Origin: Macrostomum lignano
Lineage: Eukaryota
Length of the DNA: 64,000 nucleotides
Direction: 5' to 3'
NCBI GenBank assembly: GCA_002269645.1
Contig: NIVC01001185.1
Coordinates: 278,099-342,098, forward strand
The notes under the pieces are model-generated. The model was not told the origin of the DNA. It made no database searches and saw only the letters and a program-made list of their open reading frames with translations. Positions within the stretch are counted from its first letter, which is position 1. Every line of letters begins with the position of its first letter. Of this stretch, positions 1-64,000 are shown piece by piece. Made by a program: the position numbers and the translations under genes.

Positions 1-1103
1 TCCCACACTCCTCAATCCCGATCCTAAACCCTCATTCCCGATCCCACTCCTCAATCCCGATACCACACCCTCAATCCCGATCCCACACTCCTCAATCCCA
101 ATCCCACACCCTCGATCAATCCTGATCCCACACCCCTCATTCCCGATCCCACTCCTCAATCCCGATACCACTACCCTCAATCCCGATCCCACACTCCTCA
201 ATCCCAATCCCACACCCTCGATCAATCCTGATCCCACATATCACTCAATCCCGATCCCACACCTCTCAATCCCGATTCCACACCTCTCAATCCCGATCCC
301 ACACCTCTCAATCCCGATCCCACACCCCTCTCAATCCCGATCCCACACTCCTCAATCCCGATACCCCACCCTCAATCCCGATCCCACACTCCTCAATCCC
401 GATCCCACACTCCTCAATCCCGATCCCACACCCCTCAATCCCGATCCCACACTCCTCAATCCCGATCCCACACTCATCAATCCCGATCCCACACTCATCA
501 ATCCCGATCCCACACTCCTCAATCCCGATCCCACACTCCTCAATCCCGATCCCACACTCCTCAATCCCGATCCCACACTCCTCAATCCCGATCCCACACT
601 CCTCAATCCCAATCCCACACTCCTCAATCCCGATCCCACACTCCTCAATCCCGATCCCACACCCCTCAATCCCAATCCCACACTCCTCAATCCCGATCCC
701 ACACTCCTCAATCCCGATCCCACACTCCTCAATCCCGATCCCACACTCCTCAATCCCGATCCTAAACCCTCATTCCCGATCCCACTCCTCAATCCCGATA
801 CCACACCCTCAATCCCGATCCCACACTCCTCAATCCCAATCCCACACCCTCGATCAATCCTGATCCCACACCCCTCATTCCCGATCCCACTCCTCAATCC
901 CGATACCACACCCCTCAATCCCGATCCCACACTCCTCAATCCCAATCCCACACCCTCGATCAATCCTGATCCCACATATCACTCAATCCCGATCCCACAC
1001 CTCTCAATCCCGATCCCACACTCCTCAATCCCAATCCCACACCCTCGATCAATCCTGATCCCACATATCACTCAATCCCGATCCCACACCTCTCAATCCC
1101 GAT
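1..1103. repeat. ~21-bp minisatellite (AATCCCGATCCCACACTCCTC), probably intronic
   Basis: Tandem copies with minor variants run from the window start to ~1103. The 352..975 'GSGLRSV' ORF is simply its translation. Confidence 0.95.
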
Positions 1104-1197
1104 CTCAAATTTTAGTGAATTTTAAACATTGAAAACTCGTAAAAATAGCTATTCTTTAATAGTCTGAGTACTCGAGTAGCCATGGCAACAATCAGTT

Positions 1198-1395
1198 TTA
1201 AATGACGCGATTCGTCACTTGCTGGTCAGTGGAAACTACAGTCTCATCAGTGATCACGATGTGGTCGCTGAGTATGAAGAATTCGTTTCCTTTGCTTCCA
1301 CCGCCGCTGCCGCCTGCGCTGTTGTCGGCGTAGATTTCGTCGTTTTCAATGCCAGCAAGCCCGCTAAGGACTCGACCTCGGCCTGGTGATGACAT
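1198..1395 (-). CDS. Probable first coding exon of an unidentified gene continuing off the left end
   Basis: Non-repetitive GC-rich ORF (MSSPGRGRVLSG...DHIVITDETVVSTDQQ) with an in-frame stop just upstream of the ATG and a pyrimidine-rich AG acceptor (TTTTAACTACTTTCAG) ~40 nt upstream. Family not recognised; 3' donor uncertain. Confidence 0.4.
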   Translation of the reverse strand: MSSPGRGRVLSGLAGIENDEIYADNSAGGSGGGSKGNEFFILSDHIVITDETVVSTDQQVTNRVI

Positions 1396-1504
1396 GGTTT
1401 AGAGAGTTTTCCGGGTATAAATTATCGCCTACTGAAAGTAGTTAAAAAAAAGCGATTGTATTAGTGTTGCTGCGCCCTTAGTTAAAAAATGTGGTGTGTG
1501 TCGT

Positions 1505-1930
1505 GTCCGGCGCCCCGTGTCTAATATGTCTGGCGCCCTGTGTCTAATATGTCTAGCGCCGTGTCTAACATGTCTGGCGCCCCGTGTCTAATATGTCTAG
1601 CACCGTGTCTAACATGTCTGGCGCCCCGTGTCTAATATGTCTAGCGGCGTGTCCAACATGCCTGGCGTGTCTAATATGTCTGGCGCCCCGTGTCTCACAT
1701 GTCTGGCGCCCCTTGTCTAATATGTCTGGCGCCCCATGTCTAATATGTCTGGCACCCCATGTTTAAAATGTCTGGCGCCCCGTGTCTAATATGTCTGGCA
1801 CCCAATGTTTAATATGTCTGACGCCCCGTGTCTAATATGTCTGGCGCCCGCGTCTAATCTGTCTAGCGCCGTGTCTAATATGTCTGGCGCCCCTTGTCTA
1901 GACGTTTGCCACCCCGTGTCTAGACGTCTA
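1505..1930. repeat. ~23-bp minisatellite (GTGTCTAATATGTCTGGCGCCCC)
   Basis: Direct tandem copies visible. Confidence 0.9.
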
Positions 1931-1984
1931 GCGTATTTATCCCCCGTGTATTATACGTGCAACGTCTAGACTGTACTTTCTTTT

Positions 1985-2400
1985 TCAGTCTAGGCGCGAC
2001 CTGCATTCGTTGATGTCTGGTGACCCAAGGCTGAACAGATTCAAACACATACCGCCGATTCCACTGCCGCTGCTGGCGTATGGAAACACCTCGGCCGACT
2101 TTCTTAGAAACAGCCTAGGCAACAGGTCCAAGTCCGGATCCGTAACCAGCGCCCCCAGCCAATCAACGAAGGCGTCCTGTACCGGGCAGCGGCCGGAGGA
2201 CTCGCCCTCAAGCCAGGCTGAGTAGCGGGCCAGCGACTGCGGCAGGGCGAGGCGCACGTAGCCCACCAAGCGCAGGTCCCGTGCCTTGTCTCGAATCTTG
2301 GCTGCCAGTGGCCGGCAAACCGTGACGATGTCGCGCAGCGTAAAAGCGCCGGATTGGCTGCCGCTGCTGAATTTTGGCACCAATTTGAAATGGAGATAGT
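1985..2400 (-). CDS. Probable terminal coding exon of an unidentified protein (ORF open to 2581)
   Basis: GC-rich, protein-like segment (TLRDIVTVCRPLAAKIRDKARDLRLVGYVRLALPQSLARY...ECRSRLD*). A possible upstream exon lies at ~3200-3320 beyond the 14-bp repeat. No family recognised. Confidence 0.45.
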
Positions 2401-2659
2401 AGCCGGATACACGGCGTTTGAGTTTTGAGAAACAGTTCTTCGATTGTAGAGACATTTCTGGTCTGAGAAATGACCCGAGTTCCTTGTTAAGTAGCCTACA
2501 AACCGATAATTTGAAACTTTGAAAATCAAATCGATTCCAGTAGAGGCATAAAGTGATTTTAAGCTTGTTAGTCGGTGACAAAAAAAAACTTTAGTTTATG
2601 GTATAAACCCATGCCAGGAATAAGCCAAGAATTTAGGAGGACGAGAATTTGAGGGTATG

Positions 2660-3170
2660 GACTGGAGACTATAGATTGGAGAGTGCAGATTGGAGGGTGT
2701 AGATTGGAGGGTGTAGATTGGAGGGTGTAGACTGGAGGGTGTAGATTGGACGGTGTAGATTGGAGAGTGAAGACTAGAGTTTAGATTGGAGGGTATACAT
2801 TAGGGGGTGTAGATTGGAGGGTGTAGATTTGAAGGTGTAGATTTGAGGGTGTAGATTGGAGGGTGCAGATTGGAGGGTGCAGATTTGAGGGTGTAGATTG
2901 GAGGGTGCAGATTGGAGGGTGCAGATTGGAGGGTGTAGATTGGAGGGTGTAGATTGGACGGTGTAGATTGTAGGGTATAGGTTGGAGAGTGTAGATTAGA
3001 GGGTGTAGATTGGAGGGTGCAGATTGGAGGGTGTAGATTGGAGGGTGTAGATTGGACGGTGTAGATTGTAGGGTATAGGTTGGAGAGTGTAGATTAGAGG
3101 GTGTAGACTAGAGGGTGTAGATTGGAGGGTGTAGTCTAGAGGGTATAGACAGTAGGGGGTGGACTGGAGG
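2660..3170. repeat. 14-bp minisatellite (GTAGATTGGAGGGT)
   Basis: Direct tandem copies visible. Confidence 0.92.
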
Positions 3171-3490
3171 GATAGCCACAGAATTAGTATATGCCCCACT
3201 GCGTGCGTGACAGAACTCTGCGTTCAGCCCATTCCAGCAACCATTGCTTGACACCCGAGCTCTGGGTGTGGCTCTCGAATTTCAGGATGTAAAAAGACAA
3301 TTTCCTCATCATCCCTGCTGGCCTTTTCTGCCTCCTCTCACACACTGATTAGGATGAATCACTGAAAAGGGGTGTGGCCCGCGACCTCATAAAACCCCAC
3401 AACAGGGGTAATATAAGGGCAGGGAAAAGGTAGAAAAAGGTGCTTCAGTGAGTGCCTCTTTTTCCAACAAAACAGTCGGAATCGGAAGGT

Positions 3491-6400
3491 ATGACGTCAC
3501 TGCCATTGTCTATCAGCGTCTTCTGTCTCCTAGAAGCAGCAGCTCTTTGCTGTGCCACCAGTTCAGAGCAGTTCATCAACTTTCAGCTGCTTTACAAGTC
3601 CGATTGGAGCAGCCACACTAACAGGAAACTCGTCTTCCGGCCGGCGCTTCCGGTCGACTTTCCGTCCGTGTCGGTGAGTCTGCATCTCATGATGCTCATT
3701 GAGTCTGTATCTCATGATGCTCATTGAGTCTGTATCTCATGACGCTCATTGAGTCTGCATTTCATGACGCTCATTGAGTCTGCATCTCATGATGCTCATT
3801 GAGTCTGCATCTCATGATGCTCATTGAGTCTGCATTTCATGACGCTCATTGAGTCTGTATCTCATGATGCTCATTGAGTCTGCATCTCATGATGCTCATT
3901 GAGTATGTATCTCATGACGCTCATTGAGTCTGTATCTGATGACGCTCATTGAGTCTGTATCTGATGACGCTCATTGAGTCTGCATCTCATGACGCTCATT
4001 GAGTCTGTATCTGATGATGCTCATTGAGTCTGTATCTCATGATGCTCATTGAGTCTGCATCTCATGATGCTCATTGAGTCTGTATCTCATGACGCTCATT
4101 GAGTCTGTATCTGATGATGCTCATTGAGTCTGTATCTGATGATGCTCATTGAGTCTGTATCTCATGATGCTCATTGAGTCTGTATCTGATGATGCTCATT
4201 GAGTCTGTATCTCATGATGCTCATTGAGTCTGTATCTCATGATGCTCATTGAGTCTGCATCTCATGATGCTCATTGAGTCTGTATCTCATGATGCTCATT
4301 GAGTCTGCATCTCATGATGCTCATTGAGTCTGTATCTGATGATGCTCATTGAGTCTGTATCTCATGATGCTCATTGAGTCTGTATCTCATGATGCTCATT
4401 GAGTCTGCATCTCATGATGCTCATTGAGTCTGTATCTCATGATGCTCATTGAGTCTGCATCTCATGATGCTCATTGAGTCTGCATCTCATGACGCTCATT
4501 GAGTCTGTATCTCATGATGCTCATTGAGTCTGTATCTCATGACGCTCATTGAGTCTGTATCTCATGATGCTCATTGAGTCTGTATCTCATGATTCCCATT
4601 CCCACATTAAGATTTTCTTATGAATCTCATGAATCTCACAAATATACAATATCAAAAGTCAGTCTGACTTTTCTTCTCCACCGCCAGATCGTCTGGAACG
4701 GCCTTGGCGTCTTCTCTGTGGGAAATCGCAGTGTTCAGCACGCCTTTGACGGCCTCGCTAAGCTGGTGAAGCTGGACTTCAAGGCGACATCATCGTCTGG
4801 AAAATCCCGTCACCAGGTTCGTTTCACCTCCCAGTTGCTGCGCAGCCGTCAATTGAACGAGTCCGTGTCCTCTAATGACATCGCGCCCTACCTGATGTTC
4901 GAGTCCGTGCAGCCGCAGTTCACTCGGCAGCAAAAGTACAAAGCATTAGTGAACGGTCTGGACAATATGAATGTCAACGTGGCCAGGGTTGGTCACGAGT
5001 TTGTTGCGACGAATGACTACGCAAAGAGCTACACGTTTGATTTGAACGGCTTGGTGACCAGTGAGTCTGGCTTGTGTGACCTTTGGGTAAGGAAGGTGGG
5101 GCTTCCTAATGTTCGGGTTCTAAGTGAGTAAGGAAGCTGGTGCTGGCGCCCATGTTGCTGGCGCCCATGTTGCTGGCGCCCCTGGTGCTAAAGCCCCTGG
5201 TGCTAAAGCCCCTGGTGCTAAAGCCCCTGGTGCTAAAGCCCCTGGTGCTAAAGCCCCTGGTGCTAAAGCCCCTGGTGCTAAAGCCCCTGGTGCTAAAGCC
5301 CCTGGTGCTAAAGCCCCTGGTGCTAAAGCCCCTGGTGCTAAAGCCACTGGTGCTAAAGCCCCTGGTGCTAAAGCCCCTGGTGCTAAAGCCCCTGGTACAA
5401 AAGCCCCTGGTGCTAAAGCCCCTGGTGCTAAAGCCCCTGGTGCTAAAAGCCCTGAAATAAATTGCCCCTACCTACATGTACCTCCTGGATTCAAAGACAC
5501 CTAAATGAGATACAAAAATTATTTTCCAGTGAATCCGACAGTTGAAACCGCACATCCTCCATCGTAGAGGATTTTATTGAGCCTCGAGTCAACGGCCGTC
5601 GCCTCAGCCTGCTCTCCCAGATCTCCAGCGCCCACCCGCTGCCAGAAGCTGGAACTTCCGGCTGCCTCATCAACTTTGTCACCACAGTCTCTTTGTTGCC
5701 ATTCCTCAATGGCCAGCTGAGATTGCTGAGATTTAAAACGGCCGAAGCCGCTGAGGTCATCGCGACATGGCCGGTGCCCGGCAACCGGCTGCCCTACATG
5801 CACAGCTTCAGCCTCACGCAGCGCTACGCTGTGATATTTGCCGGTCCGCTCTACATCGACACTCAGCGAATGCTGAAGACTGCTCAACCGTTTAAGTCGC
5901 TGCGCTGGCTACCGGAATTAGCGGCAACAATTTACCTGGTCGAGCTGCGAACCGGCCTCGTGAAGTCCTTGTCAGTTCACGACGGTCGCTACCTGATGCA
6001 CCACGTCAACGCTTACGAAAATGACGACAAGATCGTGTTCTATGCGACCGCCTATTCCGACACCAAATTCTTTGCCGGTCTCGAGCTCAGCGTGCTCAAT
6101 AATGATCGGCTAAGGTGCGTTCTTTTGGCTGGTTTTTGCACTCGAGTATGGATATCTTAATTCACCTTAGACTAATGCACCATGTATCCACCCCATTCTG
6201 ATGATCCCATCTTATCCCGATGCTCCCATCCCATCCCGATGATCACATTCCATTCTGATGATCCCATCATGTCCAGATGATCCCATCCCATCTCGATGAT
6301 CCCATCCCATCCCGATGATCCTATCCCATCCCGATGATCCCATCCCATCCTGATGATCCCATCTCATCCCAATGATCACATTCCATTCTGATGATCCCAT

Positions 6401-7952
6401 CATGTCCCGATGATCCCACCCCATTACGATGATCCCACCCTGTCCCGATGATCCGATCCCATCCCGATGATCCCACCCCATTCCGATGATCCCATCCCAT
6501 CCCGATGATCCCATCCCATCCCGATGATCCCATCATGTCCCGATGATCCCATCCCATCTCGATGATCCCATCCCATCTCGATGATCCTATCCCATCCCGA
6601 TGATCCCATCCCATCCCGATGATCCCATCTCATCCCGATGATCACATTCCATTCTGATGATCCCATCATGTCCCGATGATCCCACCCCATTACGATAATC
6701 CCACCCTATCTTGATGATCCCTGGCCATTACGATGATCCCACCCTGTCCCGATGATCCAATCCCATCCCGATAATCCCATCCCATCCCGATGATCCCATC
6801 CCATCCCGATGATCCCATCCCATCCCGATGATCCCATCCCATCTCGATGATCCCATCCCATCCCGATGATCCCTGCCCATTACGATGATCCCACCCCATT
6901 CTGATGATTCCAGCTCATTCCGATGATCCCATCCCGTCCCTATGATCCCACCCCAATCCCGATAATCCCACCCCATTCCGATGATCCCATCCTATCCCGA
7001 TTATCACATTCCATTCTGATGATCCCATCATGTCCCGATTATCACATCATGTCTCGATGATCCCATCCCATTTCGATGATCCCATCCCTGATCATCCCTC
7101 ATCCCAATGATCCCAGCCCAAACTCTCAATGCTCCCACCTGCAGGGACCAGGTGCCAATCAACAGTGAGTTGCGCCGTTACACCATCGACCTTGCCACCG
7201 GCTTGGTGACCTCCGAGGTGGTGCCTGCACCTGAGTCCCTGTCTCACCTGGTTCACCTAGAGATGCCGGTTATCAACGAGGCTCGACGATTTAAGGTGAG
7301 GCTTTAAAATTTTGATGAAGAGTAAGGTTTAAAAGAATCAAACTGCCCTACTGGCACTGTTTCTCAACCTCGCGCCATTGGTTCATCTAGATCACCAGTC
7401 TGTAGAAAGTGCATACTAGCGAACCATTGTTCTCGGCTTAAGCCCCGAATGCACAGTCAAGTGAACTGAAGCACCTGAACCTGACTGTCTATTCATCATG
7501 CTTATCCGTAATATAATTAGCTTACCTGCCATTGTGTTAAGCCCTATGCCTTCCCGTAGAGTGTGTCCCGGCTTTGACAGCTCTGCAGGCAGTTTGCTTG
7601 GACTATTACAACAAAGCAGAGCTTCCTGACGTCAAGGAGGGAGGTGACTGAGCGTGAAAACCAATCTACCAATTTAGGCAGTAAACTTTTTTGGGGTCTC
7701 GTCATAGCCAAAGCTCTTGAGCCTACTTGCGTTACGCACGGAAGAGTGCGCCGTCAAACCAAAGTACCAATACAGCATGATTAAACAGTTCTAGCCAATG
7801 TTTACATTCAGCTTCCGGATATAATTTAATTCAGACTCTAAATTCATCCATTCAGTTTATCGCATCACTCTATCATGATTGGAAAACTAAAGTCAGTCAG
7901 TCAGTCAGTCAGTCAGTTAGTTAGTTAGTTAATAGTTAGTTAGTTAGTCAGC

Positions 7953-8008
<56 letters not shown>

Positions 8009-8056
8009 CAGTCAGTCAGTCAGTCAGTTAGCTAGTCAGCTAGTTAATTAGTTAGC

Positions 8057-8151
<95 letters not shown>

Positions 8152-8547
8152 CCAGTTTTTCACCAACAGCAGCTGGCATTGCAGAGGGCCTGTCTAGCCT
8201 ACGGAATCGTGATGAAAAGCGACAACGTCAACTTGGCCAACATCAGTCTGGCGCGACGCAACCTCTGCAGAGACGCGGCAGCGGACGGGAGGCCTGGCTC
8301 AGACGCTGTCTGGTACCGCCAGCACCACTACCCGTGCGAGCCGCAGTTCGTTGCCGCCAGACGGGGTGACGATGACAAAATCAAAGAAGAAGAGGACGGC
8401 TACCTGGTGACGCTGATTTTAGACGGACTGCGCGTGCGCACCTACGCGGCTGTTTTCGACGCGAGGAGCCTCCGGCTGCTGAGCAGAGCCTGGCTGCCCG
8501 GGCCTCTGCCCTACAGACTGCACGGCAAAGCTTTTACATGGAACTAG
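3491..8547 (+). CDS. Carotenoid cleavage oxygenase (RPE65/BCO/CCD superfamily), 5 exons, ~538 aa, N-terminal hydrophobic leader
   Basis: Exons 3491-3673, 4688-5060, 5568-6114, 7145-7295 and 8185-8547 (alternative acceptor 8170) have GT-AG boundaries in compatible phases (0,1,2,0) and total 1617 nt. Motifs: WNGLG, HAFDG, DNMNVNV, SAHP, YMHSF, HHVNAYE, EMPVINE, CEPQFV, EEDGYL, YRLHG. All four Fe-binding His are present. Confidence 0.93.
3676..4590. repeat. 25-bp minisatellite (GAGTCTGTATCTCATGATGCTCATT) filling intron 1 of the oxygenase
   Basis: ~36 copies. The first copy overlaps the GTGAGT donor at 3674. Confidence 0.95.
5135..5450. repeat. 15-bp minisatellite (CCTGGTGCTAAAGCC) in intron 2
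   Basis: ~20 tandem copies between the donor at 5061 and the acceptor at 5567. Confidence 0.95.
6190..7110. repeat. Degenerate ~19-bp minisatellite (CCCGATGATCCCATCCCAT) in intron 3
   Basis: Tandem copies between the donor at 6115 and the acceptor at 7144. Confidence 0.92.
7890..8152. repeat. (AGTC)n/(AGTT)n microsatellite in intron 4
   Basis: Compound tetranucleotide run. Confidence 0.95.
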
Positions 8548-8975
8548 TGCAAACCATTCACTGGACAAGGTGAACAGACTCATGCACTTCTGATAAATTG
8601 TTTTCAAGCGAAGACTTCATTTAAAAGTTCACTCTATTGCACCTTTAAGCTCCTGGACACGTCATCACGTCAGAGCGTAATTGCCTGACTAACGTACTTG
8701 TGTCTTGTCAACAGTTACTGCAGATGCCTGACTAACGTACTTGTGTCTTGTCAACAGTTACTGCAGATTGACCGATATAATATGTAGTTTGTAGTGTAGT
8801 TGAACAACAATTTGCTTGAGCCATTAAATTGAAAGATTCTACCAACATTCAAGTAAGAGAGATACTTTTTAAAGTAGATTTTATTTTTCGTTTTTTTACA
8901 ATATATAATATAGTAATAACAATTCACTACGACTGGCCTAATGGACAGACGTGCAACCGACAGCTCAGCCGCAGC

Positions 8976-9218
8976 TATTGCGCGGCGCATCTGAAGGCTG
9001 CGTACGGCTGTTCAGTCCAAGGACTGGGGGGGGGGTCGCCACACACAGCCTCAATTACCCCAGCTAATGCTGGCACCCATTTTACATCTGGTTAAACTGA
9101 AGCAATGCAGAGTAAAGTGTAGAGTCAAGGACACAAATTGTTCCGGGTGGGTCGAGAATCGAACCCCCAACTTTTTCAATCGCGAATCCGACGCTCTATC
9201 CCCTAGGCTACAACCCCT
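8976..9218 (-). mobile_element. tRNA-derived SINE, copy 1
   Basis: Reverse complement begins GGGGTTGTAGCCTAGGGG (A-box-like) ... GGGTTCGATTC (B box) and aligns by eye along most of its length to the copy at 45668-45915. Confidence 0.85.
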
Positions 9219-9555
9219 TGTGTTAGTTTTTCAAATTTCTTTTAAGCTTTATCCCATATCAGCGGTTATATGCGTGCATTAACGATGTTACTGTGCTCTG
9301 ACTATAATTGATAGAGGTGGCTACTAAGAAAATAGAGTTTTGGTTGCTAGCTGTTAAAGTAAGCAGATCTGCTATAGTCATTGAAGAATATCAACTAATA
9401 GAATAATCATTGACCTGTGCGAGTCCGATTGTGCTTACAATCATCAAGAGTAAACCTACAGAGTCATAACCGGAACTGAATCAGGTCGCAGTTTGATGAT
9501 AGCAAAATCCAGTGAGCTTTCGTGCAAGCTGTCACTGAACAGGAACTACAGGAGC

Positions 9556-12500
9556 TCAGAGCTCTTCCACCTTTTCAACCGCAGTCGTCTCGGTGCTGCC
9601 GATGTAGGAGTTCATCTCGGTGTTGACTGTCGTCCCGACAAATTTACCAGCAAACAGTGCCCGGAAAATGTAGAACAGTAGCTCCAGAAGTTCGCACAGG
9701 GTGAGTATTGAAACGCCACACCAGAGGCCCAGAATGCCTGCAATTGAAGTTAAAAAATCGCTGAGAGTTGAATGCAAGACATTCTAACACGGTACTATAA
9801 TCTGAACATCATTTCAATTATGAGTACCTCCAAAGTCAGCCACTAAGTTCTTTGTGGGGTAGGCTTCCTCTTCAGAGATCTCCTGAATTGTGGCGCTCCA
9901 CGCTTTGACTGTCAGCCAGGCGAGACGATTCTGAAGCGCCTCAAGTTCTGCGTCAAAGTTGAGCCTATCACTGGCTGTTTTATTTTCTGACGAAGACTCG
10001 GAGTAGCTCTGCACTTTCAGCAATACCTGATAGATATTAGCGAGGCCTCTCATACCGCTGATGCTGGTTCTATAGCCAAAGTTCGAGGCCAACTGTTTTA
10101 TTAGCTCAATTGATTGGGCATTTTTTAAATTAGGCCACGAATAAGTGACGAATCTGGTACTGTAGTCATCTGTGCGGCACGGCGGCTGGCACATCTGGCT
10201 GCCTTCGAACTGGTAACGCTGTATCTGTGACACCTGTTCGTTGTAGCAGGTCTCAACAACTCGAGAGAAATTGCTAATGTCCTTGATGTCGAAACAGTTT
10301 TTGTACTTTGTGACTAAAGCCACTGGAATAGGTTGAAACGATGGTAAACACTTGCAGTAGTCGATAAACTTTTGCACAATGTAGGTGTTGATGCAGTCCT
10401 CTCGCTCAGAGACAAACTGCCTCTCGGAACCTTTTAAATCACTAAAATGGCAAATTAAGTACCTGTTCATCCTTTATTTCCAGTAAAGACTCGAACGATA
10501 TGCAAATTCACTTACATTGTCCCTCCTTTTAATTCAGTCATCTCACGTAGCTTTGTCAGCTTTTCAGCCCAATCTGATGAGGCAATTACCGCCTTAGCTG
10601 CTCTCTCAATTCTGCAATTATAAAAATGTTTGATTACAAAAATCGAATACATAGATACACACGAGATCTACATGTTTGAGACTAGTTCACACAGCTCACT
10701 TTCCGCCATCATTTGATGAAGATAGATCCCAGGAAGGCAGTCGGTAACTATCCAGTTTTTCGGTCTCCTGACAAGGACTGGATTTAGTGGAGAGTCTTGA
10801 GTACTTCTCAAACCTAAGCTGCACGTCCATGCGTTGAGCAGCCACTATCGCGATACTCCTGGACGCCCAGGGAAATTTCTTCTCCGGCACAATGATCGCC
10901 TGCGGTTTTAGAAACAGCAGAATGAACTCTTTGGCAAAAAGTTTGTAGAAGCATCGTTGAAAGAATTCCTTACATTTAGCGCCGTATTGCTGTCATCAGA
11001 GGATGACATCACGCTGTCGTGAACAACTTGGTTGAGTTTTTCCATGCCAAATGGAAGCCGACCCTTGGAATCTGTCGAGTCGGTGAAGTACATGATTGAC
11101 AGCTCACTATTCGCCAGCTGTGTACTTGTCATATTGGCGGTAAACTTTTGCTTTAGAAACTGGTGGCACATGCCAAGCTGGGGGTGCTCAAAATTCACAA
11201 AGTGCTCATTGGTGCACTTCTGGCCGGCGAAGCTGCAGCTGGCAAGTGCGATGCTGAGATCGCTGCCAAATTGACGAGCGAGCAGATGCCTGCCCACAGA
11301 GTCTCTGATGGCGCCTGGGACGCTGCGAAATTTCGAATCTGCGACAATGTTTTAAATTAAGTCTGAAATTAATTGTTTTGATCTCGGATTAATATAATAT
11401 TAAACGTTCAAAACTCACAGCACAACGCTAAGTTACACGGCTCGAAGGCCATTTCGAAAAGAGTATGTTGAGAAATTTCTACGCGGTCAATGAAGCGAAG
11501 AGCGCGTTCCGGCAAGCAGGCGGGGACCTCAGACTCGAATGCTTTTTGACGCCTGAAATGAAATTGATTTATCGCATTTAGCCTTCTGTTGGAATTGTAA
11601 AACAGATAAGATGCAGGATCCTCTGGCTCACTCGAAGTGGCTGTAGTTTTCATTCGCTATGTCCATCACTATGCTCACTGAGCGGCAGTAGTTGTCCGTA
11701 TTCGTCTTGGCTACGTCTGGCGTTTCAATTTGCATTTTCAGTAGCCTCCCAACTCCTTAAATGTGAGTATTTTTGCAATCCATTTACCATATTCATTGGT
11801 TATTGTTTTAGTTAGGCCGTATGAATAAAGTGAGCTTTAGTTCCCAAATCCTAACTTAGCATGACAAAAGCAACGCGCCATCGCGTTCCGTTTCTGCCCC
11901 ACTTCAATGCTCCTATGTCTATGGCCAAAAAGAGTACGCTGTATGAAATGGAAGTATATAAAGGAAAAGACAGTAACCTCAACGCTGTATGAAATGGAAG
12001 TATATAAAGGAAAAGACAGTAACCTCAACAGGTGGCAGGAGGGAAGACATTGCAGATCTCGGATCAAAAATTTTGTTGAACAGGAGTGTCGCGAACTCAA
12101 CGTCAACGAGCTTCTTGGTCTTCATGACATTGAGATGTCAGCGCGAACGGAAGTGTAGACTAAGTAAAACGGAACAGGATAGTGTTCAATGCATTTGAGT
12201 GCACATAGAAGGCAATGCTGACTGCGTTATTAATATTGAACTTTTTGTATAATTGCTATTGTGTGTAACTGTTGGTCCGTTCGACGATGCGTGGATTGTC
12301 TATAAATACAATGGCTTGTTGTAGACAGTTGTCTATGGTAAAAAGTCTGGCTTGTTGTAGACAGTTGTCTATGGTAAAAAGTCTGGCTTGTTGTAGACAG
12401 TTGTCTATGGTAAAAAGTCTGGCTTGTTGTAGACAGTTGTCTATGGTAAAAAGTCTGGCTTGTTGTAGACAGTTGTCTATGGTAAAAAGTCTGGCTTGTT

Positions 12501-15500
12501 GTAGACAGTTGTCTATGGTAAAAACTCTGGCTTGTTGTAGACAGTTGTCTATGGTAAAAAGCCCGGCAGCAAAGGATTGAAGAGGGTGGAAATATACGAA
12601 TCCAAACTTGCAATCGATGGTCAGATTCTCGTTAAAGACAGAGAGCCAGCTTAACTCAATAAAGCGACTTTGCACGCATAAAGTGAACCTTCAGTTGACG
12701 GCAGCAGCATACCAGGGAATTAGCAACAGAATTCGGTGCTCAGTCATCATTTATGACATCAATTCATAAACTATATCTCAATTCCGCTCAGAGTCTGAGA
12801 AGTTTGACAACTCAGAGAAGTAATTGATCCCTTTATTCATACGGCCTATTTCATTTTACACTATGTAATTAATTCTTCTGCATCATATTTCGCACCGCGG
12901 CTTCTCATGCTCTGCTCTTGAATGCTGAACAGACGGCCCCAGGCAACGCAGTCCCTTCCAGGAAGCGTGTCGTTCTGCCAACCGGTGTACATCGACATTC
13001 GCTGCCGTTCCGCCGACTCGGAGCTGGAGCTCACGATACAGTCGTAGTTTTTGGATATGGCTATAATTATAAAAACAGAAACGGGCTGCAAGGATTAGTA
13101 CAGCAAACATTAGAGAAGGTAAAATATTTGCTAGAAATTGGCATCCGCCACGTTTACACACTGAAACTACTAGACTGAGCACTCAACCGATTAAATTTCC
13201 GGCCAACCAGTTTCGCTCAGTTGGTCAATAAGCGAATGCAAGCTTAAGTTTATTTGATCAACACGATCGCTTTTAGTAACTATGGAAATAGCAACGGTAG
13301 CCCCGATCGATATATGGTAAATTTAACAGCCGAAACATGGATAAAATTTAACGGTTATGAGCGTATTTGATCGGTGAAAGCTCCAAATTGAAACCAAATA
13401 TTCCAAATTCTTTACTCTGGGTGTTCTTATTTTTCCAACTGTGGTGTTTCAGAGGAATTTTATGGGAATTGGAGGGGCCGCAGCCCTTTCGTGTGGTGGT
13501 TGGCGACCCTGTCTGTCTCTTGGTGGGCGCCCCTGTCTCTTGGTGGGCGCCCCTGTTTCTTGGTGGGCTGGGCGCCCCTGTCTCTTGGTTAGCGCCCCTG
13601 TCTCTTGGTTAGCGCCCCTGTCTCTTGGTTAGCGCCCCTGTCTCTTGGTTAGCGCCCCTGTCTCTTGGTTAGCGCCCCTGTCTCTTGGTGGGCGCCCCTG
13701 TCTCTTGGTGGGCGCCCCTGTCTCTTGGTGGGCGCTCCTGTCTCTTGGTGGGCACCCCTGTCTCTTGGTGGGCGCCCCTGTCTGTCTCTTGGTGGGCGCC
13801 CCTGTCTCTTGGTGGGCGCCCCTGTCTGTCTCTTGGTGGGCGCCCCTGTCTGTCTCTTGGTGGGCGCCCCTGTCTCTTGGTGGGCGCTCCTGTCTCTTGG
13901 TGGGCACCCCTGTCTCTTGGTGGGCGCCCCTGTCTGTCTCTTGGTGGGCGCCCCTGTCTCTTGGTGGGCGCCCCTGTCTGTCTCTTGGTGGGCGCCCCTG
14001 TCTGTCTCTTGGTGGGCGCCCCTGTCTCTTGGTGGGCGCTCCTGTCTCTTGGTGGGCGCCCCTGTTTCTTGGTGGGCTGGACGCCCCTGTCTCTTGGTTA
14101 GCGTCCCTGTCTGCCTCTTGGTGGGCGCCCCTGTCTCTTGGTTAGCGCCCCTGTCTCTTAGTGGATGCCCCTATCTCTTAGTGGGCACCCCTACCCCGGT
14201 GGATTCCCGTTCAAGTTTTGTCAAAAGTTGAGCTCCTGTCATTCGTCGGGCTTGTTTACCACTTTCGTTTAGATTTTGGAGAAGCCCCACTGCTTTAGGG
14301 CGCGCCCCGATGGCCACCCTGCAAACGCCATTGATTTTTTCCTGTATATTGAATGGGTCTACGATAACTGCCTTCCATTCCTCCCCCTGAAATACGATAC
14401 TGAGCAATAAAATAAACCAAGAAATTTTATTAGTGCTGCATTTTAGAAGTCATAAATTCATATTGCACAATTTACACTTTTTATAGCTAGATGTGGTAAT
14501 TAATAGAGTACCCAGGCTTACCATTTTTTCAGAAAATGTTCTGTAAAATATGCCTTTTAGAAGCTAGTCATTATTGTTATTATCTGGGATGCTCTGTGTA
14601 AAACCTGGGATTTCCGGCTTTTCCGGCTTTTGATAGTCAGATTTGCACTTCTCTATTGAACTATTAATTAATTCATGTCGGCAAAACTACAAAAAATTCT
14701 TGAATATACAAGAACAAAATTTATATTTTCAGGTGTTGATTAACTTCACTACTTATGTTTGAGCGGTAGCGAATAATGATTCTCGATATCAGTATTTGTT
14801 AAATATTATCGCTGTAGCATTTCTGGCAGTCTAATTTGAACAGGTGCAACCTTATCGATTTAAGGCGTTCTCAAACTCACGACAGTAAGGTATGTCGCAC
14901 AATGCAGCATTCAGCCTGCCGCTCTCATCGTCCGTAAAAAAGCAATAAGGCCCGTCTGAAAATGCCGCTAAGTTGCTGAAGTTTTCGATGTGCATAGGCT
15001 GGCTGTCTGGAATCAAATCAAAGATTTGAGCGTGAGCAATTTCTTTATTAGATTAGTAAGTTACTGTGAAATTGGACTTGCCGACATCCCGGATCTGCAG
15101 GATGACGGCAATGCTACTGTCTGAACCGCAGGTCTGTAGGCGGCTGTTGGCGCACGGTGATGTACAGTTTGTTCGACTGCTGTTGTCAACGCCGTCCAAT
15201 CGTCCGCACAGACAGTCGCCACCGGTCACGAGAGCCGCATAAGGGAAATTGTAGCGATCGCAGCACTCGGCGCAGGTCTCATGCGCTTCGATGCCGTTTC
15301 TGTAGCAGGTGAAGTTGAATGCAGCCGCGGTCGCTGCATCAGTCACGGGGAAGCAACCGATCTGTTGAAGCTTAGGACCTAAAGCGAGTAGGAAAAAGTT
15401 GTTCAGAAAGCACCCGGATATTAACAGTATTAACAGTAAGAGTATACCAAACCATTTTTAGAAAATTCTTCGTGCTTTAACAATTACTTGATTGCTAGCA

Positions 15501-16848
15501 AACTTTTTGTTGGGCAGCCTCTCTAACAAGAATCAAGTCGCCAGCCCTCCGGACCGTTAAGGCATTCAACAGTTCAGCAAGAAGATCGGATTTTGCATCA
15601 GAGCAGCCTTGGCAAGCCTCTAAATTTCATCAGAACGTCGACCAAATGTGTTTGTATCAGCTCTGACTTCGCAGGTCACTGGATTTCACCCAGGCGGCGC
15701 TTCTGGGAGGTAACACCTGGTGACCATGGACATCTCATTGCGAATTTCTCTGATGTCTCTGATCAAGCCTCGACAATGGTCAAACCTCTACTGGTAGGTA
15801 TCCGCAGTTAGTCTCTTAAACATTCAGCCATCGACAGACGCCAGACCCAGACGCCATCGACACTTTCAACCGGGGGGCTGGATTCCCCCTATGATAGTTC
15901 TACTGTTAATTAACCTAAGAGGTTTTGTTGAATTACTTACGAGTTGCTTTGTGTAGAAACGTCAATAGAGGTAAACCAGGAGGAGAGCGGCATCGAGTCT
16001 CATTGTCCGAGAAGTTAAGAGACAGCAGGCTCGCAGCCAGGCTGGCCTCGCCTCTGCTCTGCAGCATCCGAGCTGCATCGTTCCATCTCATACACGGCGT
16101 CCTAGTGATGTAGGGCTTTAAACTCGGGACAGCTGTGTAGTTAAAGTACCTTGTGTCGTTGAAGTCCAGCCGAACTGTTGAGTACCCGTATACCACAGCC
16201 GAGCTGACGTTGCCTGTGTAATCATTGCCAGTGAGACTAGTTCGGCAATCCAAATCTTGGCCTACGGTGTTCAATGGAATTTTTCTAAAAGTTAGTCGTA
16301 CTGACAACAATAATAGTTTATAATAAGCAACTTTTATTAATTATGTTAAACTTGCCGTTAAGAGGCACCTGTAACGACTTCATCAGCGATTCCTCGGTGC
16401 TTTGAATGACATCTAGAAATGCTTTGGTCGGCTCGTTCAGTACAGAATCAGTTTTTTTAGATAGATCAAAACTGTAGAATTCGATTTTTTCGCTTGTGTT
16501 CTTCTTAGTAAGATGCTCCATGTTCTCAATATTGAAGGTTGTCAACTTTTCTACCATGCGACTGGCCGTGATGGCCCGCGTGGGACAGATGTACACATCC
16601 GGGAACTGGAACTTTAACGAGGACATGCTCATGCTGGTCATCACTGGGGCCTGAAGGAACCTTTCAAACAAAGTGGACAGGTGGTACGCAAACCCGCTGT
16701 AGGTGCCTAGCAGGAATAGGACCCAGATGAGCCTGCCAACTTGGCTGGACTGCTCAGAGAATCTGCCAAGTCCGTGAGCAGTTGTGTAGCCACAGAAACT
16801 GTTCACTGGTGCGCTCAGCTTCCGTGATGAGGAGTTGTAGCTACTCAT
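9556..16848 (-). CDS. DEG/ENaC (amiloride-sensitive Na+ channel family) subunit with kringle-like, WSC and kringle-like inserts; 10 exons, ~964 aa
   Basis: Exons 16848-16356, 16261-15941, 15378-15082, 13060-12896, 11755-11632, 11552-11419, 11338-10974, 10899-10700, 10441-9828 and 9737-9556 total 2895 nt, open throughout. Motifs: TTAHG, TM1, FPDVYICP, SCSFAGQKC..F..FEHPQLGMCHQF, thumb Cys (YCKCLP, CQPPC), and ADFGG-ILGLWCGVS..TM2. Only one TM1 and one TM2 occur in the region. Confidence 0.85.
12313..12560. repeat. 36-bp minisatellite (GGCTTGTTGTAGACAGTTGTCTATGGTAAAAAGTCT), intronic in the DEG/ENaC gene
   Basis: ~7 tandem copies. Confidence 0.92.
12896..13060 (-). CDS. Exon encoding the N-terminal half of the second kringle-like module (continues in 11755-11632 and 11552-11419)
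   Basis: YDCIV...MYTGWQNDTLPGRDCVAW, then NYCRS and SEVPAC in the next exons, matching kringle C..Y.G...T..G..C..W / NYCR / P.C. Phase 1-1 exon of 165 nt. Confidence 0.6.
13500..14175. repeat. 20/24-bp minisatellite (GGCGCCCCTGTCTCTTGGTG), intronic
   Basis: Tandem copies, with a variant carrying an extra TCTG. Confidence 0.93.
15082..15378 (-). CDS. WSC domain exon of the DEG/ENaC gene
   Basis: QIGCFP...FTCY...ETCAECCDRYNFPYAALVTGGDCLCG...NCTSPCANSRLQTCGS is the WSC Cys pattern (GC; C..C; YA..G..C.CG; C...C....CG). Acceptor CTTTAG, phase 1. Confidence 0.85.
15941..16261 (-). CDS. First kringle-like exon of the DEG/ENaC gene
   Basis: DCRTSLTGNDYTGNVS...TRTPCMRW...NETRCRSPPG. Phase 1-1 exon of 321 nt with a GTAAGT donor. 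Only 3 of the 6 kringle Cys are visible. Confidence 0.65.
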
Positions 16849-19768
16849 GGCTAGTGGTGTGTTTTTTGGTTGGGCCTGACGGTGTAAAAAATGTTTAAGC
16901 TGCAGCCGTTTAAGCTCAGCTAAAAGAATAGCTGAGAATATTTGCGTCAGTATCGAGAATTTAAGTCAAAGCACTTTTTCGTCCGTTTTCTGCTGAAATA
17001 GACTGCGTGGAATATAATAGCTTGTTCAGAAACGGCTGAGCCAATACAATTCATGTGTGCCCAGAAACGGACTGTTTCCTGTACCTGCAGCCTCGTAAAG
17101 TCCTCAACTAGTTCTGTCTACCGTGTACGCTGAAATTAATTTGGAAAATGAGATTGACAGAATGCATGTTTACATTTACCAAACATATTACTTTGTCAGT
17201 AGAAACTTCAGTGCCTGTACATGAACAACTGAAGTACCAGGACGCTACAAGTACACTCGATTTCTTAGATGTGATCTGGAGGCCGGTAAGGAGAGTGTAT
17301 TTGCCGTATCGCCAGTGCATTTAGTATGCTCTCGAGAGAACGCATAGCTATGAATGAGGTTCGTCGTATTCTTTTTTGTGCCTTTGCAATTCACATAAAT
17401 ATACTCGTACAGAACATCGCGATGGCAATTCCGGAAACTTTGCGCATTCTCAGAAACATCGATAATGATCGTTATTTACGCAATTTGGTCTTTAAAAAAG
17501 ATTCCGTTTGCAATGATTTACATCGCATCATCCAATAAACTATATACAGTGCTTATTTATTATGTCATAAGTCACACTGCACCTGACTTATAAAGGTCAG
17601 TATTTGTACCTATATTTTTTCTGATAGGAAAATATACACAAAAACAATCCGAAATATACAGAGTGCAATGCTGAATGCCAAAATTCTGTAGCTACGCTTT
17701 AAACTTCCAGCAACTGAAAACTCCGTCCAGGAGACCTTTATCGAGAATATGGAGAGTCAACTTCACATCTAACGCCGATTTGATCAGATATCAGGATAAA
17801 AAAGAAAAATTTTAGGACCTTGTATACATGTAAGTCTGGTTGTCTGTCATAGCTTCATGAAAAAGTGCGTCTCTTTCACAAACGCGGAATTTCACAACTG
17901 CAAACCTTCAAAACCGCTAAATCGCCTACTTTAATAAGCGCTATAAATTTCATAAATGCGAAACTTCACAACCGCGAAACTTCATAACCGCAAAACTTCA
18001 ACTTCACAACCGCTAAAAAGACTTCGGTTGTTTAAGTTTCGCGTTTATGAAAGCAAGTGCTTTTAGCGGTCGTGAAATTTCGCTTTTGTGAAACCCACCC
18101 CATGAATTCATCACAATTCCATCTTGACACCAAGGCTCAAGAAGGAGTTGCTGAGATTCCACGGTTAAGAGGGGTTACCGATATTTTAGGCTATAGATTT
18201 TTTCTATCATGTCGACTGGTAATTCTCGATACAAGGTGCTAATACTAGTTATTTTGCTAAATTTATCATAAAATTTCGTTCATGATTAAAACCCTGTTGT
18301 CTGCAGATATTTGAGTATATGTTAGCTGTAAGCTCATTGAATTGCCGAAAAATCTGGTTTTGAAAAGTCCCATGCGCTTTAAACAACCAGCTTCATCAAA
18401 TATCGCCATAAAATCCGCTATAAAACCTGGCAAGAAGGATAGTGAAAATTTTCTGTAACAAAAATTAATGTTGTTTATTCTAAGCAAAAAATCTGGTGTT
18501 GTGAATTAAACTAGAATCAAGGCCTGTGCGTTACCTGATAGACTGGTGGCCTGGACAAACTTGGAACCGCTCTGATAAGGGGTTATTGCTCAGATTTTAC
18601 TGTCAGCGCCAGTCAGAAGCTGAGCGTCAGTCACTCAATAGCAGCCACGGTGCTTCCGGTTGCCCTATCTGTTTACGCAAGCAATCTCATAAGATAATTG
18701 AATTAGGCGGAGTGGAATAAAAGTCTATTTTGTATAGACATCATTAAAGGGAAGTAAACAGTGTTCTCTGTTTTTATGCCATAACAATATTTTGGGTGAA
18801 GCGGAGACTTTTAATAATTAATATAAATAAGTACTCTGCTACTAAAAGCAATTTTATATGCCACCCACCCCACCAGGATCAGTTAGTGGGAGCCATATAC
18901 CCCACGAAATCATTTACTGGTAGCCATATACCCGACCAGGTCATTCAGTGGTAGTCTTACGACCCACCAAAGTACTTCAGTGGTAATTCTATGAATAATC
19001 CGTGTGGACATTTCAACACACTGCAATGAAAAATCATTGTTCTTATGGCTTGGGAGATGCAAACACACTGTATGATTTCCACGTGAGTGAGGCATTCAAT
19101 TGAAGCCTGCAACAATAGACTGAAAAGGCAGTGTGTACATACTCGTACTCGTGCATGGGCTTCAATAAGCCTCGTAAATAATTTCCCAATTCTCTATTGT
19201 TGTTGCTGCTGCCACTAGACTGGAAAAAAATTGATCAACACAAAAGCTACGGCACCATTGGGAAGATGTGCCGGTCATGTGAGCCGCTTAGAAAGAGGAG
19301 AGAGAGAGAGCAGGAGAGTATAATCAAAGAAAAAAATTGGTTGAAAAGCGCGGTTTTGTCGGAAGGGTAAAAACAATGGGACATGTAGTTTCTGAGCTCT
19401 CAGCTAGGTGCCCAGAAGAGGACGCTGGGAAAAAGGCGGCTGCATGAGGTGGGATGTGGAGACTCCCAAATGGAGAGAGTTTGGAGAAATTGGAGAGGGG
19501 AAGAGAAATGGGCTGGGAATAAAATATGAAAATACAGGGAGAATTGATGGTTAATGCTGGGTTTGGCAAACGGACGAACAATGAGAAAGTGGTGGAGATT
19601 TATGATAGGTTCAGAGAAATAAAAAGGTGAATATCCACATCACACAGGCGTTCCTATTGGTCCTGATCTAAGAAAATCGCAGTATAAATTATTATTAAGA
19701 TTTTTATTAGTGACCAGGTGTTTCAAGGGTTAGTGTTCCAGGAGTAACTAATTCAATTGCTGATAACA

Positions 19769-20099
19769 ATGACTCTAATCACCCGGCTTCTTTTTCTTAG
19801 TTGCTCGCTGTCTGTCTCCATGGCAGCCCTGACAATTGTATGCGAAAATGATACAATGACGGCCGACTGCGCAACCCAGGTGATATCCGTTTCCATAGCA
19901 ACATTCGGCAAGTCGAGCATGTTCTCCGCCTCGTGTCCGAACCAGTCGCCGACTGAGTGCAACAGCGGCACCGCCTACGGGCTGATCAGCGACGCCTGCG
20001 AGGGCCAGAACAGCTGCTCGATGGCCGCGAGTAAAGCACTGTTTGGCGATCCGTGTCCCGGATACGAGAGCTACATGGTGCTGTATTACAGCTGTACAG
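19769..20099 (+). CDS. Signal peptide + SUEL-type (galactose/rhamnose-binding) lectin domain exon
   Basis: MTLITRLLFLSCSLSVSMA leader, then VCE..C...FGK...C...C...CEGQNSC...FGDPCPGYESYMVLYYSC with all 8 Cys. No stop; ends at the donor G|GTGAGG in phase 1. Confidence 0.88.
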
Positions 20100-20174
20100 G
20101 TGAGGCGTTGAGGTTTCAACAGTACAACAGATCGATTTTCAAACGGGTGCCATTTTTTATTCGGTCCTTTTTCT

Positions 20175-20620
20175 TCATGGTTGGACTGTCAGTTCCTCAG
20201 TTTGACTGGCACGGAATGAAAGTCCTTCATCACAGTGGGACTGTCAGTTCCTCAGTTTGACTGGCACGGAATGAAAGTCCTTCATCACAGTGGGACTGTC
20301 AGTTCCTCAGTTTGACTGGCACGGAATGAAAGTCCTTCATCACAGTGGGACTGTCAGTTCCTCAGTTTGACTGGCACGGAATGAAAGTCCTTCATCACAG
20401 TGGGACTGTCAGTTCCTCAGTTTGACTGGCACGGAATGAAAGTCCTTCATCACAGTGGGACTGTCAGTTCCTCAGTTTGACTGGCACGGAATGAAAGTCC
20501 TTCATCACAGTGGGACTGTCAGTTCCTCAGTTTGACTGGCACGGAATGAAAGTCCTTCATCACAGTGGGACTGTCAGTTCCTCAGTTTAACTGGCGCGGA
20601 ATGAAATTCCTTCATCACAA
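20175..20620. repeat. 55-bp minisatellite, ~8 copies, in the intron following the SUEL exon
   Basis: Period of 55 measured between CTGTCAGTTC at 20186 and 20241. Copies are near-identical with no spacers. Confidence 0.95.
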
Positions 20621-21968
20621 TTAGAGTTAAGCTTTATAATATGAATCCGTAAAGTGCAAGTTTGCTGCAAAGGTAAGTACAAAGGTAGGTCATAAAGTCT
20701 GCTTAGTCTATTTAAAATTAGACTATCAAAACTCACTACAGACAGACAAATTCCTCTGCTGAATTCTGTCAAAGTACATTGTATGCATAATGAATTTTAC
20801 CTGTTAGCAATCCTAGCACGTAATCTTTTAATTACGATACTGAATTTTCAAGTCTTTCCAAGACACTTATTTTTACCTGACATGTTGAAAAATTCGAAGT
20901 AACTCAACGATGCTGAAGTCAGTAATTCTTTTATTTAAACAAATACACGATCACGATCGTTGCTGTGAAAGCAATCGACACGTTGGATAGTAGAACACTC
21001 GATCTATTATGGTTTGATTTTGAACAGCACCGTAAAAAAACCTGTTCACCCGTGTCACTTTTCGAAGTTGACACAAAAGATTCCACGATTCCACTATATA
21101 TCTGTTTGGTGATTGGTCCTATACTTAGAATATGTAAAGTGTAAAGTGTAAAGTGTACAGTAAGAAAAAAGTCACTCAATTATCGGCACAAACTCGGTCT
21201 AGGCCTACGAAGGATCAGTAAAAGTCCTTACAAAACTTATCTATCTAGCGGCGCCATTGTAACATTTTTGTGTCGACTAGAAAACAATTGCTGACATGAC
21301 AGCTGCAGTGTGGAAATAACCGCGTGCATGATCATGTTTTTTGAGTCGAAATTTTTTGATAAGACTGAGTCAGAGCCATTACAGGAAAACTTGTAAATTT
21401 TTACCAAAGATAAGGGTAGCGACGCGACCAAGGCAATCAAATACTCGTACATGTATAGCTCATTTTGCTTTTTTAGGCGGGCTCTATTGATATATACATT
21501 GTCGCTAGTAGTAGCTCCGTACATCAAAGGTTGCTCATGATAGTATTTGAATTTCATTCCTTATATGTATTTGATGCTAGTAAGTTAGCCAACTAAATCA
21601 CACTGCGTTGCCGAATTAAAAGTGAACAGTGAATTTACGAGCTGTATTGTCGCAAGTTGATTGGCTTCAATTAACTACCTGTACATTTTATTGCCCTCTC
21701 GATAAACCATTTACCTGCGAAAGATTTTTTTCTGCGTACATAATATAGTGAGCACTGGACCCGCCGTGGCCTTCTCTGCTCGGTCTTATCTCCCCCCTTC
21801 ACAGTCTGTCTCCAAACTAACCCCAGTTAGTCTCTCCAGCCGCGTGCAGAGTAACAAGTGCAAACTTCATAGCTAGATTTTTTCTATCTATTATAAACCC
21901 GCAAGCTAAGAGAAGTAACAAACTTTTCAGAGGCTCGTATAGTTTAGAGTTTTGTTTTACCAGCAAAA

Positions 21969-23195
21969 ATGGAGGGCACAATGTTTTTCACACTTCGTCA
22001 AGCCAATTGCACGCCGGAGTTTCGTCGGGCAGCCTACAATCCCTCGGACACTGTCCGGGTGACCATCTACAGCTTGACAGTGTTGCAGGCCGCCATTCTG
22101 CCTGTTGGGGCTGCCCTCAACATTGCCTGTTTTGCTACCCTGCTGCGCTATCCACTTGGTGCCGAGGTGAACGGGCACTTTGTGAGTTTCAGCGTCTGCG
22201 ATACAGCGTTTCTCCTGTTTAATCTGCTCGACACCATCAGCCATTGTGTCGAGAACTCAACACCGTTGACTGACGGTCCGGAACCCTTCAACTACATTGC
22301 CTATGTCCATCCGATTGCGTGGACACTGCGCAGTGTGGTGTACACTGCTCACAGTTGGCAGACGGTGCTGCTCAGCGGCCTCAAATGGCTACGCATCTGC
22401 CGGCCGCTGTCGGCCCTGCCAGAGTCCAGAATTCGCCACCTCATCGGGCTTGTATGGCTGTACAGTCTGGTCACCAGCATTCCACCGATTCTGCTGTTCC
22501 AAGCATTTGTCACGGTTCTGTATGCCAACTGCCATGACCAGGGCTTCCGGGTCGCCGGCAGCGGTTATCACCGACTCTACAGCATCGACAACAGTGGAGA
22601 CGTTGGTGGCGGCATCATACCGCCCGCCATTCCACCGTCATTTGTCGCCGTGAATGCGTCCTTGCTGCCGGCGCTTATCTGCCTGATCTGCAGTCTGGGC
22701 ATCGTGTGGCGCCTGCGACACCCAGTCCTGCATCATCTACGGCGTCGCCGGCATCTCCGTCGGCAAGAAAACTTCCTGGATCCTGGCGCAGCTCGGCTAG
22801 GCCGCGAAGCCACTCGCGCAGTGCTCATGTCGGCTAACAGTTTCCTGCTCTTCCAAATCCCGATGGTTATCTGGACACTGGTGGACACCTGGTACTGGAA
22901 GCTGCTGCAGCCGGCGGTCTTCTCTATGCTCGTTGTAGTCAGCAACACAATCAGCCAAGCATTCTTTGCGGTGGACCTGTCGGTGTGTCTTCACAGCAAT
23001 CACCAGTTTTCTAGCAACCTTCGAAGATACCTGCAGCCGTTTTGCCAGTGCAGAAAGCACTTCAAGCAGCAAAAACAGCAGCAGAAGCAGGGCAACAAGC
23101 AGTTTGAGCTTCGACGACTTCGAGGCTTTTCGGACTGCAATGGCGTGGAAGAGCAGGCCGGGACCTTCTCTATCTGCAGCTCAACTTTGATCTGA
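21969..23195 (+). CDS. Divergent class A (rhodopsin-like, peptide-receptor-like) 7TM GPCR, single 408-aa exon
   Basis: Seven hydrophobic segments: TM1 G..LN, TM2 SVCD, TM3 LKWLRICRP (DRY position), TM4 W, TM5 LLP, TM6 FLLFQIP, TM7. A strong acceptor TTTTGTTTTACCAG ends at 21963. Confidence 0.88.
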   Translation: MEGTMFFTLRQANCTPEFRRAAYNPSDTVRVTIYSLTVLQAAILPVGAALNIACFATLLRYPLGAEVNGHFVSFSVCDTAFLLFNLLDTISHCVENSTPLTDGPEPFNYIAYVHPIAWTLRSVVYTAHSWQTVLLSGLKWLRICRPLSALPESRIRHLIGLVWLYSLVTSIPPILLFQAFVTVLYANCHDQGFRVAGSGYHRLYSIDNSGDVGGGIIPPAIPPSFVAVNASLLPALICLICSLGIVWRLRHPVLHHLRRRRHLRRQENFLDPGAARLGREATRAVLMSANSFLLFQIPMVIWTLVDTWYWKLLQPAVFSMLVVVSNTISQAFFAVDLSVCLHSNHQFSSNLRRYLQPFCQCRKHFKQQKQQQKQGNKQFELRRLRGFSDCNGVEEQAGTFSICSSTLI

Positions 23196-23959
23196 AATCT
23201 GAGCCTTAGCTACCGGCCTGAAAGATTTCGCAACTTCTAGGAAATGTTACTGACTTTCTCTGACTGTAAGACAAGGTCTCAAGATGAAATATTAGCAATT
23301 CTAGTCCTACCAAACCCAAACCAATGCACCATCATATTTCTGTGCCATTTGAAGTTTTTGTTACAGCCCATGTTTTCTAACTTGAGCAATGCGTATTGAA
23401 ACACTGAAAGGTAAATCTGCACATATTGTAAGATTGTAGTTTGTCCAGCAAGTTGCAACTACACTTATTATCTTGGGTTTTTGTAAAAATTGAATGCATA
23501 TTATTTGTTGCAGAATAATGCAGCTCTTTATTGTACTCTTAAACAAAAATACACATTCTTAACGTAATAGTTTTCAAAATCTTATGACGTTTTTCCTACT
23601 TTAAATAAAAAATAGTCACTCTTTAAAACTTGCTATCTTTACGATACGAAGCTATAGAGTAAAATCGTGTAGCACATTTAACGTCTCGAAAACTGTCGAG
23701 TAATATATGAGCACAAAGCATTTGCTGCACTAAACCCGTAAAGCAATCTGCCGTCACTTTGTCACCGACTAAGCGATCTTCTCCTCCAATTAGGAAGGCA
23801 ACAACTACTTGTGGGTTATAACCTTATACAGTCGCTATTGTTAATTTCTGAAGAAAATCTATGATTTAAAAGCAAAGAGCATCCCGCCCTAAAAGGATCT
23901 AGCTAGCTCCCCTATGAGTTTTGGCTCTAAAGCATCGGAGCAACCCCACTGAGACACAG

Positions 23960-24610
23960 AATTTCAGCAATTCCCCCCCCACAAGCCCCGCCTTCTCAGC
24001 AGTTCTCTACGTGAGTCTTCACATCTCACCGATTTCCCGCGTGAACCCTTGACATCTCGGCATTTCCACCAAGAGGCACAACATTTCAGCAATTTCCCAT
24101 GAGCATTGAGCCACAGAATTTCTGCGATTCCCCTCATAAACCTTGACATTTCAGCAGGGGCGTCGCCATGGATTTTATGGTGGGGGGGGGACAAAGCCAA
24201 GAATTCAAAGTGTACATGACAAAATTTTGGCACTCATTTTGGCGCCGCAGGCACTCATTTCAGTGCCACAGGCACTCATTTTAGCGCCGCAGGCACTCAT
24301 TTTAGCGCCGCAGGCACTCATTTTAGCGCCGCAGGCACTCATTTTAGCGCCGCAGGCACTCATTTTAGCGCCGCAGGCACTCATTTTGGCGCCGCAGCAA
24401 CTCATTTTGGCGCTGAAGGCGGTACATTTTGGCGCCCTGAAGAAAAATTATTGATTACCACAACGACTCACAAGGTGGAGTGGGGGGGGACAAAGCATTG
24501 GCATGTCCCCCCCCAGAGCTTTTACTGGGGGGGGCATGTCCCTCCTGTCCCCCCGGTGGCGACGCGCCTGCATCTGAGCAATTTCCCCTGAACCAAAGAT
24601 TTTTTAGCGG
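23960..24610. repeat. Degenerate dispersed repeat (CCTTGACATCTCAGCAATTTCCCC-like units) interrupted by the MITE; related array in reverse orientation at ~37640-38110
   Basis: The motif recurs here, and as GGGGAATTGCTGAGATGTCAAGG at 37.6-38.1 kb. Confidence 0.6.
24154..24571. mobile_element. MITE-like element with imperfect terminal inverted repeats and an internal 21-bp minisatellite
   Basis: Left end GCAGGGGCGTCGCCA; right end TGGCGACGCGCCTGC; internal GGGGGGACA / TGTCCCCCC motifs; (GCAGGCACTCATTTTAGCGCC)n at 24232-24410. No clear TSD. Confidence 0.7.
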
Positions 24611-25711
24611 TTTCCGCACATGATACTTGGCATATTAGCAACTCATTATCAGTCTAATCGTTGAACCTTAGCTCTAACCTTAACCATCGGAAGCAACACT
24701 AGGAGAAGCATTGAAATTAGTTTTGGTAGGTATTGTAAGTAGACATTCAAGTAGGTATTCATGGTCTTCAATTTTCAGTACACTACTAATGTTTGCGAGT
24801 AGTATGAATTGCGTTTTTAGCGAAAAATTTTCCAAAATTCACGAAAATCTGCTGGTAACAAATGTCTACTATTTTCGAATAACTGAAAGTCGTTTATTTT
24901 CTATCAGATCATTCTAGACCAGACTCTTACAGAAAGCATTATTATATTCCCTAGATAGGCCACTTTGTATTGCGGCAATAGGGAAAGCGCGATTGCTTTT
25001 TTTGTCACTTGTGCGAAAAAACCCGACATGGGTTGCTTCAATTTTGATTTCAGAAGCTTAGGGACAAAGACGCTATTTTTTGAGCTTTCGATCTATCTTC
25101 TTATGAATTAAATAAAAAGCTACTCAATTAAACTAAGACTGATGAATGCACTGAGGAGACTACTGACGAAATTGAGTTCAGTAGTTGATTTTCCCGTTGT
25201 CGCGAGTTGCAAATTTTTCAAGTTGGCTTCTAATGGCCAAAAATGAACAATGAGTGACCCATCGTGTGTATATGTTTTTTGTCTCATATATGATTACACC
25301 AGAGAATGTTGAATATACTCAATATTCTTTGGATTAACTATGCCGTTTAATTCATCATAGTCTATGGTTAAAATGTCCGAGGCGCTGCATTAATAGTTTA
25401 GGGGTGAGCACTAAAGAACTAAAGAATCTGAACTAGCAATATTCATTACAGAACTGACAGTTCTGTGATCTTCACCCAAGGATGAAAAAATCATCCATCT
25501 ATTCTTTCATCCATGTCTTCACCACGTTGAGAAGTCAACAAAAGAGACGAATGAAAGTTTTTTCGAATAAACAATCCAAACAACAACAACAAAATACATT
25601 GTCAGTCAGTCAGCAGACGTCACAGACGTACAAGCGCTTCCAGCTCTGTAATATTTTATTTGGTAATCTTCTATGCCTGCCTTTCTGTTTTTTAAAAATG
25701 TCTGGTTTGAT

Positions 25712-26575
25712 TCATTCGATAGTGAAATTCAGAAATGGATCCAAGCATTCGCAGCCTCCGTGATATGAAAATGATTCCGAATGGTCATACAGAGCCATGT
25801 CGCGGATTCTGGCACGGTTCGCAGCATCCTTGCCATCGCTTGGCTCCCTAGGCCCCCAGAGTCCGCCGCTGCTGGTGTCCAGAATCGGCAGCGGCCAGCC
25901 GCAGTCCGCCCACGCCCAGCTGCCGTTGGCCAGAATTGAAGCACCAACCCAGATCTGATGGCTGCTGTCAGTCAGACCAGTTGACGTCCTCACATCCTGG
26001 AGCTCATCAACGCTGCTCAGGTCGGCGAGCTTCGTCAGCGGCATGGCGGACCCGTCCGAGGTGGTCAGGAAGCTCCGGCGGCTGTCGGCCTGAGCGCTCC
26101 ATCCGGTCACCTGCCCGTTCCCAGCTGCCTTGTACAGCGAGCCCTTGAAGCGGCTGTCGCTGACGCCGGGCACCCAGCGATAGTCGGCGGGACAGAGCCG
26201 GCCTGGCTCGAGACCCTCCGACTGCTTGACGAAGACTCGAAGCCTCCTGCTGCTGCAGCCGCTGCTCGCCATCGAGGCGGGATCGAGCAGCAGTCGCGAG
26301 CTGCAGGCGTCGAAGGCGAACAGCAGGCAGAGCTGTCGGTCCGAGGAGGCTGCCGCAGCCTCCATGGCGAAGGCTCTGCATCTCGGAGCCGCTCCACAGC
26401 GAAGCGCACAGGCCGCGATGTCAAGGTCGAGCAGCTGGTAGTGAGCTGGGGACACGCAGTTAGAGGTGAGGATCGGGTGGAAGGCGACTCGCTGCCTGCA
26501 GCAGGTTGCGGGGTGGCTCAGCAGCAGCAGCGGCAGCAGTAGTACGAGTATAGGAAATGTACGCAAAGAATTCAT
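25712..26575 (-). CDS. Secreted PAN/apple + C-type lectin-like protein, paralog 1 (intronless, 287 aa)
   Basis: Leu-rich signal peptide; PAN pattern C...ACALRCGAAPRCRAF...CLLF; CTLD elements LCP..Y, IWVGA...GSWAW, WGPREPS, CE. Confidence 0.85.
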   Translation of the reverse strand: MNSLRTFPILVLLLPLLLLSHPATCCRQRVAFHPILTSNCVSPAHYQLLDLDIAACALRCGAAPRCRAFAMEAAAASSDRQLCLLFAFDACSSRLLLDPASMASSGCSSRRLRVFVKQSEGLEPGRLCPADYRWVPGVSDSRFKGSLYKAAGNGQVTGWSAQADSRRSFLTTSDGSAMPLTKLADLSSVDELQDVRTSTGLTDSSHQIWVGASILANGSWAWADCGWPLPILDTSSGGLWGPREPSDGKDAANRARIRDMALYDHSESFSYHGGCECLDPFLNFTIE

Positions 26576-27109
26576 TTCTCTTGCTTTAGATTCAAAACAT
26601 GTTTAATTGCATGTGTGTCGAAAATTGAAGACGGATTATCTTCTTTTTTATGGTTTAAAAAGTGAGTGCTGCGTGAGTTGTTGATTGACAGCGACAGCTT
26701 TCTAAAATTTCCGCATTTCTCTGCGCCAGTGGGTGTAGTTTTATCGCTCGGAATGGTTTAAGGCTCTGGAATGGAGACCGAAATTCTTGTCACGTAGGTG
26801 ACAGATCCCCACTATTCTGGAATGATTGAAATTCGTTTTTTACTTTCAGATCATTCCAGACGAACCTGCTGCCGGAAGCATCATTGTCTACGAGCGTATC
26901 GGTGCTTTTAGTAGCGTCTGAAGGTCTGATTGACGTTTAAATGATCTTTTCCTTCGCTAATGGCATCGTTTACTGGGAATGCATGCAGTCAGCTTGAAGT
27001 CGTGGGAATGCATTTTCCAACTTTTTACAAGGCTGCCTTTGTCTAATGTCACTCAGTCTGTCCAGTTATTCGTGTTCTGTTGAGATTTGGGGATGAAAAA
27101 TCGACCGTA

Positions 27110-28958
27110 CTTACTTTGACTTAGCTGCAGGGTGGTCCGTAGACACAGCGGGGAGGCGAGGGTCGCCCATTCCGCTAGCCCCTGAAGGCCCGCAGACAGG
27201 CAGAGGCGTGGGGCCGGGTCAGGGTGGTCCACCGGTCCGTCCTGCAGCGTGATCTTCCGTTGGGAAGAAACTGGCTCGTCTAGTCGCCCGATGGAACTGG
27301 ATGAGCCGTGAGATGCTGTCGGGCTGGCAGACCTCGTCAATGGACGGGTTCGGCCCGAGGTAGCGTAGCCGGTCTCTGTTAAAGAAAGGGCAGTGACAGA
27401 CAAAGTGCTGAGCATCTTCATTGTCGCACTCGCAAAAGGGGCAAATTTCGCTCTCGAGGTCGCCTCGGAGGAAGCAGTGCCTGGCGAGGTAGCCATGGCC
27501 GGTAAGGGTCATGACAAGGGCTCGAATATCCTTCCGATTCTGGTTCAGAAGGATGTTTCTGAGCCTGCGAGACGGGCAAGGAACCGCGGCACGAGATTGC
27601 CGGTAGTTTTGGGTGCCCGCCCATCTGTCCCTGTGGAGGGAGTCAGCCCAGTCGTCGATCTGACGATTGATGACTGTCAAGGGCATAGGGACCAGGGGGG
27701 CAGGGCCGAAGAAAGAGCCAGAGCCGCCCCTCTTGGCGAGGGTATCTGCCAGCTCGTTCCCCGGAAACCCTGCGTGCCCTGGGATCCACTTCAGCCTGAC
27801 AGTATTGCTTCTGGCCAGGAGGTTGAGCTGCCGGGCGCAGTCGGCGACTGTCCGGGAGTTCGTTGTGGTGTGGCAAAGGGCCTGTAAGGCCGCTTGGCTG
27901 TCGGAGTGGATGACAATAGTCTTTCCTCTCGTAACCTTGGCGTTCATCTCTGCAGCGCAAGAGCTGATGGCAAGGACTTCGTTCTGGAAGACTGTGGAGA
28001 GTCTACCAGTGTGCTGGGCATGCGTGGCAATGACGCCGCCGCTGATGATGATGCAGACCCCAAAGCCGGCGCGACCGTCTTTGATGGATCCGTCCGTGTA
28101 GCAATGGACCTCCTGGAAATTCCAGTGGTCATTGGCAGCATCCCTAGAGGGGATGGTGACCTTGTAGCGCTGAAAGAGGTTGAGAGTGCGGGGTTCGCAG
28201 TCAGATAGGACGTGGAGCCCGCCGCTGTCTCTCAAGTCCTTGAGGCAGAGGTCAGCGTGGGGCAGAAGCTTGCGCTTAGCCATGGCCCTATGGGGCTGGA
28301 TTCGAATGCCAGCGTCAGCTAGACGGCGGGCAGTCTTAGCCGCTTCCCTGCGGACAAAGATGTCCAGCGGAGGAATGTTGAGGAAGGCGTTGAGGCCATC
28401 GTTAGGAGCAGACGGAGGGGCGCTCATGATCGTGCGACATGCGCGCCCTTGCGCTCTCCTGAGAGCCTCTAGACAGGTCTTTATCTGCAGGGCGCTAGCC
28501 CAGATCAGGCCGCCATACGAGATAGCGGGCCTAACCATTGCAGTGTAGATCCACCAGAGGCGCTTGGGGGTGAGCCCCCAGGTGGTGCCGACAGCCCTGC
28601 GCAATTGCGCGAGGTCTGCGAAGGCCTTTTTGGCTTTTGTTTGAACGTGGGGTGACCAGTTCAGCCTGTGGTCCAGGGTAATACCCAGACATTTAGTCTG
28701 CTTGCAGAAGGGGATTTCCCTTCCGTAAAGCGTGAGCGGCCGAATCTGCCACTTGGTCCTGCTGGGGAACATGATCGCTGCGGTCTTAGTCTCAGAGAGC
28801 CTTAAACCACAGCGGTCCGCCCATTGCTCAGCGGCGTAGATAAAGTTCTGAAGAAGGTCCCTGAGGGTATCAGGGGACGGACCAGATGCCACCGCGGTGA
28901 CATCGTCCGCATAACCAACTTTCAGAATGGGATCAGGCCGAACATCCCGGAGGAGCTC
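27110..28958 (-). mobile_element. 5'-truncated non-LTR retrotransposon (RT C-terminus + RNase H + Cys/His knuckle; LOA/R1/I-group type)
   Basis: Uninterrupted frame with YADD, GITLDHRLNW, RNase H (YTDGS, NEVLAI, SDSQAAL, WIPGH, GNELAD) and CPFC...H..C. Flanked by a 10-bp TSD, ATCGACCGTA, at 27100-27109 and 28959-28968. Confidence 0.95.
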
Positions 28959-29828
28959 ATCGACCGTAAGACCTATTCTTGCCACAGCTAGCACCATAGT
29001 CATCTTAAACTATGTTTTAAGATATCCCCTGTCCCTAATATCAGGGTCTGAGGTTAAAAACAGTATAAACATAAAACTTCAAGTTAGAAATATGAACTAA
29101 TTAAAAATAGTTACAACTGGGTAGTTTTGATTCGACCTTAAGACCGATGAAATCTTCCAATCTGCTAATGGCCACCCCAAAATCAAACCTCGTTCGTGCA
29201 GGAAAATCTACTGATATCAACTCATCCTTAAAAAAGTTACCGTTTAGTTTTAAGATATGAGCTGGGCCTGAAGGTGCTCTGTCACGATGCAAAACTGATG
29301 AGCAAAATGTTTGGGATTTCCGAGTTGAACTACTCATAGGGCCTATTCTACGAGTATGAAGATGAGAAGTGACTCCTGAATTTGTGTCCTGACTGGTGGA
29401 ATAGAAAACTTTCTGATTTTTGGAACTATCATGATAAAAAAATTAAAAAGTGTCTGATGCTCTCTGGACTAATTGAAAATCATTGACTTCTTTCCGACTA
29501 CAATAAATTTTAAAATGCAATTGTTTGAACTGGCTAAAGGAAACAAAACACAAAGCACGCGAATTTGCAATGCAGAATCGAAGAGTAGAGCTTCCGTTTT
29601 ATTTAAAGTTTGTCAGCTCGTGCAAACCTCTGAGTGAAATCTAAGTTTCAAGTAGTCAAAAAATTAACCAATACATCGGTAAATGGTTGCGTCACTCATG
29701 TTCAGGATGTAGTTCAAATTCTAGAGTTTTCGAGTTCAATTTGTCTATAAAACATACAGTTCCGTGTGGTATCTTCTTGCACGATTTATCCTATCCGTTT
29801 CCTTGAGGTCTCGGGATTTTGGTTTAAT

Positions 29829-30716
29829 TCAGCCAATCGTAAAATTTAGAAACGGATCCAGGCATTCGCAGGCTGCATGATAGAGAGTTGAACCCCGATT
29901 GTCATACAGAGCCATGTCGCGGATTCTGGCGCGCAATCCAGCATCATTGCCACTGTTCGGCTCGCTAGGGTCCCAGAGTCCGCCGCTGCCGGTGTCCAGA
30001 ATCGGCAGCGGCCAGCCGCAGTCCGCCCACGCCCAGCTGCCGTTGGCCAGAATTGAAGCACCAACCCAGATTTGCTGACTGTCAGTCAAGCCAGTTGACG
30101 CCCTCACATCCTGGAGCTCCTCAACGCTGCTCAGGTCGGCGAGCTTCGTCAGCGGCATGGCGAACCCGTCCGAGGTGGTCAGGAAGCTCCGGCAGCTGTC
30201 GGCCTGAGCGCTCCATCCGGTCACCTGCCCGTTCCCAGCAGCCTTGTACAACGAGCCCTTGAAGCGGCTGCCACTGACGCCGGGCACCCAGCGATAGTCG
30301 GCGGGACAGAGCCAGCCCGGCTCGAGACCCTCCGACCGCTTGACGAAGACTCGAAGCCTCCTGCTGCTGCAGCCACTGCTCGCTATCGAGACGGGATCGA
30401 GCAGCAGTCGCGAGCTGCAGGAGTCGAAGGCGAACAGCAGGCAGAGCTGTCGGTCCGAGGAGGCCACCGCAGCCTCCATGGCGAAGGCTCTGCACCTCGG
30501 AGCCGCTCCACAGCGAAGCGCACAGGCCGCGATGTCAAGGTCGAGCAGCTGGTAGTGAGCTGGGGACACGCAGTTAGAGGTGAGGATCGGGTGGAAGGCG
30601 ACTCGCTGCCTGCAGCAGGTTGCGGGGTGGCTCAGCAGCAGCAGCGGCAGCAGCAGCAGCGGCAGCAGCAAAGAAACAAACTGGGAACTATGGTGTCTCA
30701 TGAGAGGTGCATGCAA
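29829..30716 (-). CDS. Secreted PAN/apple + C-type lectin-like protein, paralog 2 (intronless, 295 aa)
   Basis: Highly similar to 25712-26575 across the CDS; carries EPN and the helix-1 Cys (QADSCRSF). Confidence 0.87.
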   Translation of the reverse strand: MHAPLMRHHSSQFVSLLLPLLLLPLLLLSHPATCCRQRVAFHPILTSNCVSPAHYQLLDLDIAACALRCGAAPRCRAFAMEAAVASSDRQLCLLFAFDSCSSRLLLDPVSIASSGCSSRRLRVFVKRSEGLEPGWLCPADYRWVPGVSGSRFKGSLYKAAGNGQVTGWSAQADSCRSFLTTSDGFAMPLTKLADLSSVEELQDVRASTGLTDSQQIWVGASILANGSWAWADCGWPLPILDTGSGGLWDPSEPNSGNDAGLRARIRDMALYDNRGSTLYHAACECLDPFLNFTIG

Positions 30717-31148
30717 ATCCTGGGGCTAAAGCGATAGCGATGCATTGTAGGAAAAATACAACTCTTTATGTTGTATTGACACGAGTTGAGCCTTTTTAGG
30801 TAGCTCTTCAGGAGAATTTCGATGGTTCTCGATGCGTTTGCACAGCATTATTTTTCCTGTAATTGCTGCGAAACTATTTTTAGAGCTTAGTGAGTCTTTT
30901 GAGAGACTTACCATCTGTTAGAGCGTCGTCACAAATTCGCTTTTGAATGCCTATACATGTTTATTAAATTGCTATTAAGCATTTGTGATTAAAAATTAAC
31001 ATACATGTACATGTAGCTACCTAGCTGTAGTTTGACTGACACATGACTGCGAGTAGCAAATTTGAAAATCCAATTTGTTCCAACGTAATAGAACTGTACA
31101 GGTGAGTGCTTTCTCAATGCAATGGATTTTTTCGAATTTTCTTCACAG

Positions 31149-32061
31149 CTACACAAAACTTGGAGTGGGGTTCTAGAGAATTAAAGAAAGCCCTGAATCA
31201 GATCAGCCGTGCCCAAACCACAGATTCTATGCGCGCAATAGATGGGCCTCTCCCCTTTTTGAATTGTATAAAGCCACTTTGCCGCTGTCTATGGTTGGAC
31301 TTGGACTGCGTGCAGCCTTCGCCACTGTCTATGGTTGGACTCGGTCTGCCTGCAGTCTTCGCCACTGTCTATGGTTGGACTCGGTCTGCCTGCAGTCTTT
31401 GCTTCTGTCTATGGTTGGACTCCGTCTGCCTGCAGTCTTCGCTTCTGTCTATGGTTGGACTCCGTCTGCCTGCAGTCTTCGCTTCTGTCTATGGTTGGAC
31501 TCGGTCTGCCTGCAGTCTTCGCTTCTGTCTATGGTTGGACTCGGTCTGCCTGCAGTCTTTGCTTCTGTCTATGGTTGGACTCGGTCTGCCTGCAGCCTTC
31601 GCCACTGTCTATGGTTGGACTTGGACTGCCTGCAGCCTTCGCCACTGTCTATGGTTGGACTCGGTCTGCCTGCAGCCTTCGCCACTGTCTATGGTTGGAC
31701 TCCGTCTGCCTGCAGTCTTTGCTTCTGTCTATGGTTGGACTCGGTCTGCCTGCAGTCTTTGCTTCTGTCTATGGTTGGACTCGGTCTGCCTGCAGCCTTC
31801 GCCACTGTCTATGGTTGGACTCGGTCTGCCTGCAGTCTTCGCTTCTGTCTATGGTTGGACTCGGTCTGCCTGCAGTCTTCGCTTCTGTCTATGGTTGGAC
31901 TCGGTCTGCCTGCAGTCTTCGCTTCTGTCTATGGTTGGACTCGGTCTGCCTGCAGTCTTCGCCAGTGTCTACGGGTGCGAATCGCATTACAGCCTCCCAA
32001 GGCCAATATTCGTGCACACAAGTCGCAAATAAATGTGACCAGAATCCAACCATTGGTCGTG
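31149..32061 (+). other. Possible exons of an unidentified + strand transcript flanking the 40-bp minisatellite
   Basis: Strong donor CAG|GTGAGT at 31102, a 47-nt intron to TTCTTCACAG (31148), and a second GTGAGT donor at 32062. No recognisable protein. Confidence 0.25.
31280..31965. repeat. 40-bp minisatellite (CTGTCTATGGTTGGACTCGGTCTGCCTGCAGTCTTCGCTT)
   Basis: ~17 tandem copies. Three long ORFs here are translations of the repeat. Confidence 0.95.
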
Positions 32062-32612
32062 GTGAGTGATTAGACTGCTAAGCTGCTTTTGCTAAAAAAT
32101 TAAGGGCTTCGGTTACCAAGGTTCCTTTGATTGTTTTCTACGATATTAATTGAGTTCTACGTGTAGAGTAACTATCGCGATGTTCTAGAAAGTTACATAT
32201 AGAATTTCTACTCGTAAAAAAATTTCTTTTTTAGAATCTTCATAGAGAAAAATCCTAATTACGAGCGTATATTGCAATGGAAGTCAATAAAATTGAAATA
32301 ACTTTGCTTTTGGTTTTGTTTTAGTGTAAGAATTATTTTAGGAATTATTAGAAAACGTTGTCTCACCAACCGTACACGGTAACCCAAAGTTATTATTCAT
32401 GATTAGTTTTACCTTTTATTCAGACACTCAAATTAACACATGCCTCCTTTCTCATTGAATCCAAAAGCAGCATTTCAGATTGCTGATTTCATTTCGATTT
32501 GTCTATTGATTTATCAATATTATTAAATATTAATGTAATGTCAATCAATTTGCGTTAATTTAAAAAAATCCCTGAATGGCAGTTTTAAATGTTTATCGTA
32601 GTGTAGCTAAAC

Positions 32613-32980
32613 AAAGGGGTGTCAACTTAAGCGCTAGAATGGAGCGCAAAGCAAGGCTCCAGACCAAACCGACTGGAATCGATAACCATGACGGTGGCAG
32701 CTGTTTAAATGATTCAAAACCTGGATGCGCCCGGTTGTACTTTGGCTGCGCTCGCTGAAGCCGGCTAACTGCAGCCGCTGATACGGTTTGTGCCTCTTGT
32801 TAACACATTTGTCCTGCTTAATGGCAGCAAAGCGGCACTCAAGCACATAGCGGTACATAGTGGCACAGCGGATGTCTCGGCGATTCTAGTCACCTGGTCC
32901 GACCAGTTATCGATACAGGTCGGTTTGGTCAGGAGCCTTGCTTTGGGCTCCATTCTAGCGCTTAAGTTGACACCCCCTTT
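32613..32980. mobile_element. MITE with ~70-bp terminal inverted repeats
   Basis: AAAGGGGTGTCAACTTAAGCGCTAGAATGGAGC...ACCAAACCGAC at left is mirrored by GTCGGTTTGGT...GCTCCATTCTAGCGCTTAAGTTGACACCCCCTTT at right. No coding capacity. Confidence 0.85.
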
Positions 32981-33042
32981 CGGCTTGTAATTTCCCTTCA
33001 CATGCCGCAGTTACTAAAAAGTTACGATGACGCCACCAACTG

Positions 33043-36000
33043 TCATGAAATTCTCCTCCCCATCAGCAGTGGAGTTCGCTCCGTGTCCCTCTTCGTCCAC
33101 ACCTTCACCAGCACCCAGTCGCCCTCGCCTGGGCTAGCAACTTTCCTAGCAACCGACGAGAGGTTGTTCATCTCGCAGTTCACGTTGCAACCGCTGCTTG
33201 AAGCTTTCGGTTCTGAATTCAACATTGTCGCCTGACTGTTGCTTTCACTGATATCCTGATCTCGGAGATTGCCGGCTTCGAGTAGAAGTTTTTCTAGCAC
33301 GTTCTCTTGCGTGATGATGCCTCGAACTCCGTTCGGTGATGTCGGGTCGCTGTCAAGGACAACGGCCATTTGACCTGGCGAAATGGGAATAATGGTGGCC
33401 TGCTTTTCATGACGAGTGAATTTTCTTAATTTAGCTTCACTCAGGGACAACTACAAAAGTTTTACTTCTAGTTGTCCCTGGCTTCACTATGTCTGAAGAA
33501 TAGCTAAAGTGATTGGGTTGAAATAGTAATTTTCAAGTATGCAAGAGGAGCTCAGTAAGCTGACATAGGACTAAAAATTATCTGATAAGGGAACGCTCTG
33601 GTTCACTCTGGTTCACTCTGGTTCACTCTGGTTCACTCTGGTTCACTCTGGTTCACTCTGGTTCACTCTGGTTCACTCTGGTTCACTCTGGTTCACTCTG
33701 GTTCACTCTGGTTCACTCTGGTTCACTCTGGTTCGATCCGGTTAACCAATAAATCAATAAATGCACTCAACTCTTTCCCTGTCGAAAAATTCTCAACAAA
33801 TCGTATAGCTGAGCGCTGCTCTTCACGAACGGCATCTCCCGGAAGCACTTCCTGTTGGTCATGAGCTCCTGCACCGATGGGCTGGCGGGCGACTCAAACA
33901 GCAGCAGCATCTTCACCAGCAGGTGACCGCGAATGTCGCCGTGATTTTCGCCGTGATAAACTGGCACTCTAGAGTGAGCACTCTGCATGATCCGCTGTCG
34001 AGTGCTTGAGTCCAAGGTGAGCTGATCAGACAGCATGAACACCTTCTCGATGGGGGTGCAGGCGTCTCCAGCTGTGACGCTGGTGAGTTCCAGAGCGCCC
34101 CGGATGATGGTTACCTTGGGGAGTTGGAGAATTGGATGTTTAAAGCCATGCAGAATAAGAAGTCTCAGAAGTCGGACACTAAGACACTATCCATTTGAGC
34201 TCATATGCTAAAAACTCGTTTTCAAAGTCATTGACGGACGCCAATTTTTGTGTCAAAATTAGTCGTGGCTTTCTTTCGAGATTACTTGTCTAGTGTTAGG
34301 GGGGAAGGAGGTCTAAGTTATAGCTTTTACATCTAATCATTTGGATGTAGACTAGTAGGTGGGTATGCCCATGACGTTGCTACATAGCTACATGTAATCT
34401 AACTTTTGACAAATCTTAATCCTACAAAAGAATTACAAAATGCTTTGTGCACACGTGCCGGTCAACCAACAGATCGCGTGCTGCCAAATACAAACACGAC
34501 GCATTGCTCACCTCGTCTTTTGTCAAAACCGACCGTCTGTGCTGCTCACTCGGTTTTTCACCGCTGCCCGCCGCGGTCAGCTCGCTAGAAACCACCATCG
34601 AGCTGGTTCGAGACAGACGCGAGGGGCCATGGAAACTGACCAGAGATTTGAGCTCTTCGCGTTTGAACACGGTTTCGTGGTCGGTGCCCAGAATGCAGTC
34701 GAGCAGTTTGGCTATGGGAAACGCAATCGGGGACATCACGGCCATGCAGGCGTACACTATGCTGGAGGGTGAGGCGGTTTTTGAGCAAGTTTTCTTTAGT
34801 GCATTGAAGTAATATATTGGAAATCTGAAAATGGTGAATCAATACATGACACGCATCGGTCACTTCCTTTGTTACATTCCATATCACATTTATTTCAGTT
34901 CTTAGTTCTTCCTGGCACACTCCTCTCCTCTGTAACACTTTTCTCCTCTGTAACACTCCTCTCCCTGGCACACTCCTCTCCCTGTAACACTCCTCTCCCT
35001 GTAACACTCCTCTCCCTGTAACACTCTTCTCCCTGTAACACTCCTCTCTTCTGTAACACTTTTTCCCTGTAAAACTCTTCTCCCCGTCACACTCCTCTGC
35101 CTGTAACACTTCTCTCCCTGTAACACTCCTTTCCCTGTAACACTCCTCTCACTGTAACACTCTTCTCCCTGTAACACTCCTCTGCCTGTAACACTCCTCT
35201 GCCTGTAACACTCCTCTCCCTGTAACACTCCTCTCCCTGTAACACTCCTCTCCCTGTAACACTCCTCTCCCTGCCAAACCCCTCTTCTTGTAACACTTCT
35301 CTCTCATGTCAACCTTCCCTACCTACCAGTCACCAGTCAGGGAGTGTCAAAGGCAATCATGGAGAATTTCAACTCACGGAGAGCAATAGTACCCGATCAT
35401 CAATCCGTATCTGGTGCATAGAGCTTGCGGAATGACTCTGAAAAAGTCGAAAAAGTTTTTTTATTTTATACTTTTACAATATTTAACTACTGGCAGTAGC
35501 AAGAATTAAAGCGAAACTTACTCTCCAAAAAACAGCACAGCCGTGACGGAGACAAGGACAGCAGTCACTGGATCGGAAACCCGATCTAAGAATAATGGCA
35601 TGGCCTCGACGCAAGCCGCGTTGCCTAGCAACAGAGTCACCAGCAGCCAGTGATGCCGCTTGATGATGGGGAACAGACGCTGCGCAAACCGTTTCGTCTC
35701 GCCTGTGCCAGAATCGCAAAGCACTTTTAAGCTGAGCAGGTCGAGACTCAACAGGCCTATGGTTAGGCCGCTCATTAGGCCTGAATTTGGGTGTTCGGTT
35801 GCAGGTAAGAGAGTTGCAAAAAGCGCAGAGGTTTGGTGGTTAACAGTAGGAGTACTGCATGTAAGGGATCGTCTGTTCCTGGTAGTTGAACCGTTAAATT
35901 ACTTAAAAGACTTAAGACTCTCGAGACTCAAGCGACCTCTGTTTTAATGCATTGCAATTAAGAGAGTTGTAGAAAATATAATTAGAAGTAAGTATATAAC

Positions 36001-36815
36001 CTTTGCCTTGCTCTCTGCATGCATTTTTGGTAAGACTAGCTGATCAAGGAACAAGTATAGGTATCTGATTAACAATTGCTTAAAGTCCGACAGATGCTCA
36101 ACGACTGGTAACGTCATTACACACAGATAAGTCGGAAAAATTCTTGAAAAGAGAAAAAACTATAAATCAGATAGGGCAGGTTGTCAAAGACAGGTAAGAA
36201 CATGTCGTCAAAGACAGGTAAGAACATGTCGCCAAAGAAGAACATGTCGCCAAAGACAGGTAAGAACATGTCGTCAAAGAAGAACATGTCGCCAAAGACA
36301 GGTAAGAACATGTAGCCAAAGACAGGTTTAAAGGACATGTCGCCAAAGACAGGTAAGGACATGTCGCCAAAGACAGGTAAGGCAGGTCGCCAAAGACAGG
36401 TAAGGCAGGTCGTCAAAGACAGATAAGGACAGATCGCTAAAGACAGGTAAGGACAGATCGCTAAAGACAGGTAAGGACAGATCGCTAAAGACAGGTAAGG
36501 ACAGATCGCTAAAGACAGGTAAGGACAGATCGCTAAAGACAGGTAAGGACAGATCGCTAAAGACAGGTAAGGACAGATCGCTAAAGACAGGTAAGGACAG
36601 ATCGCTAAAGATAGATAAGGATAGATCGGCAACTTACCAGCTCCAAGTACTAGCAGAGCATAAATGCACAGGTAAATCCAGAACAATGCATCCTCTGGTT
36701 TAGCCTTGTGATCGGCAAGGTGATACTGGGTGCCGTTGCACAGCAGGTCATCCTCAGATGCAATAAAACAGTTGATGAAGTCCGACATACTCTTGCTCAT
36801 TGCTTCGCTTTGCAT
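33043..36815 (-). CDS. DUF21 + CBS-pair metal transporter (CNNM/MAM3 family), 6 exons, ~473 aa
   Basis: Exons 36815-36638, 35780-35522, 35437-35378, 34761-34512, 34114-33772 and 33374-33043 total 1422 nt in frame. Motifs: GLMSGLTIGLLSLD, HWLLVTLLLGNA, FGEVIPQALC, PIAFPIAKLLD, HSRVPVY, GKSQMAVV, GIITQENVLE. Start Met uncertain (three candidates). Confidence 0.92.
33598..33733. repeat. 10-bp tandem repeat (GTTCACTCTG) in the last intron of the CNNM-family gene
   Basis: ~13 perfect copies. Confidence 0.95.
34910..35310. repeat. 18-bp minisatellite (CTGTAACACTCCTCTCCC) in intron 3 of the CNNM-family gene
   Basis: Tandem copies. Confidence 0.92.
36180..36625. repeat. 24-bp minisatellite (GGACAGATCGCTAAAGACAGGTAA) in intron 1 of the CNNM-family gene
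   Basis: Tandem copies beginning immediately after the GTAAGT donor at 36637. Confidence 0.92.
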
Positions 36816-37824
36816 GTGTACAATACAGGTTAACCAACAAATCGATGGCCTCTATAGCAATTGTATCAGCAGTCTATAAATGTCTCGAGAACCAGATCAG
36901 GGTCAGAAATATCTTGTTATAAAATAACAAATAGGCTGCCTCATAAATGCGACCGTTAATTTATACAGAAAACTTACTTCTCAGATTACGAGGAACATTA
37001 TACTCGTAGCTTCCCTGAAGAACATAGAGATATACTCTGCCACCAGTGAACTGGACATCTTACACAGGGTGATAGTCTTGACTCATATTTTATCAACACA
37101 ACAAGTGATCGATAGGTTAACTCTTTATACTCAATTATTGTCTCTGTAATCTACACAGTTACAGGTCATTTTAGCTACCTGGTTTATACATACGAGTACA
37201 ACTTTTCAGATTCTTATCGCGACCATATATATCACGCTTGCCAGATCAGGTGTTTCTTAGATATTATGTGTAACGAGCATTTATACTCCACACAGATTAC
37301 TACGCTATAATATAGGACCGTATAGGGGTATCGCGGTGCGTGTTTACATAGGACAATGCCGTAAACAACTGCATATATGCACGCGGTTCACGTGTGACGG
37401 CAGTTTCATAAAGCCTAGAGATCGGTTTAATCTGGCTTAAGTTGCAGAAGAAGAATTAAAAATAAAAGAATCGCAATGTCAGTCTAAAAGAAGAGTCCTG
37501 TAATACATAAAAAAGTGTCATGTCAGACATAAAAGATGTCATGTAAACAAGGAAGAAGCGTCATGTAAAACATCTTCCTTGACGCTTTATTTAAGCGTCA
37601 TGTAAAACATAAATAAAGCGTCACGTTAAGCTCTGCTGCAACTTTTGGGGAGAATTTTAAGATGGCAAAGCTTATGGGATTATGGGGGTAATTAGTGAGA
37701 TGTCAAGGCTTACGGGGGAAATCGCTAGCTGGGATGTCAAGGCTTCACGGGCTAAATTGCTGAGATTTCAGGCTTTGGGGGAATTTATTAAATGTCATGG
37801 CTATGGTCAAAAGCTGGGAGGATG

Positions 37825-37935
37825 ATTGCTATCGGGAGGATGCTTGCTATCGGGAGGATGCTTGCTATCGGGGGGATGCTTGCTATCGGGGGGATGCTTG
37901 CTATCGGGGGGATGCTTGCTATCCGGGGGATGCTA
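37825..37935. repeat. 18-bp tandem repeat (GGGGATGCTTGCTATCGG)
   Basis: ~6 copies. Confidence 0.85.
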
Positions 37936-39618
37936 GGTATCTAGGGTTGCTTAATTGCTATATTGGGGTTGCTTCATCTGGGGAAACTGCTGAGATGTAA
38001 AGGCTTTGGGTAGAGTTTTTGAGATGCCAAGGCTTATAGGGGAATTGCTGAGATATCAAGGCTTGGGGGGAATTGCTGATCAGATGTCAAGGCTTGGGGG
38101 TAATTGCTAAAGATATAAAGGCCGAGGTTATAGAAGCTGCGTCGCGTATAAGATTGCTAGTTGCAATCTAAATTATTTATGCGCACTTTGCTATATGTTT
38201 CTTATGTTCTTACGCTCGTATGTTCACTGAAGCATGCTGAACTTGCAATTTAAAGTGGATCAGCACATGTACTATGTATGTTTGTCAATATGCAGTATGA
38301 GTTTTATTTATAAGCGTACGTGTAAAAGCACCTTTGCACTTTGTTCTTCATGCTATCAGCATATCTGATAGCATTTGTTAGCTCTGAATCAGTTTAATTA
38401 AGGAATACTGCAGTCATGTAATTGCAGTTAGTGCAAAGAATTGGCAGATCTTGATATTGGATAATTTTTATCGTTTGATCAGCCCTGCATCTCTGTCCTG
38501 CAGGTCCTTGATCTAGCTGTGGCCCGACCGCGGCCTGCATGCCCAATAATGCGATCGATGTCATGCAGTCCCGAACCGCGCGTCCCTTGCTACACGTACG
38601 TGTACTACGTCATGACATGTAATAACAGCTACGTGCAAAATTTATCTTTTTAGCAGCAAGGTTATAGCTCAAAGCTTCTTCTAGTCGGAAATCCAATTTC
38701 GAGACAGCAGCTGGTTTGGTGAGCCGGCCAGTTCGCACGGATGTAGTTTGAGTACCATAAAGCGACGGCGACGAAGATAATCATCTCCGGATACATTGTA
38801 ATAGCTACATGCATGTAATCTTTCAGCTCGAGTTTTCCGTTCTTGTCTCTCTCGCAGTCTTTCTCTTATAGCTACATAGGACCAAGAGCTGCTCGTCACA
38901 TCTATATATGCTACCCTGGGGCTGACCATCTGACAGAAGTAAAAGGCCATTTTAAGTGACTAATTTTCTATATGGTTTCTATATATGGAAAGCTCTTAAT
39001 TATAGCGCTCACGTCAGTGTAGTGGGCAGTGTAAAAGGGCAGTGTAAAAGAACACATTATCTAACGAAGTCGATAGACGTCAGCTGGTAACGTCGTCCGA
39101 CGTCGGATTGATGTAAGGTGTTGTGCATGTACTTTTGTATTTATATACTCCTATTTATACTCGTAGTACCACAGCAAAGTTTCAAAACATTGCTGTGTCG
39201 CGCTGTATCAACGAAAAAAAGATAAAGAAAGCAGAGGCTTGCTATGAACGCAATTTCAATTTACACTGGCGAGCCCTTTGCAATCACAGGGTTTTATTTC
39301 ATAATTTAATGACTAATATTGCCTTTTATGCATTTCTATTTACCTATCATAGAAATACTTAGGTCGAAGTTAATTTAAGTACTATATTTTTACCCAAATT
39401 AAAATATTTTGAGCAGTAGCTTTTATTTTGTTAAATAAAACAGCTTCTGACAAAGCCTAATTTGTTAATCTATACTATTACTCAGGTCGTACGAACATTC
39501 AAAGATTCAAAGAAATCGTTAAAAAATACCAAAAACGCAATAAATAAAACTTGTAACACATTTATATTTTTTATTTCTACAATACTAGTACTGCTGTTTG
39601 TTTCGTAAGAGCTCTATA

Positions 39619-42600
39619 ATGTTTTCCAAACAGGCAAACTACAGCAAACTTAAGACAAATTTGCGATTGGTAATTAATCGCCTAAAGTTATTGGAGAAGA
39701 AAAAAACGGAGCTTGCATTGAAGGCTAGAAAAGAAATTTCGGATTACATCCAGGCTGGTAAGGATGATCGAGCACGAATCCGAGTCGAACATATCGTTCG
39801 TGAAGACTATCTTGTCGAGGCCATGGAAATTATTGAGATGTACTGCGACCTACTACTTGCACGTTTTGGACTAATCAGCAGTCAAAAGTAAGCTACCTGT
39901 CTAAATACTTGTAACAAGTATGCTAGTCTAATAATTGAACTCTATTGAGCCATCTTAGACATTATGAATCAATCGCCCCCCATAGTCTAGATCATGTTGA
40001 GTGCACGCTGGAATGCTCTGAACCAATGCATGCCAGTGCCAACTAGATACATGCCAGTGCCAAGCAAATATAGGCCTATGCCAAACTAGGCCCTAATATA
40101 TAGAAAAAACATGCAACTTTTTACATTAAAAAAATGAAATTCAAAAAAGAAAGTCTTAAAAACTTTTATAGCATGCAAATATACAATATTTTTTGGCATA
40201 TTATTTATTAAAATTTACTTGTCATTTTACATTAAAAATTAAATATGAATTCTTGTCTTCACAAGACCATGTCTTTTCATGAACTTTTATCTTACCAAAA
40301 CATGCCCCACTATCAAGCCAGGCCACATTTTATGCCAGCTATTCCATGCCATAGCATGCCAACATGCTACTTTTGGCATGCAGTACCCAAATATATGCCA
40401 ATGCATGCCACAATTTTTAGGCCAAACCAAATATATGCCAGAATTTTCCAGTGTGATGTATGCCTTTTGGAGTAGAGAACCTACTCTAGCTAAAAATATT
40501 GAAATGTATATATAGTCTATAAGCTATTAAAGCCCGTGGATTTTGAACCCGGGAAACTCTAATCCCTAAATAATTAAATAACTCTATTTAAATAGAGTTA
40601 AACATAAAATAGAGTACATTCGTGTAAAATTAGTATTTAAAGCAAACTTTAATTGTTAATCTTTAATCTTTAATTGTGCTACGCAGAATTTCAGGCAAAT
40701 TCATGGCCTCTGCCTCTCCTTGTGTCCCTTGGAAGTTGGATCCTTAGAAACTTCTATCTCTACCTTCTCTTCTGTTTTCTCTCTTCTATCTGGTCTGTGG
40801 TCTCTTCTCTCTCTTCTATCCTCTCTTCTCTTTGTTCCCTCTTATTCTTTTCTTTCCTCTCCTCCCTTCTCTCGTCTCTGCTCTCTTATCTCTCCCTTTC
40901 TCCTATTTTATCTCTTCCCATTTCTCTGCTTTCTATTCTATCTTCTCTCTGCTCTCTACTCTCTCTTCTCTCTGCTCTCTACTCTATCTTCTCTACTCTA
41001 TTTCTCCCTCTCTCTCCTCTCCCTTCTCTTATCTCTCTCTCATCCTTTCTCTCTCCCCTCTTCTTACTTCTTACTCCAATATTATCTGCTTACTCCTTAT
41101 CCTTACCCCATCGTCTCTCTTCTTGTCTTCTATCTTTTCTCTTATCCTCTTCTTGCTTATCCTCTCTTCTTATAGTCTATTCCTTCTCCTTTTCACTCTC
41201 ATCTCATCAGCCATAAGCTTGATTTTTTATCTGGCATTTAAGGTTAAAGTCTGTCAATCCCTACTTCAAAAGTGTTTGTGGCCTGTGGGACGTAGTGCTC
41301 TCAAGGTTGTTATGCTTTAATCACAATATATTTCTGGCCAATTAGCAGCCCTGAGAGGAATTTGTGTATCCTCCAGCCCAGCTCCACACCACTACCACAG
41401 TCTGTAGCAGTCTAACAACCAAGGAAATACATATTTCTTAAGAGCCATTTAAATTTTAAAGTACCTTATGCAAATCTTAATGTTAAAATTTTCATGGTGT
41501 AACTAATTTAGTAGGATTGCATTGTAATGAATAACTGAATAATCAGTTATTCATTAATTTTTTGCTATTTTTACAAACCATCCCACATCACCTTGATTTG
41601 TGATCCATTGTTAAACTGCTAGAGACTTGTCTATACAGGTACAGAGGACACTGGTTTGAATCTCGCTAAACTGTCATGGCTAAATGTAGCCTCTCCACGT
41701 GTGGGGTGCGGAGAAGGCTATTAAAAAGTTATTCCAAAACACTGTACATTCGCTATGTACATTGAGCCCTATTGCCTGACCCTTCGTCTGGGCTGGGGGG
41801 AATGAGTGAGTGAGCGGAACAAACAACAAAAAAAGCAGACAAACTTCACATGCTTACAGTTTCTGTCCTGATTGAGATACAGAGTTGAGACTTTACATGT
41901 AGGCAGAGAATGAGTCAATAAAGAATTGTGTCAAATTTGAAATCAATCGCTTTACGTGGAGCAAAACTATAGCAGCCGAAAGTTAGGCATTTTAAAACCT
42001 ATTCACACCCTTTGCCCAAATCAAGAAAGAGAGGCATGCAGGCGGAGGTTGGGGTGGCTGCCTTGCTAAAAAACCCAACTTTAAAAGTGCGCAACGCCTT
42101 TTAAGATTAACTTTAAAACTTGAAATTTTACACAATTGTGTCAAAATAGTTAAAGATTGATTTTGTCAAATTTAAAGAGGATCGGTAGAAGTGGAGCGGC
42201 GCTATGGGGGATTTAGTAAAAAAATGTGCATTTTGAGCAGTTTTTTGCACTTTTAGGTAGGAAGACTCAAATTTAGGAAATTTTAAGGTAGCCTGATGAC
42301 ACTTTCCGTAGTGAATTGAAGGTGGGTGCAAAATTTGGTGGGATTTGGTTGAGCAGTTTGGGAGTCTATAGCAAAGTAATTTGTAAATAGACACACACAC
42401 ATACAGAGTTTTGATTTTTATATGTAAAGATAGTAGGCTAGGAATAGGCCCTGGCCTATAAGTTCATAGGTAATTTTTTGGTAATCTTTTAGGCCTACGT
42501 TTATACATTAAATTATTTCTTTAAAATTTGTATTTTCTATCCAGTTTAATGATATATACCATAACAGATTCAATGAAAAGATGGGTAAGTTTTAATTGAT

Positions 42601-45600
42601 AGATTGTTAACTATCAACTAGGCCCTAGTGAAATTGATAAATAGGTAGTCCTAAATTTAAAAATATAATACTATATGCCTATTCCTAAATCTTAGGGCTA
42701 CAATTTTTAGTATATAGTATATGCCCAAAAATTTGGGCATCTATTGGCCTTGTACACCAAAGGTAGGCGTGTACAGTTGGCATACATCACTGCTCTTAAG
42801 AAAAGTGTGCGTGCACACCTGGTATGCACTTTATAAAATCATAGAATAGTTATTGTAAGATAGAAAAAAGGTGAAAAAAAGTTCATTTTTAAGCATAAAT
42901 TTCAAGCTTTCCATTTTTAAAGCTTGTAATAAAGCATTTAAACAAATCTTTGCATGTATTAATTTTCCATTGTAAATAGTATTGCCAAAAAAGCAGAAAA
43001 ATTAACCAAATTACCTGCCAAAAAGGGTCTATTATGGAATTCAAAAAGGTCATTTATTGTTGCAACACTCGCTTAGTGCCAGGTTATGGATTGTGTAGTA
43101 CTATATGCCATAACAAGAATCTTAGCTCATCTAAATGTATGCCAGTGTATGCCAAAAACAAAAAATTTCCCTAAAATATATGCCAAAAATTCTTTCTAAA
43201 GAAGTCATCTGGTTTTCATGAGTAGAGTTTTCTAAGAAGGGCTTTTGTACAAAAAGTCTTTAAAATATTATGAATGCTTCCATTTTAAACAAACTTAAAT
43301 TATACCTATAGAAAGAATGATGCAAAATAGACACTCTTAGCAATAACTTATACTTATTTTATTTATTGTTAATTTTAAAGAAGCAAAGCCAAAAGTGTAT
43401 CATGGACTTTCTAGACTATACAATTTCCCTTTACTTTATGGTAAAAACATTAATTTATATTACAATTTTCATACATAGCATGAATTTATTCACCAAAATT
43501 TATATGCCAACACAAGTATGCATAGTTGTGTTACTTGTGTATGCCAATAGTATATGCCAACAAAGTGTGCCAAAGGTTGTGTATGCCAAGGACTTAGGGT
43601 TGCCATTTTGTACACCAGAAAGGTTCCGGCATACATGTGTTCAATCCATAACCTGGCACCAGCATAGTTTTAAGAATGGGCATGCACTACATTTTTTTTC
43701 AGCAGGGATTTTTTAACCATCAATTTTTGTTTGGGTATGTACCTAGCATGATCTAAACTATGGTATATATGTTGGATAATCCTGGCATACAACAAACGTG
43801 AAAAAATGATTAACAAAGTTATTTAACATGGAGCATTGTTTTATAATAGTTGGCAAATAGAATAATCTGCTGGAAAATTATACTATTGAGCTAGTATACA
43901 ATGTAGCTATTGGCTTACAAAAGACCAAAATGTTGTAATGCAAAAAGGTCCTTTATTGTTACAATGCCTTTTTAATAATTCCAACAAATACATTATAAGT
44001 AAATTTGTTTTTTTTCTAGCATAAACTTGAATTTATAATGTAAAGGGTCATTTTCTGGCATACTGTGCAATAGATTTAAGAGTGTGGCTATATACCAATG
44101 AATCTTACTTCTTTTATCTAAAGTATCATCAATGTATATATTAGCCTAAGTCAATGGGTACTTGGTATAATTGAGCATAGTGCTAGGAAGTTTGTCATAA
44201 TTTCTATTGCTAACTGTATAGCTATAATGCTATTACCATTGATTCATTGCCATATTCTCCCTGGCACATGTGTAATCATTAATGGATGGCAAATATATTT
44301 GTAGAGCTTTAGAATCATGATGTTGTTAACCATTGGCTTGTATTTGTTATTGTTAATTCTCAAGGTCTAACTATGTATACAAACCTCATCAAATAGACGT
44401 AGATACACTATAAGGCAAAGTTCCAAGCTACCTGGTATGCATGGTATGAATCAAGCCCTGTTTGAGTTGCATCTTGAAGATTTCATATAGTATAATATGC
44501 ACCCACAGAATTGGCAATATCTTCTACTAGATTGTGCACTATTACCTCTTCTAACTGACTTGAGCTGAATTGCAGAAGTTAAACTAAACTTTAAAATTGA
44601 AATCTAAAGTTGTTTACTTCAATTTCTATCACTTCCTCAATTTGAGCCCTATAGTTTCAACCATAGACAATTGTTCCAAGTTCTAAGTTGTTCTAAGTTT
44701 TTTAGCATTAGTTAAGTCTTAGGGCCTTAACTTTTATCATTTTCCATTGTGTCATATCACAATTGTTTATTTTAACAAAATAATTTAACAAACAAAAGAG
44801 GAAATTTGTCCCTAGTAGTAATACATTGGACTATGTCAATAAAGTGCCAATTAGATAAGTATTATTTTTCATCTTAACAATAGCTTATAAATACTCAGAA
44901 TGCAATTAGAATTTTATAAAATGAATAAATGTATTTATTATGAATTTTTCAACTTAGTTTGAGCTTAGGTTATTATAGAACTTTAAGTTTGATTTTCAGA
45001 TTTTTCTAAAACTTGCCATATATTTAGTCATAGGGCTTAGTCCAGATCATGCAAAAGGAATTTGGCATGCATTCTTCAATTAATGTCAAATTATACTAAG
45101 TGGGCTTTTGCCATAGAAAATTCTAGTGCATACAAAGGTTCTCTGATATACTTGATACATAAAATAAAAACATTGAAGTCCTTAGCTTAGTGCACTTTTT
45201 CTTAAAAATTTGTCATAAAATATATAATTACTTATTAATCTTATTTAAGAAAATAGTTAAATATTTAATTTCAATTTATATTAATTGCCACCTTTCTAAC
45301 TTGTTACTTATTGTTAATAAATTTTATAATAAGATATAGTATATTATAATTATATAGTCTATTAATGCCAATAACAAACTAATTAAGCTTGGCTAAAAAA
45401 TATAAGCTTATTTGGATTCTAGTCTATTGTATTCAATTAAAAAGCTTTTTTTTGTAAATCCAAATACTATTATAATGAAAATTTCAATGATAATTAGTAC
45501 CTGTATAGTCTATATTATAATATTGCTATGGCTATATATATGTTTTAAAGATAGTCTTATATGCTCTATGATCTATATTTGTATAAGAAATCTAGATTTC

Positions 45601-47453
45601 CTATACAATCAAGCTGCCTCACTGTTAATAACTGTTGCTATAGCCTCACTGTGTCTATAGCAGTGAGGAGGGGTTGTAGCCTAGTGGTTAGAGTATTGGC
45701 CTCACGACTTGAAGGTCGGGGGTTCGATTCGGCCAACCCCACTCGGAACAATTTGTGTCCTTGAGCAAGACACTTAACTCTCTGCAGTGCTTCAGTTCAC
45801 TTAGCTGTAAGATGGGTGCCAGCATTAGCTGGGATTATTGATGGTGTGTGTGGCGACCTCCCAGTCCTTGGACTGAACAGCCGTATGCAGCCTTCAGATG
45901 CGCTATGCAATAAAGTCTCACAAAGGCTTAAATTCCCCACCTGGCAGGGAGCTGGACCCGGGCCTAGAAGAGGCCGTGGCCACGCTAATCTGGGTGACAC
46001 CCCGTCTGCAGGCCGACATAGCGGAATTCAAATCTGTGGCTGAGCAGCTCACTTTGAAGTACAGCAAAGAATTCGCCCAAGCCTGCCTATCTAACGAGAT
46101 GAACAATGTCAGCGAGAAGGTCATGCACAAGCTTGGCGTTCAGGCCCCGCCGAAACTGCTAGTTGAACGCTACCTAATTGAGATCGCTAAATCCTTTAAC
46201 GTGCCGTTCACTCCCGATCCGGACGTGATGCGCGAGGAGGAAGAGGGCGCCTCGAATCTTATCGATATCGATCAGGGATTTGATAGTCGCAAGGGAGGCG
46301 GCAGCGGCGGGGGTGGTGGCGGCGGCGGCGGCGGCGGCGGCTTGCCTTCAGTACCGGCGACTCCCTATCCGATGCAGCCGGGCTTCCCGCAGCCGGCTGC
46401 CTTTCCGGCTGGTAGCGCCGCCGCTTCTGTCGGTGGCGCGGTTGGTGGCGGCGCCGCTTCTACTAACTCGGCGCCAGCGGGTCCTGAAGGTCAGTTTTTA
46501 TCGATTTTTAGTGCTAATCTTGTACATCAAATCTTTGAATCTTCAAACGCTTAAATTTTCTATTTATTCAGCGGTTGTTGTCTCTGTGCTATGTGCTTTG
46601 GAACGTGGAATTTGTCAATTATAGATTCCCACTTTCTCATTCTTTATCTTTTCATCCTTATCTGATCTCCGCACCTCTCCTCTGATCTTCCCTTTACTTC
46701 TCTCTAATCTCCTTTTTCTCCCGTTTTATCTCCTCTTTCTCCCCTGTCTAATCTCCTCTGTCTCCCTTCTCTAATCTCCTCTGTCTCCCTTCTCTATTAT
46801 CCCCTTTCTTCCCTCTCTAATCCCCTCTAATCTCTCCTTTATCCCCTCTTGGATTTCGCTTTTCTAACCTCATCTAATATCTAATCTCTTATTTTCTCCT
46901 CTCCGATCTCTCCTTTCCTCTTTTCCGTTCTCCTATCTAATCGATACTGTGAATACACTTTATTGCATCATTAAAACTTTACGGTTCAATAAAAAATTAA
47001 TCGAAAAACATTTGCAGCATTTGCTCCTGGTGACATGTGTAAGTTATTTTTACTGCAGGTTTTGAGCGTACAATATGATCATTTAATAATGACCGGTCTC
47101 TCTTCGGTGGTTTATTGACAGCCTTCCTAATTGGAGTTGATTCGCGAAAATTGATTTAATTTGTATATTTCATTCATTTATTTGCTTTCTCAGGTGCGCA
47201 GCCACCGCCCTATCAGTACCAGCCGCCACCGCCTGCCCAGCAACAGCAGCAGCAGATGATTAACGACAAGTCGGGCCCTCCGCCGGGCGGATTCACTCTG
47301 CCTGACCTGCCAGGCGTGCCAAACAGTCCAGCAAACAGCTACCAGCCGCCGCAGCAGCCTCCAGGTGGAAGTGGGGGAACCGGCGGTGCCAGCGAAGATG
47401 TGGACTTCGACGATCTTACCAGACGATTCGAAGAGCTGAAGAAGCGTAAATAA
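39619..47453 (+). CDS. IST1: IST1 homolog (ESCRT-III-associated), 3 exons, 356 aa
   Basis: Exons 39619-39887, 45948-46489 and 47194-47453 total 1071 nt. NLRLVINRLKLLEKKK...ARIRVEHIVREDYLVEAMEIIEMYCDLLLARFGLI, APPKLLVERYLIEIAK and the C-terminal MIM1 DFDDLTRRFEELKK match IST1. Confidence 0.97.
45668..45915 (+). mobile_element. tRNA-derived SINE, copy 2, with a CORE/Meta-like central domain
   Basis: A box TAGCCTAGTGG, B box GGTTCGATTC, central GTGTCCTTGAGCAAGACACTTAAC...CTGTAAGATGGG. Homologous to 8976-9218. Confidence 0.88.
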
Positions 47454-47689
47454 TCTGCTGGAGTCCAATGATGAAAATAACTGACATACTATCTGTTGCG
47501 GACAGTTTAACTCATAATCCATTCTATTGTTATTGCTTTGTTATAATAAAATTAAGGGGAACTTCATTTCTGACACTCGGTGACACTTAGTGACCCTAGC
47601 GACTCGTCTTAGAGTCACTACCTGTGTTACCTGCAACAACTTTCGGATGCTTCTTAAGGTTGACTGACTTGGGGAGAAAGAAGAGAAGG

Positions 47690-47909
47690 AAGAGTAGAGG
47701 GGAGATGTGGGGAGAGAGGTGAGATGAGAGATGAGAGGGTAGATGAGGGGAGAGAGGAGAGAAATGATAGGAGACCCCGGATGAGCCGAGAGAGGACACC
47801 TGAGATGAGTTTTAAACCTTGAGCCGGCCTGATTGCTATTGTGAAGTTTCATGGACCCCGAGGGCCGGATAGAGAGAGGGCTTTGCGGGCCGTAGTTTGC
47901 CGAGCCCTG
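47690..47909 (-). mobile_element. hAT-like non-autonomous element end with an AG-rich interior
   Basis: Reverse complement begins CAGGGCTCGGCAAACTACGGCCCGC, resembling hAT/Charlie MITE termini. Second terminus not located. Confidence 0.45.
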
Positions 47910-48479
47910 ATCTAGCTGTGATAAATTGTTACATTGTGGGAGTATATTTACTCGTTGCAAATTTAGTTAATCAATTATTACTGAAATCTAGTAGCTTAAA
48001 TTCATTCCTAAGCTACTTCAGATTACTAAGAGAAAAGTAGTCCTGCTATAATCCCTTCTTAATGATTATTTTTGCAACTTTTCATTTCTATTCAGAGATT
48101 TTTTCTATTTAAGAAAAACAACAAATTTTCTTTTATTGCTACTTGTTTATTCTGTGAGTAGTGCGAAACGTTTCTTATAACAATATTTTAGTGTCAAACT
48201 AAAGAAAAAACTATAAAAAACGTTGAATAAATTAACAATTTCAAAATATTTCTCCTGAGTAATTGTTTTAATTATGTTTAAAATGCTTTGTACATCCGTG
48301 CGTTGATTGTAAGAAATTATTTATGCCTGCAAAATATACGGATTTTCCGTTGGCCTACATATTAAATTATAATCATAAAAATCTGTTAGGTAAAACAGAA
48401 ACGTTTGTGGCACAATTTTGAGTAAAACTATTTTCTTTTCCATTTAAAAATTTTCATTTCTTTAATCTGGTATGTCTTT

Positions 48480-49085
48480 GTTTTATATTCTACCCTACAC
48501 TACAATCCCATTCTATTCTACCCTACACTGCAATCCCATTCTATTCTACCCTACACTGCAATCCCATTCTATTCTGCCCTACACTGCAATCCCATTCCAT
48601 TCTACCCTACACTGCAATCCCATTCCATTCTACCCTACACAGCAATCCCATTCCATTCTACCCTACACTGCAATCCCATTCCATTCTACCCTACACTGCA
48701 ATCCCATTCCATTCTACCCTACACTGCAATCCCATTCCATTCTACCCTACACTGCAATCCCATTCCATTCTACCCTTACACTGTTTTCCCATTCCATGCT
48801 ACCCACCCCACTGTAATCCTATTCCATTCTACCCAGCCCACTGTAATCCCATTCCATTCTACCCACCCCACTGTAATCCCATTCTACCCTACACTGCAAT
48901 CCCATTCCATTCTACCCTACACTGCAATCCCATTCCATTCTACCCTACACTACAATCCCATTCCATTCTACCCTACACTGCAATCCCATTCCATTCTACC
49001 CTACACTGCAATCCCATTCCATTCTACCCTACACTGTAATCCCATTCCATGCTACCCACCCCACTGTAATCTCATTCCATTCTGC
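48480..49085. repeat. 28-bp minisatellite (CCCATTCCATTCTACCCTACACTGCAAT)
   Basis: Tandem copies. Confidence 0.93.
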
Positions 49086-49666
49086 CCCTGTTTTCAAAAT
49101 TTTGCAATAATTTTCCATTTTCCCTAGCCAGCGCTTTATCTTTTTTATTCTGTTTAGATTGGACTCAATCGTGTCTATTCCATTCGCATGGAAAGGTAGG
49201 CATATATGGTTCCACAGTCAGTTCCTGTGCACTCAACCAGATCCTGAATTATCCAATTCATCTCGATAAGACAAGACCCAGCAGAACCAGGAACTAGAAA
49301 AAGCAAATATATATTCGCACACCCTTACCTTTTTTTACTCTCTCGGAAGTTGGGACCGGGGTCAAGCAAGGGGCGCACAATGCTTTAACTTCCCGTATGG
49401 ATTGGGTTTTTATTAATGCCGCGGCCATTGTCCGTGTGTTGACAATTGAATTAGCCTGGCTTAGTGGATTGGAGATGGGAGAGAGCGGAAAGTGTTCTGT
49501 TTATTGCAGTTTCCATGGTTACTAACTCGCTCTTTTTGTGTGCTTTCCGCTGTTTCTACCTGGCCTGCAAAATCTGCACCTTGTCTGTGTATAAAATATT
49601 AGCATCGTGCGGGCTTCACTTTTGAGCTGAGGTCCTGGACTTTCTAAGCCTAGAGAGACTGAGAAA

Positions 49667-52600
49667 ATGTCTAATCGCTTTCATTTGGGCTGTTTTGCCA
49701 TTGTAGCCTTACTGCTTGTCGATGGGCCTCTTGGTAAGTGCGCGTGTCATGTTCCATGTGGATGACTCAATTAAAAGCCAGCACCAATTGTCAGAAATGA
49801 AGTTCTGCGGACAGAATACCTGCTTTCAACTATTTTGCTTGGTTGTGTTTTAAACTAGAGCACAGATCGCCTTGAACAGCTGGCTCAGCTGGCAGTCTAG
49901 CAGAGTGCAGCTTTGGAATAGCGAGCTGCGCGCCTGATAGACATTTAATCAGCCTCATTGGCTTTATTGTCTATGGCCGAGTGCAGTTCTGTGGCAGTGG
50001 CTTTGATTGGCTAATTTATTGTCTATGGCCGAGTGCAGTTCTGTGGCAGTGGCTTTGATTGGCTTTATTGTCTATGGCCGAGTGCAGTTCTGTAGCAGTG
50101 GCTTTGATTGGCTTTTTTGTCAATGGCTGAGTGCAGTTCTGTAGCAGTGGCTTTGATTGGCTTTATTGTCTATGGCCGAGTGCAGTTCTGTGGCAGTGGC
50201 TTTGATTGGCTAATTTATTGTCTATGGCCGAGTGCAGTTCTGTGACAGTGGCTTTGATTGGCTTTATTGTCTATGGCCGAGTGCAGCTCTGTGGCAGTGG
50301 CTTTGATTGGCTTTATTGTCTATGGCCGAGTGCAGCTCTGTGGCAGTGGCTTTGATTGGCTTTATTGTCTATGGCCGAGTGAAGCTGTGTGGCAGTGGAT
50401 TTGATTGGCTTTATTGTCTATGGCCGAGTGAAGCTGTGTGGCAGTGGATTTGATTGGCTTTATTGTCTATGGCCGAGTGAAGCTGTGTGGCAGTGGATTT
50501 GATTGGCTTTATTGTCTATGGCCGAGTGCAGTTCTGTAGCAGTGGCTTTGATTGGCTTTTTTGTCTATGGCCGAGTGCAGTTCTGTGGCAGTGGCTTTGA
50601 TTGGCTTTATTGTCTATGGCCGAGTGCAGTTCTGTGGCAGTGGCTTTGATTGGCTTTATTGTCTATGGCCGAGTGCAGTTCTGTGGCAGTGGCTTTGATT
50701 GGCTTTATTGTCTATTGCCGAGTGCAGTTCTGTGGCACTGGCTTTGATTGGCTTTATTGTCTATGGCCGAGTGCAGTTCTGAGGCAGTGGCTTTGATTGG
50801 CTTTATTGTCTATGGCTGAGAGCAGCTCTCCAGCAGTGGCTGCTGCTGCTGTAACGAATAGGAGAAGTAGAATTTATTTGCGGTAGTCGTTGAAATTAAA
50901 TCTTAAAAATTCCTTGGAAAACATTTTATTTCTCACGCTAGAATTTTTTTTGTTTTCTAGTATACAAAAAGAGGCTTTAAAAATATAGGGCCGATAAATA
51001 AGGCCAATGTAAAATATCGATAACTCTGCTTATGATGGAGCAAAAACCTGACCTTAGTTAAAGTAGTAGAAGTAGTAGTAGTATTGGTATTAGCACGCGT
51101 ACAGTTGCGGTACTCCTTTGATCACGGTAGCCCCGCTATTATTCACGCGCTTCACGCAGTTTCCACAGCAGCCTCGGCGCCGTCCGCCACCGATCTGTGC
51201 GGCGCCGGACAAGCCTGGCGCTATTCCCCACTGGCCAGCGCCTGCTACGTCCTGCTGGGGGGCGGCGCGCCCAGAAATCGATCGTTTGCCATCGCCAGTT
51301 GCTCTGCTATTTCCGCCAGACTGCCAGAAACTGACAGCCAGGCCGCGATCGACGGATTAAGATTGACGCTTAACGGCATGGGATTTGGTGGCGATGAACT
51401 TTGGCTAGGGGGCGATAATTCCAGTAAGTCCTGAGGTCCATGTGACACTCCTGAGGTCCATGTGACACTTCTGAGGTCCATGTGACACTTCTGAGGTCCA
51501 TGTGACACTTCTGAGGTCCATGTGACACTCCTGAGGTCCATGTGACACTTCTGAGGTCCATGTGACACTTCTGAGGTCCATGTGACACTTCTGAGGTCCA
51601 TGTGACACTTCTGAGGTCCATGTGACACTCCTGAGGTCCATGTGACACTCCTGAGGTCCATGTGACACTTCTGAGGTCCATGTGACACTTCTGAGGTCCA
51701 TGTGACACTTCTGAGGTCCATGTGACACTCCTGAGGTCCATGTGACACTTCTGAGGTCCATGTGACACTTCTGAGGTCCATGTGACACTTCTGAGGTCCA
51801 TGTGACACTTCTGAGGTCCATGTGACACTCCTGAGGTCCATGTGACACTCCTGAGGTCCATGTGACACTCCTGAGGTCCATGTGACACTTCTAAGGTCCA
51901 TGTGACACTTCTGAGGTCCATGTGACACTCCTGAGGTCCATGTGACACTTCTGAGGTCCATGTGACACTTCTGAGGTCCATGTGACACTTCTGAGGTCCA
52001 TGTGACACTCCTGAGGTCCATGTGACACTCCTGAGGTCCATGTGACACTTCTGAGGTCCATGTGACACTTCTGAGGTCCATGTGACACTTTTGAGGTCCA
52101 TGTGACACTTCTGAGGTCCATGTGACACTCCTGAGGTCCATGTGACACTCCTGAGGTCCATGTGACACTTCTGAGGTCCATGTGACACTTCTGAAGGTCC
52201 ATGTGACACTTCTGAGGTCCTTGTGACACTCCTGAGGTTCATATGCTCCTCTTGAGGTCGTTATTCACAGTATTATCTGTCACCAACTTAATCTCAGGCG
52301 GTTCCTTTGCATGGATCAACACGTCCAAGCCGATCGCCAACTCCCTGTGGTTGCCCGGTTTCGGTCCGAACAACAACAGCGTCAGCATTAGCGGTGGGAC
52401 AGCTTGCGTTTCCTATAAAATCCAGCTAGCCTCTACAGGTGATGCTGTATGGATTCAGCGTAGCGGCATAGCCATCGCTAATTGCAACGCCGCGTTTGCC
52501 ACTGTGTGCGAGAAACCAGGTAAGTTACGTGTATCAGAGAATTTTACTTGGCCAGCATAGCAATAGACTTTTTACTGGCGTAAATCTGACCGATAACGGG

Positions 52601-53569
52601 TATCGTACTATGCGTTGTCGAATTTCTAACTAAAGGGCCAGATATTAAATCTAGCGCATGGCTGCGGGCCAGAGAGAGGAGAGGAGAGAATTTGTAAGAG
52701 AGGAGAGGGGGGATGATGGGAGATGGGAAGGAGAGAATGAGAGAAGAGAGAGAAAAGAGATGAGGGGAGAGAGAAGAGATGGGAGATGAGAGAGGAGGGG
52801 AGAGAGAAGAGAGGGTAGAGAGAAGAGAGGGGAGATGAGACAGGAGGGGAGAGAGAAGAGATGGGAGATGAGAGATGAGGGGAGAGAGAAGAGAGGGGAG
52901 ATAAGACAGGAGGGTAGAGAGAAAAGAGGGGAGATGAGACAGGAGGGGAGAGAGAAGAGAGGGGAGATAAGACAGGAGGGGAGAGAGAAGAGAGGGGAGA
53001 GAAGACAGCTGAGAAGAGACACGAAAGGAGAGAAGAACTGCTATTGTGAAGATTCAAAGGATCCGAGGGATAGAGAGGCTTCGTTGCCCGCGGGCCTACC
53101 CCAGCGTTGCTCCGAATTCAGGATGCCAAATCAGAACCCAGAATACCAGCTGGCATCACTCTATCTCTGACCTACAGAAGTTACAGAAGTCTGCAGGCTC
53201 TATGTTTACAAATTACTCTGTAGAGACATTACCCAAAAAATCCCAAAATTTATTCGAAATAAAAACGACTTTGCCGCACAGTGCCAAAATGCGACCCGAG
53301 CGCGATCTCCGGTTACAACCCCGGCACAATGACAGCCACAAACGTGACCAACAATAAGGCGTATTACAACCTGTTCAACATCGGCTTGGAGTCCAGCCTG
53401 AGGTGTCTGCCCGGATTCTTCCGGGAGCGCGACTCGCCTACGGCAACGGTAGCGACTCCAACTCTGAGCAGCAGCGGACAGTCGGTGAACACCATGCTGT
53501 GCGGATACAACATGTCCGGATCGGCCTACTCGCCAGTAGTGCTGCAGGGATTTGTGGAACAGTGCTATC
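49667..53569 (+). CDS. Secreted or membrane protein: signal peptide + C-type lectin domain + sushi/CCP-like domain (3' exons not found)
   Basis: Exons 49667-49733 (MSNRFHLGCFAIVALLLVDGPL), 51169-51423, 52298-52519 and 53282-53569, with all introns in phase 1. CTLD: LCG...SACY...AIASC...LWLGG / FAW...LW...ACV...NCNAAFATVCEKP. Sushi-like: KCDP...RCLPGF...LC...YSP...C. TATAAA at ~49590. Confidence 0.8.
49950..50835. repeat. 49-bp minisatellite (CTTTGATTGGCTTTATTGTCTATGGCCGAGTGCAGTTCTGTGGCAGTGG), intron 1
   Basis: ~17 tandem copies. Confidence 0.95.
51430..52240. repeat. 20-bp minisatellite (CTGAGGTCCATGTGACACTT/C), intron 2
   Basis: ~40 near-perfect copies starting 7 nt after the donor at 51424. 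Confidence 0.96.
52625..53110. mobile_element. hAT-like MITE remnant with a polypurine core, intron 3
   Basis: AAAGGGCCAGATATTAAAT...GCGGGCCA at left and GCCCGCGGGCC at right resemble hAT/Charlie MITE ends. The AG-rich core resembles 47690-47780. Confidence 0.4.
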
Positions 53570-53581
53570 GTAGGTTTCATC

Positions 53582-53970
<389 letters not shown>

Positions 53971-55719
53971 TACTGTCTGTGTGTTTACGTGGACTTTTTG
54001 GAAGTTCAGTAGCCTCGTTAGCTGGACCACCCGGTGTAGGTAGACCACTTAGGTGGACCACCAAATAATTTTGTCTCTGGTGGGGTTAAGACGTTGATGA
54101 GGATCTCACATTAATGTCAGGCGGGTCAAGAAAGGCTTAAGCAATTTTGGGATGTCTAGCATGGTTTTTTCCAAAGTTATTTGCATTTCAGTTTAGCTGG
54201 ACCTCCAGCCTGGTCTACCTAAACCGAGCGAGTCTGGTCCACGTAAACCGAAAAATTTTAGAAAATTTTTCGAAAATCGTCTGTTTGTGTCTGTTTGTGT
54301 CTGTTTGTGTCTGTTTGTGTCTAGCAGTTATTAAGCATAGATTCGATGCAAAACTGAATTTTTTACAGATCATTACCTTACGAACAAAGGGCTATGTTAG
54401 CATCATATTATGACCGCTACTGGCTTTAAAACAATATGCGTTCAGTTCTTTGACATTCAAGTAGGTGCGCAGGTTAATTAAAAATTCTGAAACCTCGTAT
54501 GCGAAATGAATTTGATACAGTAAACTTTAAACTCCATTTAATTAGCTCAGTTCCAGCAATTCCGGTATCGTACTCTGAGCACAGACTCACAGAGTAAGAC
54601 ACCAACGTAAAGAAATCCAATTCGCTAACCAGATCAAACGATAAAGACTCCGAGACAAGAAAGATATTTAAGTGAAGCCTAAATAGTATTCTTCAATGAC
54701 TTCTCAAGAACTCCCAGTGGTCCTTGATAGCCACACTGTGTAAATGCGAATTTCTGAGGCTCTACCATTACACAAGAAGAAAATAGCAACTTCATGAATT
54801 AAGTGCTTGCCAATTCTATCCTAACACTATGGGATATCCTGTTCTATCCTCCTCCAATGTTGGAAGAAGAAGATCCTAAGCTGCAGCCTTTCAAGTGCAA
54901 AGTTGAAGATGCAATTTACCTAATTGAAAAGGACAATTCATACATGTACATGCAAAAGATTTGATCAAGAGGACGCAATTAAGAAGGGCCTTTTAGCTAG
55001 CGATCGGGTCTCTGACTCTCTAGCAAAAGGTCGACTTGATTGCGGTCCCAGTAAAACTAAGAACGCATTAACAGTCAGCCTAACACTCACTGTCTGTTTG
55101 GTCCACGTAAACACATGTGCAGGAGTATAGGGTTGGAACAGGCAGACAGACAGACCTCCCTTTCTATAATTGGCTGGTTAACACTTAGGAGGATAGATCC
55201 ACCCCAACAATGGGACCGACCGCAGCCAATAGGAAACCCGCAAGCGTTCTGAAGGTAAGACAGTGGAGAGAGGGATATATAATGTCTAAGCGGGTGGTCC
55301 ACGTAAACCATGGCGTAGTGAGACCAGACACCGACAGTTTAAAAGAAAGTACTTATAATCCACACTATACAACTCTAAAGGATTGCAATTGTATAGATTA
55401 GAACGTTTTTTTTATACTTAATAGGTCTAATGTTAATCCTTACTCCAAGTTTCATCCATATATAAATTTATTGTGCCAAAAACTGTAATCAACAACCAAG
55501 ATATGATGACCCGCAAAAAAGGACGCCAAGCCTAAAATAAAAACTAAAAAAACACCGTCGCAAAAAGCCACTGCGAAATCGAAGAAGCCGCATCGCCTGG
55601 TGAAAATCATCAGTATGCTCGCAGATCCGTCGACACCGAGTCCAGAAAAGTGAGTTTCGTTTGATGATCTCAAAGTAGCTAGCTGCAAGGCCTGCAACTC
55701 AATTGCTGTAGAGAAGCTG

Positions 55720-58700
55720 GTCCACCTAACCTACAGACACAACTGAATCAGCTCTCTCAGTCTGTTTGAGGCTTTGGCTCTCAGAAGGTGGTCCACCTAA
55801 CCTACAGACACAACTCGAACAGATTTCTCTGTCTGTTTGAGGCTCTGGCTCTTAGGTGGTCCACATAACCTACAGACACAACTGAAGCAGCTCTCTCAGT
55901 CTGTTTGAGGCTTTGGCTCTCAGTAGCTGGTCCACCTAACCTACAGACACAACTCGAACAGATTTCTCTGTCTGTTTAAGGCTCTGGCTCTCAGAGCCGC
56001 CGAGAAAGTTTAGTGCCGAGAATGCTTCAGTTTGTTAGAATGCAATCAGAACAGATTCCTAGAAAGTGAGCTAGTCCAGCATCAAGGCAGAACATCTGGA
56101 TGTGTAACGAAAGTCTCTCGGAGACTCCTGGCTCAGATTATCGCCTAGAAGTGCTGTGGAGTAGCTGGTCCACCTAACCTACAGACACTACTCGAACAGA
56201 TTTCTGTCCGTTTGAGGCTCTGGCTCTCAGAGCCGCCGAGAAAGTTTAGTGCCGAGAATGCTTCAGTTTGTTAGAATGCAATCAGAACAGATTCCTAGAA
56301 AGTGAGCTAGTCTAGTATCAAGGCAGAACATCTGGATGTGTAACGAGAGGCCCTTGGAGATTCCTGGCTCAGATTATCGCCTAGAAGTGCTGTAGAATAG
56401 CTGGTCCACCTAACCTACAGACACAACTCGAACAGATTTCTCTGTCTGTTTGAGGCTCTGGCTCTTAGGTGGTCCACATAACCTATAGACACAACTGAAG
56501 CAGCTCTCTCAGTCTGTTTGAGGCTTTGGCTCACAGTAGCTGGTCCACCTAACCTACAGACACAACTCGAACAGATTTCTCTGTCTGTTTAAGGCTCTGG
56601 CTCTCAGAGCCGCCGAGAAAGTTTAGTGCCGAGAATGCTTCAGTTTGTTAGAATGCAATCAGAACAGATTCCTAGAAAGTGAGCTAGTCCAGCATCAAGG
56701 CAGAACATCTGGATGTGTAACGAGAGGCTTTTGGAGATTCCTGGCTCAGATTATCGCCTAGAAGTGCTGTGGAGTAGCTGGTCCACCTAACCTACAGACA
56801 CAACTCGAACAGATTTCTGTCTGTTTGAGGCTCTGGCTCTCAGAGCCGCCGAGAAAGTTTAGTGCCGAGAATGCTTCAGTTTGTTAGAATGCAATCAGAA
56901 CAGATTCCTAGAAAGTGAGCTAGTCTAGTATCAAGGCAGAACATCTGGATGTGTAACGAGAGGCTCTCGGAGATTCCTGGCTCAGATTATCGCCTAGAAG
57001 TGCTGTAGAATAGCTGGTCCACCTAACCTACAGACACAACTCGAACAGATTTCTCTGTCTGTTTGAGGCTCTGGCTCTCAGAGCCGCCGAGAAAGTTTAG
57101 TGCCGAGAATGCTTCAGTTTGTTAGAATGCAATCAGAACAGATTCCTAGAAAGTGAGCTAGTCTAGTATCAAGGCAGAACATCTGGATGTGTAACGAGAG
57201 GCCCTTGGAGATTCCTGGCTCAGATTATCGCCTAGAAGTGCTGTAGAATAGCTGGTCCACCTAACCTACAGACACAACTCGAACAGATTTCTCTGTCTGT
57301 TTGAGGCTCTGGCTCTCAGAGCCGCCGAGAAAGTTTAGTGCCGAGAATGCTTCAGTTTGTTAGAATGCAATCAGAACAGATTCCTAGAAAGTGAGCTAGT
57401 CCAGCATCAAGGCAGAACATCTGGATGTGTAACGAGAGGCTCTCGGAGATTCCTGGCTCAGATTATCGCCTAGAAGTGCTGTAGAATAGCTGGTCCACCT
57501 AACCTACAGACACAACTCGAACAGATTTCTCTGTCTGTTTGAGGCTCTGGCTCTCAGAGCCGCCGAGAAAGTTTAGTGCAAGAATGCTTCATTTTGTTAG
57601 AATGCAATCAGAACAGATTCCTAGAAAGTGAGCTAGTCCAGCATCAAGGCAGAACATCTGGATGTGTAACGAGAGGCTCTCGGAGATTCCTGGCTCAGAT
57701 TATCGCCTAGAAGTGCTGTAGAATAGCTGGTCCACCTAACCTACAGACACAACTCGAACAGATTTCTCTGTCTGTTTGAGGCTCTGGCTCTCAGAGCCGC
57801 CGAGAAAGTTTAGTGCCGAGAATGCTTCAGTTTGTTAGAATGCAATCAGAACAGATTCCTAGAAAGTGAGCTAGTCCAGCATCAAGGCAGAACATCTGGA
57901 TGTGTAACGAGAGGCTCTCGGAGATTCCTGGCTCAGATTATCGCCTAGAAGTGCTGTAGAATAGCTGGTCCACCTAACCTACAGACACAACTCGAACAGA
58001 TTTCTCTGTCTGTTTGAGGCTCTGGCTCTCAGAGCCGCCGAGAAAGTTTAGTGCCGAGAATGCTTCAGTTTGTTAGAATGCAATCAGAACAGATTCCTAG
58101 AAAGTGAGCTAGTCCAGCATCAAGGCAGAACATCTGGATGTGTAACGAAAGTCTCTCGGAGACTCCTGGCTCAGATTATCGCCTAGAAGTGCTGTGGAGT
58201 AGCTGGTCCACCTAACCTACAGACACAACTCGAACAGATTTCTGTCTGTTTGAGGCTCTGGCTCTCAGAGCCGCCGAGAAAGTTTAGTGCCGAGAATGCT
58301 TCAGTTTGTTAGAATGCAATCAGAACAGATTCCTAGAAAGTGAGCTAGTCTAGTATCAAGGCAGAACATCTGGATGTGTAACGAGAGGCCCTTGGAGATT
58401 CCTGGCTCAGATTATCGCCTAGAAGTGCTGTAGAATAGCTGGTCCACCTAACCTACAGACACAACTCGAACAGATTTCTCTGTCTGTTTGAGGCTCTGGC
58501 TCTTAGGTGGTCCACATAACCTACAGACAAAACTGAAGCAGCTCTCTCAGTCTGTTTGAGGCTTTGGCTCACAGTAGCTGGTCCACCTAACCTACAGACA
58601 CAACTCGAACAGATTTCTCTGTCTGTTTGAGGCTCTGGCTCTCAGAGCCGCCGAGAAAGTTTAGTGCCGAGAATGCTTCAGTTTGTTAGAATGCAATCAG

Positions 58701-61700
58701 AACAGATTCCTAGAAAGTGAGCTAGTCCAGCATCAAGGCAGAACATCTGGATGTGTAACGAGAGGCTCTCGGAGATTCCTGGCTCAGATTATCGCCTAGA
58801 AGTGCTGTAGAATAGCTGGTCCACCTAACCTACAGACACAACTCGAACAGATTTCTCTGTCTGTTTAAGGCTCTGGCTCTCAGAGCCGCCGAGAAAGTTT
58901 AGTGCCGAGAATGCTTCAGTTTGTTAGAATGCAATCAGAACAGATTCCTAGAAAGTGAGCTAGTCCAGCATCAAGGCAGAACATCTGGATGTGTAACGAG
59001 AGGCTCTCGGAGATTCCTGGCTCAAATTATCGCCTAGAAGTGCTGTGGAGTAGCTGGTCCACCTAACTTACAGACACAACTCGAACAGATTTCTCTGTCT
59101 GTTTGAGGCTCTGGCTCTCAGAACCGCCGAGAAAGTTTAGTGCCGAGAATGCTTCAGTTTGTTAGAATGCAATCAGAACAGATTCCTAGAAAGTGAGCTA
59201 GTCCAGCATCAAGGCAGAACATCTGGATGTGTAACGAGAGGCTCTCGGAGATTCCTGGCTCAGATTATCGCCTAGAAGTGCTGTGGAGTAGCTGGTTCAC
59301 CTAACCTACAGACACAACTCGAACAGATTTCTCTGTCTGTTTAAGGCTCTGGCTCTCAGAGCCGCCGAGAAAGTTTAGTGCCAAGAATGCTTCATTTTGT
59401 TAGAATGCAATCAGAACAGATTCCTAGAAAGTGAGCTAGTCCAGCATCAAGGCAGAACATCTGGATGTGTAACGAGAGGCTCTCGGAGATTCCTGGCTCA
59501 GATTATCGCCTAGAAGTGCTGTAGAATAGCTGGTCCACCTAACCTACAGACACAACTCGAACAGATTTCTCTGTCTGTTTGAGGCTCTGGCTCTCAGAGC
59601 CGCCGAGAAAGTTTAGTGCCGAGAATGCTTCAGTTTGTTAGAATGCAATCAGAACAGATTCCTAGAAAGTGAGCTAGTCCAGCATCAAGGCAGAACATCT
59701 GGATGTGTAACGAAAGTCTCTCGGAGACTCCTGGCTCAGATTATCGCCTAGAAGTGCTGTGGAGTAGCTGGTCCACCTAACCTACAGACACAACTCGAAC
59801 AGATTTCTGTCTGTTTGAGGCTCTGGCTCTCAGAGCCGCCGAGAAAGTTTAGTGCCGAGAATGCTTCAGTTTGTTAGAATGCAATCAGAACAGATTCCTA
59901 GAAAGTGAGCTAGTCTAGTATCAAGGCAGAACATCTGGATGTGTAACGAGAGGCTCTCGGAGATTCCTGGCTCAGATTATCGCCTAGAAGTGCTGTAGAA
60001 TAGCTGGTCCACCTAACCTACAGACACAACTCGAACAGATTTCTCTGTCTGTTTGAGGCTCTGGCTCTCAGAGCCGCCGAGAAAGTTTAGTGCCGAGAAT
60101 GCTTCAGTTTGTTAGAATGCAATCAGAACAGATTCCTAGAAAGTGAGCTAGTCCAGCATCAAGGCAGAACATCTGGATGTGTAACGAGAGGCTCTCGGAG
60201 ATTCCTGGCTCAGATTATCGCCTAGAAGTGCTGTAGAATAGCTGGTCCACCTAACCTACAGACACAACTCGAACAGATTTCTCTGTCTGTTTGAGGCTCT
60301 GGCTCTCAGAGCCGCCGAGAAAGTTTAGTGCCAGAATGCTTCATTTTGTTAGAATGCAATCAGAACAGATTCCTAGAAAGTGAGCTAGTCCAGCATCAAG
60401 GCAGAACATCTGGATGTGTAACGAGAGGCTCTCGGAGATTCCTGGCTCAGATTATCGCCTAGAAGTGCTGTAGAATAGCTGGTCCACCTAACCTACAGAC
60501 ACAACTCGAACAGATTTCTCTGTCTGTTTGAGGCTCTGGCTCTCAGAGCCGCCGAGAAAGTTTAGTGCCGAGAATGCTTCAGTTTGTTAGAATGCAATCA
60601 GAACAGATTCCTAGAAAGTGAGCTAGTCCAGCATCAAGGCAGAACATCTGGATGTGTAACGAGAGGCTCTCGGAGATTCCTGGCTCAGATTATCGCCTAG
60701 AAGTGCTGTAGAATAGCTGGTCCACCTAACCTACAGACACAACTCGAACAGATTTCTCTGTCTGTTTAAGGCTCTGGCTCTCAGAGCCGCCGAGAAAGTT
60801 TAGTGCCGAGAATGCTTCAGTTTGTTAGAATGCAATCAGAACAGATTCCTAGAAAGTGAGCTAGTCCAGCATCAAGGCAGAACATCTGGATGTGTAACGA
60901 GAGGCTCTCGAGATTCCTGGCTCAGATTATCGCCTAGAAGTGCTGTAGAATAGCTGGTCCACCTAACCTACAGACACAACTCGAACAGATTTCTCTGTCT
61001 GTTTGAGGCTCTGGCTCTCAGAGCCGCCGAGAAAGTTTAGTGCCGAGAATGCTTCAGTTTGTTAGAATGCAATCAGAACAGATTCCTAGAAAGTGAGCTA
61101 GTCCAGCATCAAGGCAGAACATCTGGATGTGTAACGAAAGTCTCTCGGAGACTCCTGGCTCAGATTATCGCCTAGAAGTGCTGTGGAGTAGCTGGTCCAC
61201 CTAACCTACAGACACAACTCGAACAGATTTCTGTCTGTTTGAGGCTCTGGCTCTCAGAGCCGCCGAGAAAGTTTAGTGCCGAGAATGCTTCAGTTTGTTA
61301 GAATGCAATCAGAACAGATTCCTAGAAAGTGAGCTAGTCTAGTATCAAGGCAGAACATCTGGATGTGTAACGAGAGGCCCTTCCGGAGATTCCTGGCTCA
61401 GATTATCGCCTAGAAGTGCTGTAGAATAGCTGGTCCACCTAACCTACAGACACAACTCGAACAGATTTCTCTGTCTGTTTGAGGCTCTGGCTCTCAGAGC
61501 CGCCGAGAAAGTTTAGTGCCGAGAATGCTTCAGTTTGTTAGAATGCAATCAGAACAGATTCCTAGAAAGTGAGCTAGTCCAGCATCAAGGCAGAACATCT
61601 GGATGTGTAACGAGAGGCTCTCGGAGATTCCTGGCTCAGATTATCGCCTAGAAGTGCTGTAGAATAGCTGGTCCACCTAACCTACAGACACAACTCGAAC

Positions 61701-64000
61701 AGATTTCTCTGTCTGTTTGAGGCTCTGGCTCTCAGAGCCGCCGAGAAAGTTTAGTGCCGAGAATGCTTCAGTTTGTTAGAATGCAATCAGAACAGATTCC
61801 TAGAAAGTGAGCTAGTCCAGCATCAAGGCAGAACATCTGGATGTGTAACGAGAGGCTCTCGGAGATTCCTGGCTCAGATTATCGCCTAGAAGTGCTGTAG
61901 AATAGCTGGTCCACCTAACCTACAGACACAACTCGAACAGATTTCTCTGTCTGTTTGAGGCTCTGGCTCTCAGAGCCGCCGAGAAAGTTTAGTGCCGAGA
62001 ATGCTTCAGTTTGTTAGAATGCAATCAGAACAGATTCCTAGAAAGTGAGCTAGTCCAGCATCAAGGCAGAACATCTGGATGTGTAACGAGAGGCTCTCGG
62101 AGATTCCTGGCTCAGATTATCGCCTAGAAGTGCTGTAGAATAGCTGGTCCACCTAACCTACAGACACAACTCGAACAGATTTCTCTGTCTGTTTGAGGCT
62201 CTGGCTCTCAGAGCCGCCGAGAAAGTTTAGTGCCGAGAATGCTTCAGTTTGTTAGAATGCAATCAGAACAGATTCCTAGAAAGTGAGCTAGTCCAGCATC
62301 AAGGCAGAACATCTGGATGTGTAACGAGAGCTCTCGGAGACCTGGCTCAGATTATCGCCTAGAAGTGCTGTGGAGTAGCTGTCCACCTAACCTACAGACA
62401 CAACTCGAACAGATTTCTGTCTGTTTGAGGCTCTGGCTCTCAGAGCCGCCGAGAAAGTTTAGTGCCGAGAATGCTTCAGTTTGTTAGAATGCAATCAGAA
62501 CAGATTCCTAGAAAGTGAGCTAGTCCAGCATCAAGGCAGAACATCTGGATGTGTAACGAGAGGCTCTCGGAGATTCCTGGCTCAGATTATCGCCTAGAAG
62601 TGCTGTAGAATAGCTGGTCCACCTAACCTACAGACACAACTCGAACAGATTTCTCTGTCTGTTTGAGGCTCTGGCTCTTAGGTGGTCCAATAACCTACAG
62701 CAACAAAACTGAAGCAGCTCTCTCAGTCTGTTGTGAGGCTTTGGCTCACCAGTAGCTGGTCCACCTAACCTACAGACACAACTCGAACAGATTTCTCTGT
62801 CTGTTTGAGGCTCTGGCTCTCAGAGCCGCCGAGAAAGTTTAGTGCCGAGAATGCTTCAGTTTGTTAGAATGCAATCAGAACAGATTCTAGAAAGTGAGCT
62901 AGTCCAGCATCAAGGCAGAACATCTGGATGTGTAACGAGAGGCTCTCGGAGATTCCTGGCTCAGATTATCGCCTAGAAGTGCTGTAGAATAGCTGGTCCA
63001 CCTAACCTACAGACACAACTCGAACAGATTTCTCTGTCTGTTTGAGGCTCTGGCTCTCAGAGCCGCCGAGAAAGTTTAGTGCCAGAATGCTTCAGTTTGT
63101 TAGAATGCAATCAGAACAGATTCCTAGAAAGTGAGCTAGTCCAGCATCAAGCAGAACATCTGGGATGTGTAACGAGAGGCTCTCGGAGATTCCTGGCTCA
63201 GATTATCGCCTAGAAGTGCTGTGGAGTAGCTGCGTCACCTAACCTACAGACACAACTCGAACAGATATTCTCTGTCTGTTTTGAGGCTCTGGCTCTCAGA
63301 GCCGCCGCAGAAAGTTTAGTGCCAGAAGAATGCTTCATTTTGTTAGAATGCAATCAGAACAGATTCTTAGAAAGTGAGCTAGTCCAGCATCAAGGCAGAA
63401 CATCTGGATGTGTAACGAGAGGCTCTCGGAGATTCCTGCTCAGATTATCGCCTAGAAGTGCTGTGAGTAGCTGGTCCACCTAACCTACAGACACAACTCG
63501 AACAGATTCTCTGTCTGTTTTGGGCTCTGGCTCTCAGAGCCGCCGAAGAAAGTTTAGTGCCAAGAATGCTTCAGTTTGTTAGAATGCAATCAGAACAGAT
63601 TCCTAGAAAGTGAGCTAGTCCAGCATCAAGGCAACATCTGGATGTGTAACGAGAGGCTCTCGGAGATCCTGGCTCAGATTATCGCCTAGAAGTGCTGGAG
63701 TAGCTGGTCACCTAACCTACAGACACAACTCGAACAGATTTCTCTGTCTGTTTAGGCTCTGGCTCTCAGAGCCGCCGAGAAAGTTTAGTGCCGAGAATGC
63801 TTCAGTTTGTTAGAATGCAATCAGAACAGATTCCTAGAAAAGTGAGCTAGATCCAGCATCAAGGCAGAACATCTGGATGTGCTAACGAGAGGCTCTCGGA
63901 GATTCCTGGCTCAGATTATCCGCCTAGAAGTGCTGTGGAGTAGCTGGCTCCACCTAACCTACAGACACAACTCGAACAGATTCTGTCTGTTTGAGGCTCT
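55720..64000. repeat. 238-bp satellite DNA array (~34 monomers) with variant monomers and interspersed ~65-bp subrepeats; runs off the window end
   Basis: TAGCTGGTCCACCTAACC recurs at 57011, 57249 and 57487 (period 238). Confidence 0.97.

What the first reader, a model, noticed from the sequence alone, without database searches (positions are those of the whole stretch)
9556..16848. DEG/ENaC channel with a kringle-WSC-kringle cassette spliced into its extracellular loop
Seen: the region has one TM1 exon (TTAHG...FPDVYICP) and one TM2 exon (GG-ILGLWCGVS). Between them, in the post-TM1 'finger' position, lie a kringle-like exon, a WSC exon and a second kringle-like module. All ten exons splice into one open frame (2895 nt, ~964 aa), several hundred residues longer than a typical subunit. 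Established: the finger is the hypervariable ligand/protease-sensing region of DEG/ENaCs (ASIC, FaNaC, ENaC). WSC domains are linked to glycan binding, kringles bind proteins or lysine ligands, and kringle+WSC is the Kremen-type pairing. Inference: a ligand- or tether-gated cation channel in which glycan/protein binding, or extracellular-matrix tension, could gate the pore. I do not recognise this architecture from characterised family members.
Basis: partly seen in the sequence, partly recalled or inferred. Interest (0 to 1): 0.9.

Follow-up and report, generated by a model that had tools for sequence, protein, structure and literature searches.

The report
Flatworm DEG/ENaC channel with kringle-WSC insert
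This is an intact gene for a sodium-channel subunit of the DEG/ENaC family from a Macrostomum-like flatworm; its outer "finger" region carries about 390 extra residues made of two kringle modules, one split by a WSC (glycan-binding type) domain, a design that exists in databases only as unstudied flatworm predictions.

Summary
The gene is real and intact. It is a minus-strand DEG/ENaC subunit gene (16848-9556) with Pfam ASC at 7e-40, the HG motif, TM1, FPDVYICP and a TM2 G-V-S filter.

My 12-exon, 1038-aa model matches, exon for exon, the transcript-derived gene of a Macrostomum lignano protein (52% identity, 97% coverage).

The finger insert holds:
- a WSC domain (Pfam 34 bits; PDB profile hits Kremen1 and yeast Wsc1 at about 1e-9);
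- two divergent kringles. Pfam Kringle fails, but profile-profile P is about 1e-12 and shuffled controls give P >= 0.007.

The layout is nested, not linear. The WSC exon lies inside kringle 1, between its third and fourth cysteines. The missed exon supplies that kringle's last three cysteines.

The full cassette was found only in M. lignano, in several paralogue groups auto-named "WSC domain-containing protein". The architecture is therefore already in databases. No paper in the searched library pairs DEG/ENaC channel terms with 'WSC domain', and the only degenerin+kringle hit is an ENaC-protease review.

Gating by a ligand or tether is untested inference. Verdict: new variant of a known kind, moderately interesting.

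The parts
16356..16848 (-). Exon 1 (493 nt, ends in phase 1, GC donor G|GCAAGT). Encodes the cytosolic N-terminus with the HG motif (TTAHG, residue 22), TM1 (about residues 38-61), the post-TM1 strand FPDVYICP (residue 82) and the proximal finger helices up to residue 164.
   Evidence: Aligned to FaNaC1 residues 9-112. M. lignano counterpart is 496 nt in the same phase.
15941..16261 (-). Exon 2 (321 nt, phase 1-1). N-terminal three quarters of kringle 1: C170, G..Y.G, C221-x2-W, NFS...RC255RSP, plus an inserted helical hairpin between Cys2 and Cys3.
   Evidence: hhalign of this part alone against 15 true kringles covers template columns 1-61, P 6e-7. Controls. Invariant Cys/Gly/Tyr/Trp across the family.
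15082..15378 (-). Exon 3 (297 nt, phase 1-1, GC donor). WSC domain with 10 cysteines (residues 272-370), inserted between Cys3 and Cys4 of kringle 1.
   Evidence: Pfam WSC 34.2 bits against a cut-off of 27.8. Family profile hits Kremen1 at 3e-10 and yeast Wsc1 at 1.4e-9. Foldseek on the homologue's model matches 7pz2 at 3.5e-4.
14881..15006 (-). C-terminal quarter of kringle 1: GPYC392FF...LC407DIPYC412.
   Evidence: splice sites. Conserved in 6 of 8 M. lignano homologues, with a 122-nt counterpart exon. hhalign alone covers columns 58-85, P 2.5e-9. PDB profile hits to HGF, plasminogen and neurotrypsin kringles.
12896..13060 (-). Exon E (165 nt, phase 1-1). Kringle 2, first part: DC420 ... YTG..N.T.PGRDC450VAW.
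   Evidence: 46 of 47 PDB hits of the family profile are kringle chains, aligned on this motif. M. lignano counterpart is also 165 nt.
11632..11755 (-). Exon F (124 nt, phase 1-2). Kringle 2, middle part: conserved IxTPD motif and NYC491R.
11419..11552 (-). Exon G (134 nt, phase 2-1). Kringle 2, last part: VPAC521 ... EPC548NLALC553.
   Evidence: hhalign of kringle 2 (E+F+G) against true kringles gives P 3.5e-12 over columns 8-85. M. lignano counterpart is also 134 nt.
10974..11338 (-). Exon H (365 nt, phase 1-0). The channel core resumes here: IRDSVGRHLLARQFG helix, C588SFAGQKC, HPQLGMC.
   Evidence: Aligned to FaNaC 'CRF/CHY..C'. 71% identity to P0001.
10700..10899 (-). Exon I (200 nt). Channel extracellular core.
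   Evidence: M. lignano counterpart is also 200 nt.
10516..10611 (-).
   Evidence: Canonical ag|...|gtaagt sites. M. lignano counterpart has identical length and phase. Aligned.
9828..10441 (-). Exon K (614 nt). Cysteine-rich thumb/palm part of the ASC domain.
   Evidence: Pfam ASC best stretch 787-998. Aligned to Aplysia FaNaC residues 378-588.
9556..9737 (-). Exon L (182 nt including the stop codon). TM2 with GILGLWCGVSILTLCELLE (G-V-S at the selectivity-filter position) and a short C-terminus.
   Evidence: Aligned to FaNaC1 GGQLGLWVGISLITLAEVLE. Hydropathy peak at residues 973-1008.

Best explanation
What it is (shown). The locus is an intact 12-exon gene for a 1038-residue DEG/ENaC channel subunit. 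It belongs to a subfamily so far seen only in the flatworm Macrostomum lignano.

The channel core is complete: HG motif, TM1, FPxxxxC strand, cysteine-rich extracellular domain, and TM2 with G-x-S. Its closest solved relatives are FMRFamide-gated channels.

About 390 disulfide-rich residues (165-553) are inserted into the distal finger, after the helix that ends exon 1 and before the helix and strand carrying CSFAGQKC. The insert is a kringle whose Cys3-Cys4 loop holds a complete WSC domain, followed by a second kringle with expanded loops.

How it arose (inferred). The whole cassette is bounded by phase-1 introns, and in the window exons 2, 3, D and E are each phase 1-1. This is the signature of exon shuffling into a phase-1 intron of an ordinary channel gene.

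How it most likely works (inferred, not tested). Three cassettes would crown the upper outer corners of the trimer. In FaNaC that corner binds the peptide and moves on gating; from my own knowledge, ENaC's protease-sensitive finger insert lies in the same region. The cassette would act as a built-in receptor module for an extracellular protein, glycan or matrix partner, and its occupancy or pull would be passed through the finger helices to the thumb and pore.
For: Gene model and relatives:
- Open 12-exon frame with consensus splice sites.
- Exon-for-exon match to the M. lignano P0001 gene: sizes 493/321/297/126/165/124/134/365/200/96/614 nt (window exons 1-K) against 496/303/292/122/165/142/134/359/200/96/617 nt; the last shared exon is 181 nt of coding sequence against 191 nt. 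The phases match except for a 1-nt shift at one junction.
- 52% identity over 97% of the length to P0001, which carries ASC + WSC.
- The GenBank M. lignano models are ORFs of a genome-guided transcriptome assembly (PMC5730564), so in relatives the cassette and both TMs lie on one mRNA.

Channel core:
- Pfam ASC 7e-40.
- HG, FP..IC and G-x-S aligned to FaNaC1 and Aplysia FaNaC.

Cassette domains:
- WSC.
- Kringles: the family profile hits almost only kringle chains in the PDB.
- The cassette profile hits true multi-kringle proteins at 1e-25 to 1e-16 in 1.84 billion representatives.
- hhalign P values are 9e-13 (kringle 1 = exon 2 + exon D, all 85 columns) and 3.5e-12 (kringle 2). Reversed and shuffled controls give P >= 0.007.

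Nesting:
- The exon-2 part covers kringle columns 1-61 and the exon-D part covers columns 58-85.
- Cysteine counts are 3 + 10 + 3. The three canonical kringle disulfides (1-6, 2-4, 3-5) can form only if the two parts fold together.

Insertion site:
- The site maps to about FaNaC1 residues 139-156, at or just after helix alpha3a.
- In FaNaC1, helices alpha1-alpha3a form the ligand pocket, and the end of alpha2 and alpha3a move 3-5 Angstrom on gating.
Against: - There is no transcript evidence for this species.
- Two of the eleven introns need the rare GC donor.
- Pfam Kringle is not significant on any single sequence.
- The AlphaFold models are weak (cassette pLDDT 60.8; full length 39). The nested fold and the position of the cassette on the channel are therefore inferred from sequence, not seen in a model.
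- From my own memory of plasminogen kringles, the acidic pair of the lysine-binding site after CRNP is absent from both kringles (CRSPPGL, CRSVSIV). The classic kringle ligand mode is therefore unlikely.
- Skipping the whole cassette, or single modules, keeps the frame. Some M. lignano models lack exon D or exons F+G, so the cassette may be facultative.
- No functional data exist for any member.
Confidence: 0.6

Rival explanations
1. The cassette is mainly structural or for biogenesis. It would be a glycosylated, disulfide-rich cap that aids folding, trimer or heteromer assembly, surface clustering or shielding, with gating set by some other stimulus (peptide, pH, constitutive activity).
For: - 11 N-x-S/T sequons and 22 cysteines in 389 residues.
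- The lysine-binding residues of classic kringles are not kept (sequence compared with my own memory of them).
- Yeast Wsc1's WSC domain is described as a mechanosensor domain in the title of PDB entry 7pz2, and from my own knowledge it mediates clustering.
- The channel core alone is complete.
Against: The insertion sits in the most gating-relevant and most ligand-diverse corner of the family. Motifs beyond the cysteines are invariant across paralogues at 30-50% identity (G..Y.G, YTG..N, TPD, NFS..RCR.P.LPL), which suggests a conserved surface.
Confidence: 0.25
2. The cassette is a facultative, alternatively spliced module. The main product would be an ordinary subunit of about 650 residues, and cassette-containing forms would be minor or stage-specific isoforms.
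For: Joining exon 1 to exon H is in frame and gives 649 aa. Skipping D, J, F+G, exon 3 or exons 2+3+D also stays in frame. M. lignano entries exist that lack exon D (P0006) or exons F+G (P0005).
Against: Every M. lignano model recovered keeps most of the cassette, and no cassette-free form of these genes was found. The variant entries are UniProt-only predictions from an older assembly and may be model errors.
Confidence: 0.1
3. This copy is a decaying or non-functional paralogue in a repeat-rich region, or the cassette exons belong to a separate nested gene and the single frame is a modelling artefact.
For: Two GC donors. The two long introns are filled with minisatellites. There is no expression evidence for this locus. 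A pN/pS estimate between two M. lignano homeologues was uninformative (21 differences).
Against: - All 12 exons are open, with every family-invariant cysteine and motif present.
- Both GC donors have the perfect GCAAGT context and sit at or within 1 nt of the intron positions of the M. lignano gene.
- The cassette exons have no start codon, signal peptide or stop of their own, and they share strand and phase with the channel exons.
- Transcript-derived relatives join them to the channel exons.
Confidence: 0.05

Closest known systems
FMRFamide-gated sodium channels (FaNaC; PDB 8on7, 7yvb) and DEG/ENaC channels in general (Pfam PF00858)
   Same: Two TMs, HG motif, FPxxxxC strand, cysteine-rich extracellular domain and G-x-S in TM2. 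FaNaC is the best solved sequence match (2e-15). The finger is the variable, ligand-determining region.
   Different: The finger carries an insert of about 390 residues made of recognisable mobile modules. Characterised members, as far as I know them, have only helices and loops there. There is no evidence of peptide gating. Three other M. lignano DEG/ENaCs near the FaNaC branch did not respond to peptides (PMC9234716), but these are different genes.
Kremen1/2 (kringle-WSC-CUB Wnt/Dickkopf co-receptors; PDB 5fws, 5fww)
   Same: Kringle and WSC occur together. Kremen1 is the best PDB hit of the cassette profile (3e-10), and Kremen is among the top Foldseek hits.
   Different: In Kremen the domains are in series and followed by CUB and one TM. 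Here the WSC lies inside the kringle, there is no CUB domain, a second kringle follows, and the whole unit is a loop of an ion channel.
ENaC finger insert (GRIP domain) and the extra extracellular domains of nematode degenerins (MEC-4/MEC-10)
   Same: These are lineage-specific additions to the finger or extracellular region that tune gating (protease release in ENaC; proposed matrix tethering in mechanosensory degenerins, cited). The details are from my own knowledge.
   Different: Their folds are unrelated. Those inserts are not kringle or WSC modules and are much smaller.
Yeast Wsc1 cell-wall stress sensor (PDB 7pz2) and other WSC proteins such as polycystin-1
   Same: The WSC fold: profile E 1.4e-9 and Foldseek 3.5e-4. 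Both are surface sensors. That polycystin-1 has a WSC domain is from my own knowledge.
   Different: Wsc1 is a single-pass sensor that signals through kinases. Here the WSC is built into a pore-forming subunit.

Membership tests
DEG/ENaC (Pfam ASC, PF00858) | Significant match to the family profile across the protein | tested here: met
   137.8 bits, E 7e-40, cut-off 23.6, in three stretches split by the insert.
DEG/ENaC (Pfam ASC, PF00858) | Two transmembrane helices flanking a large extracellular domain; N-terminal HG motif; post-TM1 FPxxxxC; G-x-S in TM2 | tested here: met
   TTAHG, FPDVYICP and GVS are aligned to the FaNaC1 and Aplysia FaNaC equivalents. Hydropathy peak at TM2. TM1 is identified by alignment only.
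DEG/ENaC (Pfam ASC, PF00858) | Trimeric, amiloride-sensitive, Na+-selective conduction | not testable with these tools
   Needs expression and electrophysiology.
WSC domain (PF01822) | Profile match above the curated cut-off with the conserved cysteine set | tested here: met
   34.2 bits on the exon alone and 27.4 in the full protein, against a cut-off of 27.8; 10 cysteines. The M. lignano homologues score up to 43 bits.
WSC domain (PF01822) | WSC fold | tested here: met
   On the homologue's model (47% identical cassette, region pLDDT 65-77): Foldseek to Wsc1 7pz2 at 3.5e-4 with TM 0.45-0.60, plus Kremen and glyoxal oxidase WSC. Modest confidence.
Kringle domain (PF00051) | Match to the Pfam profile above its cut-off | tested here: not met
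   Best is 11 bits, E 0.56, against a cut-off of 34.3. One M. lignano fragment reaches 22.7 bits.
Kringle domain (PF00051) | Homology to true kringles by profile methods, in register over the six cysteines | tested here: met
   hhalign P 9e-13 (kringle 1) and 3.5e-12 (kringle 2) against 15 kringles cut from Pfam-confirmed proteins; controls give P >= 0.007. PDB profile hits are almost all kringles. Library hits to multi-kringle proteins at 1e-25.
Kringle domain (PF00051) | Triple-loop fold with 1-6, 2-4 and 3-5 disulfides | not testable with these tools
Kremen family | Serial kringle-WSC-CUB ectodomain on a single-pass receptor | tested here: not met
   No CUB hit. The WSC is nested within the kringle. 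The host is a two-TM channel. It resembles Kremen in its modules but is not a member.
FaNaC (peptide-gated) subfamily | Phylogenetic placement within FaNaCs and gating by FMRFamide-type peptides | not tested
   Only nearest-structure similarity was established. The finger residues that bind FMRFamide are not alignable even among FaNaCs.

The most novel reading that the evidence does not exclude
The WSC-in-kringle crown is the channel's own sensor. A DEG/ENaC pore would be gated directly by binding of a glycan or matrix protein, or by force through that attachment. That would make it a self-contained glycan-gated or tethered mechanoreceptor channel, built by exon shuffling. It would also be the first example I know of a recognised adhesion or ligand module grafted into the gating finger of this family.
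Probability: 0.15. Interest if true: 0.85.

Novelty: new variant of a known kind. Interest (0 to 1): 0.55.

Why it matters
DEG/ENaC channels respond to very different stimuli (protons, peptides, proteases, force), largely through their variable finger. How new sensitivities arise is an open question.

In this subfamily, evolution appears to have pasted ready-made extracellular binding modules into the part of the finger that FaNaC uses for its ligand and moves during gating. If the cassette gates the pore, three things follow:
- it would be a natural example of modular sensor grafting onto a trimeric channel;
- it would be a candidate for a matrix-tethered or glycan-sensing channel;
- it would be a template for engineering.

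The WSC nested in a kringle loop is also an unusual domain-in-domain arrangement. If the cassette is only decorative, the locus is still a clean case of phase-1 exon shuffling into a channel gene.

The practical value is limited for now. The family is known only from one flatworm genus and has no functional data.

Tried and rejected
1. Pfam Kringle on the single modules, and on exon 2 + exon D joined, was not significant. It was replaced by profile methods.
2. The spliced window protein cannot be handed to the structure or representative-search tools, so M. lignano homologues were used instead.
3. AlphaFold of the P0001 cassette gave only pLDDT 60.8. This was good enough for the WSC and Kremen Foldseek matches, but not for testing whether the two kringle-1 parts pack together.
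4. AlphaFold of full-length P0001 failed (pLDDT 39) and was not used.
5. pN/pS between the homeologues P0011 and P0155 rested on only 21 differences (0.30 in the cassette, 0.89 elsewhere) and is uninformative.
6. My exact spliced-mapping script failed on L002. tblastn shows that gene has an extra intron in exon 1 and a 6.7-kb interruption in the exon-F equivalent.
7. GT alternatives to the two GC donors all run into stop codons or the wrong phase (worked out by hand from the sequence; the splice sites used are listed).
8. No second copy of the gene lies in the window.
9. An exact look-up of a window ORF to name the species found nothing on record.
10. The nested-gene idea was rejected. No independent start, stop or signal peptide exists, and the plus-strand ORFs in the introns are translated minisatellites.
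11. Literature searches for ENaC + 'WSC domain' and for 'WSC domain' + amiloride-sensitive gave 0 papers. Degenerin + kringle gave one unrelated ENaC-protease review.


Full report
**Observation.** The region holds a minus-strand, multi-exon animal gene.
- exon 1 (16848-16356) with TTAHG, a hydrophobic TM1 and FPDVYICP;
- a last exon (9737-9556) with GILGLWCGVSILTLCELLE;
- cysteine-rich exons between them.

**Gene model.** Two further exons belong to the gene.
- Exon D (15006-14881, 126 nt) lies 75 nt downstream of the WSC exon. It encodes ...GPYCFFTDDESGRLNAALCDIPYC.

Both have canonical splice sites and keep the frame. The full model has 12 exons, 3117 nt and 1038 aa.

The donors of exon 1 and of the WSC exon are GC, both in the perfect G|GCAAGT context. 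I found no GT alternative that keeps the frame.

**Relatives.** A search of 5.8 billion protein clusters found eight proteins, all from the free-living flatworm Macrostomum lignano. The best, P0001 (BOX15_Mlig006056g1, 1049 aa), is 52% identical over 97% of the model and carries Pfam ASC + WSC. The alignment shows exon D in six of eight homologues and exon J in all that reach that region.

I mapped P0001 exactly onto its genomic locus (L001). It has 13 exons, and the first 12 correspond one to one with mine:

| Exon | 1 | 2 | 3 | D | E | F | G | H | I | J | K | L |
|---|---|---|---|---|---|---|---|---|---|---|---|---|
| M. lignano (nt) | 496 | 303 | 292 | 122 | 165 | 142 | 134 | 359 | 200 | 96 | 617 | 191 |
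| Window (nt) | 493 | 321 | 297 | 126 | 165 | 124 | 134 | 365 | 200 | 96 | 614 | 181 |

(The window's exon L is given without its stop codon.) The phases are the same except for a 1-nt slide at the WSC/exon-D junction. The window's GC-donor introns sit at or within 1 nt of those conserved positions.

The GenBank annotation of that M. lignano assembly consists of ORFs from a genome-guided transcriptome assembly (StringTie/TACO plus mapped de novo transcripts; PMC5730564). In relatives, therefore, the cassette exons and both TM exons are on one mRNA. It does not answer it for this locus.

**Channel core.**
- Pfam ASC scores 137.8 bits (E 7e-40).
- Against all PDB sequences, the cassette-deleted protein best matches the FMRFamide-gated channels 8on7 (2e-15) and 7yvb.
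- The HG motif, the FP..IC strand and the TM2 G-x-S position (GVS against GIS) are aligned.

Nothing suggests a broken channel.

**The WSC domain.**
- Pfam gives 34.2 bits on the exon alone (cut-off 27.8).
- The family profile hits Kremen1 (3e-10) and yeast Wsc1 (1.4e-9) in the PDB.
- Foldseek on an AlphaFold model of the P0001 cassette returns Wsc1 (3.5e-4) and Kremen first.

**The kringles.** Pfam Kringle fails on every single sequence, so I tested homology with profiles.
- A profile of the second module hits 47 PDB sequences at E <= 10. Of these, 46 are kringle chains, the best at 0.005.
- A profile of the whole cassette, run against 1.84 billion representatives, hits proteins at 1e-25 to 1e-16 that Pfam confirms as multi-kringle proteins (1e-46 to 1e-105).
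- hhalign against 15 kringles cut from those proteins gives P 3.5e-12 for module 2.
- hhalign gives P 9e-13 for exon 2 joined to exon D, covering all 85 kringle columns with the six cysteines in register.
- Reversed or column-shuffled kringle profiles give P >= 0.007.

**Nesting.** The exon-2 part alone aligns to kringle columns 1-61 (Cys1 to CRNP; P 6e-7). Exon D alone aligns to columns 58-85 (PWC...C.IP.C; P 2.5e-9). The two are complementary pieces of one kringle, with the WSC exon between them.

The cysteine counts are 3 + 10 + 3, then 6 in kringle 2. The kringle disulfides 1-6, 2-4 and 3-5 all link the two pieces, so the pieces must fold together with the WSC looped out between Cys3 and Cys4.

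The architecture is therefore kringle 1 [WSC inside] - kringle 2, not kringle-WSC-kringle. This rests on sequence. The AlphaFold model was too weak in the kringle parts to show it (pLDDT 60.8 overall and below 50 at the start of each kringle). The full-length model failed (pLDDT 39).

**Position on the channel.** The cassette begins after residue 164, and the core resumes 34 residues before CSFAGQKC. Using the FaNaC1 alignment blocks, the site maps to about FaNaC1 residues 139-156.

In FaNaC1, helices alpha1-alpha3a (V87-F144) form the FMRFamide pocket. Ligand binding moves the end of alpha2 and alpha3a by 3-5 Angstrom and pulls the thumb (PMC11026163).

**Origin.** In the window, exons 2, 3, D and E are each phase 1-1. 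F plus G together are 1-1, and the flanking channel exons end and start in phase 1. This is the classic pattern of module insertion by exon shuffling (established knowledge). It also means that skipping the cassette or single modules stays in frame.

Some UniProt M. lignano entries lack exon D or exons F+G. They may be isoforms or model errors.

**Distribution and novelty.**
- In both large protein searches, the full cassette appears only in M. lignano: P0001/2/4, P0003/6/10, P0005/7, P0008, P0011/P0155, P0014, P0015, P0038. These form at least six groups with 31-55% identity between them.
- The window protein nests inside this radiation, next to P0003/P0006 (52-53%).
- An exact look-up of a neighbouring window ORF found nothing on record. 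The source is probably another macrostomid or an unannotated M. lignano copy. I could not decide which.
- UniProt already labels these proteins 'WSC domain-containing protein', so ASC+WSC is in databases.
- The kringles go unrecognised, and I found no paper that links a DEG/ENaC channel to a WSC or kringle domain.
- The M. lignano DEG/ENaCs tested in oocytes by Dandamudi et al. are different genes.

**Function.** Shown: an intact channel core with a conserved, cysteine-invariant cassette. Several non-cysteine motifs are also invariant across paralogues at 30-50% identity.

Inferred: the cassette forms a crown at the gating-relevant corner and acts as a receptor for a protein, glycan or matrix partner.

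Against a classic kringle mode: the acidic pair that I recall as the lysine-binding centre after CRNP is missing in both kringles.

A purely structural or assembly role, or facultative inclusion, cannot be excluded. I rate the identity and architecture as very likely, and the sensor-grafting mechanism as perhaps one chance in three.

**Verdict.** The gene is real and its structure is interesting. It is a new variant of a known kind and belongs to an uncharacterised, database-only, Macrostomum-restricted subfamily. Interest is moderate (0.55): attractive to channel biologists and students of domain evolution, but with no functional evidence yet.

Noticed in passing
window 55700-64000: A 238-bp satellite (97% unit identity) fills at least 8 kb to the end of the window. 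TRF reports 43 tandem-repeat rows in the 64 kb overall.
   Followed up: no
window 13513-14192, 12312-12561, 11936-12029: Minisatellites (20-bp unit x32, 36-bp x6.9, 46-bp x2) fill the two long introns of the channel gene (1820 and 1140 nt). The other nine introns are 74-562 nt. The plus-strand 'ORFs' here are translated repeats.
   Followed up: partly
window 16355 and 15081 (minus strand donors): Two GC-AG introns occur in one gene, both G|GCAAGT. The M. lignano homologue uses GT at the equivalent introns.
   Followed up: partly
window 25712-26575 and 29829-30716 (minus), 27219-29003 (minus): Two very similar single-exon ORFs with leader-like N-termini (287 and 295 aa; no Pfam hit at E <= 0.001) flank a reverse-transcriptase/RNase H ORF. 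This looks like a local duplication around a retroelement.
   Followed up: no
window 4574-5131 and 5693-6160 (plus): Two exon-like ORFs match RPE65/carotenoid oxygenase (Pfam 2e-9 and 1e-16). A neighbouring gene lies downstream of the channel gene's 3' end.
   Followed up: no
window 19757-20260 (plus) and 21969-23195 (plus): A SUEL-type galactose/rhamnose lectin domain ORF (3e-15), and a 408-aa single-ORF rhodopsin-type GPCR-like protein (7tm_1 at 24 bits, below its cut-off).
   Followed up: no
window 45898-46554 (plus); 42000-46000: An Ist1 (ESCRT-III regulator) exon (2e-24) lies next to an AT-rich stretch (32% GC against about 45-50% elsewhere).
   Followed up: no
L002 6010-6099 and 12782-12883; L002/L003 3001-3650: In the M. 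lignano P0011/P0155 clade, exon 1 has an extra intron. In L002 the exon-F equivalent is interrupted by about 6.7 kb that the homeologue L003 lacks.
   Followed up: no
M. lignano proteins P0006, P0003, P0005 (alignment A1): These family entries lack all or part of exon D (P0006, P0003) or exons F+G (P0005). All the deletions are in frame. They are possibly alternative splicing of cassette modules, or errors of the older gene set.
   Followed up: partly
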